Positions 1-64,000 of a DNA stretch of 64,000 nucleotides are shown in pieces (the first letter of the stretch is position 1; every line of letters starts with the position of its first letter). The notes beneath the pieces were generated by a model. It saw nothing but the letters and a program-made list of their open reading frames with translations, was not told the DNA's origin and did no database searches. The stretch lies in the IMG/VR virus record IMGVR_UViG_3300028173_000007, positions 25,588 to 89,587 of that record; one strand, given 5' to 3'. Made by a program: the position numbers and the translations under genes. Source of the DNA: a virus.

Positions 1-1
1 G

Positions 2-3000
2 TCCACGGTCCCGATCAAGAAGCTCGACGAAGACGAGCGGGACCTTGCGCTCGACGTGATCGGCCGGCTGCGCCGCGAGATCGGGAAGCTCAAGAGCGGG
101 CTCGAAGCCGGCGCGAAGGAAGAACAGCGGTTCGGCGGGCACTCGGTGTTCCGCACTCACCACGGGATGCACTCGTTCACGGCGCCCACCGGGGCCGACA
201 AGGGCAAGATCGCGGAGGCCTGGATCACGTCGCACCTTGAGCGCGTCGGGCACGAGGCCATGAAGGAGGCCGCCGACAAGCACTATGGCGGCGAGAACGA
301 AGACGCCCCCCACGAGCACGGCATCCCCGAGAACGTACTTCGCGCCGTCCGCGCCACGCTGCGCCCCGAGGTGGTGAGCGCCTGGAGCATGGGCGGTATC
401 AAGCTCATGGACGACGGCCAGGCGCAGAAGAAGGCCGCAGCGGCGGCCAGCGCCACCGGGAAGCAGGCCGTGGCCGACAAGGCCAAGCGCGCCGAGGCGA
501 AGAAGGCCCGCGCGGCCGAGAAGAAGGCCGCCCGCGCCGAGAAGGCGCGCGCCGAGGCGAAGCCCGAGGACGACCCGAAGCGGGGCCCCGACGGCGAGCT
601 CACCGAGAAGGAGAAGGAACAGCGCCGCGAGAACGCGCGGCGCCGCAAGGGGACCGGGAAGCCCGACGAGCCGAAGAAGGGCCGCGCCCCGGCCTTCGAC
701 AATGAGACCTGGGCGAAGAAGTACGGGAAGCACGCGGAGAACGTCGAGGTCGTCGGCGGGCACATGACCGTATGGCAGATGGGCCAGAGCGGGAGCATGG
801 GCACCCGCGGAAACTGGTACGTCACCGCGCCCAACGGGAAGAACGTCGGCCGGGCGGCCAGCGCGGAGAAGGCGCGGGAGGTGGCCGAGCAGAAGGCCGC
901 TCAGCACAAGCCGCTCGGCGCTGGCGAGGTGCTGGACGAGATCCGCAAGCGCGGGGGCCACGGCATCGCGGACGGGATGCACGCGGACGCGAAGGAACGC
1001 ACCGAGGGCCACTACACCGCCACGACGCACACCGGGAAGAAGATCCCCAAGGGCGGCCCAGGCGAGCACACCGAGGGCTGGAGCTCCGCGGAGCACTCCA
1101 GCGCGGCGGCCTGGCACAAGAAGCAGGAGGACGCCAAGCGAGCGGACCCGCGTTCAAGCCTCGAAGACGCGAACCACCACGGCCGCATGGCCGAAGCGCA
1201 CCTCGGGGCCTACACGGCGATCCACGAGGGGCGGACGAAGGCGCGGAAGGCGAAGGACTTGGCCGCGCTCAAGGCCGACCCGAAGGCGAGGTTCCACGAC
1301 GCCCTTGCGTCGACCGGGTACGGCCCCGGCGGCCGGGGCTATGAGGCCGTGCGGGACTACATCGGCCTCGCCAACAGCCCCGAGGAAGCGGGCACCCTGG
1401 CGGCCGCCCTCGACTACTCGGGAGAGGCGGGCGCGCGTAGCTTCGAGGCCCTGGCGGCCCGAGCTCTCAAGGTGTCCCCGGCCGAGCTCGTGACGCGCAA
1501 GCGCGCCCACGCAGCGGCCGGCGCGGCCGCCGGCGGCGCCAAGGGCGACGAGCCGAAGCGGGTCGGCGGGGAGCTCACCGAGAAGGAGAAGGAGCAGCGG
1601 CGGGAGAACGCGCGCCGGCGGCGCAAGTTCACCCCCATCGACCCGAAGAAGGCCGCAGTCCCCGAGCACCTCCGCGCGGGGACTGCGGCGCAGGTGGGCG
1701 AGAACATCGCGGCGAACGCCAAGCTCGCCAGCACCGACGACGAGCGACAGAACGTCCGCGATCACGTCTCGCGGCTACTCGCCGCGGGGACGATCACGTC
1801 CGAAGCCGGGGAGCGGGCGTACCTGGCCGCTGGGCTGACGAAGGACGGCGGATTCAAGGCGGCCGAGCCCGCCCCCAAGGCCGAGCCCGCCCCCAAGGGG
1901 CGGGAGGCCCGCCAGGCCGAACACAAGCGCCGAGGCGGCGAGGCGGCGACCGCTCACCAGGCGGTCGCCGACCACCAGAGCGCGTGGATCAAAGAGCAGG
2001 GCGGGTCCGCCAAGTTGCGCGAGCGCGGCATCCGGCGCATGGACCAGATCCCGGTGCCGGACGAGCTCAAGATGAAGCGCCAGAAGGCGCGGGATGCCGT
2101 TGCGGCGCACCACCACGAGAACGGCGGCGCGGGCGGCTTCACGGCCGCGGCGATCAACGACGCGACCGCCTTTATCAAGCGCAGCGAGGCCAGCGGCGGC
2201 AACTTCGAGGTGCTCAAGTGGGCCCGCGCGGTGTTGTCGCAGATCAAGGCGGCCGGCCCCAACGCCGTGCGCGACACCCCCCCGCACCCCGGCAAGGGGA
2301 GCGCCACCGCGACCGCAGAGAAGTTCCTCGCCCGGCTGCGCGACCAGAACAGCCATTGGGGCGGAGACGACCGCAACGACGTGGGCGATGCCATCGTGAA
2401 GGAGGGCCGAAACAAGCGGACGGGGGCCGCGGAGCACGTCGTCAACTTCACGACCCGCCGCGGCCGCGAGGACCACCAGCGGCTCGGGGCCATCGCGACC
2501 GGCTTCGGCGGCCAGATGGTGCGGCGCAAGGGCTTCGTGTTCGCCACGCCTGAGAAGGCGCGCGCCTTCGCGGAGGCGCACGCCATCCACCACGGCACGG
2601 GCTCGCCCTACAGCGCCAGCAAGGCGGCCCAGGAGCCCGAGGGCGGCAAGCGGGGGCCCGGCGGTGAGCTCACCCCCGACGAGCTCGCCCAGCGCCGGGA
2701 GAACGCCGCGAAGCGCAAGGGGACGGGAAAGCCCGACGACGCGCCCAAGGCGAAGCCGAAGAAGGCCGACGAGCCCAAGGCGAAGCACCACCACGACGGT
2801 TGGCCCGAGGACCAGTACCAGCGCGCGCAGGCCTTCCGGCGCGCGCTCTATGAGGGCCCGATCAAGCTCGGGAACGGCGGCCAGGTGGAGACCACCGACA
2901 CGGGAGTCAAGGTCACGCACCCCGACGGGCGTGAACACGAGATGCGCGTCCCCAGGATCGACCGCGACAACACGGCGATTGAGGCCGCGGAGAACGGCGG

Positions 3001-5554
3001 GCCCGTGATCGCGGCGCCCCTGGGCAGGATGGAGGGCTACACCGCGAAGGCCGACGGCCTCCCGGTGGGGGGCCGCGCTCACATCGCGTACAACAAGGGC
3101 CAGGACGCCCTCGCCAAGCTCCACGCGCACGCCAGCGCACGGGCCCGCGGTGAGAAGGTGGACGCCGGCGAGCTCCACGACGCGGCCGAGGCCGTCACGC
3201 GACACGCCCAGGCCGTCGAGGCGGCCCACACCCGCCGCGGGAAGCCGCGGGACGCGGCCCTGCGGAAGCGCGGAAGTCTGATCGCGCAGCGAGACGCCGT
3301 GCTCTCCAGCGCCCAGGATGCCGTCGCGTTCCACGGCCAAGGCAAGCCCGACCCCGAGGCCTTCCACGCCTGGGCCAAGGACAAGAGCCCCGAGAAGCTC
3401 GTAGACCTGGCCGCGAAGGTCACCGGGGAGGGCGGGCACCCCGCCGCAACTGAGCTCGCCTTCGGCAAGGTGCCGGCGCACGACATCGTGCGCGCCGCGA
3501 TGGACAGCATCGGCAAGACCGGCTCTCGTGCCCGAAGCATCCCCGCCACCATGCGGCGCGCGGTCCATGCCCTCGGCCACCTGGCGGGGGAGCACCGCGG
3601 ACACGAGAGCATGGCCCTCGGCGCGGCCTGGACCGACCTTCCCGACGCGGTGTTGGAGGGGATCAAGACCCGAGGCCGCACCGCAGACGGCAAAGACTGG
3701 CACCCCAACGGCCAGCGGAAGCGCGCCGCGGAGAACGCCGTCGGTGAGCTCCGCGCCCGCGACAACGCCGCCCAGCGGCTCGGCGTGCCCCGTGTCGAGG
3801 TTCAGCCGAAGGTGGGGGTCAACGGCACCGAGCTCAGTCACTTGGCGGCGGGCATGAGCGACCTTCGCAAGCGGGCCAGCGCCGGCGACAAGCACGCGGA
3901 GGGCGAGATCAAGATGCGCGGCATGGCCGCCGATCTCCTGGGCCACGGGAAGCACGTCCTCGACTCCCTGCACGACCACGGCGGCGTGCATGAGGTGTTC
4001 GGCGGCGACCACGAACACATCAAAGCGCCGGACGGGAGCACCTACCGCCGGAACACGGGCCACGCCGGCGAGACGACGTGGAAGAAGGTCGGCGCGGACG
4101 GCACGACCGGCGAGTCGTGGAACCGCGGGGCGAGCCGCGCGGCTCTCGAAAAGCAGCACGGCACCGACGGGTGGGGCGACGCCAACGAGACGAAAGAGCA
4201 GGCCCACGGCCGGCTACTGGCCGACCTGAGCACGCAAGCCGGGCAGACGAGGCGGACGCCTGGGCGAAAGGAGCTCAGCGGGTACGACAAGACGGGGATC
4301 GCGATCCGCCAGCACCTCGAAGGCTCGAAGCTCATCGAGCACGACGAGCACGGCCCCGTGTCGCTCGGCCAGGTGGCCGAGGTCATGGACCGGCACCAGA
4401 ACGTCGCGGAGGCCGGCTCGAAGCGCGACAACATCCCCTCGCCCAACTGGCCGGCGAAGCTCTCCGACGAGCGCCTGGGCGAGATCGTGAAGCACCGCAA
4501 CGAGCCCGGTCTACACGACCGCTTCCACCGGGAGCAGACCGCGCGCGCCGATCACGAGCTCCACCAGGGCGACCACGGCGATCACGAGGCGGCGAAGTCC
4601 GGTAACGGCTGGACGGTCAAGAAGGGCGGAAAGCACACCGGGATCAAGGCCGACACGAAGGGCGAAGCCCTGCACGCGGCCGGGATGCTCCACCGAGGGG
4701 ACTCGGGCGAGGACGTAGAGCACGCCCTCGCCACGGGCACGGCGAAGCGCGCGGTGGGCGTCTACAAGGAACGCCGGCGCCAGGCCGCCGCGGGGGCCGA
4801 CGCGGCCAGCCTGCACGCCATGACGCAGGCGACGGCGCCCGCCGCCGGTGAGTTCAACGTCGAGGCGAAGCCGCACACGACCCGAGCGAAGGCGGCCGCC
4901 CGCATGGCGAAGTTCGCCAGCACCGAGGATGATCGCGTCAACTTGCAGAGCTACCATGTGAAGGATGGGCACGCCACCGCGACGGACGGGCACCGCCTGG
5001 CCAGTATCCCCGTGAAGGGTGACCACGAGGACGGGGCGACCTACCGAGCTCACGGCGACGCGGTGCCGAAGCACATCGAGGGCGACGCCGAGAAGGTGGC
5101 CGCGTGGCACAAGGGCTGGGGCCGAGGCTCGCAGAGCGACGTGAACTTCCCCGACTACACGCAGGTCACGCCCAAGGGGCACCCCCACGTCGATCACGTC
5201 GATGCGAAGCACCTCACGACCGCACTTCGGATGCTCAAGCCGCACATGGACGGGAAGGTCCCCCACATGCGCCTTGAACGGAAGGACGGGAAGCTCTACG
5301 CCACCGCCGACGTGGGCCACGCGGTAGACGGCGGCGTGGCACGCATCCACCTGGGCGACACCTCGCACCCTGACGGGCAGGTGGGCATCAATCACAAGTA
5401 CCTCTCCGACGCGACGCAGGGCGCAAAGGGCACGGTCCAGATCAAGACCGGGAGCATGAAGCCCCGAGCCGACGACAGCGACCACGGCCTCGCGCCGATG
5501 GCCGTACACCGCGAGGACGGCGAGAAGCACATCATCATGCCGCTGCGCGTGTGA
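2..5554 (+). CDS. Giant (>1850 aa, 5'-truncated) low-complexity polyvalent-type protein with a C-terminal DnaN (beta sliding clamp) domain II/III-like region; probable internal head/ejected protein
   Basis: Frame open from base 2 (STVPIKKLDE...), so the start is upstream of the window. K/A/H/E/G-rich with internal repeats. The last ~215 aa (from 4904) carry clamp signatures ATDGHRL, FPDY, GIN.KYL.D and terminal IIMPLRV. Lies just upstream of the protease-capsid genes. Confidence 0.8.
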   Translation, partial: STVPIKKLDEDERDLALDVIGRLRREIGKLKSGLEAGAKEEQRFGGHSVFRTHHGMHSFTAPTGADKGKIAEAWITSHLERVGHEAMKEAADKHYGGENEDAPHEHGIPENVLRAVRATLRPEVVSAWSMGGIKLMDDGQAQKKAAAAASATGKQAVADKAKRAEAKKARAAEKKAARAEKARAEAKPEDDPKRGPDGELTEKEKEQRRENARRRKGTGKPDEPKKGRAPAFDNETWAKKYGKHAENVEVVGGHMTVWQMGQSGSMGTRGNWYVTAPNGKNVGRAASAEKAREVAEQKAAQHKPLGAGEVLDEIRKRGGHGIADGMHADAKERTEGHYTATTHTGKKIPKGGPGEHTEGWSSAEHSSAAAWHKKQEDAKRADPRSSLEDANHHGRMAEAHLGAYTAIHEGRTKARKAKDLAALKADPKARFHDALASTGYGPGGRGYEAVRDYIGLANSPEEAGTLAAALDYSGEAGARSFEALAARALKVSPAELVTRKRAHAAAGAAAGGAKGDEPKRVGGELTEKEKEQRRENARRRRKFTPIDPKKAAVPEHLRAGTAAQVGENIAANAKLASTDDERQNVRDHVSRLLAAGTITSEAGERAYLAAGLTKDGGFKAAEPAPKAEPAPKGREARQAEHKRRGGEAATAHQAVADHQSAWIKEQGGSAKLRERGIRRMDQIPVPDELKMKRQKARDAVAAHHHENGGAGGFTAAAINDATAFIKRSEASGGNFEVLKWARAVLSQIKAAGPNAVRDTPPHPGKGSATATAEKFLARLRDQNSHWGGDDRNDVGDAIVKEGRNKRTGAAEHVVNFTTRRGREDHQRLGAIATGFGGQMVRRKGFVFATPEKARAFAEAHAIHHGTGSPYSASKAAQEPEGGKRGPGGELTPDELAQRRENAAKRKGTGKPDDAPKAKPKKADEPKAKHHHDGWPEDQYQRAQAFRRALYEGPIKLGNGGQVETTDTGVKVTHPDGREHEMRVPRIDRDNTAIEAAENGGPVIAAPLGRMEGYTAKADGLPVGGRAHIAYNKGQDALAKLHAHASARARGEKVDAGELHDAAEAVTRHAQAVEAAHTRRGKPRDAALRKRGSLIAQRDAVLSSAQDAVAFHGQGKPDPEAFHAWAKDKSPEKLVDLAAKVTGEGGHPAATELAFGKVPAHDIVRAAMDSIGKTGSRARSIPATMRRAVHALGHLAGEHRGHESMALGAAWTDLPDAVLEGIKTRGRTADGKDWHPNGQRKRAAENAVGELRARDNAAQRLGVPRVEVQPKVGVNGTELSHLAAGMSDLRKRASAGDKHAEGEIKMRGMAADLLGHGKHVLDSLHDHGGVHEVFGGDHEHIKAPDGSTYRRNTGHAGETTWKKVGADGTTGESWNRGASRAALEKQHGTDGWGDANETKEQAHGRLLADLSTQAGQTRRTPGRKELSGYDKTGIAIRQHLEGSKLIEHDEHGPVSLGQVAEVMDRHQNVAEAGSKRDNIPSPNWPAKLSDERLGEIVKHRNEPGLHDRFHREQTARADHELHQGDHGDHEAAKSGNGWTVKKGGKHTGIKADTKGEALHAAGMLHRGDSGEDVEHALATGTAKRAVGVYKERRRQAAAGADAASLHAMTQATAPAAGEFNVEAKPHTTRAKAAARMAKFASTEDDRVNLQSYHVKDGHATATDGHRLASIPVKGDHEDGATYRAHGDAVPKHIEGDAEKVAAWHKGWGRGSQSDVNFPDYTQVTPKGHPHVDHVDAKHLTTALRMLKPHMDGKVPHMRLERKDGKLYATADVGHAVDGGVARIHLGDTSHPDGQVGINHKYLSDATQGAKGTVQIKTGSMKPRADDSDHGLAPMAVHREDGEKHIIMPLRV

Positions 5555-5826
5555 CGGTGGACGAACCGCGTTCAATCCGGTGCGGCTCGTGTGGCCACAC
5601 CATCGGGGCTCACCAGGGCGGCCGGCTCAAGTTGCGCGTGCGTGTCCTGGCGTTCGGGCCGGACGGCGCCGCGAAGGCCCCGTGCCCGCGCTGTAAGCGC
5701 GACACGCCGGTTCCGGTGGAGCTCGCCCCCGAGTACCGGCCGGCAGCCCTCAACCGCCAGTCTCGGGCCGCAGCCGCGCGAGCTCGGGCCGCGGCCAGGT
5801 TGACGCACGCGCCCGAGACGCCTTAG
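5551..5826 (+). CDS. Small zinc-ribbon protein (Mu Com-like CxxC...CPRC)
   Basis: IRCGSCG...CPRCK; GTGA overlap with the upstream stop. Confidence 0.65.
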   Translation: MTVDEPRSIRCGSCGHTIGAHQGGRLKLRVRVLAFGPDGAAKAPCPRCKRDTPVPVELAPEYRPAALNRQSRAAAARARAAARLTHAPETP

Positions 5827-5829
5827 CCT
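5800..5829 (+). promoter_or_regulatory. Possible sigma70-type promoter
   Basis: TTGACG-N18-TAGCCT upstream of the structured leader of the head operon. Confidence 0.3.
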
Positions 5830-5887
5830 CTCGGGCAGACGCGATAGCGACACTCATTAGCGGCCTAGTCCCCCAGGGGACACCGAG

Positions 5888-5920
5888 AGGCGCCCAGGGG
5901 AGACCCTGTGGCGCCTTTTT
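5888..5920 (+). terminator. Intrinsic terminator-like hairpin
   Basis: aggcgcc-caggg/ccctg-t-ggcgcct stem followed by TTTTT. Confidence 0.6.
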
Positions 5921-5938
5921 GCGTTTGGAGAGCCCGGC

Positions 5939-6790
5939 GTGACCATGCCAGCCCCCAGCCCCACAACCCGCCTTCACGGGTGGATGCCGTGGGAGGCCTT
6001 TTTCAAGGCCGACGCGCCCAAGGGCAAGCGGCTACGCATTCGCGGCATCGTGAGCACCGAGCACCGAGACCTACAAGGCGAGGTGGTCGTGCAGGCCGGC
6101 CTCGACTGCTCCCCGATCTCGCAAGGCCGCGGGTGGTTCAACGACAATCACCGCCGCGAGACGGGCCAGGAGCTCGGCATCCCGACGAAGGTGTGGCGAA
6201 CGAAGGTCAAGGGCGTACCGGCGACGGCCGTCGAGGGCTACCTGCTCGACACGCCCGAGGGCCGGCGCGTGTGGACGAACGCGCGCGCTCTCGCGGGGAC
6301 CGGCCGCAACTACGGTTTCAGCGTCGAGGGCGCGATCCTCGAACGGGACGTGACCGACCAGAAACGGATCGTCCGCTCGGTTGCCCGGCAGATCGCGATC
6401 ACCCGTTGCCCGGTCAACCCGAACACCGAACTTGAACCAATCGCCAAGAGCCTCACGGCGCACATGGAGAAGGCCGTCCGCTTGGGCGCCGCCTTCCCTG
6501 GCGCCAGCGGCCAGCCTGGCCAGATGGGCGCGCTGGTGCCGCAGGACCTCGGCCGTCGGGCCGACGGCCACGACGACGAAGTGCAGTTCTTCGGGGGCCT
6601 GGCCTTCGATTGGGCCGCGTTCGCGCGGTCTCACAGCGCATCGGACGCCCTCAGAAACGGGCGCCGTCGCACACGTCCCCGCCTGGAGAAATCCCAGGCA
6701 GTCGCCTATGTCCGCGCGCGGCTCCCCGGTGCCACCGACGCGCAGATCAGAACCATCCTCGCCGGCGCGTCCGGCGCAACTGGAGCGTGA
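5939..6790 (+). CDS. Prohead (capsid maturation) protease
   Basis: IRGIVSTEHRDLQGE, FNDNH, GFSVEG and IAITRCPVNPNT motifs typical of SPO1/K-like prohead proteases; position before scaffold and capsid. Confidence 0.88.
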   Translation: MTMPAPSPTTRLHGWMPWEAFFKADAPKGKRLRIRGIVSTEHRDLQGEVVVQAGLDCSPISQGRGWFNDNHRRETGQELGIPTKVWRTKVKGVPATAVEGYLLDTPEGRRVWTNARALAGTGRNYGFSVEGAILERDVTDQKRIVRSVARQIAITRCPVNPNTELEPIAKSLTAHMEKAVRLGAAFPGASGQPGQMGALVPQDLGRRADGHDDEVQFFGGLAFDWAAFARSHSASDALRNGRRRTRPRLEKSQAVAYVRARLPGATDAQIRTILAGASGATGA

Positions 6791-6792
6791 AC

Positions 6793-7590
6793 ATGGAGAT
6801 CCTGCCCTACCTCAAAAGCATGGCGAAGGGTGGCGACAAGGCCGCGCTGGCGTGCCTCAAGTCGATGGCCGGTGACGGCAACGACGACGCGGCCGATGCG
6901 GTCCACGAGCTCGAAGGCGGCGACGTGGACGGCGGGAACGGCTCGGAGGCCGGCGACGCCCTCAACGGCGAGTTCGGCAAGTCGGAGGACTTCGGCCCCC
7001 TGTTCGACCTCGACGCCCTCGACAACGAGATCGCGGACGCGGAGCCCTTCGCCAAGTCGGAGGACTACCCCGAGGTGCCCGACGCCCGCGAGATCATCGG
7101 CGCCCAGGATGGCGTCGCGGCCGCGATGGCGATGGACGCCGACGATCTCGTCGAGGGCTTCGTCAAGGGCGTGTCGGAGGCCATCGACCGCCTCGGTGAC
7201 GCGACCCTGTGGAACGGGACCGGCGTGGAGGCGATGGCGAAGTCCGTCACCGCCATTGGCGAGATCCTGCACGCGCAGACCGACGCCCTCGGCGAGCTCC
7301 GCAAGGGCATGACCGAGCTCCGCGCCACCTTCCTGAGCCGCGGCGCCGGCCTGGCCGGCGTGGACGCGGCGCAGCCCGCGGCCCGCCCCCGTCTGCGCAA
7401 GTCGCTGGACGACGACGCGCTGGGGGCCCCCAGCGCCGGTGACGACCTGAACACGTTGCGGAAGTCGCTCCGCACCATGCGCGGCGCGACCTCCCGCGAC
7501 GACACGGCGAAGCAGGCCATGATCGGCGAGGCCCTCGAAGACCTGACCATCGGCGAGACGGCGCGTGCGCGCGCCCTCGTGGCCGGCTGA
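6793..7590 (+). CDS. Putative scaffold/head assembly protein
   Basis: Acidic helical protein between protease and capsid, with many xxKS motifs; ATG 6793 after GGAG. Confidence 0.65.
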   Translation: MEILPYLKSMAKGGDKAALACLKSMAGDGNDDAADAVHELEGGDVDGGNGSEAGDALNGEFGKSEDFGPLFDLDALDNEIADAEPFAKSEDYPEVPDAREIIGAQDGVAAAMAMDADDLVEGFVKGVSEAIDRLGDATLWNGTGVEAMAKSVTAIGEILHAQTDALGELRKGMTELRATFLSRGAGLAGVDAAQPAARPRLRKSLDDDALGAPSAGDDLNTLRKSLRTMRGATSRDDTAKQAMIGEALEDLTIGETARARALVAG

Positions 7591-7665
7591 CACACAACCT
7601 GCGCGGCGCGTAGGGCCGCACTCGGACCACCGGGCGCCTGGCGCTCTCAGATTGGAGAAACCATC

Positions 7666-9171
7666 GTGGAAATTGCGGACATTTTCGGCGGACAGGCCGA
7701 GGTCACCGGCGCCGGCGTCGCGGCGGCGCTCGGGAAGGGCTCGGTGGGCGAGCTCCTCAAGTCGATGAGCGTCGGGGCGACGTTCCCGGCCCAGATCGGG
7801 GACCTCAACCCCGGTCAACTGATGGCGACGGTCCCCCAGGACCTCGACGACGTGCTCCACAACATGAGCTTCGACCCGCGGAAGCACACCTTCCTGTTCC
7901 GCGAGACCCACCACGACAAGGTGTGGAGCACGGTTCACCAGTACGTCCGCAAGCAGTCGCAGGGCTCGCTCGGCCGTCGGTTCATGTTCCACCAGGAGGG
8001 CGGCCTGCCGCCCGAGTCGGACAGCACCTACACGCTGGAGCAGGTCGCGATGAAGTTCGCCGGCTCCGTCCGGCGGCTCCCGATCCAGGCGCGGCTCGTG
8101 AAGTCCATCGCGGGTAACACCGTGAAGGCCCAGAACAAGGACGGGGCCGAAGAAATCCTCGCCGGCATCGAGTGGGCGATGCTCTACGGCAACCCGACCG
8201 TGAACCCGATGACCTTCGAGGGGATCAAGCAGTCGATGATCCGCGAGGGGATCAGCCTCGACGCCGGCGGCATCGCGCCCACCGAGGCGCTCATCGATGA
8301 GGGCATGGAGCGGATCACCGAGCGGCCCAACTGGGGCTACCCGACCGACATCCTGTGCAGCCCCCGGATGCACAAGACGATCCGGCAGGTCTACGCGCCC
8401 CGAATGCGCTCCATGCTCGGCAAGGCCTTTCACCCCAACTACAGCTTGAAGGGCATGACCTTCGATCACTGTGCCGAGGGTGACGAGGTGCGGATTCGGA
8501 AGCACCCGCTCGCCATCGAAGAAGCCCCCGTGTGCGACGAGCTCGGGGCCGGCCCCGACCCGAGCAAGCGCCCCGTGCTCCCCATCGTGATCAGCCAGCC
8601 CACGCCGGCCAACGACGCGGACAGCCTGTACGGCAACGGCCAGGCGGCGCGCGCCGGCGGCGTGGTCAAGTACCGCGCCGTGGCCATCAACGAGTACGGG
8701 ATGAGCGTCCCCCTGACCCTCAACGACGCCAACATCGGCGCCGGCCAGTCCGCGCCCTTCACGATCAAGGATGGCGCCGTCCCCGGCGCGCTGAACCGGG
8801 CGACCGGCTTCATCATCTACCGCACCGAGCCGGGCCTGCTCGCGCCCACCGCCACGCAGATCGACGAGATCAGCGCGGCCAGCGGCGCGAACGTGACCTA
8901 CACCGACCGCGCCGAGAACCTGCCGGGGTGCTCCGACCTGTTCCTCCTGAGCAACAACCGCGAGGCCTTGTGCTGGAAGCAGTTGCTCCCCTTCTTCAAC
9001 TTCCCGCTGGGGAACCTCGACACGTCCTACCGCTGGGCGCTGCTCCTGTTCGGGGCCCTCAAGATCGCGTTGCCCCGGCACCACGCCGTGATCCGCAACG
9101 TGAAGCCCGACCTCGCGCTGCGCCAGGTCTTCGGGCCCGGCGATCAGAGCTCGGCCCAGGCCAACCTGTAG
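7666..9171 (+). CDS. Major capsid protein (SPO1/A511/K-type HK97 fold with Ig-like insertion)
   Basis: 501 aa; LLKS near the N-terminus, IEWAMLYGN...FEGI, insertion KYRAVAINEYG...FIIYR, C-terminal LLLFGALKIALPRHHAVIRNV; GGAG RBS. Confidence 0.88.
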   Translation: MEIADIFGGQAEVTGAGVAAALGKGSVGELLKSMSVGATFPAQIGDLNPGQLMATVPQDLDDVLHNMSFDPRKHTFLFRETHHDKVWSTVHQYVRKQSQGSLGRRFMFHQEGGLPPESDSTYTLEQVAMKFAGSVRRLPIQARLVKSIAGNTVKAQNKDGAEEILAGIEWAMLYGNPTVNPMTFEGIKQSMIREGISLDAGGIAPTEALIDEGMERITERPNWGYPTDILCSPRMHKTIRQVYAPRMRSMLGKAFHPNYSLKGMTFDHCAEGDEVRIRKHPLAIEEAPVCDELGAGPDPSKRPVLPIVISQPTPANDADSLYGNGQAARAGGVVKYRAVAINEYGMSVPLTLNDANIGAGQSAPFTIKDGAVPGALNRATGFIIYRTEPGLLAPTATQIDEISAASGANVTYTDRAENLPGCSDLFLLSNNREALCWKQLLPFFNFPLGNLDTSYRWALLLFGALKIALPRHHAVIRNVKPDLALRQVFGPGDQSSAQANL

Positions 9172-9173
9172 CC

Positions 9174-9209
9174 GGTTGAGACGGGCGCCGGCTGGCGCCC
9201 GTCTCAACC
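9174..9209. terminator. Perfect 16-bp hairpin after the capsid gene
   Basis: ggttgagacgggcgcc-ggct-ggcgcccgtctcaacc; no U-tract, so terminator or mRNA-stabilising stem. Confidence 0.6.
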
Positions 9210-9278
9210 CTCCCGCTTGGGTGCGGTTGCCCGCCCGCGGCCCCTGTGCTCACACCTGCCGGGCATGGAGCGGCTTTC

Positions 9279-9527
9279 ATGCCCACGTTCACAGCCCACA
9301 ACCCTTGTGCCTCGGGGCCAGTCCGAACGTCGCATGGCGTCTTCGAGGCCATCGACGGCACAATCACATTCGTTGGCGCTCCCGAGCTCGCAGACTACTT
9401 CCGCTCGACGGGGTGGGAGGTCGTCGTGCAGACTCCACCGAAGCCCGCCGCACCGAAGCGGGCGCCGAAGCGCGGACGCAAGCCGAAGGCGGCCGCGGAG
9501 ACGCCCCCGAGCGGGGGCGAGGGGTAA
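9279..9527 (+). CDS. Small hypothetical protein with basic tail
   Basis: GGAG RBS and ATG; typical small post-capsid gene. Confidence 0.55.
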   Translation: MPTFTAHNPCASGPVRTSHGVFEAIDGTITFVGAPELADYFRSTGWEVVVQTPPKPAAPKRAPKRGRKPKAAAETPPSGGEG

Positions 9528-9530
9528 CCG

Positions 9531-10046
9531 ATGGCGTCCGTCCTCGACATTCTCCGCAGCCTGGGCCGCCTGGGCCTGCGCCTCGACGTGGCCGCGATTC
9601 AGCGGTCATTCTCCCGAACCTCGAACGCCCTTCACGTTGTGACCGGGCCGGCGATGCCGGTGTACGCGAACATCGAAGCGGCCCGAGGCCTCCCCTACAA
9701 CGACGTGGAGCCGCTGCTTTCGCAGGCGGGAGCGGCCGCGGCCGCGGCGCCGGCCGACCCCGCCGACATCAACGACGCGGCGAAGGATGCCGCGCTGGAG
9801 ACCCGGTACTTTGGCCGAGCTCGCCTGTTTTGGCGGAACACCGCCGGCGGGACGCGCACGTCGGTCAACGTGACCGTGTGGGCCCGCACGGCCCTCGGCT
9901 GGGTCAAGACCAGTGACGCGGTGGTCGCCCTGGCCGAAGGCACCGAGTGGGTCATGGCGAACGTGGCCTATCGGGACGTGTACCTCGAAACGACCCTCAC
10001 CGGGGGCGCCGGCGAGGTGACGATCTACGTCGGCGGGGAGGGCTGA
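9531..10046 (+). CDS. Hypothetical virion protein
   Basis: Tightly packed ORF, GC3-biased codons, beta-rich C-terminus. Confidence 0.6.
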   Translation: MASVLDILRSLGRLGLRLDVAAIQRSFSRTSNALHVVTGPAMPVYANIEAARGLPYNDVEPLLSQAGAAAAAAPADPADINDAAKDAALETRYFGRARLFWRNTAGGTRTSVNVTVWARTALGWVKTSDAVVALAEGTEWVMANVAYRDVYLETTLTGGAGEVTIYVGGEG

Positions 10047-10047
10047 C

Positions 10048-10521
10048 GTGCCGTCCCCGCTCAATTCGCCGCCGGTGTTCCTTCCCTTCGCGCCGACGCA
10101 CGACACGTTGCCGTCGTCGCCCTACACGGGCCAACAGGTGACGCACGCGGCGTCGGGGGTGGTGTTCCGGTGGAACGGCGCGGCCTGGGCCGCGGCCGCG
10201 CCTGGGCGGGAGGTGGCGCCCGCTGGCGCTGGCGTGGTGGTGGGGCGACTGGTGACCGTTGTGGCTGGCCTGGCCGAGCTCACCGACCCCGCCGCGCACC
10301 TTCACTGTTCCGGCATCGTGGAGGCGGTCGTCGAGGCCCTCGCCGTCTTCCGCTTCGCTGGGCCGGTGGCCGGTTTCTCTGGCCTCACACCCGCCGCGAC
10401 GATCTACGCCGGCGCCGGGGGGCTCCCCGTCGAGGACCCCGACGACGCCGAGAACGTGATCGCCGTCGGGTATGCCAGTGCGGCCGACACGATCCACGTT
10501 CAGCCGTCCGTCGGTGGGTGA
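10048..10521 (+). CDS. Putative capsid decoration/cement (DUF2190-like) protein
   Basis: GLTPAATIYAGAGG...VGYASAADTIHVQP resembles capsid cement domains. Confidence 0.5.
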   Translation: MPSPLNSPPVFLPFAPTHDTLPSSPYTGQQVTHAASGVVFRWNGAAWAAAAPGREVAPAGAGVVVGRLVTVVAGLAELTDPAAHLHCSGIVEAVVEALAVFRFAGPVAGFSGLTPAATIYAGAGGLPVEDPDDAENVIAVGYASAADTIHVQPSVGG

Positions 10522-10819
10522 GCCCTCGCGCCCGGTGGCGGCGGACCTCCTGCTCATCGCCCTACTCGACGCGGGCGGCGCGCGGCATGGTCGCGTAGTG
10601 GTCTCGGGGAACCGATGCCGGTTCCACCTTGACCTTGAACGCTTGGACCGCGAGGGCCTCGCCGACAACCTGGCGCTTCTGGCGTCGGCTGTGCGTGAGC
10701 TCCCCGAAGTTGCAACGACGGCCGACCTGGCCGACCTGTTTGAAACCTCGGTCCTGCGACAGTGGGACCGGGCCATCAAGGCCGCCAAATCGGCGGTACA
10801 ACACGCCCGCAGGAGATAG
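10514..10819 (+). CDS. Hypothetical protein
   Basis: GTG overlapping the upstream stop; fills the operon gap. Confidence 0.5.
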   Translation: MGEPSRPVAADLLLIALLDAGGARHGRVVVSGNRCRFHLDLERLDREGLADNLALLASAVRELPEVATTADLADLFETSVLRQWDRAIKAAKSAVQHARRR

Positions 10820-10822
10820 CCC

Positions 10823-11287
10823 GTGCCCCGCAAGCCCTCACGCGCCCGCAAGACCTCAGTGTCCGAGTCGGAGGCCCGCGTAGCGGACCTGTTCGAGCGT
10901 CTCCAGGCGCACGGAAACGCCGAAATCGAGGCCTGGAATGCCCAGGTCGTCAAGATGGAGGCCGCCTGGGGCGCCTACCGCGCCCACCGCGTCGGCCGCA
11001 TTCAGCGCGCAAACACGGTCCTCGGCGGCCTCAAGGATAAGCTCGTCGACTTCGGCCGCGTCGGGCAGGGCCGCGCCCCGCTCTACGCCGACCGGCGGCC
11101 CCTGGCGGACCTCTACCGCGAGGGCGTGGCGGTCCTGGGCGACCCCATCCCCGAGGACGACGCCGCAATCCTGGCCGTTCTGGGCGCCGAGGTGGCCGCA
11201 TTCCTGGCCGAGTCCCCAGCCTTGCCGCCCGCACTTCCGGCGCCCACCGAGGACGACGCCGACGAACTCATCGAGCCTGAGCTCTAG
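10823..11287 (+). CDS. Hypothetical protein
   Basis: AGGAG RBS, operon packing. Confidence 0.55.
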   Translation: MPRKPSRARKTSVSESEARVADLFERLQAHGNAEIEAWNAQVVKMEAAWGAYRAHRVGRIQRANTVLGGLKDKLVDFGRVGQGRAPLYADRRPLADLYREGVAVLGDPIPEDDAAILAVLGAEVAAFLAESPALPPALPAPTEDDADELIEPEL

Positions 11288-11371
11288 CGACGGCGCCGTC
11301 CTCGGGATACGCTCCAGGCGCCCGAAAGGCCCGCACGCTCGCTCGCATAAACCCAACTGAGAGGTGCGCTT

Positions 11372-14164
11372 ATGTCTTTCGGGACCCCCGTTTCCTTGCG
11401 CCGGTGGGATACCACCGCCAACAAGATCGCCCGGCTCAACGCCAACGACACGGACGCGAACAACGTCCTCGCCATGAACCAGATCCGCGCGGGCGAGTTT
11501 CACCTCGCGTCGGGCGGCGGCGGGTCCCCGATCTACGACGGGGCGACTGGCGCCGTGGCTGTGGCCACGCTGCGCGACAGCGGCGCGCACAACTTCGGCC
11601 TGAGCGGCGCCGCGATCACCTTCGATGGTGACGTGGTGGTGTCGGGCGATCTCATGCTCACCGGGCAGACCTTGACGGTCAACGGCGAGGTGAGCCTCAC
11701 CGACTCGCACGTCTACATGAACGCGGGCTACCAGACGGCCGCGGGCCGCGCCGGCGGCCTGGCCGTGAACTACTTGCCCACCGCCACGGTGGACACGGCG
11801 AACGGCGCGGTTGCGGCCACCACCCTCGCCACGACCGGGACGGGGATCTTTGCCGCGGGCGATTTCGTGCAGATCGCGAGCTCGGACAACGGGATCGACG
11901 GCGTGTACGAGGTCGTGAGCCACACGGCAAACGTCCTGACGATCAACGGCACCCCGACCCACCAGTTCTGCGCCACGGCGATGGCCGTCGGCACCGAGGA
12001 CACCGGAACGAAGCTGACGAAGGTCACCGTTTCGGTGCTCCAGGCGGGCACCGATGGCCTGTGGGAGATGGGCAAGGGCGCCACCGCGTCGGACTTGACC
12101 TCCGACCTGGAGGACCTCGGCGCCGCCGCCCTGACCGGCATCCTCGAAGACCTCGACACCCTGGGGGCGGCGGCCTCCGACGGGCAGTTCATCGTCGCCA
12201 CGGGCGCGGGCGCCTTCGCCTACGAGTCCGGCGCCACCGTCCGCACCTCGCTCGGGCTGGCCATCGGCTCGGACGTGCAGGCCTATGACGCCGAGCTCGC
12301 CGCGCTGGCGGGCCTGACCTCGGCGGCCGACGGCCTGCCCTACTTCACCGGCAGCGGGACGGCCGCCCTGGCCACCATGACCGCGGCGGGCCGGGCCATC
12401 CTCGACGACGCCGACGCGAGCGCCCAGCGCACGACCCTGGGCCTGGCCATCGGCTCGGACGTGCAGGCCTACGACGCGGAGCTCGCCGCGCTGGCGGGCC
12501 TGACCTCGGCGGCCGACTCCCTGCCCTACTTCACCGGCAGCGGGACGGCCGCCCTGGCCACCATGACCGCGGCGGGTCGGGCCATCCTCGACGACGCCAA
12601 CGCGAGCGCCCAGCGCACCACGCTCGGCCTGGCCATCGGCTCGGACGTGCAGGCCTACGACGCGGACCTGGCCGCCATCGCCGCGCTGGCCAACACCGAC
12701 GGGAACTTCATGGTCGGCAACGGCTCGGCCTGGGTGGCCGAGTCCGGCGCCACGGCGCGCACCAGCCTCGGGCTGGGCACCGGCGACTCGCCCACCTTCG
12801 CCAACGCGACCCTGACGACGGACCTCACCGTCGCCACGATCACGGGCCAGGCGTCCTCGGTGGTGATCGGCGCGGCCTCCGACATGGTGAGCATCGGCTC
12901 CTACGGCGGCGGGAACACCCTCACCATGTACGGGTCCACCGTGTCGATCTCGGGCGACGACGGCGCCGTCGACACCATCGGCGCCGGGCTGAACTTCACG
13001 GGCGGCATGGGCGGCGCCTACAGCGCGACGAGCGCGGCGGGCGGCGGCGGCTTCAACTTCAACACCGGGTCGGGTGGGGCCGGCGGCGGGTCCGGCCTCG
13101 ACGGCGCCGCCGGCGGCGATGTCTACTTCACCTTGGGGGGCGGCGGGTCGAACATCGGCTTCACCGGCGGCAAGGGCGGCAGCTTCAACGTGTCCGGCGG
13201 TCAAGGCGGCGATGCGGAGAATGGTGGCGACGTGACCTTCGACGCCGGCATGGCCGGGTCGGGCGGGTCCGACGGCGCGATCAGCATCGGCGCCAGCTAC
13301 GCACTCACCCTGGCGCTGGCGAACAGCGCCACCACGACGAGCGCCTACGGCCTGTGGGACTTCGCCAACACGGGCGGGTCCACCGGGAACGCCGACTTCG
13401 ACGTGGCCGGCTACGCGCAGTTCGCGGGGGCGGTCGAATTCGACTCCACCGTGCAACTGGACGGGGCGGCCACCTTCAACGCGGACGCGACCTTCGCCGA
13501 CGCCGTGAAGGTCCAGTTCGGGACCGGGACCGATGCCGACATCGCCTGGGTGGACGGGTCGAGTCTGCTCGACTTCAACGTCACCGGCTCGCTGGAGATC
13601 GACACCTCGGCCGCCATCGCCATCGAGAGCTCGGGCGGGGCGATCAGCATCGGGGCCGACGCGGTGGCCCAGGCGATCAACATCGGCACCGCCGGCGCGC
13701 GCACGGTCAAGCTCGGCAACACCGCGGCCACCGTCGAGATCGACGGGCCGGTCGTCCAGCAGATCGACGAGGGCTGGGGCGTCAAGACCGGCGCGGGCGG
13801 GCTGGACGTGGCCACCAACACGGTCGGCACCGGCGCGGTGGTCTACTTCTCGGGCAACGACACGCTCAGCGGGGCCACCGCGGCCAGCAGCGGGGGTGCC
13901 GAGGATACCTTCGGCGTGTACGATGGCACGACGATTGTGGACCGTGGTCCGGTGACCATCGCGAAGAAGACGGGGGCGGCGTGGACGGCGGGCGACAAGG
14001 TGTACCTCGACCCCACCAACAGCGAGGCGACCACCACGGCCCCCAGCGGGTCGAGCGAGTGGGTGCGCAGCCTCGGCCGCGTCATGACCTCGGCGGCCAG
14101 CGGGGACGCCACCGGCCGCGTGTGGCTGACCCTCTCGGAAGACCCGATGCAGAACCCGGCGTAA
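11372..14164 (+). CDS. Long fibre protein (probable head fibre/whisker) with tandem fibre repeats, Gly-rich segment and C-terminal cement-like domain
   Basis: 930 aa G/A/T-rich; LAALAGLTSAADxLPYFTG fibre repeat; C-terminal WTAGDKVYLD...RSLG; GAGG RBS. Confidence 0.75.
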   Translation: MSFGTPVSLRRWDTTANKIARLNANDTDANNVLAMNQIRAGEFHLASGGGGSPIYDGATGAVAVATLRDSGAHNFGLSGAAITFDGDVVVSGDLMLTGQTLTVNGEVSLTDSHVYMNAGYQTAAGRAGGLAVNYLPTATVDTANGAVAATTLATTGTGIFAAGDFVQIASSDNGIDGVYEVVSHTANVLTINGTPTHQFCATAMAVGTEDTGTKLTKVTVSVLQAGTDGLWEMGKGATASDLTSDLEDLGAAALTGILEDLDTLGAAASDGQFIVATGAGAFAYESGATVRTSLGLAIGSDVQAYDAELAALAGLTSAADGLPYFTGSGTAALATMTAAGRAILDDADASAQRTTLGLAIGSDVQAYDAELAALAGLTSAADSLPYFTGSGTAALATMTAAGRAILDDANASAQRTTLGLAIGSDVQAYDADLAAIAALANTDGNFMVGNGSAWVAESGATARTSLGLGTGDSPTFANATLTTDLTVATITGQASSVVIGAASDMVSIGSYGGGNTLTMYGSTVSISGDDGAVDTIGAGLNFTGGMGGAYSATSAAGGGGFNFNTGSGGAGGGSGLDGAAGGDVYFTLGGGGSNIGFTGGKGGSFNVSGGQGGDAENGGDVTFDAGMAGSGGSDGAISIGASYALTLALANSATTTSAYGLWDFANTGGSTGNADFDVAGYAQFAGAVEFDSTVQLDGAATFNADATFADAVKVQFGTGTDADIAWVDGSSLLDFNVTGSLEIDTSAAIAIESSGGAISIGADAVAQAINIGTAGARTVKLGNTAATVEIDGPVVQQIDEGWGVKTGAGGLDVATNTVGTGAVVYFSGNDTLSGATAASSGGAEDTFGVYDGTTIVDRGPVTIAKKTGAAWTAGDKVYLDPTNSEATTTAPSGSSEWVRSLGRVMTSAASGDATGRVWLTLSEDPMQNPA
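12251..12690 (+). repeat. 186-bp (62-aa) near-identical tandem repeat, ~2.3 copies
   Basis: gccatcggctcggacgtgcaggcc at 12260, 12446 and 12632. Confidence 0.9.
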
Positions 14165-14181
14165 GCCGAAGGGGGGCGTAG

Positions 14182-14505
14182 ATGGCCCGACGTAAGAAGC
14201 CCGCGCCCCCCAGCTTCGGCGCCGAGGTCCCGCTAGGGGATCTCGTCGCCAGGCTGGCCGTTGCGGCCCTCGTGACGCGAGTCGGTCGCCCCCATGAGGT
14301 GCCCGCCATGCAACGCCAGGCGGACGCCTTGACGGCGGCCCTGAACTCGGTGCCGTGTCGCTTCGATCTCACCGCCACCGACGACGCCGGCGCCGAGTTA
14401 CTACAGCGAGTCGAGGCCGGCGACCTGGGCGTCCTCGACGCCATCGTTCGAGCGAGCCGGGCCGGGCATGGACTCACTGTGACCCCCACGAAGGTTTCGC
14501 CATGA
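14182..14505 (+). CDS. Hypothetical protein
   Basis: ATG with purine-rich RBS; ATGA overlap with the next gene. Confidence 0.5.
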   Translation: MARRKKPAPPSFGAEVPLGDLVARLAVAALVTRVGRPHEVPAMQRQADALTAALNSVPCRFDLTATDDAGAELLQRVEAGDLGVLDAIVRASRAGHGLTVTPTKVSP

Positions 14506-14744
14506 GCTCCCCGCCTGTGGCCAACCGCTTTGGCGTCACGGCCTCAATCGAGGACGGGCTCGCCGTCCTCTCGTTCGCCTACCAGCCGCCCGCGGTGCCT
14601 GGCCGGGAGCCGCGGGGCCCCGTCGTGGTGAGCACGCAGGCGCTCCCGCTACCCGTGGTGCGCGGCCTCCGCGCGGCCCTCGAAGAACTCGAAGTGCGCC
14701 TCGCCCAGCACGAGGTCACGACTCGCCCGACAGGGGGGCACTAG
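14502..14744 (+). CDS. Hypothetical protein (DUF3467-like small beta/helix protein)
   Basis: MSSPPVANRFGV...LSFAY...LRAALEELE; overlapping start. Confidence 0.45.
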   Translation: MSSPPVANRFGVTASIEDGLAVLSFAYQPPAVPGREPRGPVVVSTQALPLPVVRGLRAALEELEVRLAQHEVTTRPTGGH

Positions 14745-16133
14745 GTGGCCATCTTCGGCAAAATCGGACAGCCCGTTCGCATTCAGGCCCCGATCTACGA
14801 GCTCGACGGGGTGACCCGAAAGGCCGGCGTCGCGGCCGACGTGGACGTGCAGGTGCTCGTGGGTGGCGTTGACGCCGCCCTGGCGTCCACCGTCAACGAG
14901 ATCGCCACCGACGCGGGCCCCGAGTACCTCGTGACCTTCACGCCGCTTGTGGAGGGCCTGCACACCGTCCGCATTCGCTACGCCCCGACCATGACCGACC
15001 TCGGCGACGAGGTGCAGGTGTGGCGGCACAACTTCAACGACTTGGCGGGATTTACGGTGCTCCCGCTGGCCCGCGCGGCGGTGGACGTGGGGAACGCCGT
15101 CGAGCTCCGCGTGCGCTTCGTCCTCAACGATGGCACGCCGTTTGATCCCTTCGAGCTCCGACAGGTGGTGATCACCAACGCGGACACGTCCGCGGTGCTG
15201 TGGACTATCGGCGCGGCGGGCATCGAGCGACTGGCCGAGGGCGAGTATCGCGTCTGGACCCCCGTAGCCCTCGGCGAGAGCCTCACGCTGGCGGATCGTT
15301 GGTACTTCAAGGGCTTCAACGGGTCGGAGCAGTCGCGGGGCTTCGCGCGCGTCGTGGCGGCCGTGGTGGGCGCCACCGACCTGCTCGTCACGGTCGAGCG
15401 GCTCAAGCGTCACGAGCTCGGCGGGGTGGACCTCACCGACAACGACGGAAACCCGCTGGCGCTGGAGACCTTCGAGGAATCCATCCGAGAGGCCACCGAC
15501 GAGCTCGCCGCCCGGCTGGATATCAAGCTCGCGCCCGAGGTGGTCACCGAACACCACGACTACGACCTTTCCCGGTGGTCGATGTTCGGCTGGACCGAGG
15601 TAGACCACCGGCCGCTGCGCGAGGTCCTCAAGGTCGAGGCCTCATACCAGGGTAGCGGCTACGTCCTTCCGTTCCCCGTCGAATGGATCAACATCGTTGA
15701 CCCCGACTTCGGGCAGTTCAACGTGGTTCCGCAGACGGGAACCCTTGAACAGTTCCTCACCATGCAAGCGGGTAACGCGGTGGGCTCGCTCATGCCCGTG
15801 TTGCACCCCGGCGGATCCCCGTGGTGGCCGAACCTCTTTCACGTCACCTACCGCGCCGGCTTCGACGTGGGGAAGGTGCCGCCGCGCATTCAGAAGGCGA
15901 TTGCGCTCAAAGCGGGCATCGAGATCCTCAACATCGCCGGCGAGATGATCATCGGGTCGGGCATCGCCAGCCAGTCGATCAGCATCGGCGGCCTCTCGCA
16001 GTCGGTGTCGACGACGAGCTCGGCGACGAACGCCGGACACGGCGCGCTCATCATCCAGTTCACCAACCAACTGAAAGAGCTCATTCCGGCCATCCGGCGC
16101 CAGTACCACGGCGTGAGCTTCGGGGTGGTGTGA
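14745..16133 (+). CDS. Head-tail adaptor/neck protein with N-terminal Ig-like domains
   Basis: C-terminal half E.HDYD...VTYRAGF...GIASQSISIGGLSQSVSTTSSATNAGHGA resembles K/SPO1-type adaptors; synteny. Confidence 0.7.
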   Translation: MAIFGKIGQPVRIQAPIYELDGVTRKAGVAADVDVQVLVGGVDAALASTVNEIATDAGPEYLVTFTPLVEGLHTVRIRYAPTMTDLGDEVQVWRHNFNDLAGFTVLPLARAAVDVGNAVELRVRFVLNDGTPFDPFELRQVVITNADTSAVLWTIGAAGIERLAEGEYRVWTPVALGESLTLADRWYFKGFNGSEQSRGFARVVAAVVGATDLLVTVERLKRHELGGVDLTDNDGNPLALETFEESIREATDELAARLDIKLAPEVVTEHHDYDLSRWSMFGWTEVDHRPLREVLKVEASYQGSGYVLPFPVEWINIVDPDFGQFNVVPQTGTLEQFLTMQAGNAVGSLMPVLHPGGSPWWPNLFHVTYRAGFDVGKVPPRIQKAIALKAGIEILNIAGEMIIGSGIASQSISIGGLSQSVSTTSSATNAGHGALIIQFTNQLKELIPAIRRQYHGVSFGVV

Positions 16134-16134
16134 C

Positions 16135-17004
16135 GTGGCCGAGTGGTGGATCGACAAGGCCGGCCAGCCGGCCAGGCGGGCGCCAAAGCACGGCGGCAAG
16201 AGCTCGGGCGTCTACTTCGATCCCGACAAGTTCGAGCGGGCCATTCAGGAACAGGGCGACCTTGTGCGCTGGGAGCAGGCGGCCCGGTGCCCGTGCTCGA
16301 ACCCCACCGGCCACGCGGACCCGCTGTGCGAGTCCTGCGGCGGGCAGGGCTGGGAGTATCACTCGCCCCTTGAGATCCGCGCCATCGTCGACCGCCTGGA
16401 ATTCAGGATCGACGCGCTGGAGAAGATGGGGGACTTGGCCTTCGGCTCGGTCGCTTGCACGTTGCAGCCGGTCCACCGGCTCAATTTCCGCGACCGGCTG
16501 GTGCTACTTGAGAACGTGATCGGTCACTCGGAGCTCACCCGCCGGCGCGGCCAGGTGGACCGGCTCGCCTTCCCCATCGCGCACACCACCGAGCGGGTGC
16601 TCACGAAGAACGCCGCCGGCGAGGAAGTGGTGCGCCAGTGGAAGGCGGGCGTCTTGCGCTTGCGGTTGCAGACCGGCGACCGCACGCCCGGCCCCGTGCT
16701 CCGCGAGGGCCTCGACTTCGCGGTGACGGGCGACGGGCGCATCGACTGGAGCCTCGGGGACCAGCGCGGGACCGCCCCAGGGCTCCCCGAGGGCCCCCGC
16801 GCGCCAGGTGGCGCCTACGCGGTGACCTACTACCACCACCCGAGCTACATCGTGTCCAACTGGCCCTATGCCATGCGAACGCTCCACGTCCAGCGGAAGC
16901 GCCCGAGCCCCGAGCACCTCCCCGGCCCGATCAGCGCCTTCGCCCAGCTTGAGGCCCGCCGCGACGAATTCGGGGCGACCATCGTGGAGGATCCCGGTGC
17001 GTGA
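16135..17004 (+). CDS. Head closure/neck protein with Zn finger
   Basis: VRWEQAARCPC...CESCGGQGW, typical of K/SPO1-type neck proteins. Confidence 0.7.
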   Translation: MAEWWIDKAGQPARRAPKHGGKSSGVYFDPDKFERAIQEQGDLVRWEQAARCPCSNPTGHADPLCESCGGQGWEYHSPLEIRAIVDRLEFRIDALEKMGDLAFGSVACTLQPVHRLNFRDRLVLLENVIGHSELTRRRGQVDRLAFPIAHTTERVLTKNAAGEEVVRQWKAGVLRLRLQTGDRTPGPVLREGLDFAVTGDGRIDWSLGDQRGTAPGLPEGPRAPGGAYAVTYYHHPSYIVSNWPYAMRTLHVQRKRPSPEHLPGPISAFAQLEARRDEFGATIVEDPGA

Positions 17005-17971
17005 GAAGGACCTCGGCGTCGAGCTCGACGCGCTGCTAGACCTTGAGGGGTGGGGGCGGACCTCGGTGGAGCTCCGCTTGCGCCGCATCCTGCGAATGGC
17101 GCGCGCGCACGCGGTCGAGCTCGCCGGGACCCGCCTCGAAGGGCCGCGCCAACAGTGGGTCGACGCCCTGGGCGAGCCGACCTTCGAGGCCCTCTCCCCC
17201 ACCATCATGCGCGCGTCGCTGGTGCTGGGTGAGGGCGGCGCCGCGGGCAACGTCAAGGCCTTCGCCCACATGCTCGAAGAAGGCGCCCCCGCGTGGGATC
17301 TGCGCCTGACCATGTTCCCCGGCCGCCCCGAGAAGCAGCACCAGATCAAGCGGGACGCCGAGGGGTTTCGCTACCGTTCGATCCCGTTCAAGCACTCAAT
17401 GGGCGGCGCGAAGCCCGCGGGGCACCAGTTCACCCGAACCGGCCAGCGCCCCAACAGCCTCGCCCACCGCGGAGCTCTCGACTTGGCCGGGGCCCAGGTC
17501 GTGAACCGCGCGGTGTCCGATGGGATGGCGCGGATCAAGGGCCGCGACGCCCGCCGCGCGGCGGGCCAACTTCCGCCGCACACGCGCGGCAACACGCGCA
17601 CCGCGCCGGGCCTCCCGACGAAGTGGGGCGAGCGCCTCGACGCCGGCCTGGCGCCCATCCTGCGGCAACGGCACGTCACCGACATTTTCTCGGGCATGGT
17701 CCGCACCTCGAAGGACTACGAGAAGAAGCAGGACGAGGGCGGCCACATGACGTTTCGGACGATCTCGGAGAATCCGGGGACGCACCGCTACGACACCGAC
17801 GGACGCGGAGGCCCAGGAGGAAAGCGCAACGTCATGGGGAACACCTCAGAGCGCAACTGGACGCACCCCGGCTTCCCTGGCGTGTTCATCCTGCGCGATA
17901 CGCAGTCCTACGCCTTGAGCATCGCCGGCGAGCACTTCGGCCCGCTCGACTCGGGGGCCCCCGGTGCGTGA
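16997..17971 (+). CDS. Neck/tail completion protein
   Basis: MLEEGAPAWDL...TFRTIS...WTHPG pattern; synteny before tail terminator and sheath. Confidence 0.6.
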   Translation: MREKDLGVELDALLDLEGWGRTSVELRLRRILRMARAHAVELAGTRLEGPRQQWVDALGEPTFEALSPTIMRASLVLGEGGAAGNVKAFAHMLEEGAPAWDLRLTMFPGRPEKQHQIKRDAEGFRYRSIPFKHSMGGAKPAGHQFTRTGQRPNSLAHRGALDLAGAQVVNRAVSDGMARIKGRDARRAAGQLPPHTRGNTRTAPGLPTKWGERLDAGLAPILRQRHVTDIFSGMVRTSKDYEKKQDEGGHMTFRTISENPGTHRYDTDGRGGPGGKRNVMGNTSERNWTHPGFPGVFILRDTQSYALSIAGEHFGPLDSGAPGA

Positions 17972-18656
17972 GCATCCAGACGACGCCCTCGGCCCGCAGG
18001 CCGTCGCGCCTGGCGACGGTGGCGCACACTCGCTGTACGCCTTCGCGGAGCGGTTGTTTGTAGAGGCCCTCGTCAACGGGGTGATCCAGTTCCAAGCGAA
18101 CCCCCGGCATTGGGATGCCCTGCTCGGCTTCATTGACGAACTCGAACGGGCCAACGTGCGCCGCGTCATGGAGGCCCGCCCGCCCTCGATTCGCCACGGC
18201 TACGCGCGCGACGGGGACCCCTGGCCGGTGATCGGGGTCACGCTGGGATCTGAGGTCCCGAACCTCGACGTAGCGGGGGGCGTGCTGGCGGTCGAGGATG
18301 GCGTGCTGGAACTCGGGGAGATCCGAACGCAGAACCTCGACTTGACGATCTACGCGGACAATCCCGATCTGGCGCTGTACCTGTATCACTGGACGAACTA
18401 CGTCCTACTCGCGCACACCGATTGGCTGCACCGGCAGGGTTTGATGATGCCGCAGTTCACCTCGGGGCAGGAGCTCGCGCCCGACCCGCGATACCTCCCC
18501 GAGACGTGCTATCTTCGGCGCGCGACTTGGCAGGTGACCGGCGAAGTGTACGCCGCGATCCCCATGCGTGACCCGCCGGGGCGGGTGTACGCAGCGAACC
18601 CGACGGCGGTCGTAGACGGTCACCGCGGGCTGATCCGAACCGGAGGTGCGGAATGA
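17964..18656 (+). CDS. Putative tail terminator
   Basis: 230 aa immediately upstream of the sheath gene. Confidence 0.55.
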   Translation: MREHPDDALGPQAVAPGDGGAHSLYAFAERLFVEALVNGVIQFQANPRHWDALLGFIDELERANVRRVMEARPPSIRHGYARDGDPWPVIGVTLGSEVPNLDVAGGVLAVEDGVLELGEIRTQNLDLTIYADNPDLALYLYHWTNYVLLAHTDWLHRQGLMMPQFTSGQELAPDPRYLPETCYLRRATWQVTGEVYAAIPMRDPPGRVYAANPTAVVDGHRGLIRTGGAE

Positions 18657-21151
18657 GTGCGAGCTCGGTGCAGACGACGAAGGGCTCAACCCACGTCCCC
18701 GGCGTCTATAACGAAACGAAGGTCGTCGGCATCCCCCTCGCGACGCCTGGCGCAAAGGTGCTCGTGCTCATCGGTGAGGCCGAGGGCGCGGAACCGGGCA
18801 AGATCCACACCCTCACGCGGCCGGGCGCGGCCCGCGCGCTCTTTCGCTCGGGTGACCTGCTCGACGCGGCCCTCATGGCCTTTGACCCGAGCCGCTCGGC
18901 GAAGATCACCGGCCGCCCGGCGCAGGTGTTCGCGTACAAGACGAACCCCGCCACGCAGTCGGCCGTCACCCTCGGGAACGGGGACGGTGACGCCCTCGTG
19001 CTCACCAGCCGCGATTATGGCCTGTTCACGTCGCGCATCGGCGTTGACCTGACCTTGGGGACGAACCAGGGCTTCAAGGTGGACGTGGAGCTCGACGGGA
19101 AGACCGAGAGCGCCGACGACCTCGGCGGCGTCGCGGCCTTCACCGCCGACTACGCCACCACCGGCGACGCCGCCACCATGCAAATGGTCGTGAGCGACAC
19201 CGAGATCCGCGCGGACTACACGGTGGCCCGTGCCGGCCTGGCGATCACCGACCCGGCCGCGGCCGGACTCGTCGAGGTCCTGAGCTCAAGTGCCTACGAC
19301 GCGCACCAGCGCGTCACCGTCTATGGGCTGGACGCCGGCGGCGATCCGGTCTTCGAGGTCTTCGCGCTCAACGGCGTGACGGCCGTTGTCGGGTCGCAGA
19401 CCTTCGGCCAGGTCACCGGCTGGCGCGTGGATGGCGCCACCGCTGGCGTGATCACGGTGCAGGAGGACGGCGCGGGCGGCGTGCTGGACACCACCGCGGC
19501 CACGCTCAGCGTGGCGGCCACCGGCAAGGTGGAGGTGGTGAGCACCGACGCCGACGACACCGGCCGGATCATCGTCGAGGGCCTCTCCGCGGCCGGGAAC
19601 CCCATCGCGGAGACGCTCACCCTGGCCGGCCTGGGCGTGGTGGCCGGCGCGCTCGTCTTCGACAAGGTGACGCGCGCGCGCCTCGTGGGCGTGGCCGAGG
19701 GCAACGTCTCGGTGCGGCAGAACAGCGACAACGCGGTCGCCTTCACCATCGCCGCGGGCAGTCTCACCGCGGGCGTGGACATCAACGAGGGGCTGTACCT
19801 CCCCGACGCGATGGCCTTCGACTCGGTGATCAGCACCATCCTTGACGCGGCCAGCGTGGGCGCCGTCCTCGTGGTGCGCGGGCTGAACCGGGCCGGCGCC
19901 GCGGTGGCCGAGAAGGTGGCCCTGCTCGACTCGGCCGTGCTCACCACCGCCGACGTGGTGCAGGTGACGCAGATCGAGCTCGGCGCCCTTCCGGTGGCCC
20001 GCACGGTGACCCTCTCGGGAACCGCGGCGAGCTCGAAGGTGGCCGAGCGGCCGCTACTGCGCGACGCCGTGGCCTACTTCAACGCCCTTCCCGGCTTCGC
20101 CGCGGCGACGGCCTCCCCGGCGGCCTTCAAGGTGGTGGACCTCGACAGCGCCAGCCAGTCGATCCGAAGCGCGACCCCCGTCGACTTCGGCGCCGATCTC
20201 GTCGCCCTCGTGGGGTGGTTCAACGCTTCGAGTCGACTCGTCTCGGCCGCGGCCAGCGCCGGCGCCACCGGGGCGCCCTCAGTCCTCGCACAGCGCGCCT
20301 ACCTCGTGGGCGGGGCCGAGGGCACCACGGCGATGGATCATTGGCGCGCGGCCCTCCTGGCCGCGAAGAAGGCCACCCTCGACGCGGCCTTCAAGGCCTC
20401 CCGCCAGGTGATCGTTCCCCTGAGCGACTCCGATGCGGTCCACAACCTGATCAACGGCGAGCTCCGCGCCCGCGACGGCGTGCATGAGGCCGCCGCGTTC
20501 CTCGGGCTCGCCACCACGAAAGACAAGGCCGCGATCAAGACCGCGATCCGCGCCGGGAACAACCGGCAGATCGCGTTCAGTGCGCAACAGGTGGTGGCCT
20601 TCGACGACAGCGGCGCCGAACGCACCATGCCGGCGTGGTCCTGGCCCGTGCTCCTGGGCGCGCTCATGTGCGGCAGCCGCACGGCCGAGCCGCTCACCGA
20701 GGCCGAGGGCAACACGATCCGCACGGTGAACCATGCGTCGTGGGATGCGGTCGACGACATCGAGGAAATGATCGCGGCCGGGCTGATCGTCGTGCATGGG
20801 CGCCAGGTGGTGCGCTCGGTGTCCTCGTGGCTGGAGGACGACAATCGGTACTACACCGAGGTCTCCACGAATGAGAGCCTCGACGACTCGGCCTTCAACA
20901 TGCGGCGCGCGCTGCGCCCGCTGGTGGGGGCGCCGGACTTCGACGGGAGCGCCTCGACGCTCCGCTCCGCGGCCTTGGCCGAGCTCGAACGGCAGGTGAC
21001 CCGCGGCGAGATCAAGACCTTCAACCCCGAGGGCGTGGTCGTGACGGACATCGGGGACGGCTTCGACGTGGACTATGAGATCGAGCCCGTCGAGCCGATC
21101 AACTTCATCCGGCCGACCGCCTACGCTCAGCCGCTCTCTGTCCGCATCTAG
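18653..21151 (+). CDS. Contractile tail sheath protein
   Basis: N-terminal HVPGVY...LIGEAEGAEPG...ARALFRSGDLLDA; C-terminal VDYEIEPVEPINFI. Confidence 0.92.
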   Translation: MSASSVQTTKGSTHVPGVYNETKVVGIPLATPGAKVLVLIGEAEGAEPGKIHTLTRPGAARALFRSGDLLDAALMAFDPSRSAKITGRPAQVFAYKTNPATQSAVTLGNGDGDALVLTSRDYGLFTSRIGVDLTLGTNQGFKVDVELDGKTESADDLGGVAAFTADYATTGDAATMQMVVSDTEIRADYTVARAGLAITDPAAAGLVEVLSSSAYDAHQRVTVYGLDAGGDPVFEVFALNGVTAVVGSQTFGQVTGWRVDGATAGVITVQEDGAGGVLDTTAATLSVAATGKVEVVSTDADDTGRIIVEGLSAAGNPIAETLTLAGLGVVAGALVFDKVTRARLVGVAEGNVSVRQNSDNAVAFTIAAGSLTAGVDINEGLYLPDAMAFDSVISTILDAASVGAVLVVRGLNRAGAAVAEKVALLDSAVLTTADVVQVTQIELGALPVARTVTLSGTAASSKVAERPLLRDAVAYFNALPGFAAATASPAAFKVVDLDSASQSIRSATPVDFGADLVALVGWFNASSRLVSAAASAGATGAPSVLAQRAYLVGGAEGTTAMDHWRAALLAAKKATLDAAFKASRQVIVPLSDSDAVHNLINGELRARDGVHEAAAFLGLATTKDKAAIKTAIRAGNNRQIAFSAQQVVAFDDSGAERTMPAWSWPVLLGALMCGSRTAEPLTEAEGNTIRTVNHASWDAVDDIEEMIAAGLIVVHGRQVVRSVSSWLEDDNRYYTEVSTNESLDDSAFNMRRALRPLVGAPDFDGSASTLRSAALAELERQVTRGEIKTFNPEGVVVTDIGDGFDVDYEIEPVEPINFIRPTAYAQPLSVRI

Positions 21152-21159
21152 GAGGACCG

Positions 21160-21603
21160 ATGCCCAACGCGAACACCGGAATTCAGCGCGGCGCAGTCCA
21201 GCACGGCGCTCGCGGCTACCTCACGGTTGGGGGAAAGACGGTCGGCTATGTGCAGTCCGTCTCCTGGCAAGAGGGCACCGAGTTTCAGCCGCTCGACGTG
21301 CTCGACAACTTGGAGACCGAAGAACACGTCCCGGTGGCCTACACCGTGTCGGGGTCCGTCTCGCTGGTGAAGGTGGTAGACCGCTCGCTCAAGCGGGCCG
21401 GGATTCAGACCCCCATCGCCCAGGTGCTCGGGGCGGGAACGCTCACCATCGAGATCAAGGACCGCCCGACGGATCAAGCTACCAACATCATCGAGGGCGT
21501 CCGGTTCAGCACGAAGTCGGGCAACATGGCGAAGCGCCAGATCACCGTCGAGAATCTCCAGTTCGTCGCGCTTCGGATGCGCGACGAGTCGGGGCTGGTG
21601 TAG
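21160..21603 (+). CDS. Tail tube protein
   Basis: 147 aa after sheath; VGYVQSVS...EHVP; AGGAGG RBS. Confidence 0.8.
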   Translation: MPNANTGIQRGAVQHGARGYLTVGGKTVGYVQSVSWQEGTEFQPLDVLDNLETEEHVPVAYTVSGSVSLVKVVDRSLKRAGIQTPIAQVLGAGTLTIEIKDRPTDQATNIIEGVRFSTKSGNMAKRQITVENLQFVALRMRDESGLV

Positions 21604-21664
21604 CAGCACCGCCCCCCCCCACCCGCACCCCGGCCAGGCCGGGCCTCACGACCAGGGGTAGACC

Positions 21665-22123
21665 ATGACGAAGACCGACGACGCCGCCGCCCTCCTGGGC
21701 GAGCTCGACGAAGCCGCGGCCCTCCGCGAGCTCACCAGCGCAGGCAAGCCCACCGACGCCCCCGAGATCATCCCCCGCGAGAAGGTGATCGGCATCCACT
21801 ACAGGTGCGGCGACGGCGAGGTGCTCGAAGGTGCGCTCACCTTCTCGGTGCCCAGCGTGCGGCAAGAGCGCGTGATCGAGGCGCGCAAGGCGCAACTGTG
21901 CGGCGGCATCCCTCCGATCACCGAGGCGGGTATGTACCTCATCGAGCAGATCGCTTACTTGGAGGTCTGCACCGCCAACCGGCCAAAGTGGATGGCCGAG
22001 GTGCAGGACATCCCCGACCCTGCGCTCCTGGGCGCCCTGTATCGGGAGGCGCGCGAGCACCACGCGCGGTTTCGTGGAGCCGCGCGCGATCTTCGGCCGG
22101 GTGCTGGGGACGCTCAGCGATAG
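21665..22123 (+). CDS. Tail assembly chaperone (G)
   Basis: Between tube and tape measure genes. Confidence 0.65.
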   Translation: MTKTDDAAALLGELDEAAALRELTSAGKPTDAPEIIPREKVIGIHYRCGDGEVLEGALTFSVPSVRQERVIEARKAQLCGGIPPITEAGMYLIEQIAYLEVCTANRPKWMAEVQDIPDPALLGALYREAREHHARFRGAARDLRPGAGDAQR

Positions 22124-22394
22124 CGAGGCCCGCGTTCGCCAGGCCTGGGAGGATGTCTTCGGGCAGCCCGCGGCGGGCAACCCGCTTTGGCATGACCAGC
22201 CCTGGGCGGTGAGCCTGGCCGCGGTGCTGGAGAAGCGCGTCCGCGAGGACCGCGCCGACCCGGTGGCCTCGCGGGAACTCGAACACCTGCTAGAGTCCTA
22301 CCTGTCCGGCCGTGACCCTGACCGATACGACCCGGTGGTCGACGAGATCGAGGCGGCCATCGCACGGGGCGAGGACCCCTTCGAGGACTCGTGA
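22074..22394 (+). CDS. Tail chaperone extension (T), probably made by frameshift
   Basis: Overlaps G in the +1 frame, no close RBS, D/E-rich end DPVVDEIEAAIARGEDP. Confidence 0.5.
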   Translation: MEPRAIFGRVLGTLSDSEARVRQAWEDVFGQPAAGNPLWHDQPWAVSLAAVLEKRVREDRADPVASRELEHLLESYLSGRDPDRYDPVVDEIEAAIARGEDPFEDS

Positions 22395-24214
22395 GCGACT
22401 ACAAAACCACCCTCAAAGTCGACGCGGATACCTCGGGGCTCCAGGCCGCCCGCGACGAGCTCGCCAAACTCCACGAGGAACGCGCCCGCTTTGAGCAAGG
22501 CCGAGACCCGACCACCGGGGCCCCCGGTGGCGCCGGGGGCCCCGGTGGCGGCGCGGGGGGTGGCGGTGGCGGCGGCGCCGAGGGCGGCGCGCGCGCGGCC
22601 CGAGAGGTGGAAGAAGTAGAGCGCCGGCGGGTGGTCACACGCGACGGGCGGGTCACCACCTACGACTACGACGAAGACGGCAACCTCACCCGCACGAGGA
22701 CCCGGCGCACCGTCGGCCAGTGGGGAAAGGACACCGCCGGCCAGGCAGTCAATCAGGCGCCGGGCTACGGCATGATCGCGACTGCGCTCGCCGGCATCCC
22801 GGTCATTGGCGGGCTCCTGGCGTCGGGCGTCTCGGGCCTCATGGAGACCCGCAGCCGCTATGCCGCCTATGAGTCCTCAGAGGCCGACCTCCTGGCGCTT
22901 GAGGGCAACACCCGCACCAGTCGGCCCGAGGGCCTGGGCGTGCGTCTGGGGCTCGGGCCGGCGGCCCTGCGCGGGCAACTGCGCGGGCTCCTGGGCGGCG
23001 GGTACAACCAAGACGCCCTGACGAGCGCCGGCATGGGCGCAGGGGCCGACGCCATCGCCCGGCGGCTGGCCGTCACGGCGGCGCTCACGGCGGGCGATGC
23101 CTACGGGATCGACTCGGGCACGTTCGGGGAGTACCTCGGCCAGTGGAAAGAGGGCGGGGGCCTCTCCCGCCGGTCGATGGGCAGCACCGACCCATACTCC
23201 CACATGATGCTTTCGATGAGCGGCGCGCGGCTGGCCGAGAATTCGCCCCAGGACATCGGCCGCTATCTGTCCATGATCGCGGCGAACACCGCGAACATGG
23301 CCGAGCAGGGGCTCAACATCGACCCGCTGGCGCTGGTGACCCTCGGGGAGACTCTGCGCCAGGTGGGAGGCGGGAGCGCAGCGGGGATTGACCTCTCGCG
23401 CCAGGCTACAGGCCTGCGCGGCATGAAGGCCGGCCAGGCCTGGGGGAACATGCTCATGGGCGTGGGCCGCGGCCAGGGCTCGCCCATGCAGGAGGCCATG
23501 ATTCACGACCTCATGGGGACCGGCGACGGCGAAAGCTACTTCGAGAACAGCTTTCGGCTTCAAAACGTCATGCATAACCCGCAGGAGGCGGCGGGCCTGC
23601 TCCTGAGCACGATCAAGCGGTTTCGGGAGTCGCCGGGCGACAAGTACGAGCGGTGGTGGACGATGAGCCAGTTCTTCCCCGACCAGAACCCGAACGACCT
23701 CATGGCGTGGCTCACCGGCGACGAGCTCCCCGAACTCGGGGAGGTGTCGGCAGCCCTCGGGGGGAACGTCGGGGACACGGCGGCGGACATCGGCAAGCGC
23801 GCCGGCCGGTCCCGCCAGTTCAAGAAATCCGAGGCGGGCATGGAACGCGAAGACGTGCAACGCCTTCGCGGGGACGCCTCGGCCCGAGGCTTTGTGCTCA
23901 AGGCGGATCGGGCTTTCTTCGACGCCAAGCGGGTGATTCTCGACACAACGATCCTCACGCCGGGAAGCCTCCTGATCAAGACCATCGACCACCTCAAAGA
24001 CAAGGCGACGGCGGCGCCGGGCGACAAGGGCGTCATGCGCCAACTGCAAGAGTGGCTCCTGCCAGGCGGGGCGGCGGCCAAGGGGGCGAAGGCGGTCCCG
24101 GTCAAAAAGACCCAAGTGGAGATCGTGCCTACTGAGGGCCTTCAACACATGTTCCGGTTCATCGAGCGTATTGAAAGCGGCGAGGGCGAAGGCGCCTTCT
24201 CGAACTACGGGTGA
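22391..24214 (+). CDS. Tape measure protein (short)
   Basis: 607 aa G/A-rich helical protein after the chaperones and before the hub. Confidence 0.65.
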   Translation: MSDYKTTLKVDADTSGLQAARDELAKLHEERARFEQGRDPTTGAPGGAGGPGGGAGGGGGGGAEGGARAAREVEEVERRRVVTRDGRVTTYDYDEDGNLTRTRTRRTVGQWGKDTAGQAVNQAPGYGMIATALAGIPVIGGLLASGVSGLMETRSRYAAYESSEADLLALEGNTRTSRPEGLGVRLGLGPAALRGQLRGLLGGGYNQDALTSAGMGAGADAIARRLAVTAALTAGDAYGIDSGTFGEYLGQWKEGGGLSRRSMGSTDPYSHMMLSMSGARLAENSPQDIGRYLSMIAANTANMAEQGLNIDPLALVTLGETLRQVGGGSAAGIDLSRQATGLRGMKAGQAWGNMLMGVGRGQGSPMQEAMIHDLMGTGDGESYFENSFRLQNVMHNPQEAAGLLLSTIKRFRESPGDKYERWWTMSQFFPDQNPNDLMAWLTGDELPELGEVSAALGGNVGDTAADIGKRAGRSRQFKKSEAGMEREDVQRLRGDASARGFVLKADRAFFDAKRVILDTTILTPGSLLIKTIDHLKDKATAAPGDKGVMRQLQEWLLPGGAAAKGAKAVPVKKTQVEIVPTEGLQHMFRFIERIESGEGEGAFSNYG

Positions 24215-24218
24215 GCCG

Positions 24219-25904
24219 ATGATGGGAGACCTGCCCGTCAAGGGGCACGACAAGTTGCGGCCAGGTGCGCAGGTGGTAGACCACGGGCACCGCTACACGC
24301 CGCGGTTGACCTTCTACAGCTACGCCAGCGGCGAGCTCGAAGCGGGCGCATACGTTACGGGCTTCGACGTGTCCACCGATCTGAGCAACCCCGAGGGCCA
24401 GTGGTCGGCCACGCTCAAGCGGCGGATCTTCCCGCTGGGCGACAGCGACGCCCAGCCGGACGTTGACCGCGATTGGGGCGCGCTCCTGAGCCCCGGCGAC
24501 TGGTGTCTGATCACCGTTCACGACGGCCACCACGGGTGGCCGCTTCGCCTGGGCCGCATCGACGATATCCACCGCTCGCGCGAGGCCGGCCAGGGCGGCG
24601 TGACGCGCTACACCTACAGCGTGAGCGGCTCGAACGCGGGCTCATGCCTCACGAAGCACGAGGTGGTGGTCCTCCCGCAGTTCAAGGGCGCGACGGCGGC
24701 CGACCTGCTCCGCGACTTGGGCCCGTTTCACCGCTCCCTGGGCCGGGTCCTGTTCCGCTTCGGGAAGGATGGCGTGGCGCCGCACGAGCTCGTGCCGTCC
24801 CTGCTCTACTTCTTCCTCGGCCGCTACACCGGCGAGACCTACGGGCGCTCGGCGGCGCCGGTCTTCACCCTTCCGCCGACGATGCCGGTCAAGCCCATCG
24901 GCCGACCGGAGGACGTGTTCGGGCGGCTGGGGGACGGCTGGCCCTTGGGCGACCTCCTGCGCTTCGAGACCGAGCGCCTCGACGGGCGCGTCGTGATCCG
25001 AGAGCTCATGGCCGGACTGCCCGACGGCCAACGGCTGTGGGACTACCTCGGGAGCTTCTCAGACCCCGACGTAAACGAGTTCTTCGTCGACTTCCTCCCG
25101 AACTCCTGGGAAGTGGGAAAGTCTATGTCCGTCGAGGACTTCACCCACGACGGCGGCGACATCGACTTCTCGCCGCGCGCGGTGCTGCGGCGCCGGCCCT
25201 TCCCGTCGGAGGCCTACATGACGGCCCGCGCTATCGGCTTCGGCGTGGAGCCCATCGGGCCGACCGGCGTCGAGCGGTGGCAGCGTCTCCCCTGGACGAT
25301 GATCGACGAGCGCCAACTGCAATCGGACGAGACGGGGCGCAGCGACCGCGAGCGGTTCAACTTCTACTTGTCCCTTCCGCACTCCAGCTTCGGCGGCCAC
25401 CCCTACTCGCTCGCCCTCGGCTCGGGCTCGCGCGGCGAGCTCCCGATCACGGCGGGGACCCGCAACGCGGTGGGCGAGGGGACCGACCTTGACCGCGCCG
25501 AGCGTCACGGGTGGCGCAGGCGGGAGATCCGCTCGCCCTACCTCCCGACCGACCCGAGGGCGCACACCGCGCAATACTACGTCTGGAGCCGGCTACTTGC
25601 CGACTGGAATCAGGGGAACGCCGAGCGATGGTCGGGGACCCTGACCACCGGCCGGATGCTCCCCGGCGTGCGGGTGGGCGAGCGGCTCCACGTCTTTCGG
25701 GACGGCCGCTCGCGCGTCGAGGGGTACTACATCGAGCGGGTGTCGCACTCGTGGCGGCGCGCGGGGACCGGCGAGCGCACCAGTACAACGATGTCCGTCA
25801 CGAGGGGCAGCGAAGACCCGCTCGGCGGCTACAGCCCGAAGGGCTGGGGGGCGGACACCGACGGCGCCGACCTGCGGCGGATCCTGATCGGAGACACCGC
25901 GTGA
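24219..25904 (+). CDS. Baseplate hub protein
   Basis: Beta-rich; ends VRVGERL...YYIERVSHSW...TTMSVTRG like hub proteins. Confidence 0.65.
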   Translation: MMGDLPVKGHDKLRPGAQVVDHGHRYTPRLTFYSYASGELEAGAYVTGFDVSTDLSNPEGQWSATLKRRIFPLGDSDAQPDVDRDWGALLSPGDWCLITVHDGHHGWPLRLGRIDDIHRSREAGQGGVTRYTYSVSGSNAGSCLTKHEVVVLPQFKGATAADLLRDLGPFHRSLGRVLFRFGKDGVAPHELVPSLLYFFLGRYTGETYGRSAAPVFTLPPTMPVKPIGRPEDVFGRLGDGWPLGDLLRFETERLDGRVVIRELMAGLPDGQRLWDYLGSFSDPDVNEFFVDFLPNSWEVGKSMSVEDFTHDGGDIDFSPRAVLRRRPFPSEAYMTARAIGFGVEPIGPTGVERWQRLPWTMIDERQLQSDETGRSDRERFNFYLSLPHSSFGGHPYSLALGSGSRGELPITAGTRNAVGEGTDLDRAERHGWRRREIRSPYLPTDPRAHTAQYYVWSRLLADWNQGNAERWSGTLTTGRMLPGVRVGERLHVFRDGRSRVEGYYIERVSHSWRRAGTGERTSTTMSVTRGSEDPLGGYSPKGWGADTDGADLRRILIGDTA

Positions 25905-27022
25905 AGCCACCGTTCCGCTATCAGGAGGCCACGCCGCGCCGGGTGCGCGGGCGTCCCCCGCGCCAGGTGAAGCAGACCTTCCCCACGCGGGGGGTCGTCA
26001 TGGCGGTTCACTTTGCAGACGAGACCGAGGGCGGCGAACTCCCGTCCGCGGCCTACCACCACCCCGCCCAGGTGACGTGCGACGTGTTGACGTGGTGGGG
26101 CGGCGCTATCTACGACGTGCCGGTCATGCAACGCGGATCCTCGGTGGGTGACGCGGAGCTCTGGACGCCGCGGCCGGCGACGCGGACCCTCGACGGATCC
26201 CCGCTCGTGTGGGAGCAGACCCCCGAGGACGCCCCGGCCGACCCCGAGAACACCGACGGGGAGTGGGTCGTCGTCGCGTTCTTCGACGGGGACCCCTCGG
26301 CGCCCTACATCGAGGGGAGCATCCCCCACCCCAGGACGCGGCGCGCGCACGGTGGCGCCCAGGCCCGCGAGGCCTTCGACCCCACGGCCGACGGCTCTAT
26401 GCCGATCACACCCCACGGGCATGAGCGGTACACCGCTCACGCGGGGTCTGTGCTGCGCGTGGACGCTTCGGGGAACGTCCGCTTGGACACGCGCCAGGCC
26501 GGGGAGGACCAGACCGGAGAGGGCGCCCCGAGCGGCGGTCATGTTGACGTGGATCTCCGCTCGGGCGCCTGGGTCACCCTTCGATACGACGGCGGGCGCC
26601 AGGTGCGCTTGCGGCTCGACGGCGACGGCACCCCGCAACTGGATATCTTCGCAGGGGATCGGCCGCTGGCGCGGCTCTCGGACTACATCGAGATCAACGC
26701 CACCACGTCGCCCCTCTGGGCCGCATTCATCGCGGCGGTGGTCGCCGCACACCAGACGGTCATTCCGCCGCTACAGGCCGCAGCGAACGCCCAGGGAACC
26801 ACGGTGGACGCCCTCGCAGCCTGGGCGGCAACGCCGGCCCCGCCCAACAACGGCCGGCCCCCGTTCGTCGCGCCTGACGTGGGCGAGGTGCTCCCTGTGC
26901 CGCCGCCGGCGGCGGGCCCGTTCCCGGCGCCATACGATCAAACGCCCGGCGGCGCCCCGCCGGCGGGCTTCCAGGCGGTCGGCCAGGTGGTCACCGCGAG
27001 CTCGCAGATCCGGGGGACCTGA
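25901..27022 (+). CDS. Baseplate central spike (OB-fold) protein
   Basis: GVVMAVH...VTCDV...GEWVVVAFFDGDPSAPYIEGSIPH, a gp5/gpV N-terminal OB pattern. Confidence 0.65.
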   Translation: MKPPFRYQEATPRRVRGRPPRQVKQTFPTRGVVMAVHFADETEGGELPSAAYHHPAQVTCDVLTWWGGAIYDVPVMQRGSSVGDAELWTPRPATRTLDGSPLVWEQTPEDAPADPENTDGEWVVVAFFDGDPSAPYIEGSIPHPRTRRAHGGAQAREAFDPTADGSMPITPHGHERYTAHAGSVLRVDASGNVRLDTRQAGEDQTGEGAPSGGHVDVDLRSGAWVTLRYDGGRQVRLRLDGDGTPQLDIFAGDRPLARLSDYIEINATTSPLWAAFIAAVVAAHQTVIPPLQAAANAQGTTVDALAAWAATPAPPNNGRPPFVAPDVGEVLPVPPPAAGPFPAPYDQTPGGAPPAGFQAVGQVVTASSQIRGT

Positions 27023-28795
27023 ATGGCAGTCACACACAGCGAGCGCCCGAGCCGGTGGCGGTTCACCTACGCGATGGAGCTCGTCGCCATCGACGGCAGC
27101 GGCCGCGGCGCGAACCGGGTGCTGAACCTCCCGATCAACCCGACTTCCGTCGCGTACCGGAGCACGCCCGGCAACGATGAGACGTGGACCGCTGGCGGCG
27201 TAGCCCTCGAAGATTCGGGATTCGTGTCTCGCGATATCACGATCCAGGGCTCGCCAGGCCTGGAACCGAAACGGGGGTGGAAACTGGAGAGCACCGACCC
27301 GCACAAGCCGGAAACGGGCTTCACCTTCCGAGACGGAAACGAGCTCTTTGCGGAGCTATGGCGGTGGTTCGAGTTCTACGCCGAGCTCAAGCGCCGACAA
27401 GACGTTGCGAGCAAGTGGTTCATGGTGTGGCACGACTTCCGCCGCGGCTGGCATTGGGTCGTGCAGCCGAAGGAGTGGGACACCTCGCGGGAGGCGAAGC
27501 AGCACCGGCTACACCACCCGTTCGAGTTCCGGCTCAAGGCCGTTTCGGACTACGACGCGCTCGCCCTGGGCGGCGTGGCGGGCTTCTTCGCAGACGTGCG
27601 GAGCGCCACCGACGAGATCGCCGGGCTCCTGCTCGACGCGGCCGGCTACCTGGCGGACATCGACTCGTTTCGCTCGGAGGCCGACCAGACGTTCCTCGGC
27701 GGCATCCAGCAGGTGATCTCGGCGGGCGGCCGCATCCTCGACGGCCTGGCCGCGGTCTCCGCTGGCGTGCGGGACACCCTCAACTTTGAGAACCGACTCG
27801 CGGCGCAGATGGCGACGCTCGTGGACGGGCTCGCCTACGAGCTCAGTGCGGCCTTCGGGAAGCACCGAGACGGCGCGGCCGCGCCGGGGGCTGGTGACCC
27901 TTGGACGCCTGGGAACCAGCCGGCGAGCCGCGCGGTGGCGGCCTACCGGGCCACGCAGCAAATGTCGCAGTCCCTCGACCGGATGAGAGCTCGCCGCGAC
28001 CTGTGGGAACCGGACCTTCCCGAAGCGCGCGCCCGGCGGCGCGCGCTTCGAGCGGGCGCAACGGCCCTCAGTGACGCGGAGGTGGCCGCGCCCGGCGTGC
28101 TGGCCATCGGTGCCCGCGCCACGGCCGGGTCGGCGTACACGCGCGCTCTGGCGCGCAGACGAGAGGCCGAGCGGGAGAGCTTGCCGACCTACACGGGGAC
28201 TCGGGCCTACGTCGTGGCGCCGGGGGACACCCTGCTCTCGATTGCGCTCGAAGAAGTGGGGGCCCGCGACGCATGGACGGATATTGCGGCCATCAACAGC
28301 CTGCGGCACCCCTACATGAGCCGAGCTCGCACGCCGGGCACGGTGGCGCCTGGGGATACGATCATCGTGCCCACCTTCGGGACCTCGAAGCCGTCCCCCA
28401 GGGGCACGAGGGCTGAAATCGAGCGGGAGGCCCTCGGGGTGGACTTCGAGCTCACCGCCGGCGGGCTCGTCTACAACGCCGCCGGCGACGGCTACCGAAC
28501 GGTGGAAGGTGTGGCCTGCTACCTGCAATCCATCAACGAGGTGCGCTTCGGTACGAAGTTCGGGGAGAACCTCACCTGGCCGTCCGTGGGCATCCTGGCC
28601 CCGGTGGGCTCGCCCAATCGCGACGGGACACCATCGGCTGTGGCACTCTCTGTGCGCCGCGCGTGCCTCACCGACCCGAGGACGGCCGAAGTTGTGGATC
28701 TCGAATTCATCGACGGTGGAGACACCATCGACGTAGTGGCCACGCTCCGACCCCAGGGGTTTACGGGTACGCTCACCGTCCAGCGGAGGGCCTGA
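27023..28795 (+). CDS. Baseplate protein: tube-initiator-like N-terminus + LysM + gp25-like C-terminus
   Basis: LPINPTSV N-terminus; LysM YVVAPGDTLLSIA...WTDIAAINSL...PGDTIIVP; C-terminal CLTDPRTAEV. Confidence 0.65.
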   Translation: MAVTHSERPSRWRFTYAMELVAIDGSGRGANRVLNLPINPTSVAYRSTPGNDETWTAGGVALEDSGFVSRDITIQGSPGLEPKRGWKLESTDPHKPETGFTFRDGNELFAELWRWFEFYAELKRRQDVASKWFMVWHDFRRGWHWVVQPKEWDTSREAKQHRLHHPFEFRLKAVSDYDALALGGVAGFFADVRSATDEIAGLLLDAAGYLADIDSFRSEADQTFLGGIQQVISAGGRILDGLAAVSAGVRDTLNFENRLAAQMATLVDGLAYELSAAFGKHRDGAAAPGAGDPWTPGNQPASRAVAAYRATQQMSQSLDRMRARRDLWEPDLPEARARRRALRAGATALSDAEVAAPGVLAIGARATAGSAYTRALARRREAERESLPTYTGTRAYVVAPGDTLLSIALEEVGARDAWTDIAAINSLRHPYMSRARTPGTVAPGDTIIVPTFGTSKPSPRGTRAEIEREALGVDFELTAGGLVYNAAGDGYRTVEGVACYLQSINEVRFGTKFGENLTWPSVGILAPVGSPNRDGTPSAVALSVRRACLTDPRTAEVVDLEFIDGGDTIDVVATLRPQGFTGTLTVQRRA

Positions 28796-28798
28796 TCC

Positions 28799-30202
28799 AT
28801 GTTCGAGCTCCAGACTGACCGGGAGGTGCGGGAGCGGCTCGTCGCTCGTGTCGTCGCGCGGTCGGTCCTCTCCGACCTGGCACCGGGCGATCCCATGCTA
28901 CAGCTTCTCGGGGCGGCCGCCCTGGAGTTCGAGGGGGTGTATCTGGCCGCGGCCGAGATCCTCGCCCTGTTCAACCTCGACGACGCCACCGGGGAAGACC
29001 TCGACGAGCGCGGCGCCGAGGTCCTGCCCGACGGGCTCCCCAGGGGCGGGGCCTCTCGGGCCGTCGGCCAGCTTCGGTGGACCGCGCCGAACGCCGTCGC
29101 CGTCGAGGTGCCGATCCCGGCGGGCACCGTCGGCGCCCGCGCGGGGTCGCCGCCGACGAACTACGTCACCACCGAGGCCGGGCGCATCCCGGTCGGGTCC
29201 ACGCAAAGCGAGGCCCTCACCGGGGGGGACATCGCCGCGGCCGCGGCCGCGCCAGGTGGCGCCGCCAACGCGGCCATCGACTCGGTGCAGGTGTTCGTCG
29301 GGGCCGTGCCCAACGCGACCATTCTCACGAACCCCGCGCCCTTCCAGGGGGGGCGCGACGCCGAATCCGACGCGGACTACCGCGACCGGATCCGCGCCCA
29401 CCTGCGGACCCTCTCGCGGTGCATCCCCGAGGCCCTCGAACAACGCGCCCGCTCGGCCGAGGTCGCCGGGCGTCGCGTGACCGCGGCGCGCACCTGGGAG
29501 GATCCCGTGAACCGGGGGCACGTCGTGGTCTACATCGACGACGGTAGCGGCCAGCCGGCCGAGACCGCGGCGGCCGCGGCGGTGGTGTTCACCGACGCGG
29601 TGGCTGGGGCGGTGGGGGGCGAACAGGAGTTCTACGTCCCCCTCTGGCCCGTGTTCGGCAGCCTGACCGTGACGCACACGCCCAGCGGCGGGCCCGCCGC
29701 GGTGCTCACCGAGGGCACCGACTACGTTCTGATCGGCTCTCGCGGCCTCGTGTGGCTCACGTCCTCGGCCTTCCCGACCGGCCTCGCGACCGGGGCCAAG
29801 TTGGAGGTCTCGGCGTACACGCACTATGCGGGGCTGATCCGAGAGGCTCAGCGGCGAATCGAGGGGGACCCGGCAGATCGGGTGAACTACCCGACTTGGC
29901 GCGCGGGTGGCGTGGTGGTCGACGTGCTCCCCCCCGTGCTTCGCCAGGTGACCGTGACGGCGCACGTTGTGGCCGACGTGGACGCAGACCGAGAGGCCGT
30001 GGTCGCGAACGTCCGCCGGGCGCTGGCGGCCTATGTGAACGGCCTTGGCATCGGCCGCGCCGTCGTCCATTCCGAACTCGTGGAGCGGGCGATGGGCGTT
30101 GCGGGCATGTACGATGTGACCATCGAGGCGCCGGCGGCGAATATCCCCGTAGCCTTCAACGCCGTGGCGCGCGTCACCACGGCCAACTTGACCGTTTTGT
30201 AG
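28799..30202 (+). CDS. Baseplate J-like wedge protein
   Basis: ATGEDLDE, IPAGT, GGRDAESDADYRDRI, YVNGLGIG motifs. Confidence 0.9.
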   Translation: MFELQTDREVRERLVARVVARSVLSDLAPGDPMLQLLGAAALEFEGVYLAAAEILALFNLDDATGEDLDERGAEVLPDGLPRGGASRAVGQLRWTAPNAVAVEVPIPAGTVGARAGSPPTNYVTTEAGRIPVGSTQSEALTGGDIAAAAAAPGGAANAAIDSVQVFVGAVPNATILTNPAPFQGGRDAESDADYRDRIRAHLRTLSRCIPEALEQRARSAEVAGRRVTAARTWEDPVNRGHVVVYIDDGSGQPAETAAAAAVVFTDAVAGAVGGEQEFYVPLWPVFGSLTVTHTPSGGPAAVLTEGTDYVLIGSRGLVWLTSSAFPTGLATGAKLEVSAYTHYAGLIREAQRRIEGDPADRVNYPTWRAGGVVVDVLPPVLRQVTVTAHVVADVDADREAVVANVRRALAAYVNGLGIGRAVVHSELVERAMGVAGMYDVTIEAPAANIPVAFNAVARVTTANLTVL

Positions 30203-30211
30203 GGGGCGCAG

Positions 30212-30664
30212 GTGGCGAAACCGATTGCGATCACGGGGGGCGAGCAGACCCACGCCTACGCCGATCTTCCGCTGGTGGTGGGGCTCAACGGCGCATCATC
30301 CACCGCGGACGCCGGGCGGACTATCGTGTCCTACTCGTGGACCTTCCTCGAAGTCCCCCAGGGCTCGGCGGCGGTGCTGGCCAGCGCCGCCACCGCCACG
30401 CCGAACTTCACCGCAGACAAGCCGGGAACCTACCTCGCCGTGCTGGAGGTCACCGACTCGGGGGCCGAGATCAGCGACACCGACGTTCGGACCATGCCAG
30501 CGACGGCCTACGCGGCCGTGACGGTGACCACGCAGTTTCTCGCGCTCAAGGTGCCGGCCTGGCAGCAGCGGCGCGTGTCGCGCGAGCTCCAAAGCAACTG
30601 GCACGCCCTCGACGCGGAGATCGGCGCCGTGCGCGGCCGCCTTGACGCCCTGGAGACGCCCTGA
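30212..30664 (+). CDS. PKD/Ig-like domain virion protein
   Basis: LNGASS...IVSYSWT...PNFTADKPGTYLAVLEVTD. Confidence 0.7.
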   Translation: MAKPIAITGGEQTHAYADLPLVVGLNGASSTADAGRTIVSYSWTFLEVPQGSAAVLASAATATPNFTADKPGTYLAVLEVTDSGAEISDTDVRTMPATAYAAVTVTTQFLALKVPAWQQRRVSRELQSNWHALDAEIGAVRGRLDALETP

Positions 30665-31791
30665 TGGCCCTTCGCTACTCGTTCTTTGCCGCCGACGGCA
30701 CCGGCGCCGGCGTGACCGGCCTCACCCCCACGGTGGAGACCTGGCGGACAGCCGCGGGCGGCGCCCCATCGGACGCCCAGCCGAGCTTGACCGAGCTCGA
30801 CGCCACGAACGCGGCCGGCTGGTACTACTTCGATCTCGACGTGCAGGCGGACACGCTGATCGGCATCGACTTCACGGCAGCGACGACTAACGTCAAGGGC
30901 CCGAGCGGCTATAGCGGTGGGCGTCGCGTGTCCGCCGAGCTCCAGACCACCGACGCGGCCTTCACCAGTGCGCGACTCGCCAACCTCGACGAGCTCGGCG
31001 GCTCGAACCTGCCAGCCGACGTGGATACGCTCGTCGCGCGGCTCACCGCGACTCGCGCGGGCAACCTCGACGAGATCACCGGGACCCGCCTCTCCGAGCT
31101 CGACCCGGCCAACATGCCGGCCGGGGTGTCCACGGCGTCGGCCCAGGCCACGACGGCGGCCACGCAGGCCACGACGGCGGCCACGCAGGCCACGACGGCG
31201 GCCACGCAGGCCACGACGGCGGCCACGCAGGCCACGACGGCGGCCACGCAGGCCACCGCGGCCTCGGCCTCGGCCGCGACGGTTGAGACGCGGCTCTCCG
31301 CGGGTCGCGCGAGCAACCTCGACAAGATCGACGACGCGATCTCCAACGTGGCCGACAACGTGTGGGACGTGGCGGTCGGGGTGCCCGTCGTGGGCAGCTT
31401 CGGGGCGGCGGTCAACGACCAGCCCTCCCGCGTCTTCGCGTTCAGCCTGGGCGAATTCGATGCCGCGACGATGATCGCGGAGATCCTCGCGTGTTGCCGG
31501 GCCACCTCCGACAACGTGTGGGCGAAGATGCCCGCCGCGGCGGCCGCGCCGAACGGATCCTTCGGGTGGTTGCTGGAGCTCGCCGCGCGCATCGCCGCGA
31601 AGGTCAACGTGGTTGTCGACCCCGGCACCTTCGACGGGGTGAAGATGGAAGACGGCGCGATCCGCGTCTACCGCACCTTGGCGCACGCGGACCTCGACAA
31701 CCCCGCAAACGCCATCGCGACGATCAGCCTGGCCGCGGTCTATGACGGCTCCGACAACCTCGACAAGCTCACCGGGACCGAACCGGGGTGA
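30664..31791 (+). CDS. Fibre-like virion protein with heptad repeat
   Basis: (QATTAAT)x5 and repeated RxxNLD motifs. Confidence 0.6.
   Translation: MALRYSFFAADGTGAGVTGLTPTVETWRTAAGGAPSDAQPSLTELDATNAAGWYYFDLDVQADTLIGIDFTAATTNVKGPSGYSGGRRVSAELQTTDAAFTSARLANLDELGGSNLPADVDTLVARLTATRAGNLDEITGTRLSELDPANMPAGVSTASAQATTAATQATTAATQATTAATQATTAATQATTAATQATAASASAATVETRLSAGRASNLDKIDDAISNVADNVWDVAVGVPVVGSFGAAVNDQPSRVFAFSLGEFDAATMIAEILACCRATSDNVWAKMPAAAAAPNGSFGWLLELAARIAAKVNVVVDPGTFDGVKMEDGAIRVYRTLAHADLDNPANAIATISLAAVYDGSDNLDKLTGTEPG
31144..31256 (+). repeat. 21-bp perfect tandem repeat, 5 copies plus a partial
   Basis: caggccacgacggcggccacg. Confidence 0.95.
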
Positions 31792-32393
31792 GCTCACGGC
31801 ACACCATCGCGGCGATCACGGGGGGCTTCGGCCTTCCCGGTGTCTACGCGCCGGGCGTCCTGACCGAGCTCGTCCCCGCTCCAACGCTGGCGGACCCGCC
31901 GCCCGAGCCGGGGGGGTGGGGTGACCGCTTCGGGGAGGACTTCGGCGGGGGGGTGCCTGCACCTGCGGCGCAGTCCCCGTCGACCACCATCCCTGACGAT
32001 GGGGGCCTGTTCCTGACCGTGACCCTCTACGGGGCGCCGAACGGCCGCTACAGGGCCACCGTGGGCGGCGTGGGGGCCTACTCGGGCGTTCCGGGGCAGG
32101 GCTTCGACCTCTACCAGTCCGGCGAGCCGGTCCCCGAGCAATTCGGGGAGGGCGCCATCCTCTCGGTGCGAACGCTGCGCTTCGTCGCGCCGGCCGGCCT
32201 GGCCACCGGGGCTCACGACATCGTGATCGCCGGGCCGGGGGGCTACGTCGAGACCTTCGCCGGCGCCGTGAGCGTCGTGCGCCGGCCCCGGCGCGTCCTC
32301 GATTACTCATTCAGGGCTAAGTTCCCGCCGGGCTCATACACGGCGCTACGGGGGCTCGTGGAGCTCCCCAGCGGGGAGGTCCTCGACCCGTGA
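31788..32393 (+). CDS. Hypothetical baseplate/tail protein (Ig-like)
   Basis: GTGA overlaps on both sides. Confidence 0.55.
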   Translation: MSSRHTIAAITGGFGLPGVYAPGVLTELVPAPTLADPPPEPGGWGDRFGEDFGGGVPAPAAQSPSTTIPDDGGLFLTVTLYGAPNGRYRATVGGVGAYSGVPGQGFDLYQSGEPVPEQFGEGAILSVRTLRFVAPAGLATGAHDIVIAGPGGYVETFAGAVSVVRRPRRVLDYSFRAKFPPGSYTALRGLVELPSGEVLDP

Positions 32394-33700
32394 GCATCTA
32401 CAGGAACGGCCGCGAGGTGACCGACGCCCTGGGCGACGAGTTCAACCGCCTCGCCGGCGCCATCGCGACACGCCTTGTCGCAGACCTCCCGCCGGCAGGT
32501 CACGAGACGCCGCCAGCGGGCGCGGTGGCCGCGCAGGTTGAGACCACCTGGGCGATGGATGCCGCGGGCGGCGAGGTCATGATCCGGGGCGAGCGCATCC
32601 CCTACACGAGCGCCGGCGTGGGCCTGCTCTCGGGGCTCACCCGCGACCCGTTCGTCACCGAGACGTACCGCCGCGGCGAGCTCGTGGTGTACCTGGGTCG
32701 CACGTCGGCGCTCGACGAAGCGCGGGCCATGCTTCTCGCGCGCACGGCCGAGGGCCCGTATCTGGCGGTCAAGGGGCGCAACCTGGGCGTGCCTCGCTAC
32801 CTGAACGTGACCGAGCCCACCTATCGGTTGCTGATCCTCGCCCTGGCATACATGCCGGCGAAGGGATCGCGGGACAGCCTCGACACCCTGCTCGCGGCCC
32901 TGTTCGCTGATCAGGGCCTCGACGGCACCGGGGAAGCCTTCGCGGACGGGCGGGTAGTGGCCGCGGTGGGCACCTTCAAGGCGTCCATGCGCGGGCTCAT
33001 GGTAGACGTGGGCGCCCCCGCGATCCGCACGCGGATCCTTCGGGTGAGCGGCGACGGCGCGACGATCTGGTGCGACCGGCAGGGCTCCCCGCATTGGCTC
33101 CCCGCGGCCTTCCCGCCGGCGAACCCCGCAGCCTTCCACGTCCACCCCTGGGCGGTCTCTGAGCCGGCAGACCGGCCCTGCACCGTGCGGGTCACCGTGC
33201 GGACGCGGCCCGCCGCGTCACCGCTCGGCTACGCCTACCTCGCGCCGGCCGAGATCGTGACGCCGGTCGCCGTTGGCCAGGTGGCCGTCACGCACACGAT
33301 CCGCCAGGTGCTCGGGGTGTGGCTGGCCACCGACGCCCACCGGACGGGCACGAACTACGCCACGTCCAACACCTTCGCGGGGTCCGTCGTCACCCTCGAC
33401 ACCCCGCTCCCCGGCGCCCTCCCCGACGTGGTGGTGGACTACGGGTGGGCCTATCCCGAGGGCGGCGCCGGCGCCGGGGGTCTGCCCGGTGACGCCACCG
33501 GCCGCGGCACCGCCGAGATCCTGCCCGGCGTCCACGTTCGCAACCCTGACCCCATCATGGCGGGCGAGGTGCAGGTGGGCGAGCTCGTGCGATATCCGCT
33601 CTACCTGGGCGGGCGCCTGTCCGCGCTTCGAGCTATCCTCGACGCGCTCACCGTGGCCGGGGTGATCGCTGAATCCGATATCGGGGTGTGGGAGTCGTAG
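32390..33700 (+). CDS. Putative baseplate wedge / fibre-attachment protein
   Basis: TAEGPYL..KGRNLGVPR...YRLLI resembles P2 gpI-like wedge N-termini. Confidence 0.55.
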   Translation: MSIYRNGREVTDALGDEFNRLAGAIATRLVADLPPAGHETPPAGAVAAQVETTWAMDAAGGEVMIRGERIPYTSAGVGLLSGLTRDPFVTETYRRGELVVYLGRTSALDEARAMLLARTAEGPYLAVKGRNLGVPRYLNVTEPTYRLLILALAYMPAKGSRDSLDTLLAALFADQGLDGTGEAFADGRVVAAVGTFKASMRGLMVDVGAPAIRTRILRVSGDGATIWCDRQGSPHWLPAAFPPANPAAFHVHPWAVSEPADRPCTVRVTVRTRPAASPLGYAYLAPAEIVTPVAVGQVAVTHTIRQVLGVWLATDAHRTGTNYATSNTFAGSVVTLDTPLPGALPDVVVDYGWAYPEGGAGAGGLPGDATGRGTAEILPGVHVRNPDPIMAGEVQVGELVRYPLYLGGRLSALRAILDALTVAGVIAESDIGVWES

Positions 33701-33701
33701 C

Positions 33702-36134
33702 ATGAGACGAGTCATTTTCAAGCTCGACGGGCAACGGCTCGACCGCCCCGACGCGGAGGCGCTACACGCGCTCCCCGACGAGGCCCTCCGCGACATTCTC
33801 CGCGGGCTGGTGAGCGGCGCGGAGAAGTTCGTCCTGGGCGGCTTCGAGGTCACGTTGACCGGCCCGAGTGAGCCGAAGCAGATCAACGTCGCACTCGGGG
33901 CCGCGGTGAGCGGCTGGACGCGCGACGACGGCGTGACCGAGTACGGGCAGCTACTCGACGAGGGGCTACAGGCCGCGCTCTTGTACGACTTCGCCGGCCT
34001 GGCCGCCGGCACCTATTCGGTGTGGGTCCGTTTCGCCTACGTCGAGGGGCAGACCGCGAACCGCGCCTACCTGGCCGACGTGGCCGGCGTGGGCGTGGAG
34101 CGGGTGCAGCCCACCGAGACGCGCCTCCTGGCCGATTGGGAGCTCACCGCGACCCGAGACGGCGTGGACCCTGATCCCGGCTTCGGGTGGCTGCGCGTGG
34201 CGCGCGTGGCCTACTCGGGCGCCGATCTCGTGGATACTGACATCGTGCTCGGCCGCGAATCTCTGTTCGAGGGCGTGGGCACCGCGAGCGGCTGGGCCCT
34301 TCCCGATCACAGCCGAGACGACGACCGCCTGGCGAACGGCCTGACCACGCTCAAGACCTGGGCCTGGGCCATCATGCGCCGGGTGCAGGAGCTCGGCGGG
34401 GCCAAGTGGCACCGCGCGCCGCTCTACGCCGAGAACGTCCGCAGCGCCAGCACCGAGATCGGCATCGTGGACGGGACCGGCGATGCCGACAGCGCGCACC
34501 TCAAGTTGACCTCACCAGTGGCCGCCCTGGCGCTCACGGTGCAGTTCGCGGGAGGCGTGGGGCAGGACCCCCGCGCCGGGGTGGTCTTTCATCCCCAGGC
34601 GGCGGCGCCTGGCCAGTGGGACATCGACGCATCGGCTGGGTCTGTCCTGCTCTCGGCCTCTACCATCCGGCGCTACATTCGCGGTGCCGGCGGCATCCTC
34701 TCGCGCACCGCCGGCGCGAACGCCCTACTCACGAACGCCGGCGCGGCCCTGCACACCTTCCGCGGCCTGACCTTCCGCGCAGCGGCGGGGGGTGACCCCC
34801 TTCTCCTGCTCAACGGCGGCGACCTGACCTTCGTGGACTGCCGTTTCGAGGACACCGGCGGGGCCACGTCTGCTCTCGTGGAGCTCACCGGCGCGGCGCG
34901 CGTCCGCTTCATCAACTGCACCTGGGTCCCCGCCGCGGGGGCTGACGGCCTACTGGTGAACCATGCCGGCGCAGACGTGGTACTCGACGGCTGCACCTGG
35001 GCCGGCGGCCGCTACGGCGCCCAGATCGCCACCACGCCCGCGCGGCTTCTGGTGCGCGCTCCGCACTTCACCGGCGGCATCGACACCGGGATCAAGGGCG
35101 CGGCCGGTGGTGAGGTGCTGGAGCTCACCGGGCCCACCTCGGACGGCTCGATTGTGACTGCCCTCGTGGACCTGGGCGGCACGGCGCCGGTCTTCTACTC
35201 GGGGGCCGGCGCCGCCGATGCGCTGGTGCCCAACACGGGGGACGTGCGGCCCTCGCTGGACGCCGGCGTGCTCCGAGCTCGCAAGGGGCGCCTGTACCTC
35301 GACCACCGGACGGGGGGCGCCGCGGGCGGCCGGTATATCTACGCCGCCGACGGATTCCTCAAGGGCACCGCGCGCGACCTGGGCGCCCTCGACGCCGACT
35401 TCCGCTATCTGCACGCCGGCGGGCGGCGGGTCATGCTCCAGTCCGGCACGGCCGGCCGAGGCCGCGGCATGGTCTACGACCCGACCGAGATCGGCGGCCT
35501 GGGCCTGATTCAGATCGCGGACGTGGACGACCCCGGCGGGGGCGAGGTCGTCACGCCCGACGTGGGCCTCAACGCTGACCGCATCCTCCTGGGCCGGACC
35601 ATCGGCGCGAACGCGGCCGGGTGGCTGACCCGACACACGGCCTTGCGCGGGTGGGTCCGCATTCGCGTGGACGAAGGTTTCGCGGCGCCCTACTTCCAAG
35701 TCGAGTCCGCCCGCGGGGACGGGACGCCAATCGCGGTGACGCGCGAGCTCGACGACGTGAACGGAGACGCCCACTACTACACGATCCGGCATGACGCCTT
35801 CGGCGGCGGGATCGACACATGCTTCTCGGCGCAGGGCTACGCCGGGGCACTCGGTCAACGAAACTACGACCAGAACGCGGCCTTTTCCGAGACCCTCGGC
35901 CGGACCTTCCACGTTGATCTGCGGCAGTTGCAGATCGGCGGGGACGTGACACTCGTCCTCGTGCCCTACATGCGCGAACCGAACGGCGACATCGTGCATT
36001 TCAAGGGCGATGCGACCTGGGCGACCGCCATCGGGACCTATTGGGATCTGCCGAAGGCCTACGAGATCCACGTCCAGGCCCACGGGAAGGCCGGCGCGGA
36101 GTTTGTCGAGGGGGGTGGTGACCTCTGGCCTTAG
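33702..36134 (+). CDS. Tail spike/fibre with pectin-lyase-like beta-helix
   Basis: 810 aa; repeated TFRGLTF, TFVDCRF, RFINCTW, VLDGCTW strands; last gene of the tail module. Confidence 0.7.
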   Translation: MRRVIFKLDGQRLDRPDAEALHALPDEALRDILRGLVSGAEKFVLGGFEVTLTGPSEPKQINVALGAAVSGWTRDDGVTEYGQLLDEGLQAALLYDFAGLAAGTYSVWVRFAYVEGQTANRAYLADVAGVGVERVQPTETRLLADWELTATRDGVDPDPGFGWLRVARVAYSGADLVDTDIVLGRESLFEGVGTASGWALPDHSRDDDRLANGLTTLKTWAWAIMRRVQELGGAKWHRAPLYAENVRSASTEIGIVDGTGDADSAHLKLTSPVAALALTVQFAGGVGQDPRAGVVFHPQAAAPGQWDIDASAGSVLLSASTIRRYIRGAGGILSRTAGANALLTNAGAALHTFRGLTFRAAAGGDPLLLLNGGDLTFVDCRFEDTGGATSALVELTGAARVRFINCTWVPAAGADGLLVNHAGADVVLDGCTWAGGRYGAQIATTPARLLVRAPHFTGGIDTGIKGAAGGEVLELTGPTSDGSIVTALVDLGGTAPVFYSGAGAADALVPNTGDVRPSLDAGVLRARKGRLYLDHRTGGAAGGRYIYAADGFLKGTARDLGALDADFRYLHAGGRRVMLQSGTAGRGRGMVYDPTEIGGLGLIQIADVDDPGGGEVVTPDVGLNADRILLGRTIGANAAGWLTRHTALRGWVRIRVDEGFAAPYFQVESARGDGTPIAVTRELDDVNGDAHYYTIRHDAFGGGIDTCFSAQGYAGALGQRNYDQNAAFSETLGRTFHVDLRQLQIGGDVTLVLVPYMREPNGDIVHFKGDATWATAIGTYWDLPKAYEIHVQAHGKAGAEFVEGGGDLWP

Positions 36135-36340
36135 CCGAGGACGCCGGCCGCGGTGAGGCGCTCAACCGCCCTCGCCAGGCGGTAGCGGTCGAGCTCGGTA
36201 CAGACGGCGGACGGTAGGACGACCGCGCTTCGGACGGGGCTTCTGGGGTCGTACCATTCCTCGACGCACGACAACTGCGGCACATCGCCGCACGTCCAGC
36301 CCTTCGCGGTGAGGTGCTCGGTGAGCTCAAGGCGCGTCAC
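36131..36340 (-). CDS. Small hypothetical protein
   Basis: GTG overlapping the receiver gene stop (GTGA). Confidence 0.5.
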   Translation of the reverse strand: MTRLELTEHLTAKGWTCGDVPQLSCVEEWYDPRSPVRSAVVLPSAVCTELDRYRLARAVERLTAAGVLG

Positions 36341-36912
36341 TGGCCGAGCAGCGCGGATACCGTGGCGTAGGGCTCGCCAGGCACGAAGGGTTTGCGCACA
36401 TAGGGCACGCCCAGGTCCTCGGCCACCCCAGGCGCGAAGGTGGCCGAACCCGACATCAACGCGAAGGGCACGCCCAGCGACGCCGCCAGCACCCCGAGGT
36501 CTCGCCCGTAATATGGGTCCATGTGCAGATCGGAGAGCACCGCAAGGGGTGTGCGTCTGATCCACCAGCCCACCGCGACCGGCCGCAGGGGGATCACGGG
36601 GACCGTGAGGTGCATCCCGAGCATTCGCGCCACCGATTTACGAATGTAGGCCTGATCGTCCACCACGAGGACGGCGCGGGTGTAGGGCCCGAACCGCGGC
36701 TTCGCAAACTGCGCCAACATGCCGAAGGTGCAGCCCTCGACGTGTTGGATCGCGCCCCGCGAGGCCCCGGTCTCGTCGCACATGGCGCAGCGCCAGGACA
36801 CCCCGCCCGTTCGGTCTCGGTCGTACTCACCAGTCGCCCCGGAGTGAAACATGGTCGCGCTTCGGGGCGCGGGGCCATCCTCGAACGGCAATCCGACCGG
36901 CCGCTCAGACAT
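36337..36912 (-). CDS. CheY-like response regulator receiver protein with N-terminal Cys/His motif
   Basis: VLVVDD, VLSDLHMD (acceptor Asp), LMSG and RKPF all present; N-terminal CAMC...HVEGC. Confidence 0.8.
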   Translation of the reverse strand: MSERPVGLPFEDGPAPRSATMFHSGATGEYDRDRTGGVSWRCAMCDETGASRGAIQHVEGCTFGMLAQFAKPRFGPYTRAVLVVDDQAYIRKSVARMLGMHLTVPVIPLRPVAVGWWIRRTPLAVLSDLHMDPYYGRDLGVLAASLGVPFALMSGSATFAPGVAEDLGVPYVRKPFVPGEPYATVSALLGQ

Positions 36913-37030
36913 CGGACCACCACCCCAGCCGAGCACCGGCGACGAAGACCCCCAGGGCCCCACCGCTGACCAGCGACAGCACCAGAAGCCCGTAAGCCCA
37001 TGCCGCCGCGTCGTCTACCCCTGTCCCCAT
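36905..37030 (-). CDS. Small single-TM membrane peptide (41 aa)
   Basis: MGTGVDDAAAWAYGLLVLSLVSGGALGVFVAGARLGWWSDV; GGAGG RBS; stop overlaps the receiver start. Confidence 0.5.
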   Translation of the reverse strand: MGTGVDDAAAWAYGLLVLSLVSGGALGVFVAGARLGWWSDV

Positions 37031-37055
37031 GCGAGCCCTCCCGTTGTGTCCAGTG

Positions 37056-37123
37056 AGCGTGGACGGCATACGAACGCCTGTCAATGTTCTGCGCCCGCTC
37101 ACGCTGGTGATAGGATCACCAGC
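37056..37123. promoter_or_regulatory. Divergent control region between receiver operon and lysis cassette
   Basis: Minus-strand TTGACA (37079-37084)-N17-CACGCT; perfect inverted repeat gctggtgat-agg-atcaccagc (37103-37123). Confidence 0.45.
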
Positions 37124-37141
37124 CTAACCCGAGGTGAGTCA

Positions 37142-37993
37142 ATGAGCTTTGCGACTGCTCTCGCCGCTCTTGAGGCGGCCCACGCCGACGAGCTCCGACA
37201 CGTCTCCCGTGAGGGCGCACACGAGCGGCTCGACCTCGAAGCGAGGATCGCGGAGCTCAGCGCGGAGCTCAGCGCGCGCCAGGTGGTGCCCTCCCCGCAG
37301 GCGGCGCCGCTCGGGGCGGGCACCGAGCTCGGCGGGCCCGGTCGCGTGGCTGTGTCGGCCGCGCTGGCGGACTGGCGCGCGGTCGTTCAGGAGCCGCCGG
37401 GAACGGGGGCCGAGCGCATTCACGAGATCATCGAGGCGTGCGGGTGGGGCTACTCGGTGGTCTCGGCCGACGAGCGGGCCGAGCGCCGGCGCGATGGCCA
37501 GCCGCACCCCGACCGCTACACCCACAACGGGGATTTCTCGTGGTGTGGGTGTGCCGTGGGCTCGTGGTGGGCCCAGGCCGCTTTGCGGCCCGTCTGCCGT
37601 CCTGGCATCGACGAGCGAAGCGCGCGCAGCTACAAGCGGACCCCGCTCAAGGTCTTTTCGTCGTGCTACAGGCTCGTCCACCACTACGCGGCGGGTACGC
37701 CGCGGATCGTTGACCCCGAGGGCGTGCAGGCCGGCGACATCGTGATCGTCGGCCCGAAGCCTGGCCACCGCAAGGCGAGGACGTGGGGCGCGCATGTGAC
37801 GATGGCCACCGGGCCGCTACAGGCCGACGGGGAGGTCCCCACCGTCGAGGGGAACGCCAAGGGGCGAGGCCCGAACGGTGACACCTACGAGGGCGTGGTG
37901 TGTCGCTCTCGGCCGCTGGCGAGCAACCGCGCTTCCGTCTACCGTGTGCTCCATTGTATCCGGCCCATCGCGGCCGACTTCGCGGAGGTGTGA
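37142..37993 (+). CDS. Endolysin, CHAP/NlpC-P60 amidase
   Basis: SWCGCAV (Cys), AGDIVIV, HV (His), TVEGNA; GAGG RBS; upstream of holin/spanins. Confidence 0.78.
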   Translation: MSFATALAALEAAHADELRHVSREGAHERLDLEARIAELSAELSARQVVPSPQAAPLGAGTELGGPGRVAVSAALADWRAVVQEPPGTGAERIHEIIEACGWGYSVVSADERAERRRDGQPHPDRYTHNGDFSWCGCAVGSWWAQAALRPVCRPGIDERSARSYKRTPLKVFSSCYRLVHHYAAGTPRIVDPEGVQAGDIVIVGPKPGHRKARTWGAHVTMATGPLQADGEVPTVEGNAKGRGPNGDTYEGVVCRSRPLASNRASVYRVLHCIRPIAADFAEV

Positions 37994-38454
37994 TCTTGTC
38001 CCGTCTCGTGTTCCTCATGTTCGCCCTCGTGCCGGCCGCTGCGCTGGCCCAGGAGGCCGCCGCGGCCTCCCCCTGGGCCTCGGCCCTCGGCTATCTGCTC
38101 CAGGCGGCAGCGGTCGTCCTGCTCGCCCTCGCGAGCCTGGCCTCGAAGCGGCTTTTGGCCCGCTTCGGCGTGAAGCAGTCCGCGGAGCTCCAGGCCGCCA
38201 TTCAGAACACGGTACGCACCGGCGTATCCGCGGCCGAGGAATGGGCCGCGCGAGAGCTCAAGGCCGGACGGGTGCCCGACAGCCGCGAGAAGTTCGAGCT
38301 CGTGCTAGGGCTCGTCAAGGCCGCCTGGCCGAAGGCCCGCGAGAACGATGTTGTGCAGGCCATCGACGCCGAGCTCGCGCGAACCCCTGGCCTGGGCGCC
38401 ACCGGCAAGCGCGCCGTTGGGCGCTTCGATGAATTCGAGGGCATGGAGGGGTGA
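37990..38454 (+). CDS. Holin (LL-H-like)
   Basis: Hydrophobic N-terminal segments, then VSAAEE...KFELV...IDAEL. Confidence 0.6.
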   Translation: MILSRLVFLMFALVPAAALAQEAAAASPWASALGYLLQAAAVVLLALASLASKRLLARFGVKQSAELQAAIQNTVRTGVSAAEEWAARELKAGRVPDSREKFELVLGLVKAAWPKARENDVVQAIDAELARTPGLGATGKRAVGRFDEFEGMEG

Positions 38455-38455
38455 C

Positions 38456-38746
38456 GTGGAGGCGCTCCTTTCGGCCCTCGCGGCCCTTCTCCTGGCCGCG
38501 GTCCCTCTCCTGCTCGCGTGGGTGGAGAAGCGCGTCGAGGCCTCGCCGCGCGAAGTGCGCCGCGCCAGCCTCGACGCGGAGCTCCGCGACACCACGAAGG
38601 CCCTCGCGGCAAACGATGCGCGCGCCCTCGCTGCGGTGTGGGCTCGTCGCACTCGTCGTCTCCGCTTGCGGGGGGTGTCCCCGCCCTCCCGAGACCGCGC
38701 CCGAGATCGTGACGGTATCGACGGCCGAGATCCGGCCCTGCGCTGA
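38456..38746 (+). CDS. Rz-like inner-membrane spanin
   Basis: N-terminal TM (ALLSALAALLLAAVPLLLAW) plus helical domain. Confidence 0.5.
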   Translation: MEALLSALAALLLAAVPLLLAWVEKRVEASPREVRRASLDAELRDTTKALAANDARALAAVWARRTRRLRLRGVSPPSRDRARDRDGIDGRDPALR

Positions 38747-38885
38747 CGTGGAGGCCGCGGCCGGGCTCCCCCCCGGTGCCTTGGGCGCCAATTGTTGGGT
38801 GGTGTCGGGTGGATGGATGGTCGAAAGACTTGAACAGGAGCAGGGCCTTGAATCGGCGCTTGAGGAATGCGAGCGCGGCGACTGA
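38616..38885 (+). CDS. Rz1-like outer-membrane lipoprotein spanin
   Basis: Lipobox-like LVVSAC, Pro-rich, overlaps the Rz-like gene out of frame. Confidence 0.55.
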   Translation: MRAPSLRCGLVALVVSACGGCPRPPETAPEIVTVSTAEIRPCADVEAAAGLPPGALGANCWVVSGGWMVERLEQEQGLESALEECERGD

Positions 38886-38931
38886 GCGCGGCCGGGACGC
38901 ATCTGGTATCTATCAAGACCGGAGGTGGCCG

Positions 38932-39411
38932 ATGTTGAGTTTGCTTGTCTTCGCCGCCCTGCTCGCACCGCGGGGCCCCGCGCTTGCGGAAGTGCAGGAG
39001 TCATTGCACCGGATCGAGCAAATCCAAGCCGAGGTGCGCGCCGACCTGAAAGGTCTGAAAGAGGACATCGGGGAGGTAAAGGGCGTGCAGGCAAAGCAGG
39101 CCCTCGACATCGGGGTGTTCTACCGACAACACCATATCCCAACCCGGTCGGAGTGGGCGACGGTCGTTCATCGACCCTCGTATGAGAAAGTAGCCGGCCA
39201 GGTTGAGAACATGAGCCGCACACTGGACTATCTGCTCGGCGGCCTCGGCGTGGTCCTCGCGGTGTTCGGGTGGATCATGAACTCGGTACGGGTGCAGGTG
39301 CAGCACCTCTCCGACGCACCGCCGCCGCCGGCGCCCCCGCCGCCCAGACGGACCAGACGGACCAGCCCAACCGGCTACGTCGATCCCGAGGTCACGGATC
39401 AAACAGGGTGA
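38932..39411 (+). CDS. Membrane coiled-coil protein (lysis-associated?)
   Basis: Signal-like N-terminus, coiled coil, C-terminal TM; GGAGG RBS. Confidence 0.5.
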   Translation: MLSLLVFAALLAPRGPALAEVQESLHRIEQIQAEVRADLKGLKEDIGEVKGVQAKQALDIGVFYRQHHIPTRSEWATVVHRPSYEKVAGQVENMSRTLDYLLGGLGVVLAVFGWIMNSVRVQVQHLSDAPPPPAPPPPRRTRRTSPTGYVDPEVTDQTG

Positions 39412-39730
39412 GCGGCAGCGAGTAGTCCAGACCGCACCGGCCCAGGAGCCGATCAACGGCGGCCCAGGTCGGCGCCCCGTGCTCAGCCTTCCAGGCCCGC
39501 CGCGCGTCGTCGCCGTGCTCGACCATGAGCTTCCCGGCCTTCCGCCAGGTGGCAGTCCCGATCCTCATCCGGTAGGCGTCCACGAGGCGCACGCGGAGCA
39601 CCTCGGCCGGGTCGTACCCCTCCGCGAGATCGTTGTAGGGCTCGGGCTCGTCCCGCTCGCGGTCGGCCTTCACGGGCAGCACGGGCGGCGCGAAGCCGAA
39701 CCGGCCTTGACGGTCGGGTGCCACGGTCAC
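39392..39730 (-). CDS. Hypothetical protein
   Basis: GTGA overlap with the upstream gene. Confidence 0.5.
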   Translation of the reverse strand: MTVAPDRQGRFGFAPPVLPVKADRERDEPEPYNDLAEGYDPAEVLRVRLVDAYRMRIGTATWRKAGKLMVEHGDDARRAWKAEHGAPTWAAVDRLLGRCGLDYSLPLTLFDP

Positions 39731-40038
39731 GAGACCAGCCGCGCGGTGAAGGCCCCGACGCCATTCGCGATCAAGAACATCGCGACCTGCGCGGCCTCCT
39801 TGGCCCCGCATTGGATTCGGTCGGGGTCGGCACCTTCGAGCTCGCCTTCGGCGTAGCAGACGAAGCCGCCGGTGGTCACGAGGGCCTCGGGGTCGAGGTC
39901 CACCTGGGCGCCCGGCAGCGTGTCTACCTGGGCGCGGAAGGCGACCGCGGCCTTTCGCGTGAACCCGAGGGCCCGCAGCACCTCCGCGAAGCGGGACGGG
40001 GCGCAGTCGTAGGCATAGACGCAGACGACGGGGATCAT
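39727..40038 (-). CDS. Hypothetical protein
   Basis: GGAGG RBS, ATGA overlap with sbcC. Confidence 0.55.
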   Translation of the reverse strand: MIPVVCVYAYDCAPSRFAEVLRALGFTRKAAVAFRAQVDTLPGAQVDLDPEALVTTGGFVCYAEGELEGADPDRIQCGAKEAAQVAMFLIANGVGAFTARLVS

Positions 40039-42527
40039 TGGACACCTCCAAACCGCGCGGCGCCGTCCGGCCCGCGCTCGACGACGAGCCGGCCAGGCAG
40101 GGCCTCGGCCACGCTTTCAATGTGAGTGATCAAGAGCATCGCCGGGTACTGGCGAACCAGCGCGCCCAGCGCGCCGGTGAGAGCGTCGAGGCCCTCATCG
40201 TCGAGGGCGCCGAAGCCGCCCTCATCGATCACCAGCCATTCCACCGGCACGCCCTCCCGCTCGGCCAGGAGGCGCGCAAGGGCGATGCGGAGCGACACGT
40301 CCACGCGGAACCGCTCGCCGCCGCTGTAGTCGTCAAGGGGGCGCTCCCCGGCGTCGTCCGTCACCACCACTTCGAGGGTCTCCCGCTCGTCGCCGGCGTT
40401 CGTGGTTCGGGTCGTGTCGATGCGGACGGCCATCCCCCGCGGCGCGATCTCGGCCAGGAGCTCGTTTGTGACCTGCTCCAGCCGGGGGATCGCCCGTTCG
40501 ATCACGAGGACCGGCGCCACCTGGCAAGCGGCCTCGACGCGCCGCCAGCGTGCCGCGTCGACCGCGGCCTTGTCGGCCGTCTCGCGGGCGGCCTGTGCGG
40601 CCTGCTCGGCCTTCTCTGCGGCGATCTGAGCCGCGGCAGCCTGCATCCACTGGCGGTGGAGCCCGTCGGTGGCGGCGGCCGTGACCCTGGCCTCTCGGCG
40701 GGTGTCCTCGACGGCCTGGGCGGCCGCGGCGACGCCGGCCGCGGCCTGGACTGCCCCTTCAAGGGCCTCGCGCGCCTTGGTGAGCGCGTCGCCGCACGTC
40801 GCTACCCGCCGGCCGAACTCGGGCAGGGCGTCGCGCGCCTGGGCCGCCTGGGCCGCCTTCGCGGCTAGAGTCTGGGCCGCGGTGAAGGCCCGCCAGGCCC
40901 TCTCGGCCTGCTCTCGGGCCGCGGCCGGTTCGAGGTCCGGCAGGGCTTCGAGCTCGGCGCGCGCCTTCGCCCCTCGGGCTTCGATCTCTTTGAGCCCCGC
41001 GAGTGTGGCGCGCGCCGCGTCCACCTGGGCATGGCCACTGATGGCCCCCCCCGCCAAGTCTCGCGCCCTCGTCGCCCTGCCGATGGCCCTCGCGTTCGCC
41101 CTCGTGAGCTCCGCTCGGCTGCGCGCTTCTACGGCGGCCGCGGTAGCAGTAGCAGCGGCGGCCGCGGTGGCGCCGTCTCGCCGGCGCGCTTCGAGGCTTC
41201 CGGCGGCCTCGCGGGCGTCCGCCAGCAGGACGCACTCGTTTTGCAGGTCGCACGGCTCAGCGCCGGGCCCCTCTCGCCATGCGGTCGCGCGCCCGCACGG
41301 CACGTCTCGCAAGAGCTTCGCGACCTTCACCGTGCGGGCGTAGTCTCGCCGGGCGCCTTCCAGCGCGGAACGGGCGGCCTCGGCCGCGAGCTCCAGGCGC
41401 CCCAGGTCGTCGAGGGCGGCCGCCGTCGCGGCCGCCGCGGCCCTGCGGTCGGGCAGGACCCGCTCGGCCACCTGGGCGCGCTTGAGGGCCCTCTGTGCGA
41501 CGTGTAGCGTTCGCCGGCGCCCCGTCTTCACCTTCGCGTGCTCGGTTCGCCAGTCGGCCATCGCCGCGTCCAGCGCGTGACGCGCGACGGTTCGCTTGCC
41601 GGCGGTGTCGGCGGCCCGGTCGGCCTCGGCGCGCATCCGGTCGGCCGTTTCTCGGAGATCGGGGAGGGCCGCGGCCGCGGCCGCGGTCTCGTCGGCCTCC
41701 ACGGCCAGGCGCTCGGCCGCGTCCCGCTCGTCCGCGGCGCGACTGAGGGCGCCAGCGCGCACGTTGACCTCGTGCGCGGCCGCGTCCCGCTTCTCGGCGG
41801 CCGCCTTCACCGCGTCGAGGGCTTCGACGGCATCCCGCGCCGCATCCCGCGCCGCATCGCTCGACGCCTTCGCCCGCTCCTGGCCAGCCAGGAGCTCAGC
41901 GGCCCGCTCTCGGGCCTGGGCGGCTTCACCCTCGGGCGCGATGTCCTGCGCCCGTTGGCGGGCGGCCTGGCCGGCCTGCTCGGCGTCTCGGGCCTTCACC
42001 CGCGCCGCGTCGCGCCGCGTGCGCCACACGTCCAGCCGCAGCAGTTGTCGGAGCAGGTCGCGCCGTTCTTCGGGCTTCGCTCGCGTGAATCGGTCGGCGT
42101 CCCCCTGGGTAAGCACCGACGCAGCGGTGAGCACGTCCACCGGCACGCCTACGGCGTCTTCGATGGTTTGCTGGGTCTCGCGGATCGACTTCGAGCTCAG
42201 CGACACCGACGCCGGCGCGGCGCCGCGGTAGAGGTCGAGGCGGGACTTGCCCCGGCCCAAGGTGGACCGCTGGCGAACCACGGTGTAGACCTCGCCGGCG
42301 GCCTCGAAGACCACCTCGCCGCTGGCCTCGGCCTCACCGAGTCGCACCACCGAATCGGCCCCGCCGCTCCGCGTGGTGCCGTAGATGGTCCAGAGGATGC
42401 CGTCAATGATGGACGACTTGCCGGCCCCGTTCGGGCCGGTGACAACAACGTGCGGGAGCCGCGCGAAGTCGAGTTCGCACTCGCCCCACGCGCGGAAGTT
42501 CCGCAGTTTCAGACTGCATAGTTTCAT
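40035..42527 (-). CDS. sbcC: SbcC/Rad50-like SMC ATPase
   Basis: LRNFR, Walker A GPNGAGKS, Q-loop LTQG, coiled coil, YSGGE signature, LVIDEG.GALD, LITH. Confidence 0.92.
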   Translation of the reverse strand: MKLCSLKLRNFRAWGECELDFARLPHVVVTGPNGAGKSSIIDGILWTIYGTTRSGGADSVVRLGEAEASGEVVFEAAGEVYTVVRQRSTLGRGKSRLDLYRGAAPASVSLSSKSIRETQQTIEDAVGVPVDVLTAASVLTQGDADRFTRAKPEERRDLLRQLLRLDVWRTRRDAARVKARDAEQAGQAARQRAQDIAPEGEAAQARERAAELLAGQERAKASSDAARDAARDAVEALDAVKAAAEKRDAAAHEVNVRAGALSRAADERDAAERLAVEADETAAAAAALPDLRETADRMRAEADRAADTAGKRTVARHALDAAMADWRTEHAKVKTGRRRTLHVAQRALKRAQVAERVLPDRRAAAAATAAALDDLGRLELAAEAARSALEGARRDYARTVKVAKLLRDVPCGRATAWREGPGAEPCDLQNECVLLADAREAAGSLEARRRDGATAAAAATATAAAVEARSRAELTRANARAIGRATRARDLAGGAISGHAQVDAARATLAGLKEIEARGAKARAELEALPDLEPAAAREQAERAWRAFTAAQTLAAKAAQAAQARDALPEFGRRVATCGDALTKAREALEGAVQAAAGVAAAAQAVEDTRREARVTAAATDGLHRQWMQAAAAQIAAEKAEQAAQAARETADKAAVDAARWRRVEAACQVAPVLVIERAIPRLEQVTNELLAEIAPRGMAVRIDTTRTTNAGDERETLEVVVTDDAGERPLDDYSGGERFRVDVSLRIALARLLAEREGVPVEWLVIDEGGFGALDDEGLDALTGALGALVRQYPAMLLITHIESVAEALPGRLVVERGPDGAARFGGVQ

Positions 42528-42567
42528 CGGTTCCCCAACCGGCTAGAGTGGTCGTGTGGCGCCCAGC

Positions 42568-43860
42568 CTACAGGGCGGCCCCGTCGAGGGCCACCACGTC
42601 GGCCGTGATCTGATCTGCAAATTCACCGAGGTCCGGCCGGGCCTCGAACACGCCGCGGAGGACCGCAGCCGTCGACAGGTCCGCGCCCAGGTCCACGCGG
42701 GCCCGGTCGGTGCGCTCCACCTGGCACTCGTTCCGCACCACCACGCCGGCGGCCACCAGCGAGCGCACCGCGGCCCCCACGGCTTCGAGCCGCTCGGGGG
42801 CGACCGTGCCCCGCACTCGGTAGACCACCGCCCCAGCCGGGCCGCTGGCGGCCTCGGTGCGGATCCTCCCGTTGATCACCTCGTCGGTGAGCTCGTCGGG
42901 CGTGAGCGTCTCGAATTGCCGGGCGTGTGGGTTGCCCACGAACTCGGCCTTCGTGTGCCATTGGGTGAAGGTGAGCAGCGTCGCGCCGGCGTGATAGCCC
43001 GCTTCGTCGAAGCGCAGCCGGTCGGGGGCCCCCGTGTAGCCGTGCGTGTGCTCGTCGGCGTCCCCGTAGCCCTCGACGGCCTGGCGCTTGTGCAGGTGCC
43101 CCCACACGGCCGCGTCGAAGGCCCCGAAATGGTCGGTCGGGATGGGCCAGTCGGCCAGCGGCACCGTCTGGTGATCGGAGAACACCGCGCCGGCCAACGT
43201 GCCGTGCCCCAGGAGGATCCTCGGCCGCCGGGCGCCGCCTTCGAGCTCGTGCGGCGCGTCCAACTTCGAGAGCGCCGCGTAGGCCTTGATCACGTCCCCG
43301 CAGACCTTCCCGTTTGCGCGGAGGGCTTCGACGACGGTCGGGGCCCCGCGTGCGAGCTCGGCGCGCGCAGGGTACGGCACCGGGTAGATGATGCCGCGCA
43401 GGTCGGGCCCCGCCTCGGTGGGGTCGAGTAGCGGAACCAAGTTCAGACGGCCCCCGCCCGACAGCGCGTAGGGCATGAACTCGTCGAGCACCACGATCCG
43501 CCCAGGCCGCCACCGCTTCATCGGCTCCAGCGCGTGCGCCACGGCGGCGCCGTTCGCCCGGTCGTGGTTCCCCAGGAGCACCACCACGAGGACCCCCCGG
43601 TCGGCCAGGCCGCAGAAGGCGTCCGCGACGATGGACTCGGCCGCGGGTGTCGGCCTCGGGTGCGGGTACACGTCGCCGGACACGAAGACCACGTTCGCGT
43701 CCGCGTCCTCGGCCGCCGTCACGATCCAGTCAAGGGTGCGCCGGGCGCCTTCGAGGACGGCCGGCCGGCCGGTCTCGCGGTCAATCGGTTGGAGGCCGGC
43801 CAGGTTGGCCGTGTCCCCGACGTGGAGGTCCCCCGTAGCGAGGATGCGTAGGTCTTGCAC
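42568..43860 (-). CDS. sbcD: SbcD/Mre11-like nuclease
   Basis: GDLH, SGD, GNHD, GH and WGHLH metallophosphoesterase motifs. Confidence 0.92.
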   Translation of the reverse strand: MQDLRILATGDLHVGDTANLAGLQPIDRETGRPAVLEGARRTLDWIVTAAEDADANVVFVSGDVYPHPRPTPAAESIVADAFCGLADRGVLVVVLLGNHDRANGAAVAHALEPMKRWRPGRIVVLDEFMPYALSGGGRLNLVPLLDPTEAGPDLRGIIYPVPYPARAELARGAPTVVEALRANGKVCGDVIKAYAALSKLDAPHELEGGARRPRILLGHGTLAGAVFSDHQTVPLADWPIPTDHFGAFDAAVWGHLHKRQAVEGYGDADEHTHGYTGAPDRLRFDEAGYHAGATLLTFTQWHTKAEFVGNPHARQFETLTPDELTDEVINGRIRTEAASGPAGAVVYRVRGTVAPERLEAVGAAVRSLVAAGVVVRNECQVERTDRARVDLGADLSTAAVLRGVFEARPDLGEFADQITADVVALDGAAL

Positions 43861-43862
43861 GG

Positions 43863-45023
43863 TCAGTCTTTCATCCAGGCGGGGAGCTCGTCGGGGAGGT
43901 CCAGCGGCTCGGCCGCGGGCTCGGCCGTGGGCTCGTCGGGCATCCCGTTCAACTTGTTGTCAAGCCGCGCCAGGTGGTCGGGGTCGAGCCGGTCGATCTG
44001 TTCGCCGGTGATCATGCCGGCCGCGTGCGCCTCGGCGCCGGGCATGGACGCCGGCGCGAGTCGCCCCTTACGGGCGGCCTTCGTCTTGAGCTCGGCGCGG
44101 ATCTCCCCGAAGTCGTCGCCCACCTCGGGCTCGTCGTCGAGCACGTCGTCGGGCTCGTCGTCGTCGGGCACGTCGATCACCTGCGGCGGCTCGGGCGCGT
44201 CCAGTGCCGCGCCGATCTCCGCGCGCTCCGCGCCGAACATGGCCGCGCCCACCGAAGCAAAGAGCTCGGCGCCGGCCCCGAGGGCCTTCGCGGCCGAGAG
44301 CAGGGCAACGGCCCGGTTCGTGGCCGGGTCGCCGTAGTTGCCAGTCCACACCATCTTTGCGGCGACGAAGGGCCGCGAGAGCTCCTGCGCCGTGTAGGCC
44401 TGGCGCAGCCCCAGGGCGAGCCGCACGGCCCGGTTGCGGGCCTTGGACTCGGTGTGCTCGGTGATGAACGCGCGGGTCTGCCGAAGTTGGCGCGCGCCCT
44501 TCTCGGCCGTCTCGGCGTTGGCGAGGATCTCCAGCGCCATCGGCGCGTCGTCGCGCAGGTCCAGCCGCTTGCGCGCTTCGATGCGGCGGGACTTCCCGTC
44601 AAGGTCCTGCACCTCGCACACCACCACGATCTCGCAGACGTGGGGGTGAGCGCCGTTGTCTTCGCGGCGGCTCATGCCCCAGGTGAGGCCAGCGGCCGCG
44701 CCGATCTTGTCGAGGGCCGCCTTGTGGAGCGCCCGCTTCCCGCGGCCGCCCTTCACCGGGTAGGTCTCGTTTTCCACGTCCACCGCGTGCGCGGCGACGG
44801 TGACGGCGTGCCCCTGTGGGATCAGGCCGACCCGCTGGACGGGGAGAAGCAGGTTCGCGTGCTCACTGAGCCCGTCGAGGGCCTCGCGGAGCGCGTCGAC
44901 CGACTCAAAGGTGCCGGTGCGCCGCGCGAGCTCCACCGAGACCGTTGCGATTGCCGTTTGCTGGGGCCGGGAGCGCCCGTGCGGGCCCCCTGGCCCCCTG
45001 GCCCACTGGTTGTCTCTGCTCAT
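43863..45023 (-). CDS. Putative ssDNA-annealing protein (Rad52/RecT-like)
   Basis: LHKAALDKIGAAAG...ESKARNRAVR core, acidic C-terminus; directly upstream of sbcD/sbcC. Confidence 0.5.
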   Translation of the reverse strand: MSRDNQWARGPGGPHGRSRPQQTAIATVSVELARRTGTFESVDALREALDGLSEHANLLLPVQRVGLIPQGHAVTVAAHAVDVENETYPVKGGRGKRALHKAALDKIGAAAGLTWGMSRREDNGAHPHVCEIVVVCEVQDLDGKSRRIEARKRLDLRDDAPMALEILANAETAEKGARQLRQTRAFITEHTESKARNRAVRLALGLRQAYTAQELSRPFVAAKMVWTGNYGDPATNRAVALLSAAKALGAGAELFASVGAAMFGAERAEIGAALDAPEPPQVIDVPDDDEPDDVLDDEPEVGDDFGEIRAELKTKAARKGRLAPASMPGAEAHAAGMITGEQIDRLDPDHLARLDNKLNGMPDEPTAEPAAEPLDLPDELPAWMKD

Positions 45024-45075
45024 GGTTCGTCGCTCCTGTACGCCGGCCTGGGCCGGGGGTCGTGTACGGTCGAGC

Positions 45076-45285
45076 TCAGCCGACGGCGGCCACCTCGACG
45101 GTCTCCAACAGATCGGACGCCTGGACGGCGCCCGCGGTCTCCCGCTCGATACGGACGGCGAGCTCGAAACTCGGCCGCTGGCGGCCGGACGCGAGCCGAT
45201 AGATCGTGGTGTCGCTCACGCCCAGGCGGCCAGCGAACGCGAGCCGGGTCACCCCTTCACGGGTGAGCCAGTCCGCGAGCTTCAC
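45076..45285 (-). CDS. Cro/YdaS-like HTH regulator
   Basis: KLADWL...AFAGRLGVSDTTIYRLASGRQRPS...IERETAGAV...DL. Confidence 0.8.
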   Translation of the reverse strand: MKLADWLTREGVTRLAFAGRLGVSDTTIYRLASGRQRPSFELAVRIERETAGAVQASDLLETVEVAAVG

Positions 45286-45653
45286 GCGCCCCCCTCGAAG
45301 CGAGAGCACGCGACCACGACCGCGATTTGCTTCTGGGCCACCTGACACCGCCGCCCGCGCCGCACCGCGCGCCGGTAGGCCTTGATCCGCTTGCGGACCT
45401 GGGGGGACTGAGGCCGACGCCCGCCGTGCATGAACCGCATCGCGAGCCCCACGGTGGCCTCGGGCGTCGCGTTCAGGACGGACGCCACGGCGCGGTCGGT
45501 GCCGGTGCGCCGGTAGGGCACCCTGCGCCGGGCTCCCGTCACCGGGTCGGCCTCCCACATGCCCGGCCAGGTGAAGGCCCGGCCGCCCTCGCCAGTCCAC
45601 ACGCCATCCCCTCGCTTCTTCGTCCCGCCCGCTGCACTCCAACCGCTTCCCAT
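45282..45653 (-). CDS. Hypothetical basic protein
   Basis: GGGAG RBS, ATG 45653, overlap with the HTH gene. Confidence 0.45.
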   Translation of the reverse strand: MGSGWSAAGGTKKRGDGVWTGEGGRAFTWPGMWEADPVTGARRRVPYRRTGTDRAVASVLNATPEATVGLAMRFMHGGRRPQSPQVRKRIKAYRRAVRRGRRCQVAQKQIAVVVACSRFEGGA

Positions 45654-45673
45654 GTTTTCGCTCCCTTGGTTAG

Positions 45674-45714
45674 TGGTCGCTTGACGACCAGTTCCGAAGA
45701 CCGTACCGTCTTCG
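45674..45714 (+). promoter_or_regulatory. Sigma70-type promoter with overlapping palindromes
   Basis: TTGACG(45681)-N17-TACCGT(45704); IRs tggtcg/cgacca over -35 and cgaagac/gtcttcg over -10. Confidence 0.6.
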
Positions 45715-45737
45715 TCGGAGCATCGCAAGGGGAGTTC

Positions 45738-46052
45738 ATGGGATGGTTTCTAGGCCTGGGCCTTGTGGCCTGGGCGGCCGCCAGGTGGGCGGCGGGGCGG
45801 CATCGTGCCCGCGCTATGGCCTCGCGTCAAGTCCTCGGCCCGGCGCCGGTCGTCGCCATGCGAACCACGGCAGGTGGTCGCCCCGCGCCACTTGGCCCGC
45901 TCCCCGAGGGCTGGACGGTCCTCGGGGAGACGCACCGCGGCCGGCCCGCTCCGCGGGGCTGGGTGTGGGTCCAGTTGCCAGCGCACGAGTACCAGCGGGC
46001 CGACCTCGTGCGCCTTCTGGCGCAGGCCATCGAGCCCAAGGGGGGCGCGTGA
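45738..46052 (+). CDS. Hypothetical membrane protein
   Basis: GGGGAG RBS, N-terminal TM. Confidence 0.55.
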   Translation: MGWFLGLGLVAWAAARWAAGRHRARAMASRQVLGPAPVVAMRTTAGGRPAPLGPLPEGWTVLGETHRGRPAPRGWVWVQLPAHEYQRADLVRLLAQAIEPKGGA

Positions 46053-46948
46053 CCGAGAGGTGGCGACCGGGGGCCATCTTCCCCCTTCTGAGAATCCAGA
46101 CCTGGGCGGACGGCCAGCCGGTGAAGGCCGTTCACCGCGGCATCCTCGCGACCCTGTTCGAGCGGTCGGCGCCGGCCGATGGGAAGTGCAGAGACGGGAT
46201 CGTGCGGAACCGCAAGCTCGCCGCGTTCGGCCTCGGGCCCGACGTGGGCGCCTGGGCGGGTCGGCCCGAGGACCTGGGCGCGGCCCGGTCCTCGGTGCGG
46301 GAGACCCTGCGGCGGGCGCTGGCGCTCGGCGTGCTGGTGCGCCACGACCGGGCGGGGAAGCCCCCGATCTTCGTGTGGCAGGACGACCGGATCCGCGAGT
46401 TCGCCGCGCCACGACCCCAAAAGTCGTCTGCTCCTGCACTCCCTCTATCCTCTGCACCCGAGGGGGGGGGCTCGAAGGAGACCCGGTGCGAAAACGAACC
46501 CGGTACGAAAGCGGCCCCGGTCCAAAAAGAGACCCCCCCGTCTCTATATGATCCGCGCGCGCGTCTGGCCTTAGAACAACAACTACACACCCCCCTTACC
46601 CCCCAGGGGGGGGGACTGGCGGATCTGGATAGCTTGTGGGCCAGCGGGCACACGAGAGCTCGCCGCACCCGAGGGGTGCAGGGCTTCAACGGCGCCGAGA
46701 TTTCACGGGTGGCCGCTGCGCTCCAGAAGCACGGCTTCGAGCCGGTCAAGGCCGCACTCGAAGCCGAGATCCTCGCCGCGGCCGGGTCGGCGCCGCGCAT
46801 GGACATCGCGCTCAACACGTTGGACGGCCAACCGTCCCCGCCTCGCAGACCAGCGGGCCGGGGGCCAAGGCCTCAGAGGGGCGGGGGCAACCCCGCGAAT
46901 CCGGTTGCGCTGGACCGGGCCAAATGGCGAACGCCGGCAGGAGGATAG
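46049..46948 (+). CDS. Replication initiator (lambda O-like, winged HTH)
   Basis: N-terminal wHTH-like segment, linker carrying iterons, upstream of the DnaC-like loader. Confidence 0.6.
   Translation: MTERWRPGAIFPLLRIQTWADGQPVKAVHRGILATLFERSAPADGKCRDGIVRNRKLAAFGLGPDVGAWAGRPEDLGAARSSVRETLRRALALGVLVRHDRAGKPPIFVWQDDRIREFAAPRPQKSSAPALPLSSAPEGGGSKETRCENEPGTKAAPVQKETPPSLYDPRARLALEQQLHTPLTPQGGGLADLDSLWASGHTRARRTRGVQGFNGAEISRVAAALQKHGFEPVKAALEAEILAAAGSAPRMDIALNTLDGQPSPPRRPAGRGPRPQRGGGNPANPVALDRAKWRTPAGG
46468..46535 (+). repeat. Iteron array (four 17-bp units), probable replication origin
   Basis: gggctcgaaggagaccc/ggtgcgaaaacgaaccc/ggtacgaaagcggcccc/ggtccaaaaagagaccc, followed by an AT-richer segment. 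Confidence 0.6.
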
Positions 46949-46952
46949 AGGA

Positions 46953-47966
46953 ATGACCGACGAACCGAAGACCATCGAGGCCGAGCCCTCGCCCGAGCCC
47001 TCGCCCGAGCCCTCGCCCGAGCCCTCGCCCGAGCCCAGCGGGCGCGGCAACCTGGGCGCGGCCGTGGACGCCCTCGCGGCGTCCTGGCGGCTGGAGTCGC
47101 CGACTCGGCCCGAGCCCCCGAAGCCGGACGGGCCCCCGACGCTCATCCTCGCGCAGACCCCCGAGGGCCTCCGCGCGGAGGTGACGCCCTGCACCTGCAC
47201 CGACGGGTATCAGATCACCGACGCGGGCGCGGTGCCGTGCTCGGCCTGCTCGACGCCGAAGCGGGCGGCTGCGCTGATCAACCGCTGCGGCCTCCCGGCC
47301 GAGCCTGGGGCGTGCTACTTCGCCGGCTACCGCTACCTCAACGAGCCCGCGCCCGGCGAGCCCGACGGGGAGGAACGGGGGGGCGTGGTCTACGTCAAGG
47401 GCGGGGCCTACCTGCACCCCGCCCAGGAGCGCCGCGCCGCCCTCGCGGCCATGCGCTCACTCTCCGACCGCGTGGCGAAGCTGCGCCACGTTGGGGAGCT
47501 CCGCGGCCTGAGCTCGGTCCTACTCGCGGGCCCGCCCGGCGTGGGGAAGTCCTACCTCGGCGCGGCGTTCGCCCTCGAAACCATCCTCGCCGGCGCGCGC
47601 CTGGCCGTCCGCTACTGCCACATGGGCGGGCTCCTGGCCGAGTGCCGGCAGAGCATCCAAGCGCAGAAGCGAACGCAGGCCCTCGTGGATGCCGTGGCCA
47701 CCGTGCCGGTCCTCGTGTTCGACGAGCTCGGCGCGGGCCGCGCGACGGATTGGGAGCGCAGCATCGCGGACGAGATCATCGCGCGGCGCTACGACGCCGG
47801 CCTCCTGACCGTCTCCGCGACGAACTACACGACCGGGGCGGACCCCGAGCCCGAGGACCTGGGCGCCCTGCGGAACCGGATCGGCCCGCCGGCGGCGTCT
47901 CGCCTGTGGCACCGCTCGGTGACCTACACGCTCAGCGGCGTGGACCTCCGCGGGGTGGTCTCGTGA
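46953..47966 (+). CDS. DnaC/IstB-like helicase loader ATPase
   Basis: CxC..G...CxxC, Walker A GPPGVGKS, Walker B VLVFDELG, RY..L.T..ATNY; N-terminal (EPSP)x4-5. Confidence 0.85.
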   Translation: MTDEPKTIEAEPSPEPSPEPSPEPSPEPSGRGNLGAAVDALAASWRLESPTRPEPPKPDGPPTLILAQTPEGLRAEVTPCTCTDGYQITDAGAVPCSACSTPKRAAALINRCGLPAEPGACYFAGYRYLNEPAPGEPDGEERGGVVYVKGGAYLHPAQERRAALAAMRSLSDRVAKLRHVGELRGLSSVLLAGPPGVGKSYLGAAFALETILAGARLAVRYCHMGGLLAECRQSIQAQKRTQALVDAVATVPVLVFDELGAGRATDWERSIADEIIARRYDAGLLTVSATNYTTGADPEPEDLGALRNRIGPPAASRLWHRSVTYTLSGVDLRGVVS

Positions 47967-48358
47967 AGCGCGGCAGCTACAAGGACGCAGTTCGCGGCGC
48001 GCGCCGCGCGGCCGAGTGGGAGGCGGCCACGAAAGCGGCCACGAAGGCCGATCTCGTGGCCTTCATCGAGGCCACCGTGTTTCTGGTGGCCACCGCGCCC
48101 GACTACGCCCGCCGGTTGCGGCGGCTCACGCTCCACAATGCGTGGCTTCGGGCCAGCGACCGACACCACGCCGCGATGAGCCGGACACTGGATGCCCTCA
48201 CCCGCAGCATGGAGGCCACGAAGACGGGCGACTATCCCGAGATCGCCGCCGCGCACAAGGCCCGCGACAAGGCCTTCGCGGCCGAAGCCAAGGCCGAAAA
48301 GGCGAGCGAGCGAGCGTATGCCGCCCTGCGAGCGTTCGACGATGAGGTGGCGCTGTGA
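47963..48358 (+). CDS. Hypothetical protein
   Basis: GTGA overlaps on both sides. Confidence 0.55.
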   Translation: MKRGSYKDAVRGARRAAEWEAATKAATKADLVAFIEATVFLVATAPDYARRLRRLTLHNAWLRASDRHHAAMSRTLDALTRSMEATKTGDYPEIAAAHKARDKAFAAEAKAEKASERAYAALRAFDDEVAL

Positions 48359-48792
48359 TCGTGTGGCTTCTGGTGTCCATCGTGACCGTTGCCGACGTGG
48401 CCTGCGGCGAGAGCTCGCACGCCTTCACCGACGCGAAGGCCGTCGCCGGCGTGATCATGAACCGAGCTCGGGCGCGGGGCGTGACGCCGCTCGAAGCGGC
48501 CACGCGCCGCGGCCAGTTCGCCCGCGGGTGTCGAGCCGTCAACGCGCCCTCGCGGCTCACCTGGCGCCACCTGGCCGCCAGCACGCGCGCACACCTGGGC
48601 ATCGACCGGCGGCCCGCGTGGCTCACCGAGGACGTGCTTTGGTTCTGCGCCGAGGCCGGGCCCGAGGCCGGCTGCGCCCGCTGGCGCGAGCCCGGCTCCT
48701 GGGGCCGCAAGTTGGCCGAGGCCGGCCGCACCTACGACACGCGCCCGCACCGCGCCGGGCGCCTCATGCACCGCTATTGGAGGATGCCATGA
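48355..48792 (+). CDS. SleB-like cell wall hydrolase
   Basis: ACGES...AVAGVIMNR...GQF motif, N-terminal hydrophobic segment. Confidence 0.65.
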   Translation: MIVWLLVSIVTVADVACGESSHAFTDAKAVAGVIMNRARARGVTPLEAATRRGQFARGCRAVNAPSRLTWRHLAASTRAHLGIDRRPAWLTEDVLWFCAEAGPEAGCARWREPGSWGRKLAEAGRTYDTRPHRAGRLMHRYWRMP

Positions 48793-49265
48793 CCACCCGC
48801 CCCGCCCCCGCCCCCAGGTGTTCCGGCCGCGTCCACGACGGCGGCGCGTCGGTTCGGTTTCACCAGTGCCGCCGTAATGCCGTCCTCGGCCCGTGTAAGG
48901 ACGGGCACCACTGGTGCCGCCAGCACGCCCCCCGCTACCTCGCCGCGGCCGGCGCCGAGACCGTCCAACTTTGGTGCGTCCGCCTGTATCAAGGCGAGCT
49001 CCAGACCAGCACCGCGCATTTTCGCCTCACGCCGAAGACCTACGTCCTGGCGTCGGAGCGGGGCTTCGACTTCGTGACGAAACATGACCGCGGGCTGGTG
49101 GATCGGGGCGGCATCGTGGACGCCCGCTACTACGCGGTGATCGGCCGAACCGAGGGCGAGGCCTACCGGCGTTTCGCCAGCTTCGCCAGTGCGCGGGCTG
49201 TGAAGTTGGCCGAGGACCTCGCCGCACTCCGCGCCGCCATCGCGTGCGCCGAGGGGGAGTCTTGA
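48789..49265 (+). CDS. Hypothetical protein (C3H Zn motif)
   Basis: RC...QC...WCRQH; GGAGG RBS. Confidence 0.5.
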   Translation: MTTRPAPAPRCSGRVHDGGASVRFHQCRRNAVLGPCKDGHHWCRQHAPRYLAAAGAETVQLWCVRLYQGELQTSTAHFRLTPKTYVLASERGFDFVTKHDRGLVDRGGIVDARYYAVIGRTEGEAYRRFASFASARAVKLAEDLAALRAAIACAEGES

Positions 49266-49651
49266 GCGTGGGCCGCTGGAGCCTGCGCGAGTACCCTCGG
49301 GCCTGCGCCTACTGCGGAGAGGCCCTGACGGCCCCCCGGCCAGGCCGGGACGGTGACCGCGTGGCCATGATCGTTGTCGAGCACCCGCTGACCCGCCGGA
49401 AGGTGTCGGTGGGCTGGCACATCGGGGAAGAAGGCGACGCCACCGGGGGCCACTGTTACGACGTGTCCCCGTTCGGTGACCGGCTCGTCGTCGAGGACGA
49501 CGGCGTGGCCTTCACGTTCACCATGATTCGAGAGATCGCGAAGCGGGGGCCCAACCGGGTCCGCGTCCTGCTCGAAGGGGAGACGGCCGTCGATGCGCGC
49601 GGCCGCCTCCTGGGCCCCGATGGGGCTGCACTCACACGCGCTATCGCCTGA
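49262..49651 (+). CDS. Hypothetical protein
   Basis: CAYC motif; operon packing. Confidence 0.5.
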   Translation: MSVGRWSLREYPRACAYCGEALTAPRPGRDGDRVAMIVVEHPLTRRKVSVGWHIGEEGDATGGHCYDVSPFGDRLVVEDDGVAFTFTMIREIAKRGPNRVRVLLEGETAVDARGRLLGPDGAALTRAIA

Positions 49652-49666
49652 GAGGTTGGGGAACCT

Positions 49667-50248
49667 ATGACCGACACTAAGACCGGGTGGCGCGAGCTCG
49701 CCGCCGCCCAGAAGACGAAGAAGAAGACCCGCAAACGGCCGGACGACCCGGAGCACCGCGCACAGTGCGGCATCGTGGAGGTGATGCGGCTCACGCAGAT
49801 CCCCCACGCGGCGAGCCTCAACGGCGTGAGGCTCCCCCCCGGCCTGGCCGGGAAGGCGAAGGCCGCGGGCATGACCGCCGGCGAGCCGGACTTCCGCATC
49901 GACGGCCACCCGTTGCGGCCCGAGCTCGCCACCCTCGCCCTCGCCGCGGTTCGCCTCCGCGGTGTCGCTGGCAAGTTCGCGGAGGGGCCGCAAGCTCGAC
50001 AACTTGAGGCCGTGGCCGATTGGCTGGCCGTCGGCGCCCCGTCCGCGGTGTTCGTGGAGCTCAAGGCCGACGACGTGGCCAAGCGCAACCGGCTCACCGA
50101 CCCCGAGGCCGGCGCGAGCGACGTGCAGCGCGCCCGCATGGCCGAGATCCGACAGGTGAGCGGCGCCGAGTGCTTTGTGGCCTACGGCATGGACGACTGC
50201 CTGCGGAAAATGGGCGAGCTCGGCTTCGCTGTGAGGGGGTGCCTGTGA
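49667..50248 (+). CDS. VRR-NUC domain nuclease
   Basis: EHRAQ, GMTAGEPD, FVELK, S.VQ motifs. Confidence 0.75.
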   Translation: MTDTKTGWRELAAAQKTKKKTRKRPDDPEHRAQCGIVEVMRLTQIPHAASLNGVRLPPGLAGKAKAAGMTAGEPDFRIDGHPLRPELATLALAAVRLRGVAGKFAEGPQARQLEAVADWLAVGAPSAVFVELKADDVAKRNRLTDPEAGASDVQRARMAEIRQVSGAECFVAYGMDDCLRKMGELGFAVRGCL

Positions 50249-51522
50249 GCGCGTCGACTGACCTTCCCGTCTACAACGCAACCGGGGGCCGCAACACCTG
50301 GGCGACCCCGCCCGCGTTCCTCCGCGCCGCCGCCGCCGCCCTGGGCGTCGAGGACTTCGCCCTCGACATCGCCGCCCTCGGGTGGAGCTCCCAGGGGCGC
50401 CGCTACTTCGGGCCCGACGCCGAGATCATGGCCGACCGTGACGCCTTCGGGGGCGACCACCCGCCCATGCCCCGCACCGCGGGCCTCGCGCCCGGCTCGC
50501 CCGAGCTCGTGGCCAGGTGGCGCGCAGACGGCGCCCGCTACGCAAACCCGCCCTACTCCCGCGCGTGCCTCGCGTGCCGCGACGGCGAGTGGAAGCGGGC
50601 CACGAAGACCCGAAAGGGGTGCTCGGCCAAGGGCCACGCCAGCCGGACGGTCACCGACTGGATGCGCGCCATCGCGGCCGCCGGCGTCGACCCCGAGGGC
50701 GGCGGGCCCTTCCTGGCCCTGCCCGCGTTCCGGCCGGCGACCGAGTGGTTCAGCCGCCACGTTCACGGCGTCGCGCGTCGCGTGGTCCTGCCCCGCGGCC
50801 GGCTGCGCTTCGAGACGGGGCCGGGCAAGCCGGCGAAGACGGGCGCCCCGTTCCCCTCGTGCCTCATCGAGTACGTCCCGCCCCCGCCGGGCTGGGCCTG
50901 GGTGACGCAGTACGGCGCGATCAACGCGGACGGGACCGACCCCGATATCCCGCCCCCCGTCGTGCGGCGGGAGTCGGACCCGGCGAGGTCCTACGTCGTG
51001 CGGGGGAGCGTGGCGTGTCTCCTGGGTGCCGACATCGCGCGCCAGAAGGTCGCGCGCGAAAGGGTCGCCCTCGGGGTGCCCGAACTTGAGCCCGTGGAGC
51101 CGCCAGCCGACCGGGAGTGGTTGGCCCGAGTGGAGACCGCCGCAGCGGAAATCCGGGGAGCCTACGGCCCCGAGGCCCTCGCCGGCCTCCCGCCCGAGTA
51201 CCTCACCGGGGGGCGCGTGAACCGCATCGCCGTCACCGTCACCACGAAGCCGACGCCCGAGCCCGTGAAGCGGGGGAATGTGAAGCTGATCACCCTGGGG
51301 GGGGGCGCGGAACAGGGGGGGGAGGATAGCGGCGCAGCCGCTCGCCAGGTGAGCGAGTTGCGGCCCGTTCGTGACGGTGGCGTGGGGCGCGGCACCGCGG
51401 ATCTCTCCCACCGCGGGGTGTGCGGGTGCTGTGGAGCTCCCCGAGGGCCCGACGCCAGCATGACCCACGACGGCGAGTGCATCTGGCACCCCTCGCGGGA
51501 CATCGGCCTCTCCCCATACTGA
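50245..51522 (+). CDS. Phage DNA N6-adenine methyltransferase (Dam-like) with C-terminal extension
   Basis: WATP, FALDIAA, ANPPYS, T.WF, GRLRF, APFPS. Confidence 0.8.
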   Translation: MSASTDLPVYNATGGRNTWATPPAFLRAAAAALGVEDFALDIAALGWSSQGRRYFGPDAEIMADRDAFGGDHPPMPRTAGLAPGSPELVARWRADGARYANPPYSRACLACRDGEWKRATKTRKGCSAKGHASRTVTDWMRAIAAAGVDPEGGGPFLALPAFRPATEWFSRHVHGVARRVVLPRGRLRFETGPGKPAKTGAPFPSCLIEYVPPPPGWAWVTQYGAINADGTDPDIPPPVVRRESDPARSYVVRGSVACLLGADIARQKVARERVALGVPELEPVEPPADREWLARVETAAAEIRGAYGPEALAGLPPEYLTGGRVNRIAVTVTTKPTPEPVKRGNVKLITLGGGAEQGGEDSGAAARQVSELRPVRDGGVGRGTADLSHRGVCGCCGAPRGPDASMTHDGECIWHPSRDIGLSPY

Positions 51523-51612
51523 CCGCCAGGGCGTATGCTGCGCCCGCTCGCGTTCTGTGGGTGTTCCACCGCCGGTGTGAGCTAGCCTCGCGCGCAACAG
51601 CCGGCGGTGGTC

Positions 51613-51723
51613 CTCTTGCGCACCCTCTCTTGCGCACCTATTGAGCACCGGCCGCCCGCGCTCAATAGGGGGGGTACGAAAACGTACCCCCTGACCAGAT
51701 AGAGGGTACGAAAACGTACCCCC
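51613..51723. repeat. Non-coding repeat cluster with two iteron-like palindromes
   Basis: ctcttgcgcacc x2; IR cctattgagc/gctcaatagg; gggtacgaaaacgtaccccc x2, 32 bp apart. Confidence 0.85.
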
Positions 51724-51812
51724 TTGTCGACCGTCCATGAGCTCACTACCGTTTGTGCAGGTGCTCGCGGCGTGCCCCAGCGCGCCCGAGTGGGGCCCCA
51801 ACGTGACCCCGC

Positions 51813-52607
51813 GTGACTCGACGTGAGCCCGCGCGGTCCAGCATAGGCCGGCAAGTGACCGACATCGTGGAGCATTCAGGGGGGGCGCATCCGGGTACAC
51901 TGGAGACCCCGAAGCCTGACCCCGACGACGCACGACCGTTCGAGGTGCTCGACGCCCTGGACGCCGGCGAGTCGGTGCGCGCCGTTCGGGCCCGGTTCAA
52001 GATCGGCGCTGGCACCCTGCGGAAGCTCCGCGCCGATCCCGAGCTCGCCGCCCGACGTGAGACCCACCGCGAGGCCCTCGCCGAGCACGAGCGAATGCGC
52101 GTGCCCTACCTCGTGGCCGAGCACCTGATCGACACGCTCAACGTGTCCGCGACCGCTCGACACTTCGGGATCAGCCGCCCGACGGTTTACAAGTACCTCG
52201 CTTCGACCGGGGCGATAAGCGCCGTGCGCGAGCTCGCAGGCCTGAACGCCGCCCTTGTGCGCCTCGCTGCGCAGCGGGCCTTGGCCGAGGGCGTGCCCGA
52301 GCTCCTGCGCATCCTCACCGACAGCGAGAGCGACGCGGTGACTGGCAAGGCGAACGTGGCCGAGGTCCTGCGGAAGCTGGGCGTGGGGGAGCAGTCCGGC
52401 GGCGGCCCGAGCATCGTCGCGAACGTGGCCGTCGCCACCGACGGCGGCCAGGCCATCGCAGGCGAAGGCGCCCAGGTGGCGAACCTGCCCGCGCCTCTAC
52501 ACGAAGCAGACCTTCCGACCGAGGCCCTTCACCGCCTGGCGCGTGCGTGCCTCGACGTGGAGACGCTCGCGGTCACCGACCCGGAACCTGACGAGGTGAA
52601 GCGATGA
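51813..52607 (+). CDS. Double-HTH protein, candidate terminase small subunit
   Basis: GESVRAVRARFKIGAGTL and NVSATARHFGISRPTVYKYL HTHs, helical core, TerS-like tail; start uncertain. Confidence 0.5.
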   Translation: MTRREPARSSIGRQVTDIVEHSGGAHPGTLETPKPDPDDARPFEVLDALDAGESVRAVRARFKIGAGTLRKLRADPELAARRETHREALAEHERMRVPYLVAEHLIDTLNVSATARHFGISRPTVYKYLASTGAISAVRELAGLNAALVRLAAQRALAEGVPELLRILTDSESDAVTGKANVAEVLRKLGVGEQSGGGPSIVANVAVATDGGQAIAGEGAQVANLPAPLHEADLPTEALHRLARACLDVETLAVTDPEPDEVKR

Positions 52608-52816
52608 AGCACCAGTCCGTCGACCCGGAGTGGTTGTGGCTTGACGCACGGCTGCGCGCGATGGCCGCGGCCATCGCGCGCCACCGTGCGCAGGCGGGCG
52701 AGATCATCCGATCCACGCGCTTTCAGAGGTGGCGCACCGAGTGGGACCGGCACGCCGACCGCTGGCAGGTCCTCATGGACTCGGAACACGAGACGGAAGC
52801 CGAGGTGTGCGGGTGA
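52604..52816 (+). CDS. Hypothetical protein
   Basis: ATGA overlap, GAGG RBS. Confidence 0.5.
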   Translation: MKHQSVDPEWLWLDARLRAMAAAIARHRAQAGEIIRSTRFQRWRTEWDRHADRWQVLMDSEHETEAEVCG

Positions 52817-53562
52817 AGTGGTACGAGAACAACGCGGGGACTCGCTCGCACGCCTTCGCCCCCCGCGCCCGACGCTCGGTGTGCGACAAGGCCGGGCGGA
52901 AGTCCTGCATCCACCCCGAGCGGGCGCCGCGGCCTGAGAAGTGCGGGGCGTGCCTCGCCGAGCTCGAAGCCCGAGCCGTGGCCGACCGCCCGGCCCGCGG
53001 CGAGCCCTCGCAACTTGGGTTGCTGGAGTCGGTGGCCGTCGCGGCCTTCGATCCCGCGCCCGACGCGCCCGCCCGCATTCAGGCGAACCGTCGAGGGCTG
53101 GAGACTGTGGCCCAGGCGACCGAGTGGTTAGAAGCCCGCCTCGACGACGGCGCCGACTGCCCGTGCTGCGGCCAGGTCGCGAAGGTCTACCGGCGCAAGC
53201 TGAACGCCGAGAAGGTGCGCGTCCTCGCGTGGCTCGCCTTCGTGAGCTCGCCGTCGTCGGCCTTCGTTCACTTGTCTGCGACCGCGCCGGCCTGGGTCCT
53301 CGCGGCGGGCGGCGAGGTCGCCAAGTTGCGCCATTGGGGCCTCGCGGAGCAGGCCCCGAACGACAACCCGAAGACGCGCACCTCGGGCCACTGGCGCGTG
53401 ACCGCGCGCGGTCTCGCGTTCCTGAACGGCGCCCAGGCGCCCGCGCACGTCCTCCTGTTCAACAACCGAGTCGTCGGCTTCGCAGAGACGACCACCACGG
53501 CGGCCGAGTCCGCCCAGAGCGGCGGCTTCGACTACCGCGCGCTCATGGAAGGGTGCGAATGA
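52813..53562 (+). CDS. Hypothetical protein (Zn ribbon + winged-helix-like)
   Basis: CPCCGQ...KLRHWGL...WRVTARG. Confidence 0.55.
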   Translation: MKWYENNAGTRSHAFAPRARRSVCDKAGRKSCIHPERAPRPEKCGACLAELEARAVADRPARGEPSQLGLLESVAVAAFDPAPDAPARIQANRRGLETVAQATEWLEARLDDGADCPCCGQVAKVYRRKLNAEKVRVLAWLAFVSSPSSAFVHLSATAPAWVLAAGGEVAKLRHWGLAEQAPNDNPKTRTSGHWRVTARGLAFLNGAQAPAHVLLFNNRVVGFAETTTTAAESAQSGGFDYRALMEGCE

Positions 53563-53684
53563 CCCGCGTGGCGCTACTCGTCGGCCTGGCGTTCACCCGC
53601 ATGGCGGTTCGCGGGGCCCTCGTCGGTGTTGCGGCCGTGGGTGCTGGCGCCGCCGTCCTCGTCGTCTGGGGGCTGTGTGACTGA
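53559..53684 (+). CDS. Small hydrophobic peptide
   Basis: Overlapping start/stop; TM-like. Confidence 0.4.
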   Translation: MTRVALLVGLAFTRMAVRGALVGVAAVGAGAAVLVVWGLCD

Positions 53685-54240
53685 GCCGCTCCCTACCCTG
53701 GAAATGCCCTGGGGCGTGACGCTGGACGCCTTCGAGGTTCGCGCCGCGGTCGCCCTCGGCCTGCGCCGAGCTCAGCAGAACAAGGCCGCCGGCCTGGCCG
53801 ACGACACGGCCGGCGGCCAGTCGGCCGTCGAGGTTCACGTCGTCGGGGCGCTCGGTGAGATCGCCTTCGCGCGCGTCGCGAACGTCTACCCTGACCTCGC
53901 CCCATGCCCCCGCATCGGTGGCGTGGACTCGGCCCTCGCAAGCGGCCTCACCGTGGACGTGAAGGCAACGCGGGCGCTGGACGGGAACCTGCTAGAGCCC
54001 GTCTCGAAGGCGAAGCACCCGAGCTCGCGCACGGCGGACGTGTGCGTCCTCGCGCGGGTGGCGTGGACCGAGGGCCAACGCACCGCAGAAGTCGAGCTCG
54101 TCGGGTGGGCCTGGACGGTCCACCTGCGGCAGACGATCCGCGAGGCGGGGATGCGGACCCCCGCGTACTTCCGCCACGCTTCGCGGCTCGCCCGAAGCCT
54201 CCCGCTAGTGACCTGGCCAGAAGGTGATCCCCGTGCCTGA
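53677..54240 (+). CDS. PD-(D/E)xK restriction-fold nuclease-like protein
   Basis: GALGEIAF...GVD...VDVKAT. Confidence 0.55.
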   Translation: MTEPLPTLEMPWGVTLDAFEVRAAVALGLRRAQQNKAAGLADDTAGGQSAVEVHVVGALGEIAFARVANVYPDLAPCPRIGGVDSALASGLTVDVKATRALDGNLLEPVSKAKHPSSRTADVCVLARVAWTEGQRTAEVELVGWAWTVHLRQTIREAGMRTPAYFRHASRLARSLPLVTWPEGDPRA

Positions 54241-54524
54241 ACCGCTACCAGCCCCCCCCCGCAGACCGCCCCGAGGGCGACCACGGCCGGTGCAAGTCCT
54301 GCGGCGCCGGCGTGCTGTGGGTCGTCACCGACACCGGAAAGAAGATGCCGCTCGACCAGCCCTTCCCCATCGTGCCCGACGACCACGGGGCGTTTGTCGG
54401 CTTCGACAAGTGGGGCCGGTTCCGCTGCGGCTACGACGGGACCGGCGACCACCGCGCCGTCAACGTCGGGGCGTCTCACTTCGTCACCTGCCCGAACGCA
54501 GACCACCACCGAAAGAAGGGGTGA
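54233..54524 (+). pseudogene. Small Zn-binding protein apparently frameshifted at a C9 tract
   Basis: GTG 54233 joins RCKSCGAGVLW...HFVTC only if the 54252-54260 run were C8. Confidence 0.45.
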
Positions 54525-54527
54525 CCC

Positions 54528-54806
54528 ATGCGACGACTGACAGAACGCCAGGAGGCCGTGCTGCGCCGCTACATCGCGGCGGCCCTCGAAGGGCGCCCGC
54601 CCCCGACCATGCGCCAGGTGGGCGAGGCCACCGGCCGCACTCACACCAGCGTTCACCAGCACGTCGCCGCGTTGCGCAAGTGGGGATACATGGAGGGCCT
54701 GCGCGTGACGCACACGGCCCGAGGCGAGCCCTTCGTCCTCGCGGCCGAGGTGTTGGCCCAGGCGAGCGCCGAGGACCTCCGCGCGGCCCTTGAGGCCTGC
54801 GCGTGA
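54528..54806 (+). CDS. LexA-type DNA-binding domain protein (no peptidase domain)
   Basis: LTERQEAVL...PPTMRQVGEATG...SVHQHVAALRKWGY. Confidence 0.75.
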   Translation: MRRLTERQEAVLRRYIAAALEGRPPPTMRQVGEATGRTHTSVHQHVAALRKWGYMEGLRVTHTARGEPFVLAAEVLAQASAEDLRAALEACA

Positions 54807-56314
54807 AGGCGGCCGGCATCATCGCCGCCCTCGTGGCGGCCGCGGCGGTCTACTGGCACGTCTACCCCGGCCCGTGCGGCCGACTGGCCGATCTCTGCGC
54901 GGAGCTCCACGAGGGGCGGGCCGCGCCGGGCTCGGTGTCGGTCGAGCTCGCGGTGGCCTGCTCCCCGTTCGCGCACATGCACGGCGAGTGGACGCGGGGC
55001 CAGTGCGCCGAGGTCCTCCCATGATTGCCAGGCGCGACGCCGTGACCGTGGCGGAAGCGGTCAACAGGCGCCAGTCGACGGATCTTGCCGCTGCGCAACA
55101 GCGCGGCCAGGCGGCGGCGCTGGCCGTCGTGTGGCAACGCCTCCGGCTCTCATGGTCGCTAGCCCTCGTTGACGGCTACGCGGTGGTGACGTGACACCAG
55201 ACGGCGGCTTCGGCCTGGGCCTGCTCATGTACCGTCGCGGGCAACCGTCGCGGTTCCACCTTCACCCCGGCTGGCGCGTGTACGTCCTCGCGGGCCGAAC
55301 GCGCATGTTCGAGGTTCCCCCCTGGGCGACCCCGCTATCCCCGCTCCCCGTCCGCCTGGCCGCGCGCCTCGCTGCAAGGATCGGCCTGTAGGTGGACTGG
55401 CCGGCGGACCTGCGCGCGGAGGCCCTCGCGGCCTTCGACTGTCCGGCGTACCAGCACCGGGTCGAAGGGCAGGTGTGCGCGGGGCTGTGGCTTGCGGCGA
55501 ACGCGCCCGACACGACCGAGAACACCGCGCGGCCCTTCTGGTGCCGCTGGTGCCCCGCCGGGGGCGACCGGGCCCGCGTGCTACGGTGGGCGGCCTGGCG
55601 CGTCTCCAGGGGCGTGCGCGGGCCCGTCCCCGCGGCATCCTTCGAGGTGCTCCGGTGGCTGGTGAAGGTCGGGCCTCGGATGGCCGGCCGGGAGGGGCGG
55701 GCGGGCGACAAGATCCCGACCCGCGTTGCGGGTGAGCTCCACCGGCGCGGCCTCCTGCTTCGGTGCGGCGAGCTCTACGAGCCGACCGATCTCGGTCGGG
55801 CGCTGGTGGAGGTGGCCCCGTGACGAAACAAGCCGCAGCCGACCGCCTGGCCGCAGCCCTGCGCGCCAACCTCCCCGCTCGCGGCTGGACCGAGGTAGAC
55901 GGCCGCTTCGAGGCGGGGGAGACCACCGTTCAACCGTTCCCCGCGCGGCGCACGGTGGCGGTGTGCTGGCCCGTGCTGACCTCGGGGGCTATCCACCTGT
56001 GCCGCGTCGTGGTCGGGCCGCTGGGCGCCGGCCGCGGCTGGCCTGAGCGGCTGGCCTACGCGGCGTCGGCCTTCGTGAAGGGCGAGCCCGTGCCCGGTGT
56101 CCGCCACCGGCGCGTGCCCCCTCCCGAGGGGCTGGAGACCGTGCGCGTGCGGGTCGACTGCCCCGCATGTTCGGTGGACACCTTCGTCCCGCTCCCCGAG
56201 GTGCTCGCCCCCTCCCCCTGGCGGTGCGTGGAGTGCGGCGTCCCGCTGGCCGTGAAGATCCAGACGGCGACGAGCCGGGCCGGCCGGCCGCGCCTTGTGG
56301 CGGTGAAGGGGTGA
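54803..56314 (+). other. Run of five small overlapping hypothetical genes (54803-55024, 55021-55194, 55191-55391, 55392-55823, 55820-56314)
   Basis: Consecutive ORFs with start/stop overlaps. Confidence 0.5.
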
Positions 56315-58443
56315 AGGTCCGCCAAGTGTTGCGGGGCTGGGCCCGCGCGCTGGTGGTGGCCGGTGCGGCCTTCGCGCTGGCCCTCGGGGCCGTGGAGTGC
56401 GGCGACGGCCTCGCGCGCCTCCCGCTCACCTGGCCCGACGTGGCGGCCTCCGCGGCCGAGCTCCAGCCCGACGACGAGCTCCAGCCCGACGAACTCGCGG
56501 CGCTGGCCACCCTGACGCTCACCGGGCCCGCGCCCGACGACGACCCGACGCGCGCCTACCTCGCGCGGCGTCACCCGCAACTGCTCCGCGACTCACTCGC
56601 CTACTGGATGCGACACGCGGCCGGGATGGAGGTCGGCCCGCACCACGTCGAGTGGTCCGAGCTCCTGACGGAGCACTCCCACCTCGCCCTACTCGCGGCC
56701 CGTGGGCATGGGAAGTCCGCCTTCTGGAGCTACGCATACCCCCTCTGGCGCGCGTGGCGCGAGCCGAACACCCGCGGCCTCCTGATCTCGAACACCGAGG
56801 GGCAGGTGGCCGAGCTCATGCGGATCATGAAGGACGGCAAGGCCTTCGTGGACGGCACCGGGCGCGAATGGCGAATGCCCCCCGCAGCGAGCTTGCCGAT
56901 CCTCGCAGACATCGTGCCGCCCACATGGGAGCGGACGTGGACGACCGAGCGGATCTGGTTCACGAACGGGTCACTGTTCGAGGCTAAGACCTTCGGCAAA
57001 AGCTTTCGCGGGCGCCACGTTCAGTGGATCGTTGTCGACGACCCCATCAAAGACAACAGCCAGTACAGCGCCGTAGAACGGGAGAAGTCCAAAGCCTTCC
57101 TGCACCGCGCCATCGGCAAGATGCTACTCCCCGCGCGCGGGGCTCAAATGGTCGTGATCGGCACGCCGATGCACGGCGACGATCTACACGCCGATCTGCG
57201 CCGGCTGCACGTCCAAGCCGAGCGGCGAGGGCGCCGGCCTGGCGACTGGTTCCAGCGTCCCTATCCTGGGCATTGGCTGGACCCGACAACGGGCGAGAGC
57301 CGCTACCTGTGGCCGGCCCTGCGCGGGCACGCATGGCACCGGCGCGAGCGCGAGAGCAACGCCCTCGCGTACTCGCAGGAGATCGAGCTTCGGCCGGTCT
57401 CGGATGAGACCTCGCTTTTTCCCCCGTCGCTCCTGCACCGGCACGGGGACACGCTCAACCATGAAGCGGTGCTTCGGCCGTCGCGCGCCGACCTGGCCGC
57501 GGCCGGCTGGGCGGTGTTCATCGGCGTCGACCTGGCGATCTCGGCCGAGGTGGGCGCCGACTACACGGTGATCGTCGTGGTGGGCGTGGACTCGTCGCAG
57601 AACCGGCACCTTGTCGACCTGATCCGGCTGCACGGCGCCAGCTACTCGGCGCAGTTGTCGGCCATCATCGACGCCCACCGGCGGTACGGCGCCGAGCTCG
57701 TCTTCGTCGAGGGCAACCAATGGCAAGCGGTGGTGGCCCAGGGGCTCTCTGAGGGCACCGACTTGCCCGTCCGCCAGTACACGACCGGCGTAGAGAAGCA
57801 CTCGCTACGAAAGGGCGTGCCGTCCCTGCGGCCGCTCATCGAGAACGGCAAATACAGGTTCCCGCGCGGCGATGAGTACAGCCTTGCGCAGACGGACGTA
57901 CTATTCGCGGAGCTCCGCGACTTCGGGTTTGTAGACGGGAAGGTTCAGGGCATCGGGAACCACGACGATGCGGTCATGGCGCTTTGGATCACCGATCAGG
58001 CGATCCGCGAGGGCATCGCGTGGGGCTTCCGGTCGGACGCGGAGGACGAAGGCGCCGAGGCCACTATCGGGATGCACGCCGCAGTCGAGGCGGCCGAGCT
58101 CGCCGCCGAGGAAGGGCCGGGGGCCGAAGGCGTCCTCGCGGGGATGGCGGAGGCCGACCGGCTGGCCGAGCACGAGCGGCTGGTGCTCGCCAGGCCGGCA
58201 CGGCTGAACCCCGACGGGGTGCGCTGGCGACACGCGGCGATGGTTCACGGGGAGGGGCTCGACGGGGTGAAGGAGGCCGCGGCCTCCTGGCCAGCCGACC
58301 GGGGCGAACACGTCGCGGCGTGGAACGCGCTACAGCGGGAACCCTACGACCTGAGCTCGGTAGACCCGGCCATCGCGCAGGTGGTCTATCAGGACTCCCC
58401 AGGAGTCGCCCGAGCGATGTTGCGCGACCTGCTCGACCTGTAG
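56311..58443 (+). CDS. terL: Terminase large subunit
   Basis: Walker A AARGHGKS, RGRH, Walker B IVVDDP, VIGTP, nuclease IGVDLA and HDDAVMALW. Confidence 0.92.
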   Translation: MKVRQVLRGWARALVVAGAAFALALGAVECGDGLARLPLTWPDVAASAAELQPDDELQPDELAALATLTLTGPAPDDDPTRAYLARRHPQLLRDSLAYWMRHAAGMEVGPHHVEWSELLTEHSHLALLAARGHGKSAFWSYAYPLWRAWREPNTRGLLISNTEGQVAELMRIMKDGKAFVDGTGREWRMPPAASLPILADIVPPTWERTWTTERIWFTNGSLFEAKTFGKSFRGRHVQWIVVDDPIKDNSQYSAVEREKSKAFLHRAIGKMLLPARGAQMVVIGTPMHGDDLHADLRRLHVQAERRGRRPGDWFQRPYPGHWLDPTTGESRYLWPALRGHAWHRRERESNALAYSQEIELRPVSDETSLFPPSLLHRHGDTLNHEAVLRPSRADLAAAGWAVFIGVDLAISAEVGADYTVIVVVGVDSSQNRHLVDLIRLHGASYSAQLSAIIDAHRRYGAELVFVEGNQWQAVVAQGLSEGTDLPVRQYTTGVEKHSLRKGVPSLRPLIENGKYRFPRGDEYSLAQTDVLFAELRDFGFVDGKVQGIGNHDDAVMALWITDQAIREGIAWGFRSDAEDEGAEATIGMHAAVEAAELAAEEGPGAEGVLAGMAEADRLAEHERLVLARPARLNPDGVRWRHAAMVHGEGLDGVKEAAASWPADRGEHVAAWNALQREPYDLSSVDPAIAQVVYQDSPGVARAMLRDLLDL

Positions 58444-58445
58444 GC

Positions 58446-58937
58446 TTAGAGCCATCTGGGGTCCACCCCGCAGGCTGGGCATGGGGGCGCCAACGGCGCC
58501 CCCTCACAGCGCGGGCACCTGAGCAGCGCGGCGGGGCCGCCCCGGCCGGCCAGGGCGCCAGCGGGGAGCCGCAAAGCACCTTCGAGGCTCTCCAGGCTCA
58601 AGGGCGACCCGTTGCGGCCCCAGGCCCGAGGGGGGTGCTTCGCCGCGCGCGAGAGGCGCGCGGCGAGGTTCCCGGCGGTGATCCCCAGGAGGCCCGCCAG
58701 GCCCTCGCGGTCGGCCGGTGCCGCGAGGCCGGGCGGGCCTCGCCCGTACTCGTCGAGCACGGCCAGGCGCAGGGCCAGCCGCCGCGCCAGAACGGGCCCG
58801 GTGACCTCGTGCCCATCGGGGCTGTACGCGCGGTGGAGACACTCGGTGCAGACGAAGACCTCGGCCCCGTCGGGCCTGTACGCGACGTGGAGCTCCGCGG
58901 GGGTGCCGCAGTCGGCGCAGGGTACGGGTGCCGTCAT
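58446..58937 (-). CDS. Zn ribbon/HTH hypothetical protein
   Basis: Several CxxC pairs flanking an HTH-like segment. Confidence 0.55.
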   Translation of the reverse strand: MTAPVPCADCGTPAELHVAYRPDGAEVFVCTECLHRAYSPDGHEVTGPVLARRLALRLAVLDEYGRGPPGLAAPADREGLAGLLGITAGNLAARLSRAAKHPPRAWGRNGSPLSLESLEGALRLPAGALAGRGGPAALLRCPRCEGAPLAPPCPACGVDPRWL

Positions 58938-59455
58938 GGTGTGTCCTCAAGTTGGAGGTGGACGGGGCGCCGCTCGGTGGCCTGGGCAGCGGCCACCGCG
59001 GCGGCCATGCCGGCCGCGCTCGACCGGGAATCCCCGCCGGGCTCGGGCTCTATGTCGGGCATCCCGAAGCGCCCTATCGCGTAGCCGTGCGCGGCCATGC
59101 GCGCCACCTCGGCCACCTTCGGCCGCTCGTCGGCGTAGAGCTCGGCGGCGATCTTCGCCATCGGGCCGGGCCCTCGAATGATCCGCGTGGAGCGCGACCC
59201 CTTGCCGCGGACGTACACGAGGACGGTGCAGCCCAGCGCGAGGGTGAGGTATCCCAGCACGATCAAGTCGGTTGGGGTGGTACACGGGACGAGAACGTCC
59301 ACGTCGGGCGGGCCCGCGGCGAGCTCGCGCTCAAGGTGCGGGTGCCGCTCCAGTAGGCGCCCGAGGATGCGCCGTGCGTTGTCGCGCTCGCCGCCCTCGC
59401 CGCCCTCCGCGAGTGCCTGCAATCGGCGCAGCCGGTCGACGCTGGGCGCGGTCAT
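58934..59455 (-). CDS. DUF2786-like protein
   Basis: RLRRLQALAEGG..GERDNARRILGRLL. Confidence 0.55.
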   Translation of the reverse strand: MTAPSVDRLRRLQALAEGGEGGERDNARRILGRLLERHPHLERELAAGPPDVDVLVPCTTPTDLIVLGYLTLALGCTVLVYVRGKGSRSTRIIRGPGPMAKIAAELYADERPKVAEVARMAAHGYAIGRFGMPDIEPEPGGDSRSSAAGMAAAVAAAQATERRPVHLQLEDTP

Positions 59456-59931
59456 AGCCACACCTCGACCATGCCGCGCTCGCCGGGCGCGGGGAGCTCC
59501 ACGCGGTAGCCGGCGGCGCGCGCCTCGCGGGCGCGGCTGGCGATGATCCGGTCGGCCAGGTCTCGCGCTTCGCCCTCGGGGAAGCGCGCCCGCAGGCCCC
59601 GAAGTTTGATGAACATTCGGGAGACGGCCAGGGCGAGGCCGGCCGCGGCGACGGGAACGGGCGTCTGAGAGCGCCCCACGGTCGAGCCGGCCAGTATGCG
59701 CGTGTCGAGGATATCGAGCACGGGGAGAAGCTCGTCGAAGGCCGCCGCCCAGGTGTCCTCGTGGGGCTCGTGGGTGGTGTCGCCGGCGACGGCCTGCACC
59801 TCCCCGGTGGAAACGAGGTAGGCCGCCACGTCGGCGGCCAGGTGCGCCGGCGGCGCCGTCGCGAGGATGATGCGCGCCGCGGCGAGGTCGAGCAGGTCGG
59901 GCAGGTCGGGCAGGTCGGGCCCCGAACTCAC
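59452..59931 (-). CDS. Hypothetical protein
   Basis: Overlap-coupled ORF. Confidence 0.5.
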   Translation of the reverse strand: MSSGPDLPDLPDLLDLAAARIILATAPPAHLAADVAAYLVSTGEVQAVAGDTTHEPHEDTWAAAFDELLPVLDILDTRILAGSTVGRSQTPVPVAAAGLALAVSRMFIKLRGLRARFPEGEARDLADRIIASRAREARAAGYRVELPAPGERGMVEVWL

Positions 59932-60620
59932 GACCCCGACCCCGCGGCGTGAGCTCGGCGGCAGGACGCGCACGCGCCCGTTGAGGGCTTCGAGCACGCG
60001 CCGCAGATCCCGCCCAGGCCCTCGGGCTGGGCGCCGTCGTCGGTGACGATGCCGCACTCGTCGAAACGCCACATGCGCCCGGCGTAGACCACGACGGCCA
60101 GGCCGGGAGTGCCGCGAGCAGTCCGAAGGGCCTCGCCCAGATCCAAGCCGACCCAGGTCTTGCGCATGGTCGAGTCGGTCCCGAGCACCCACACGGCCGC
60201 GGGGCTCTCGGGGCTCCCGCCCACGTCGTAGAGCGCCGCGACGGCCTGCTCAGCCGTGCGCGCCGCGTTGCCGTCCGTCCACCACGCCGCGGCGTGGTCC
60301 TCGGCCGCGTGGGCCGGGATGATGCCGAAGGGGCCGCCGGCGGCCCACTGTGAGTGGCCGGCGGGGTCGATGGTGCGGAGGTTGTCGAGGATGCGCCCGA
60401 GCGTCTCGGGGGAGGGGTGGGCGTCGGCGTCGCAGGACGAGCAGACGACGTGCGCGGGCCCGTTGGGGCCCGGCACCCATCCCCCGTCGCCGGGGTGGCC
60501 GCAGGCCCAACAGTCGTGCTCGGGGACCTCGTGGTCGCACGCGCCCGAGGTCCCGCACACGCCGCAGCGTGGCTCGGGGGGCTCGGTGAGGTAGCGGTCA
60601 AGGTCGGATTTGAAACTCAC
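59928..60620 (-). CDS. Cys-rich hypothetical protein
   Basis: Multiple CxxC; overlap-coupled. Confidence 0.55.
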   Translation of the reverse strand: MSFKSDLDRYLTEPPEPRCGVCGTSGACDHEVPEHDCWACGHPGDGGWVPGPNGPAHVVCSSCDADAHPSPETLGRILDNLRTIDPAGHSQWAAGGPFGIIPAHAAEDHAAAWWTDGNAARTAEQAVAALYDVGGSPESPAAVWVLGTDSTMRKTWVGLDLGEALRTARGTPGLAVVVYAGRMWRFDECGIVTDDGAQPEGLGGICGACSKPSTGACASCRRAHAAGSGS

Positions 60621-61144
60621 GAGCAGGTCTCCTTTGCAGTGTCCAGGGCGCCGAGTTTGGCGGCCGCGCCCGAGAAGAACAGGCGCGCGGCGCGGGTCGC
60701 CTCGACCCGAGCCGAGGCCCGCCCGCCCTTGACGCGGCCCTCGGCCACGACGATCCCCCCGACGCTCACGGTCCAGGGGTTGAGGCCCGCGCCGTCGTCC
60801 AGCCGGGCGAGGTCAATCGAATTGAACCGGACGAAGGCCGCCGAGGGCACCCACCGGCCGCCGGGCACGGTCCAAGGGGTGACGGTGAGGCCCGGCGCCG
60901 CGTCGCGCGCCACGCCGGCCGCGACCGTCCACTGTGCCGCGTTCACGTCGCAGAGGTTCGCGGCTTCGTCGAGGGCCAAGCACACGTTGTGCGCTTCGAG
61001 GTCGTCGCCACGTCGCAGGACCGTCCCCAGGCTGCGCAGGAAGTCGGCCAGGTGGGCGGCCCGTGGCTTGCCGGTGGTGGGCTCCATGAGCCCGAGCGAG
61101 CGCCCGTGGCGCAGGTTGTGGAGGATCGCGGTGTAGACGCTCAC
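60617..61144 (-). CDS. Hypothetical protein
   Basis: Overlap-coupled ORF. Confidence 0.5.
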   Translation of the reverse strand: MSVYTAILHNLRHGRSLGLMEPTTGKPRAAHLADFLRSLGTVLRRGDDLEAHNVCLALDEAANLCDVNAAQWTVAAGVARDAAPGLTVTPWTVPGGRWVPSAAFVRFNSIDLARLDDGAGLNPWTVSVGGIVVAEGRVKGGRASARVEATRAARLFFSGAAAKLGALDTAKETCS

Positions 61145-61728
61145 AGCACCCCCCCGCACTTGGGGCAGGGCTCGTCCGCCGGGAACGTCGGGCCGTCGTC
61201 GCAGGGGACCCACCCGGTGCTCTCGCAGCGGTCGCACCCGACCCGCTGGCGGGCGGCGGCCACGGCGGCGGCCGAGACGGCGCCGGTGCGGATCAGGATG
61301 GCGAGCACCTCCGCGGCTTCGAGGGGGAGCCGATGGGGCACCCCTCGGGCGAGGTCGTCGGGGTCGGGGCTGATCCAGGCGCGCGACGACGGCGTGAGCG
61401 TCACCAGCCGTGCTCGGCGCTCGCCCATGAAGCCGCCCGAGGTGGGGCAGAACCACCGGGCGGTGACCTCCTGCACGAATTGACCGCGGGCGCGGAGCTC
61501 CGAGCCGTCGGAGAAGGTCGCGAAGCGCACGCGGTGGAACTCGTCGGCGTCGGCGGCGAGGTCGCCGCCAGCGGACACGCACTCCAGCGCGACGCCCGGC
61601 CGGTCGATGGTGCCGGGGCTCATGGCGCCCAAGGTGAGCGCGGCGCTGACGACGCCCTCCCAGGTGGCGTCACCGCCGGACTGGACGAACAGGTCGAGGG
61701 CCCCGAGGGCCTGGGGTGTGCGGCTCAT
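61141..61728 (-). CDS. Hypothetical protein with C-terminal Zn finger
   Basis: CDRC..TG...CPKCGG. Confidence 0.55.
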   Translation of the reverse strand: MSRTPQALGALDLFVQSGGDATWEGVVSAALTLGAMSPGTIDRPGVALECVSAGGDLAADADEFHRVRFATFSDGSELRARGQFVQEVTARWFCPTSGGFMGERRARLVTLTPSSRAWISPDPDDLARGVPHRLPLEAAEVLAILIRTGAVSAAAVAAARQRVGCDRCESTGWVPCDDGPTFPADEPCPKCGGVL

Positions 61729-62126
61729 TCCTGCCCCCCGATGGCGGCGAGGTTCGCGTCGCGGTAGGCCTCGGCGCCGGCGTGCCAGTCGTCGGCCGTG
61801 AGCTCACCGGCCGGGATGCCGAGCTCCAGGCGGACGAACTCGTCGGTGTTCGCGCTCCCGCCCATCGCGTCGAGGTTCGCGCGCTTGGCGAAGGCCTCGC
61901 GGACCTCGCACCGGAACAGATCGCCGGCGAGCTTGTCGAGCTCGCGCAGGGCCACGGCCAGGCCGGCCGCGGTGACCTCGGGCTCGGGCCGGGGGGCCCG
62001 CGGGAGAAGGTGCCCGCTCTCGGCCGCGATGGTGACGCGGTAGGCGCCGGCGTCCACCTGCACCACGAGCGACCCGCCCAGGTGGGCGAGATCTCGGGCG
62101 ATGGCGGGGAAGTCGGAGAGGTTCAT
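61725..62126 (-). CDS. Hypothetical protein
   Basis: AGGAG RBS, overlap-coupled. Confidence 0.5.
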   Translation of the reverse strand: MNLSDFPAIARDLAHLGGSLVVQVDAGAYRVTIAAESGHLLPRAPRPEPEVTAAGLAVALRELDKLAGDLFRCEVREAFAKRANLDAMGGSANTDEFVRLELGIPAGELTADDWHAGAEAYRDANLAAIGGQE

Positions 62127-62890
62127 GCGTGGGGCTCCTGGGGGTCGGGGTCGTCGTTCATGGCGGCGGCCGCCGCCATGGCCTCCGCGCAGGTGGCGAG
62201 GGCGGGCTCGCTTCCGAACAAGGCCGCATCGCAGGCGCGAAGCATGGCGTCGTCGCCGGCCGCGACGGCCTCCGCGCGAAGGGCGAGGACCTGGGCGTCG
62301 GTGATCACGGCGAGGGTGGGGGCGTCGGTCACGTCGGCGGGGAACCAGTCGACGCAGAAGGCGCCGGCCGGGAGGGCCTCGACGGTGCCGTCGTAGGTGG
62401 TGCGCCCTTCGGCCACCGTCCATGTGCAGACGCTACCGCCGGGGTCGGCGGCGCGGTCTTCGTCGAGGTCTTCGCCGAAGCCCTCCGCGCAGAAGCGGGG
62501 CGCGGCGTGCCACGCATGGACCGCGGCCGCGGCCGAGGGGAGGACATCGCCCGAGACGCCGCAGCCGCAGGTCACGGCGTAGCCGCCGGTTTCGGCCGCC
62601 ACGTTGACGGGCTGGCCGCAGCACGCGCGGGCGGCGTAGACGACCTGGGCGCGGGGGGCGGGCTCGCCGTCGAGGGCCTTCGCGGCCCCGGCGAGGTTCC
62701 ACGCGGCGATGGCCTCGCGGGCGCCGGCCCAGGTCCCGTCGCCGGGCTCGGCCCAGGGGCCCCGGATGCCGCAGAAGGCGCAGCAGACGGCCTCGCGGCG
62801 GTTCTTCCGCTCGACGCCGATCTGGCGGCTCCCGCAGTAGCCGCAGAGGGCCGCGGCGCTCATGGAGGGGTGAAGGGGGGCGGTGGACAT
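62123..62890 (-). CDS. Lar-like (restriction alleviation) Zn-ribbon protein, duplicated domain
   Basis: CGYCGS...CAFCGIRGP...AIAAWN, then CCG...VTCGCG...AVHAWH. Confidence 0.6.
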   Translation of the reverse strand: MSTAPLHPSMSAAALCGYCGSRQIGVERKNRREAVCCAFCGIRGPWAEPGDGTWAGAREAIAAWNLAGAAKALDGEPAPRAQVVYAARACCGQPVNVAAETGGYAVTCGCGVSGDVLPSAAAAVHAWHAAPRFCAEGFGEDLDEDRAADPGGSVCTWTVAEGRTTYDGTVEALPAGAFCVDWFPADVTDAPTLAVITDAQVLALRAEAVAAGDDAMLRACDAALFGSEPALATCAEAMAAAAAMNDDPDPQEPHA

Positions 62891-62899
62891 CGGGAGCTC

Positions 62900-63148
62900 C
62901 TATCGGGCGCGGTTCGAGCAGGTGGCGACGGCGCGGAGGTCGGCGCGGAGGTTGAAGTCGTCGTCGGGGTCGAGGACCACGGCGGCGCGCAGGATGGCGC
63001 GAGCCTCCGAGGTCATGGCCGCGTAGGTCCGGCCGTGCATCTTCTCGCGGCGGCGGCGGGCGGTGGCGCGCACGTCGTCGGCGGCGTGCTGGGCGATCAA
63101 GCGGTCGGCGCGCTTGAGGTGGGTTGGGAAGATGGCAGGCCAGGGCAT
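62900..63148 (-). CDS. Hypothetical protein
   Basis: GGAG RBS; first gene after the leftward promoter. Confidence 0.5.
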   Translation of the reverse strand: MPWPAIFPTHLKRADRLIAQHAADDVRATARRRREKMHGRTYAAMTSEARAILRAAVVLDPDDDFNLRADLRAVATCSNRAR

Positions 63149-63187
63149 GTTCAGACTCCAGTCGCCCCACCTGACGGGGCACCTCTG

Positions 63188-63216
63188 CTTATACGGACAC
63201 CCGTTCGTATGTGCAA
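63188..63216 (-). promoter_or_regulatory. Leftward sigma70-type promoter
   Basis: TTGCAC-N17-TATAAG on the minus strand; spacer holds the imperfect palindrome atacggac-accc-gttcgtat. Confidence 0.5.
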
Positions 63217-63482
63217 CCCAAAGTTACACATGCCGGCAAAAGCGAGCTCCCACGGGGTTTTCCGGCCGTGTATGCTCGTCGCCTCGGTGGCGACACCTCA
63301 AGCTCGCGGCAGACCTGCTCGCCGCGCATGGTGAGCACGCCCGCGTCTGGTTGCTCGGCGAGGGATTTCGACTCGACCCGAGCCTGCGCCGCAATGTCGA
63401 CGAGGCGCTGCGGCTGGCGGGCGTGCCCGAGGTCGTGACGCCCGACCTGTTCGATTGACACGCGGGCGAGCCCGCTGGGGAG

Positions 63483-64000
63483 ATGATGATGAGGTCCTTT
63501 CTGGTCGGGGTGCTGCTTGTGCTCTGCTTGCCGCTCGGCGGCGCGACGATGTGCGACACCGACTCTGACGTGCCGATGCCGTGCGCGCAGGCTGACGGCG
63601 GCGTGTGCGCCTCGCCGTGGTACGTCAATCGCGCGCTCGGCGTGGTCCGCAACGACGACAACAAGCCCATCCTCGCGCTGAACGTCTACTGGCAGAACGA
63701 GCCCGCAGGCGCGGCGCTGACGGTCAACGGGGTCGTGTTGCAATGCCAGTTCACGCCGGGGTCGCGGTCGTTCCCCTGCGCGGGCGGGACGTGGACGGTC
63801 ACCGTCGAGGCGGCTGACGAGATCGTGGTCAAGTTCCACCCCTACAGCGGGACACCCGGCAACGGGACCGCGCTCTACTACAAATTCAGCGGCGACTCGT
63901 CCATTCCGGCCGGGCTCAAGCAGCCGAGCCAAATCGGGACCCTCGGTGAGTACGACTGGCGCGACCAGCGCACGGGCACAGGCCGCGACCATCACGCCGA
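63483..64000 (+). CDS. Secreted/exported protein, 3'-truncated
   Basis: GGGGAG RBS; MMMRSFLVGVLLVLCLPLGGA signal-like N-terminus; open to the window end. Confidence 0.6.
   Translation, partial: MMMRSFLVGVLLVLCLPLGGATMCDTDSDVPMPCAQADGGVCASPWYVNRALGVVRNDDNKPILALNVYWQNEPAGAALTVNGVVLQCQFTPGSRSFPCAGGTWTVTVEAADEIVVKFHPYSGTPGNGTALYYKFSGDSSIPAGLKQPSQIGTLGEYDWRDQRTGTGRDHHA

Follow-up and report, generated by a model that had tools for sequence, protein, structure and literature searches.

The last ~225 residues of a giant phage protein, whose gene runs into the start of the DNA analysed here (the window, 64,000 nucleotides in all), are a cut-down homologue of the bacterial β sliding clamp DnaN. Window positions 4868-5551 encode the first half of clamp domain II and the entire domain III, but no other part of the clamp. 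The DnaN-family homology of this end was proposed in the first-pass annotation from short motifs (FAS.EDDR.NL, ATATDGHRLA, NFPDYTQV, VGINHKYLSD and the terminal IIMPLRV*), all of which are found in the translation, and profiles, the AF2 fold and the VIA superposition now agree on it. The family phrog_947, annotated as “DNA polymerase processivity factor,” matches the module with an E-value of 7e-13 over profile positions 136-365 of 368, and TIGR00663 (dnaN) with an E-value of 6.8e-8 at 31.8 bits, under its curated cut-off of 137.65; PF02768 scores 11.2 bits, likewise under its cut-off of 27. A custom profile of 55 full-length DnaN sequences reached 93 bits (E 7e-31 in a one-sequence search), with giant residues 1887-2114 aligned to profile positions 129-364 only, and the profile of the clamp-module family matched DnaN in the PDB with an E-value of 8e-17. 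The overall identity of the module to E. coli DnaN is ~20%.

The AF2 model of the C-terminal region (pLDDT 91.4, pTM 0.82) adopts the clamp fold. In the VIA comparison, for which peptide-bound E. coli clamps served as references, residues 96-320 of the model superpose on residues 133-366 of E. coli β (Z 19.6, rmsd 3.0 Å, ~200 aligned residues), and Foldseek finds DnaN with an E-value of 2e-13. A single-sequence AF2 run on the last 297 amino acids gave a pLDDT of 39, and that model was set aside.

The module starts ~12 residues earlier than first annotated (at window ~4868) and comprises ~1.5 clamp domains rather than two. The first half of domain II (4868..5053, plus strand, like all features below) consists of a helix, three strands and a short fourth strand, as delimited by the DnaN profile alignments, AF2, VIA and pocket mapping, and it carries the equivalents of R152 and L155 as well as the ATDGHRL segment (4979-4999), which corresponds to A171-L177 of E. 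coli. What is left of the second half of domain II follows (5054..5146), placed by spacing counts, the alignment A1 and the split phrog_947 matches. The inter-domain linker NFPDYTQVTP (5147..5176), assigned by profile alignment and pocket mapping, retains the equivalents of P242 and V247, with R246 replaced by glutamine. Domain III is complete (5177..5551; profile alignments, VIA and pocket mapping), has identical residues at the positions of N320, Y323, M362, P363 and R365, and ends in the pocket strand HIIMPLRV (5528-5551), which is also the C-terminus of the giant.

Much of what builds the ring is gone. As the first-pass annotation had stated, there is no clamp domain I upstream: PF00712 has no match anywhere in the contig, and positions 1-128 of the DnaN profile stay unmatched throughout the giant, even with the HMMER filters off and E-values up to 100 admitted. 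Domain II retains a single helix of its second half in the giant, and the three-stranded sheet is deleted; in most other family members the whole stretch amounts to about 23-36 residues, and phrog_947 matches the relatives at positions 125-187 and 235-366 only. The spacing of 49 residues between GHRL and FPDY, already counted in the first pass, was confirmed, compared with 54-90 (mostly 55-70) in full-length clamps. Furthermore, the ring-closing pair I272/L273 is represented by proline and histidine, and these positions are variable across the family, with insertions and deletions. In E. coli, the I272A/L273A variant of β is monomeric and is bound by the clamp-loader subunit δ ~50 times more tightly than the dimer, with a KD of ~7.5 nM for monomeric β against ~460 nM for the ring. 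Judged from its sequence, the clamp module is proposed to be monomeric and ring-less.

By contrast, the pocket that receives clamp-binding motifs (CBMs) appears to have been kept. Of 18 pocket residues listed for the E. coli clamp in a review (PMC11139829), 15 are identical in the giant and two are conservatively substituted; among the positions that differ, R246, which varies across the family, is replaced by glutamine and M364 by leucine. The pocket columns are the most conserved of the clamp-module family, with a mean conservation of 0.79 against 0.37 elsewhere (Mann-Whitney p 4e-9), and this conservation is under selection. Residue identity and global superposition, from which the geometry is deduced, indicate that both subsites I and II of the pocket are probably present. 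The earlier contention that the pocket is kept while normal ring formation is lost is thus upheld, whereas its alternative, a PCNA-like trimer of two-domain units, is weakened by a unit of ~1.5 domains with unconserved interface positions. Since the ring-closing parts are lost and the pocket retained, the module probably grabs host proteins that partner with the clamp rather than encircling DNA.

Compared with bacterial DnaN (PF00712/PF02767/PF02768, TIGR00663; E. coli structures 2POL, 1MMI and 3Q4J), the module is homologous over E. coli residues ~133-366, and in both the C-terminal strand closes the protein. However, DnaN is a chain of ~366 residues with three tandem clamp domains and is encoded with replication genes, whereas the module lacks domain I and half of domain II, scores under the curated cut-offs of the DnaN families, does not conserve the ring-closing residues and is fused to a protein of 2114 residues whose gene lies among head genes. 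The trimeric clamps of the PCNA and T4 gp45 type have two complete domains per protomer and therefore also differ from this module.

A closer parallel is provided by stand-alone mini-clamps of cultured phages, such as gp15 of Burkholderia phage Bcep781 (193 aa) and gp19 of Dhillonvirus vB_EcoS_WF5505 (184 aa), both annotated as “DNA Pol III beta subunit fragment.” Like the module of the giant, they are ring-less, keep ATDGHRL, FPD(Y/W) and the IMPMR strand, and are encoded inside the head block, but as small independent genes (~170-195 aa) on the opposite strand rather than as the end of a giant reading frame. They are also cut differently: in the mini-clamps domain II is whole (profile positions 138-245) and domain III is incomplete (missing about 246-311 in WF5505), so that WF5505 gp19 matches the DnaN profile at 138-245 and 312-364, whereas the giant matches it at 129-~188 and ~236-364. 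BLAST detected no similarity between the mini-clamps and the clamp family of the giant, and a tree that included both mini-clamps had too few common columns to place them relative to that family. Pocket-only clamp fragments are thus already annotated in cultured phages, and the fused form is a differently cut variant. As the two families have been cut differently and have the pocket-forming elements alone in common, it is probably the pocket on which selection has acted.

Within the fused family, 27 truncated clamp sequences form a single clade (SH-aLRT 98), which is rare. The module sits at or near the C-terminus of proteins of 0.4-2.8 kaa (reading frames of 426-2834 aa) from uncultured phages, some of which carry the polyvalent-protein domains LPD25, ART-PolyVal and InPase. 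The loci span phages of 47-72% GC, and none of those found has a broken reading frame. No match was obtained by tblastn of the module, the N-terminal tag described below and a low-GC member of the family against 50,697 records of cultured phages, or by a word-indexed homology search with the single clamp domain, and an Atlas look-up with the homologue P0057 returned sub-threshold leads only. Plasmids contained ordinary dnaN only and no fused module. In species-representative genomes, a single-protein scan recovered no module, and a degenerate DNA pattern for DGE.H.IMPMR found one MAG contig.

The reading frame of the giant covers contig positions 24797-31141 and was traced with a GC3 of 0.93; it starts 790 nt upstream of the window, where it overlaps the stop of a MuF-like gene. 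The window holds the C-terminal 1850 residues (1..5554, with residues read from 2-5554); the first pass put the reading frame at more than 1850 residues, and the full protein has 2114. Pfam assigned no family to the whole protein at E<=0.01, and no enzymatic domain was recognisable in it. Three dispersed repeats of ~30 residues (GGELT.KE.EQRRENA.RRKG...; 569-680, 1553-1655 and 2648-2750), identified as direct-repeat family D1 and in translation, lie between unrelated modules, and a similar motif occurs in the homologue P0010. Directly ahead of the clamp module, a small β-β-α unit with the motif GW.V.K..G...TKGEAL is followed by three helices (4592..4876); AF2 places strands at residues 6-11 and 14-20 and helices at 23-34, 39-48 and 50-79 of the model, with pLDDT values of 84-96. 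In many members of the family the same unit stands before the clamp module (P0003, P0005, P0006, P0009, P0010, P0011 and P0057). A sequence search of the PDB with the conserved 516 residues upstream of the clamp module gave no match.

The giant was also described in the first pass as lying among head genes, and this is borne out, since the gene order is portal, MuF-like protein, giant, prohead protease, scaffold and major capsid protein. The MuF-like gene matches PF04233 with an E-value of 3e-5, under the cut-off of that family. Directly downstream of the giant lies the gene for the prohead (head maturation) protease (5939..6790; phrog_1028, E 9e-28), and the major capsid protein gene (7666..9171; phrog_752, E 2e-49) encodes a protein ~28% identical to its counterparts in SPO1-like and related Bacillus phages. 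Between them, a probable scaffold gene (6610..7590), for which no family match was found, was assigned by its position and by synteny with the loci L008, L009 and L011. The whole order is conserved in these three loci and in L014, and partly in L013, and most loci of the clamp-module family show a block of portal, MuF, the module-bearing protein, protease, scaffold and capsid. The giant gene belongs to a late operon, and its product may have a role late in the producing cell.

The giant has an N-terminal tag of ~150 residues in common with five other large proteins of the phage (37-58% identity). The tag occurs in 31 IMG/VR loci, and at 21 of 28 it adjoins homologues of portal, MuF, protease or capsid proteins. 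Because this tag is shared by large proteins and the gene is located between those for MuF and the prohead protease, the giant is most likely loaded into the capsid as cargo and enters the next host together with the DNA. Polyvalent proteins have been argued to be packaged and injected (Iyer et al., 2017; PMC5512222, by Iyer, Burroughs, Anand, de Souza and Aravind), and the giant resembles them in being composed of multiple modules and encoded together with portal, MuF and capsid proteins; the same fate is predicted for it as for these proteins and for the head-packaged P1 DarB and T4 Alt. The polyvalent domains InPase, ART-PolyVal and LPD25 are found in its relatives, but none of them in the giant itself by Pfam. 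The style of fusion differs from that of the survey as well, in that tag and MuF are not joined to the giant in that way and MuF is a separate upstream gene. No clamp or DnaN domain is mentioned among the 131 domains of the survey (PMC5512222), and literature searches on clamp domains in polyvalent or MuF proteins turned up nothing relevant.

We therefore favour, tentatively, a model in which the module is a ring-less “reader” of CBMs carried on capsid cargo, which captures host clamp partners for the phage after entry. The clamp would have been reduced to the parts that form the pocket, namely the front half of domain II, the linker with FPDY, and domain III including its C-terminal IMP(M/L)R strand, and the remaining module would read peptides of the Q-L-x-L-F type. 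The giant would be loaded into the capsid and released with the DNA into the next host, where the pocket would capture clamp partners, most plausibly Pol III α and/or the clamp-loader subunit δ, and these would be tied to the incoming phage genome or otherwise diverted for the phage. Capture of host partners is suggested because these phages encode no recognisable replicative polymerase. With three Pfam models, which unusual polymerases such as PrimPol would escape, DNA polymerases of families A, B and C were found neither in the contig (63% complete) nor in five related records, among them G001 (96% complete) and G002 (with terminal repeats), and a full-length clamp was absent from the same set. 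The first-pass statement that the window holds no phage polymerase thus extends to the contig and its relatives as far as these models reach. Two considerations weigh against recruitment: the few tens of copies that would be injected face a large excess of cellular DnaN, and a fragment that does not form a ring cannot confer processivity.

The same pocket could instead be a decoy or trap, an unlikely reading though one to be taken seriously, in which the injected module sequesters host CBM proteins with no recruitment to phage DNA. It could titrate δ, which is scarce, or Pol III α and thereby stop host replication, or it could absorb clamp-directed repair or defence factors and clamp-targeting toxins. 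The pocket and the evidence from head genes and tag serve this reading equally well, and the ~50-fold preference of δ for monomeric β means that a ring-less fragment could trap δ efficiently. Interference of a phage with the clamp also has a precedent in Twort Gp168, whose binding site is the DNA channel of β. The common theme would be a phage that interferes with host replication at the clamp, but Gp168 binds the host clamp itself, whereas the module of the giant imitates the docking site and would bind the clients of the clamp. However, shutting down the host replicase altogether would harm phages that seemingly have no polymerase of their own, so that the absence of a polymerase favours a hijack of host CBM proteins more than a plain decoy that blocks replication. 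The cellular clamp would also outnumber the few copies carried by each virion, and a literature search on defence systems acting through DnaN or CBMs found nothing relevant, and thus no CBM-dependent defence that a decoy might counter.

The location in a late head operon would also suit a ligand inside the phage, such as a peptide of a cargo, portal, MuF or scaffold protein, which the pocket might bind for capsid loading, for the organisation of cargo or in another late role. This is improbable, since a CBM-like motif is absent from the six tagged proteins, from MuF and from the giant, and 12 head-module proteins contained three loose CBM matches, probably in folded regions, against 2.1 expected, which is chance level. 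Furthermore, the pocket is near-identical to that of cellular clamps across phages of very different base composition, as expected for a universal, host-defined ligand and not for one that co-evolves with each phage, and the shared N-terminal tag is the simpler candidate for targeting to the capsid.

More improbable still is a novel oligomeric clamp, in which units of 1.5 domains, perhaps released by proteolysis, assemble into a ring (of four units and six domains, or PCNA-like) and serve as a processivity factor for host Pol III. The fold is indeed that of a clamp, two-domain trimeric clamps exist in phages, and “PolIII beta-like” phage proteins of ~211-217 aa match the AF2 model with TM values up to 0.76; the upstream β-β-α unit, which AF2 models with confidence alongside the clamp part (pTM 0.82), might replace missing elements. 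Nevertheless, most family members have 23-36 residues in place of half of domain II, the positions of the ring interface are unconserved, the module is attached to proteins of 0.4-2.8 kaa, and the gene lies among head rather than replication genes. That the module is a decaying, functionless relic of a captured dnaN gene, as its failure to reach the curated cut-offs of TIGR00663 and PF02768 might suggest, is scarcely credible given a conserved clade whose architecture is uniform and whose pocket residues are invariant over very divergent phages, a confident AF2 model and an intact frame in all loci found.

The capture model can be widened to the phages as a group, although this wider version is speculative and rather doubtful: polymerase-less phages would load large proteins by means of a previously undescribed tag of ~150 residues, a clamp-derived CBM reader among this cargo would, once ejected, seize the host Pol III or clamp loader for the genome that is entering, and the fused and stand-alone families of ring-less clamps would have converged on one task. 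Ring-less clamp fragments have been present in phage annotations for about twenty years without an assigned function, and the fusion of one of them to a very probable capsid cargo suggests a time and place of action for the module, namely the entry of the DNA. A general function in capsid targeting is conceivable for the shared N-terminal tag, which could then serve to load phage heads with cargo. Should the pocket bind host CBMs, the module would represent a new class of delivered host-takeover module and a naturally minimised, monomeric scaffold of a pocket that is an antibiotic target (the griselimycin site), and it would reveal how phages that lack a polymerase take over the replicase of the host.

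The 2114-aa giant protein is encoded by a genuine ORF (GC3 0.93) whose first 790 nt lie upstream of the window, the latter forming the final 64 kb of an 89.6-kb contig of ~71% GC with an estimated completeness of 63%. The first-pass annotation had read the partner-binding pocket of DnaN at its C-terminus; the clamp motifs quoted for it are all present in the translation of the final ~237 aa, and the homology to DnaN is borne out by HMM matches and structural superposition. The clamp module covers positions 136-365 of the 368 in phrog_947 (‘DNA polymerase processivity factor’; E 7e-13) and also matches TIGR00663, with an E of 6.8e-8, far under the cut-off of that family. A custom profile of 55 full-length DnaN sequences aligns residues 1887-2114 to its positions 129-364 with 93 bits, and DnaN chains of the PDB are matched weakly from the single sequence and with an E of 8e-17 from a profile of 18 family members. 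The last 320 aa were modelled by AF2 with a pLDDT of 91.4 and a pTM of 0.82 (42-row alignment), and model residues 96-320 superpose on E. coli β 133-366 (Z 19.6, rmsd ~3.0 Å, ~200 aligned residues), the best structural matches being mostly clamps bound to a peptide or an inhibitor (Foldseek, VIA-align). Elsewhere in the giant protein, three ~30-aa repeats (G.GELT..E..QRRENA.RRKGTGKPD; window 569-680, 1553-1655 and 2648-2750) are spaced between unrelated modules and may serve for processing, as linkers or as basic patches that bind DNA; the homologue P0010 has a similar motif.

Clamp domain I is missing, as the first reading had noted: PF00712 has no match in the contig, and DnaN profile positions 1-128 have none anywhere in the giant protein with filters off. 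N-terminal to residue 96 the model shows a β-hairpin and three helices and no clamp domain; a small ββα unit (‘GW.V.H..G...T...A’) and a long helical hairpin (window 4592-4876), modelled by AF2 together with the module (pTM 0.82), precede the clamp module in many family members. The ATDGHRL and FPDY motifs are separated by 49 residues, compared with 54-90 (mostly 55-70) in full-length clamps and 23-36 in most relatives, a few of which are longer and two of which reach 68-70 through a hydrophilic insert. In alignment A1 the deleted part is the second βαβββ half of domain II, of which the giant protein retains one helix (model 166-175, AF2), and the same truncation is seen in five related viral records, where phrog_947 matches only positions ~125-187 and ~235-366. 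The spacing, the alignment and the split matches therefore indicate a unit of ~1.5 clamp domains, so that the two-domain unit suggested earlier stands as clamp-derived and devoid of domain I, but not in its extent, since the second half of domain II is mostly deleted.

The pocket, by contrast, has been kept. In E. coli, subsite I comprises R152, L155, T172, G174, H175, R176, L177, P242, R246, V247, V360 and M362, and subsite II H175, N320, Y323, V344, M362, P363, M364 and R365 (PMC11139829). When these are transferred to the giant protein by HMMER alignment with E. coli DnaN, it has the same residue at 15 of the 18 distinct positions, the exceptions being R246 (Q), V360 (I) and M364 (L); at V344, where clamps themselves vary, it has L. 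Identity to E. coli β over the whole module is ~20%. Across 18 family members the mean conservation is 0.79 in the pocket columns versus 0.37 in the other 219 (Mann-Whitney p 4e-9), and many of the invariant columns are pocket positions. The equivalents of I272 and L273, mutation of which renders E. coli β monomeric, are P and H in the giant protein and variable among the family, in an indel-rich region. The docking site has thus remained under selection while the ring interface has been freed from it, domain I and half of domain II being lost as well, in agreement with the initial proposal, and the pocket cleft of the module is inferred to be open.

Searched exhaustively with HMMER, 1.84 billion representatives yielded 58 matches at E<=0.001: about half are ordinary clamps of ~360 aa whose alignment is confined to domains II-III, and the others are truncated like the giant protein. 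The truncated forms mostly make up the C-terminal end of 459-1787-aa proteins, the exceptions being a few short forms from short contigs and a single internal copy (P0031). In IMG/VR, nine loci have the module at or near the end of ORFs of 426-2834 aa, at a GC of 47 to 72%. All 27 truncated sequences form one clade (SH-aLRT 98) in a maximum-likelihood tree of the shared columns (quick search, midpoint root). The family was not found in cultured phages or in plasmids, and among 185,579 species genomes it is all but missing. LPD25, ART-PolyVal and InPase, all domains of polyvalent proteins, occur in its members; no clamp domain features in the 2017 survey of such proteins (Iyer et al., 2017; PMC5512222). 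In P0179, InPase is fused to the clamp module, and UniProt A0A6J7W9M3 (1394 aa, ‘large polyvalent protein-associated domain’) is among the structural matches to the model.

Stand-alone clamp fragments are already annotated in cultured phages, and tblastn with E. coli DnaN 126-366 matches short genes of Salmonella, Escherichia, Klebsiella, Shigella, Vibrio and Burkholderia phages. Two of these mini-clamps, gp19 of the Escherichia phage Dhillonvirus vB_EcoS_WF5505 (184 aa; L048:3935-4489) and gp15 of Burkholderia phage Bcep781 (193 aa, ‘DNA Pol III b subunit fragment’; L049:3998-4579), lie on the opposite strand within head-gene blocks. Both retain the whole of domain II, which is halved in the giant protein. 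WF5505 gp19 leaves out profile positions ~246-311, which belong to domain III; the alignment of Bcep781 gp15 is ambiguous. Owing to these different cuts, what the two types have in common is limited to the pocket-building parts: domain II in its first half, the linker, and domain III in its C-terminal part. The module family is a separate clade with a truncation of its own, fused to probable capsid cargo. The annotation ‘RusA-like Holliday junction resolvase’ in some fragment records seems mistaken. Further short clamp derivatives may exist among phage proteins of ~211-217 aa that match the model well (TM by target 0.69-0.76, BFVD), one of them the ‘PolIII beta-like processivity factor’ of Bacillus phage vB_BcM_Sam46.

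The head-gene setting of the giant gene holds. DNA-modification and methyltransferase proteins are followed by an InPase protein (PF18823, E 5e-33; contig 19724-20725, L002:14125-15123) that directly precedes portal; after portal come two small genes, a MuF-like protein (PF04233, E 3e-5, under cut-off), the giant protein, prohead protease, scaffold, major capsid protein (window 7666-9171) and tail genes. The order portal, MuF, clamp-ended protein, protease, scaffold and capsid is also present in L008, L009, L011 and L014, and a portal-to-capsid order with rearrangements in L007, L013 and L015. The phage is a deep-branching, high-GC, contractile-tailed lineage; even with the capsid proteins of its closest cultured relatives, SPO1-like and related Bacillus phages, its own major capsid protein shares just ~28% identity. 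A ~150-aa N-terminal domain (KGAGHKY.RR...WRY.Y...GH.EV...V..HDE.G), here called the tag, is common to the giant protein (L004:94-570) and five others (L002:6893-7387, L005:55-525, L003:1001-1483, L003:4818-5312 and L002:11405-11809), which range with it from 303 to 2114 aa; the tag itself is 37-58% identical between them, and a DNA methyltransferase and a Mom-like protein are among the six. The tagged genes upstream of the window occupy contig positions 959-31141. The tag matches no Pfam or PHROG family. In IMG/VR it is present in 31 loci, close to the N-terminus of ORFs of 0.4-2.8 kaa and often in several neighbouring genes. Of the 28 loci that have a tagged ORF, 21 place it beside homologues of portal, MuF, protease or capsid genes. 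One ORF (L014:4208-8641) fuses InPase to the tag and a methyltransferase. Being common to diverse large proteins encoded beside portal and MuF, the tag is a candidate capsid-targeting domain, and since polyvalent proteins have been argued to be packaged and injected (Iyer et al., 2017), the giant protein is probably likewise packaged in the capsid and injected with the DNA.

No phage polymerase had been noticed in the window, and this extends to the whole contig and to five related records (G001-G005, with loci L008, L014, L009, L013 and L015; one 96% complete, one bounded by terminal repeats), in which neither a family A, B or C polymerase nor a full clamp was found. The window does contain genes for SbcC and SbcD, both on the minus strand at 40035-43860, and for a helicase loader of DnaC type at 46905-47966. 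Lacking such a polymerase and a full clamp, these phages probably depend on host Pol III. A decoy that sequesters host clamp clients, ranked second, would profit from the ~50-fold better binding of δ to monomeric β than to the ring, but a global block of replication would be self-defeating under this dependence, so that we regard a trap as the less likely reading and favour capture of the clients. A ligand within the phage is clearly less probable: the giant, MuF and tagged proteins have no CBM-like motif (three loose matches among 12 head-module proteins, 2.1 expected), and the pocket stays nearly identical to that of cellular clamps although the phages differ widely in GC, which argues for canonical, host-defined clamp-binding motifs rather than a co-evolving phage peptide. 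A novel oligomeric ring of module units is more doubtful still, and a mere relic of dnaN highly improbable. Tentatively, and with somewhat less than even confidence, the module is thus proposed to capture or hijack host clamp clients, such that the pocket on the injected giant protein would seize host α and/or δ for the entering phage genome.
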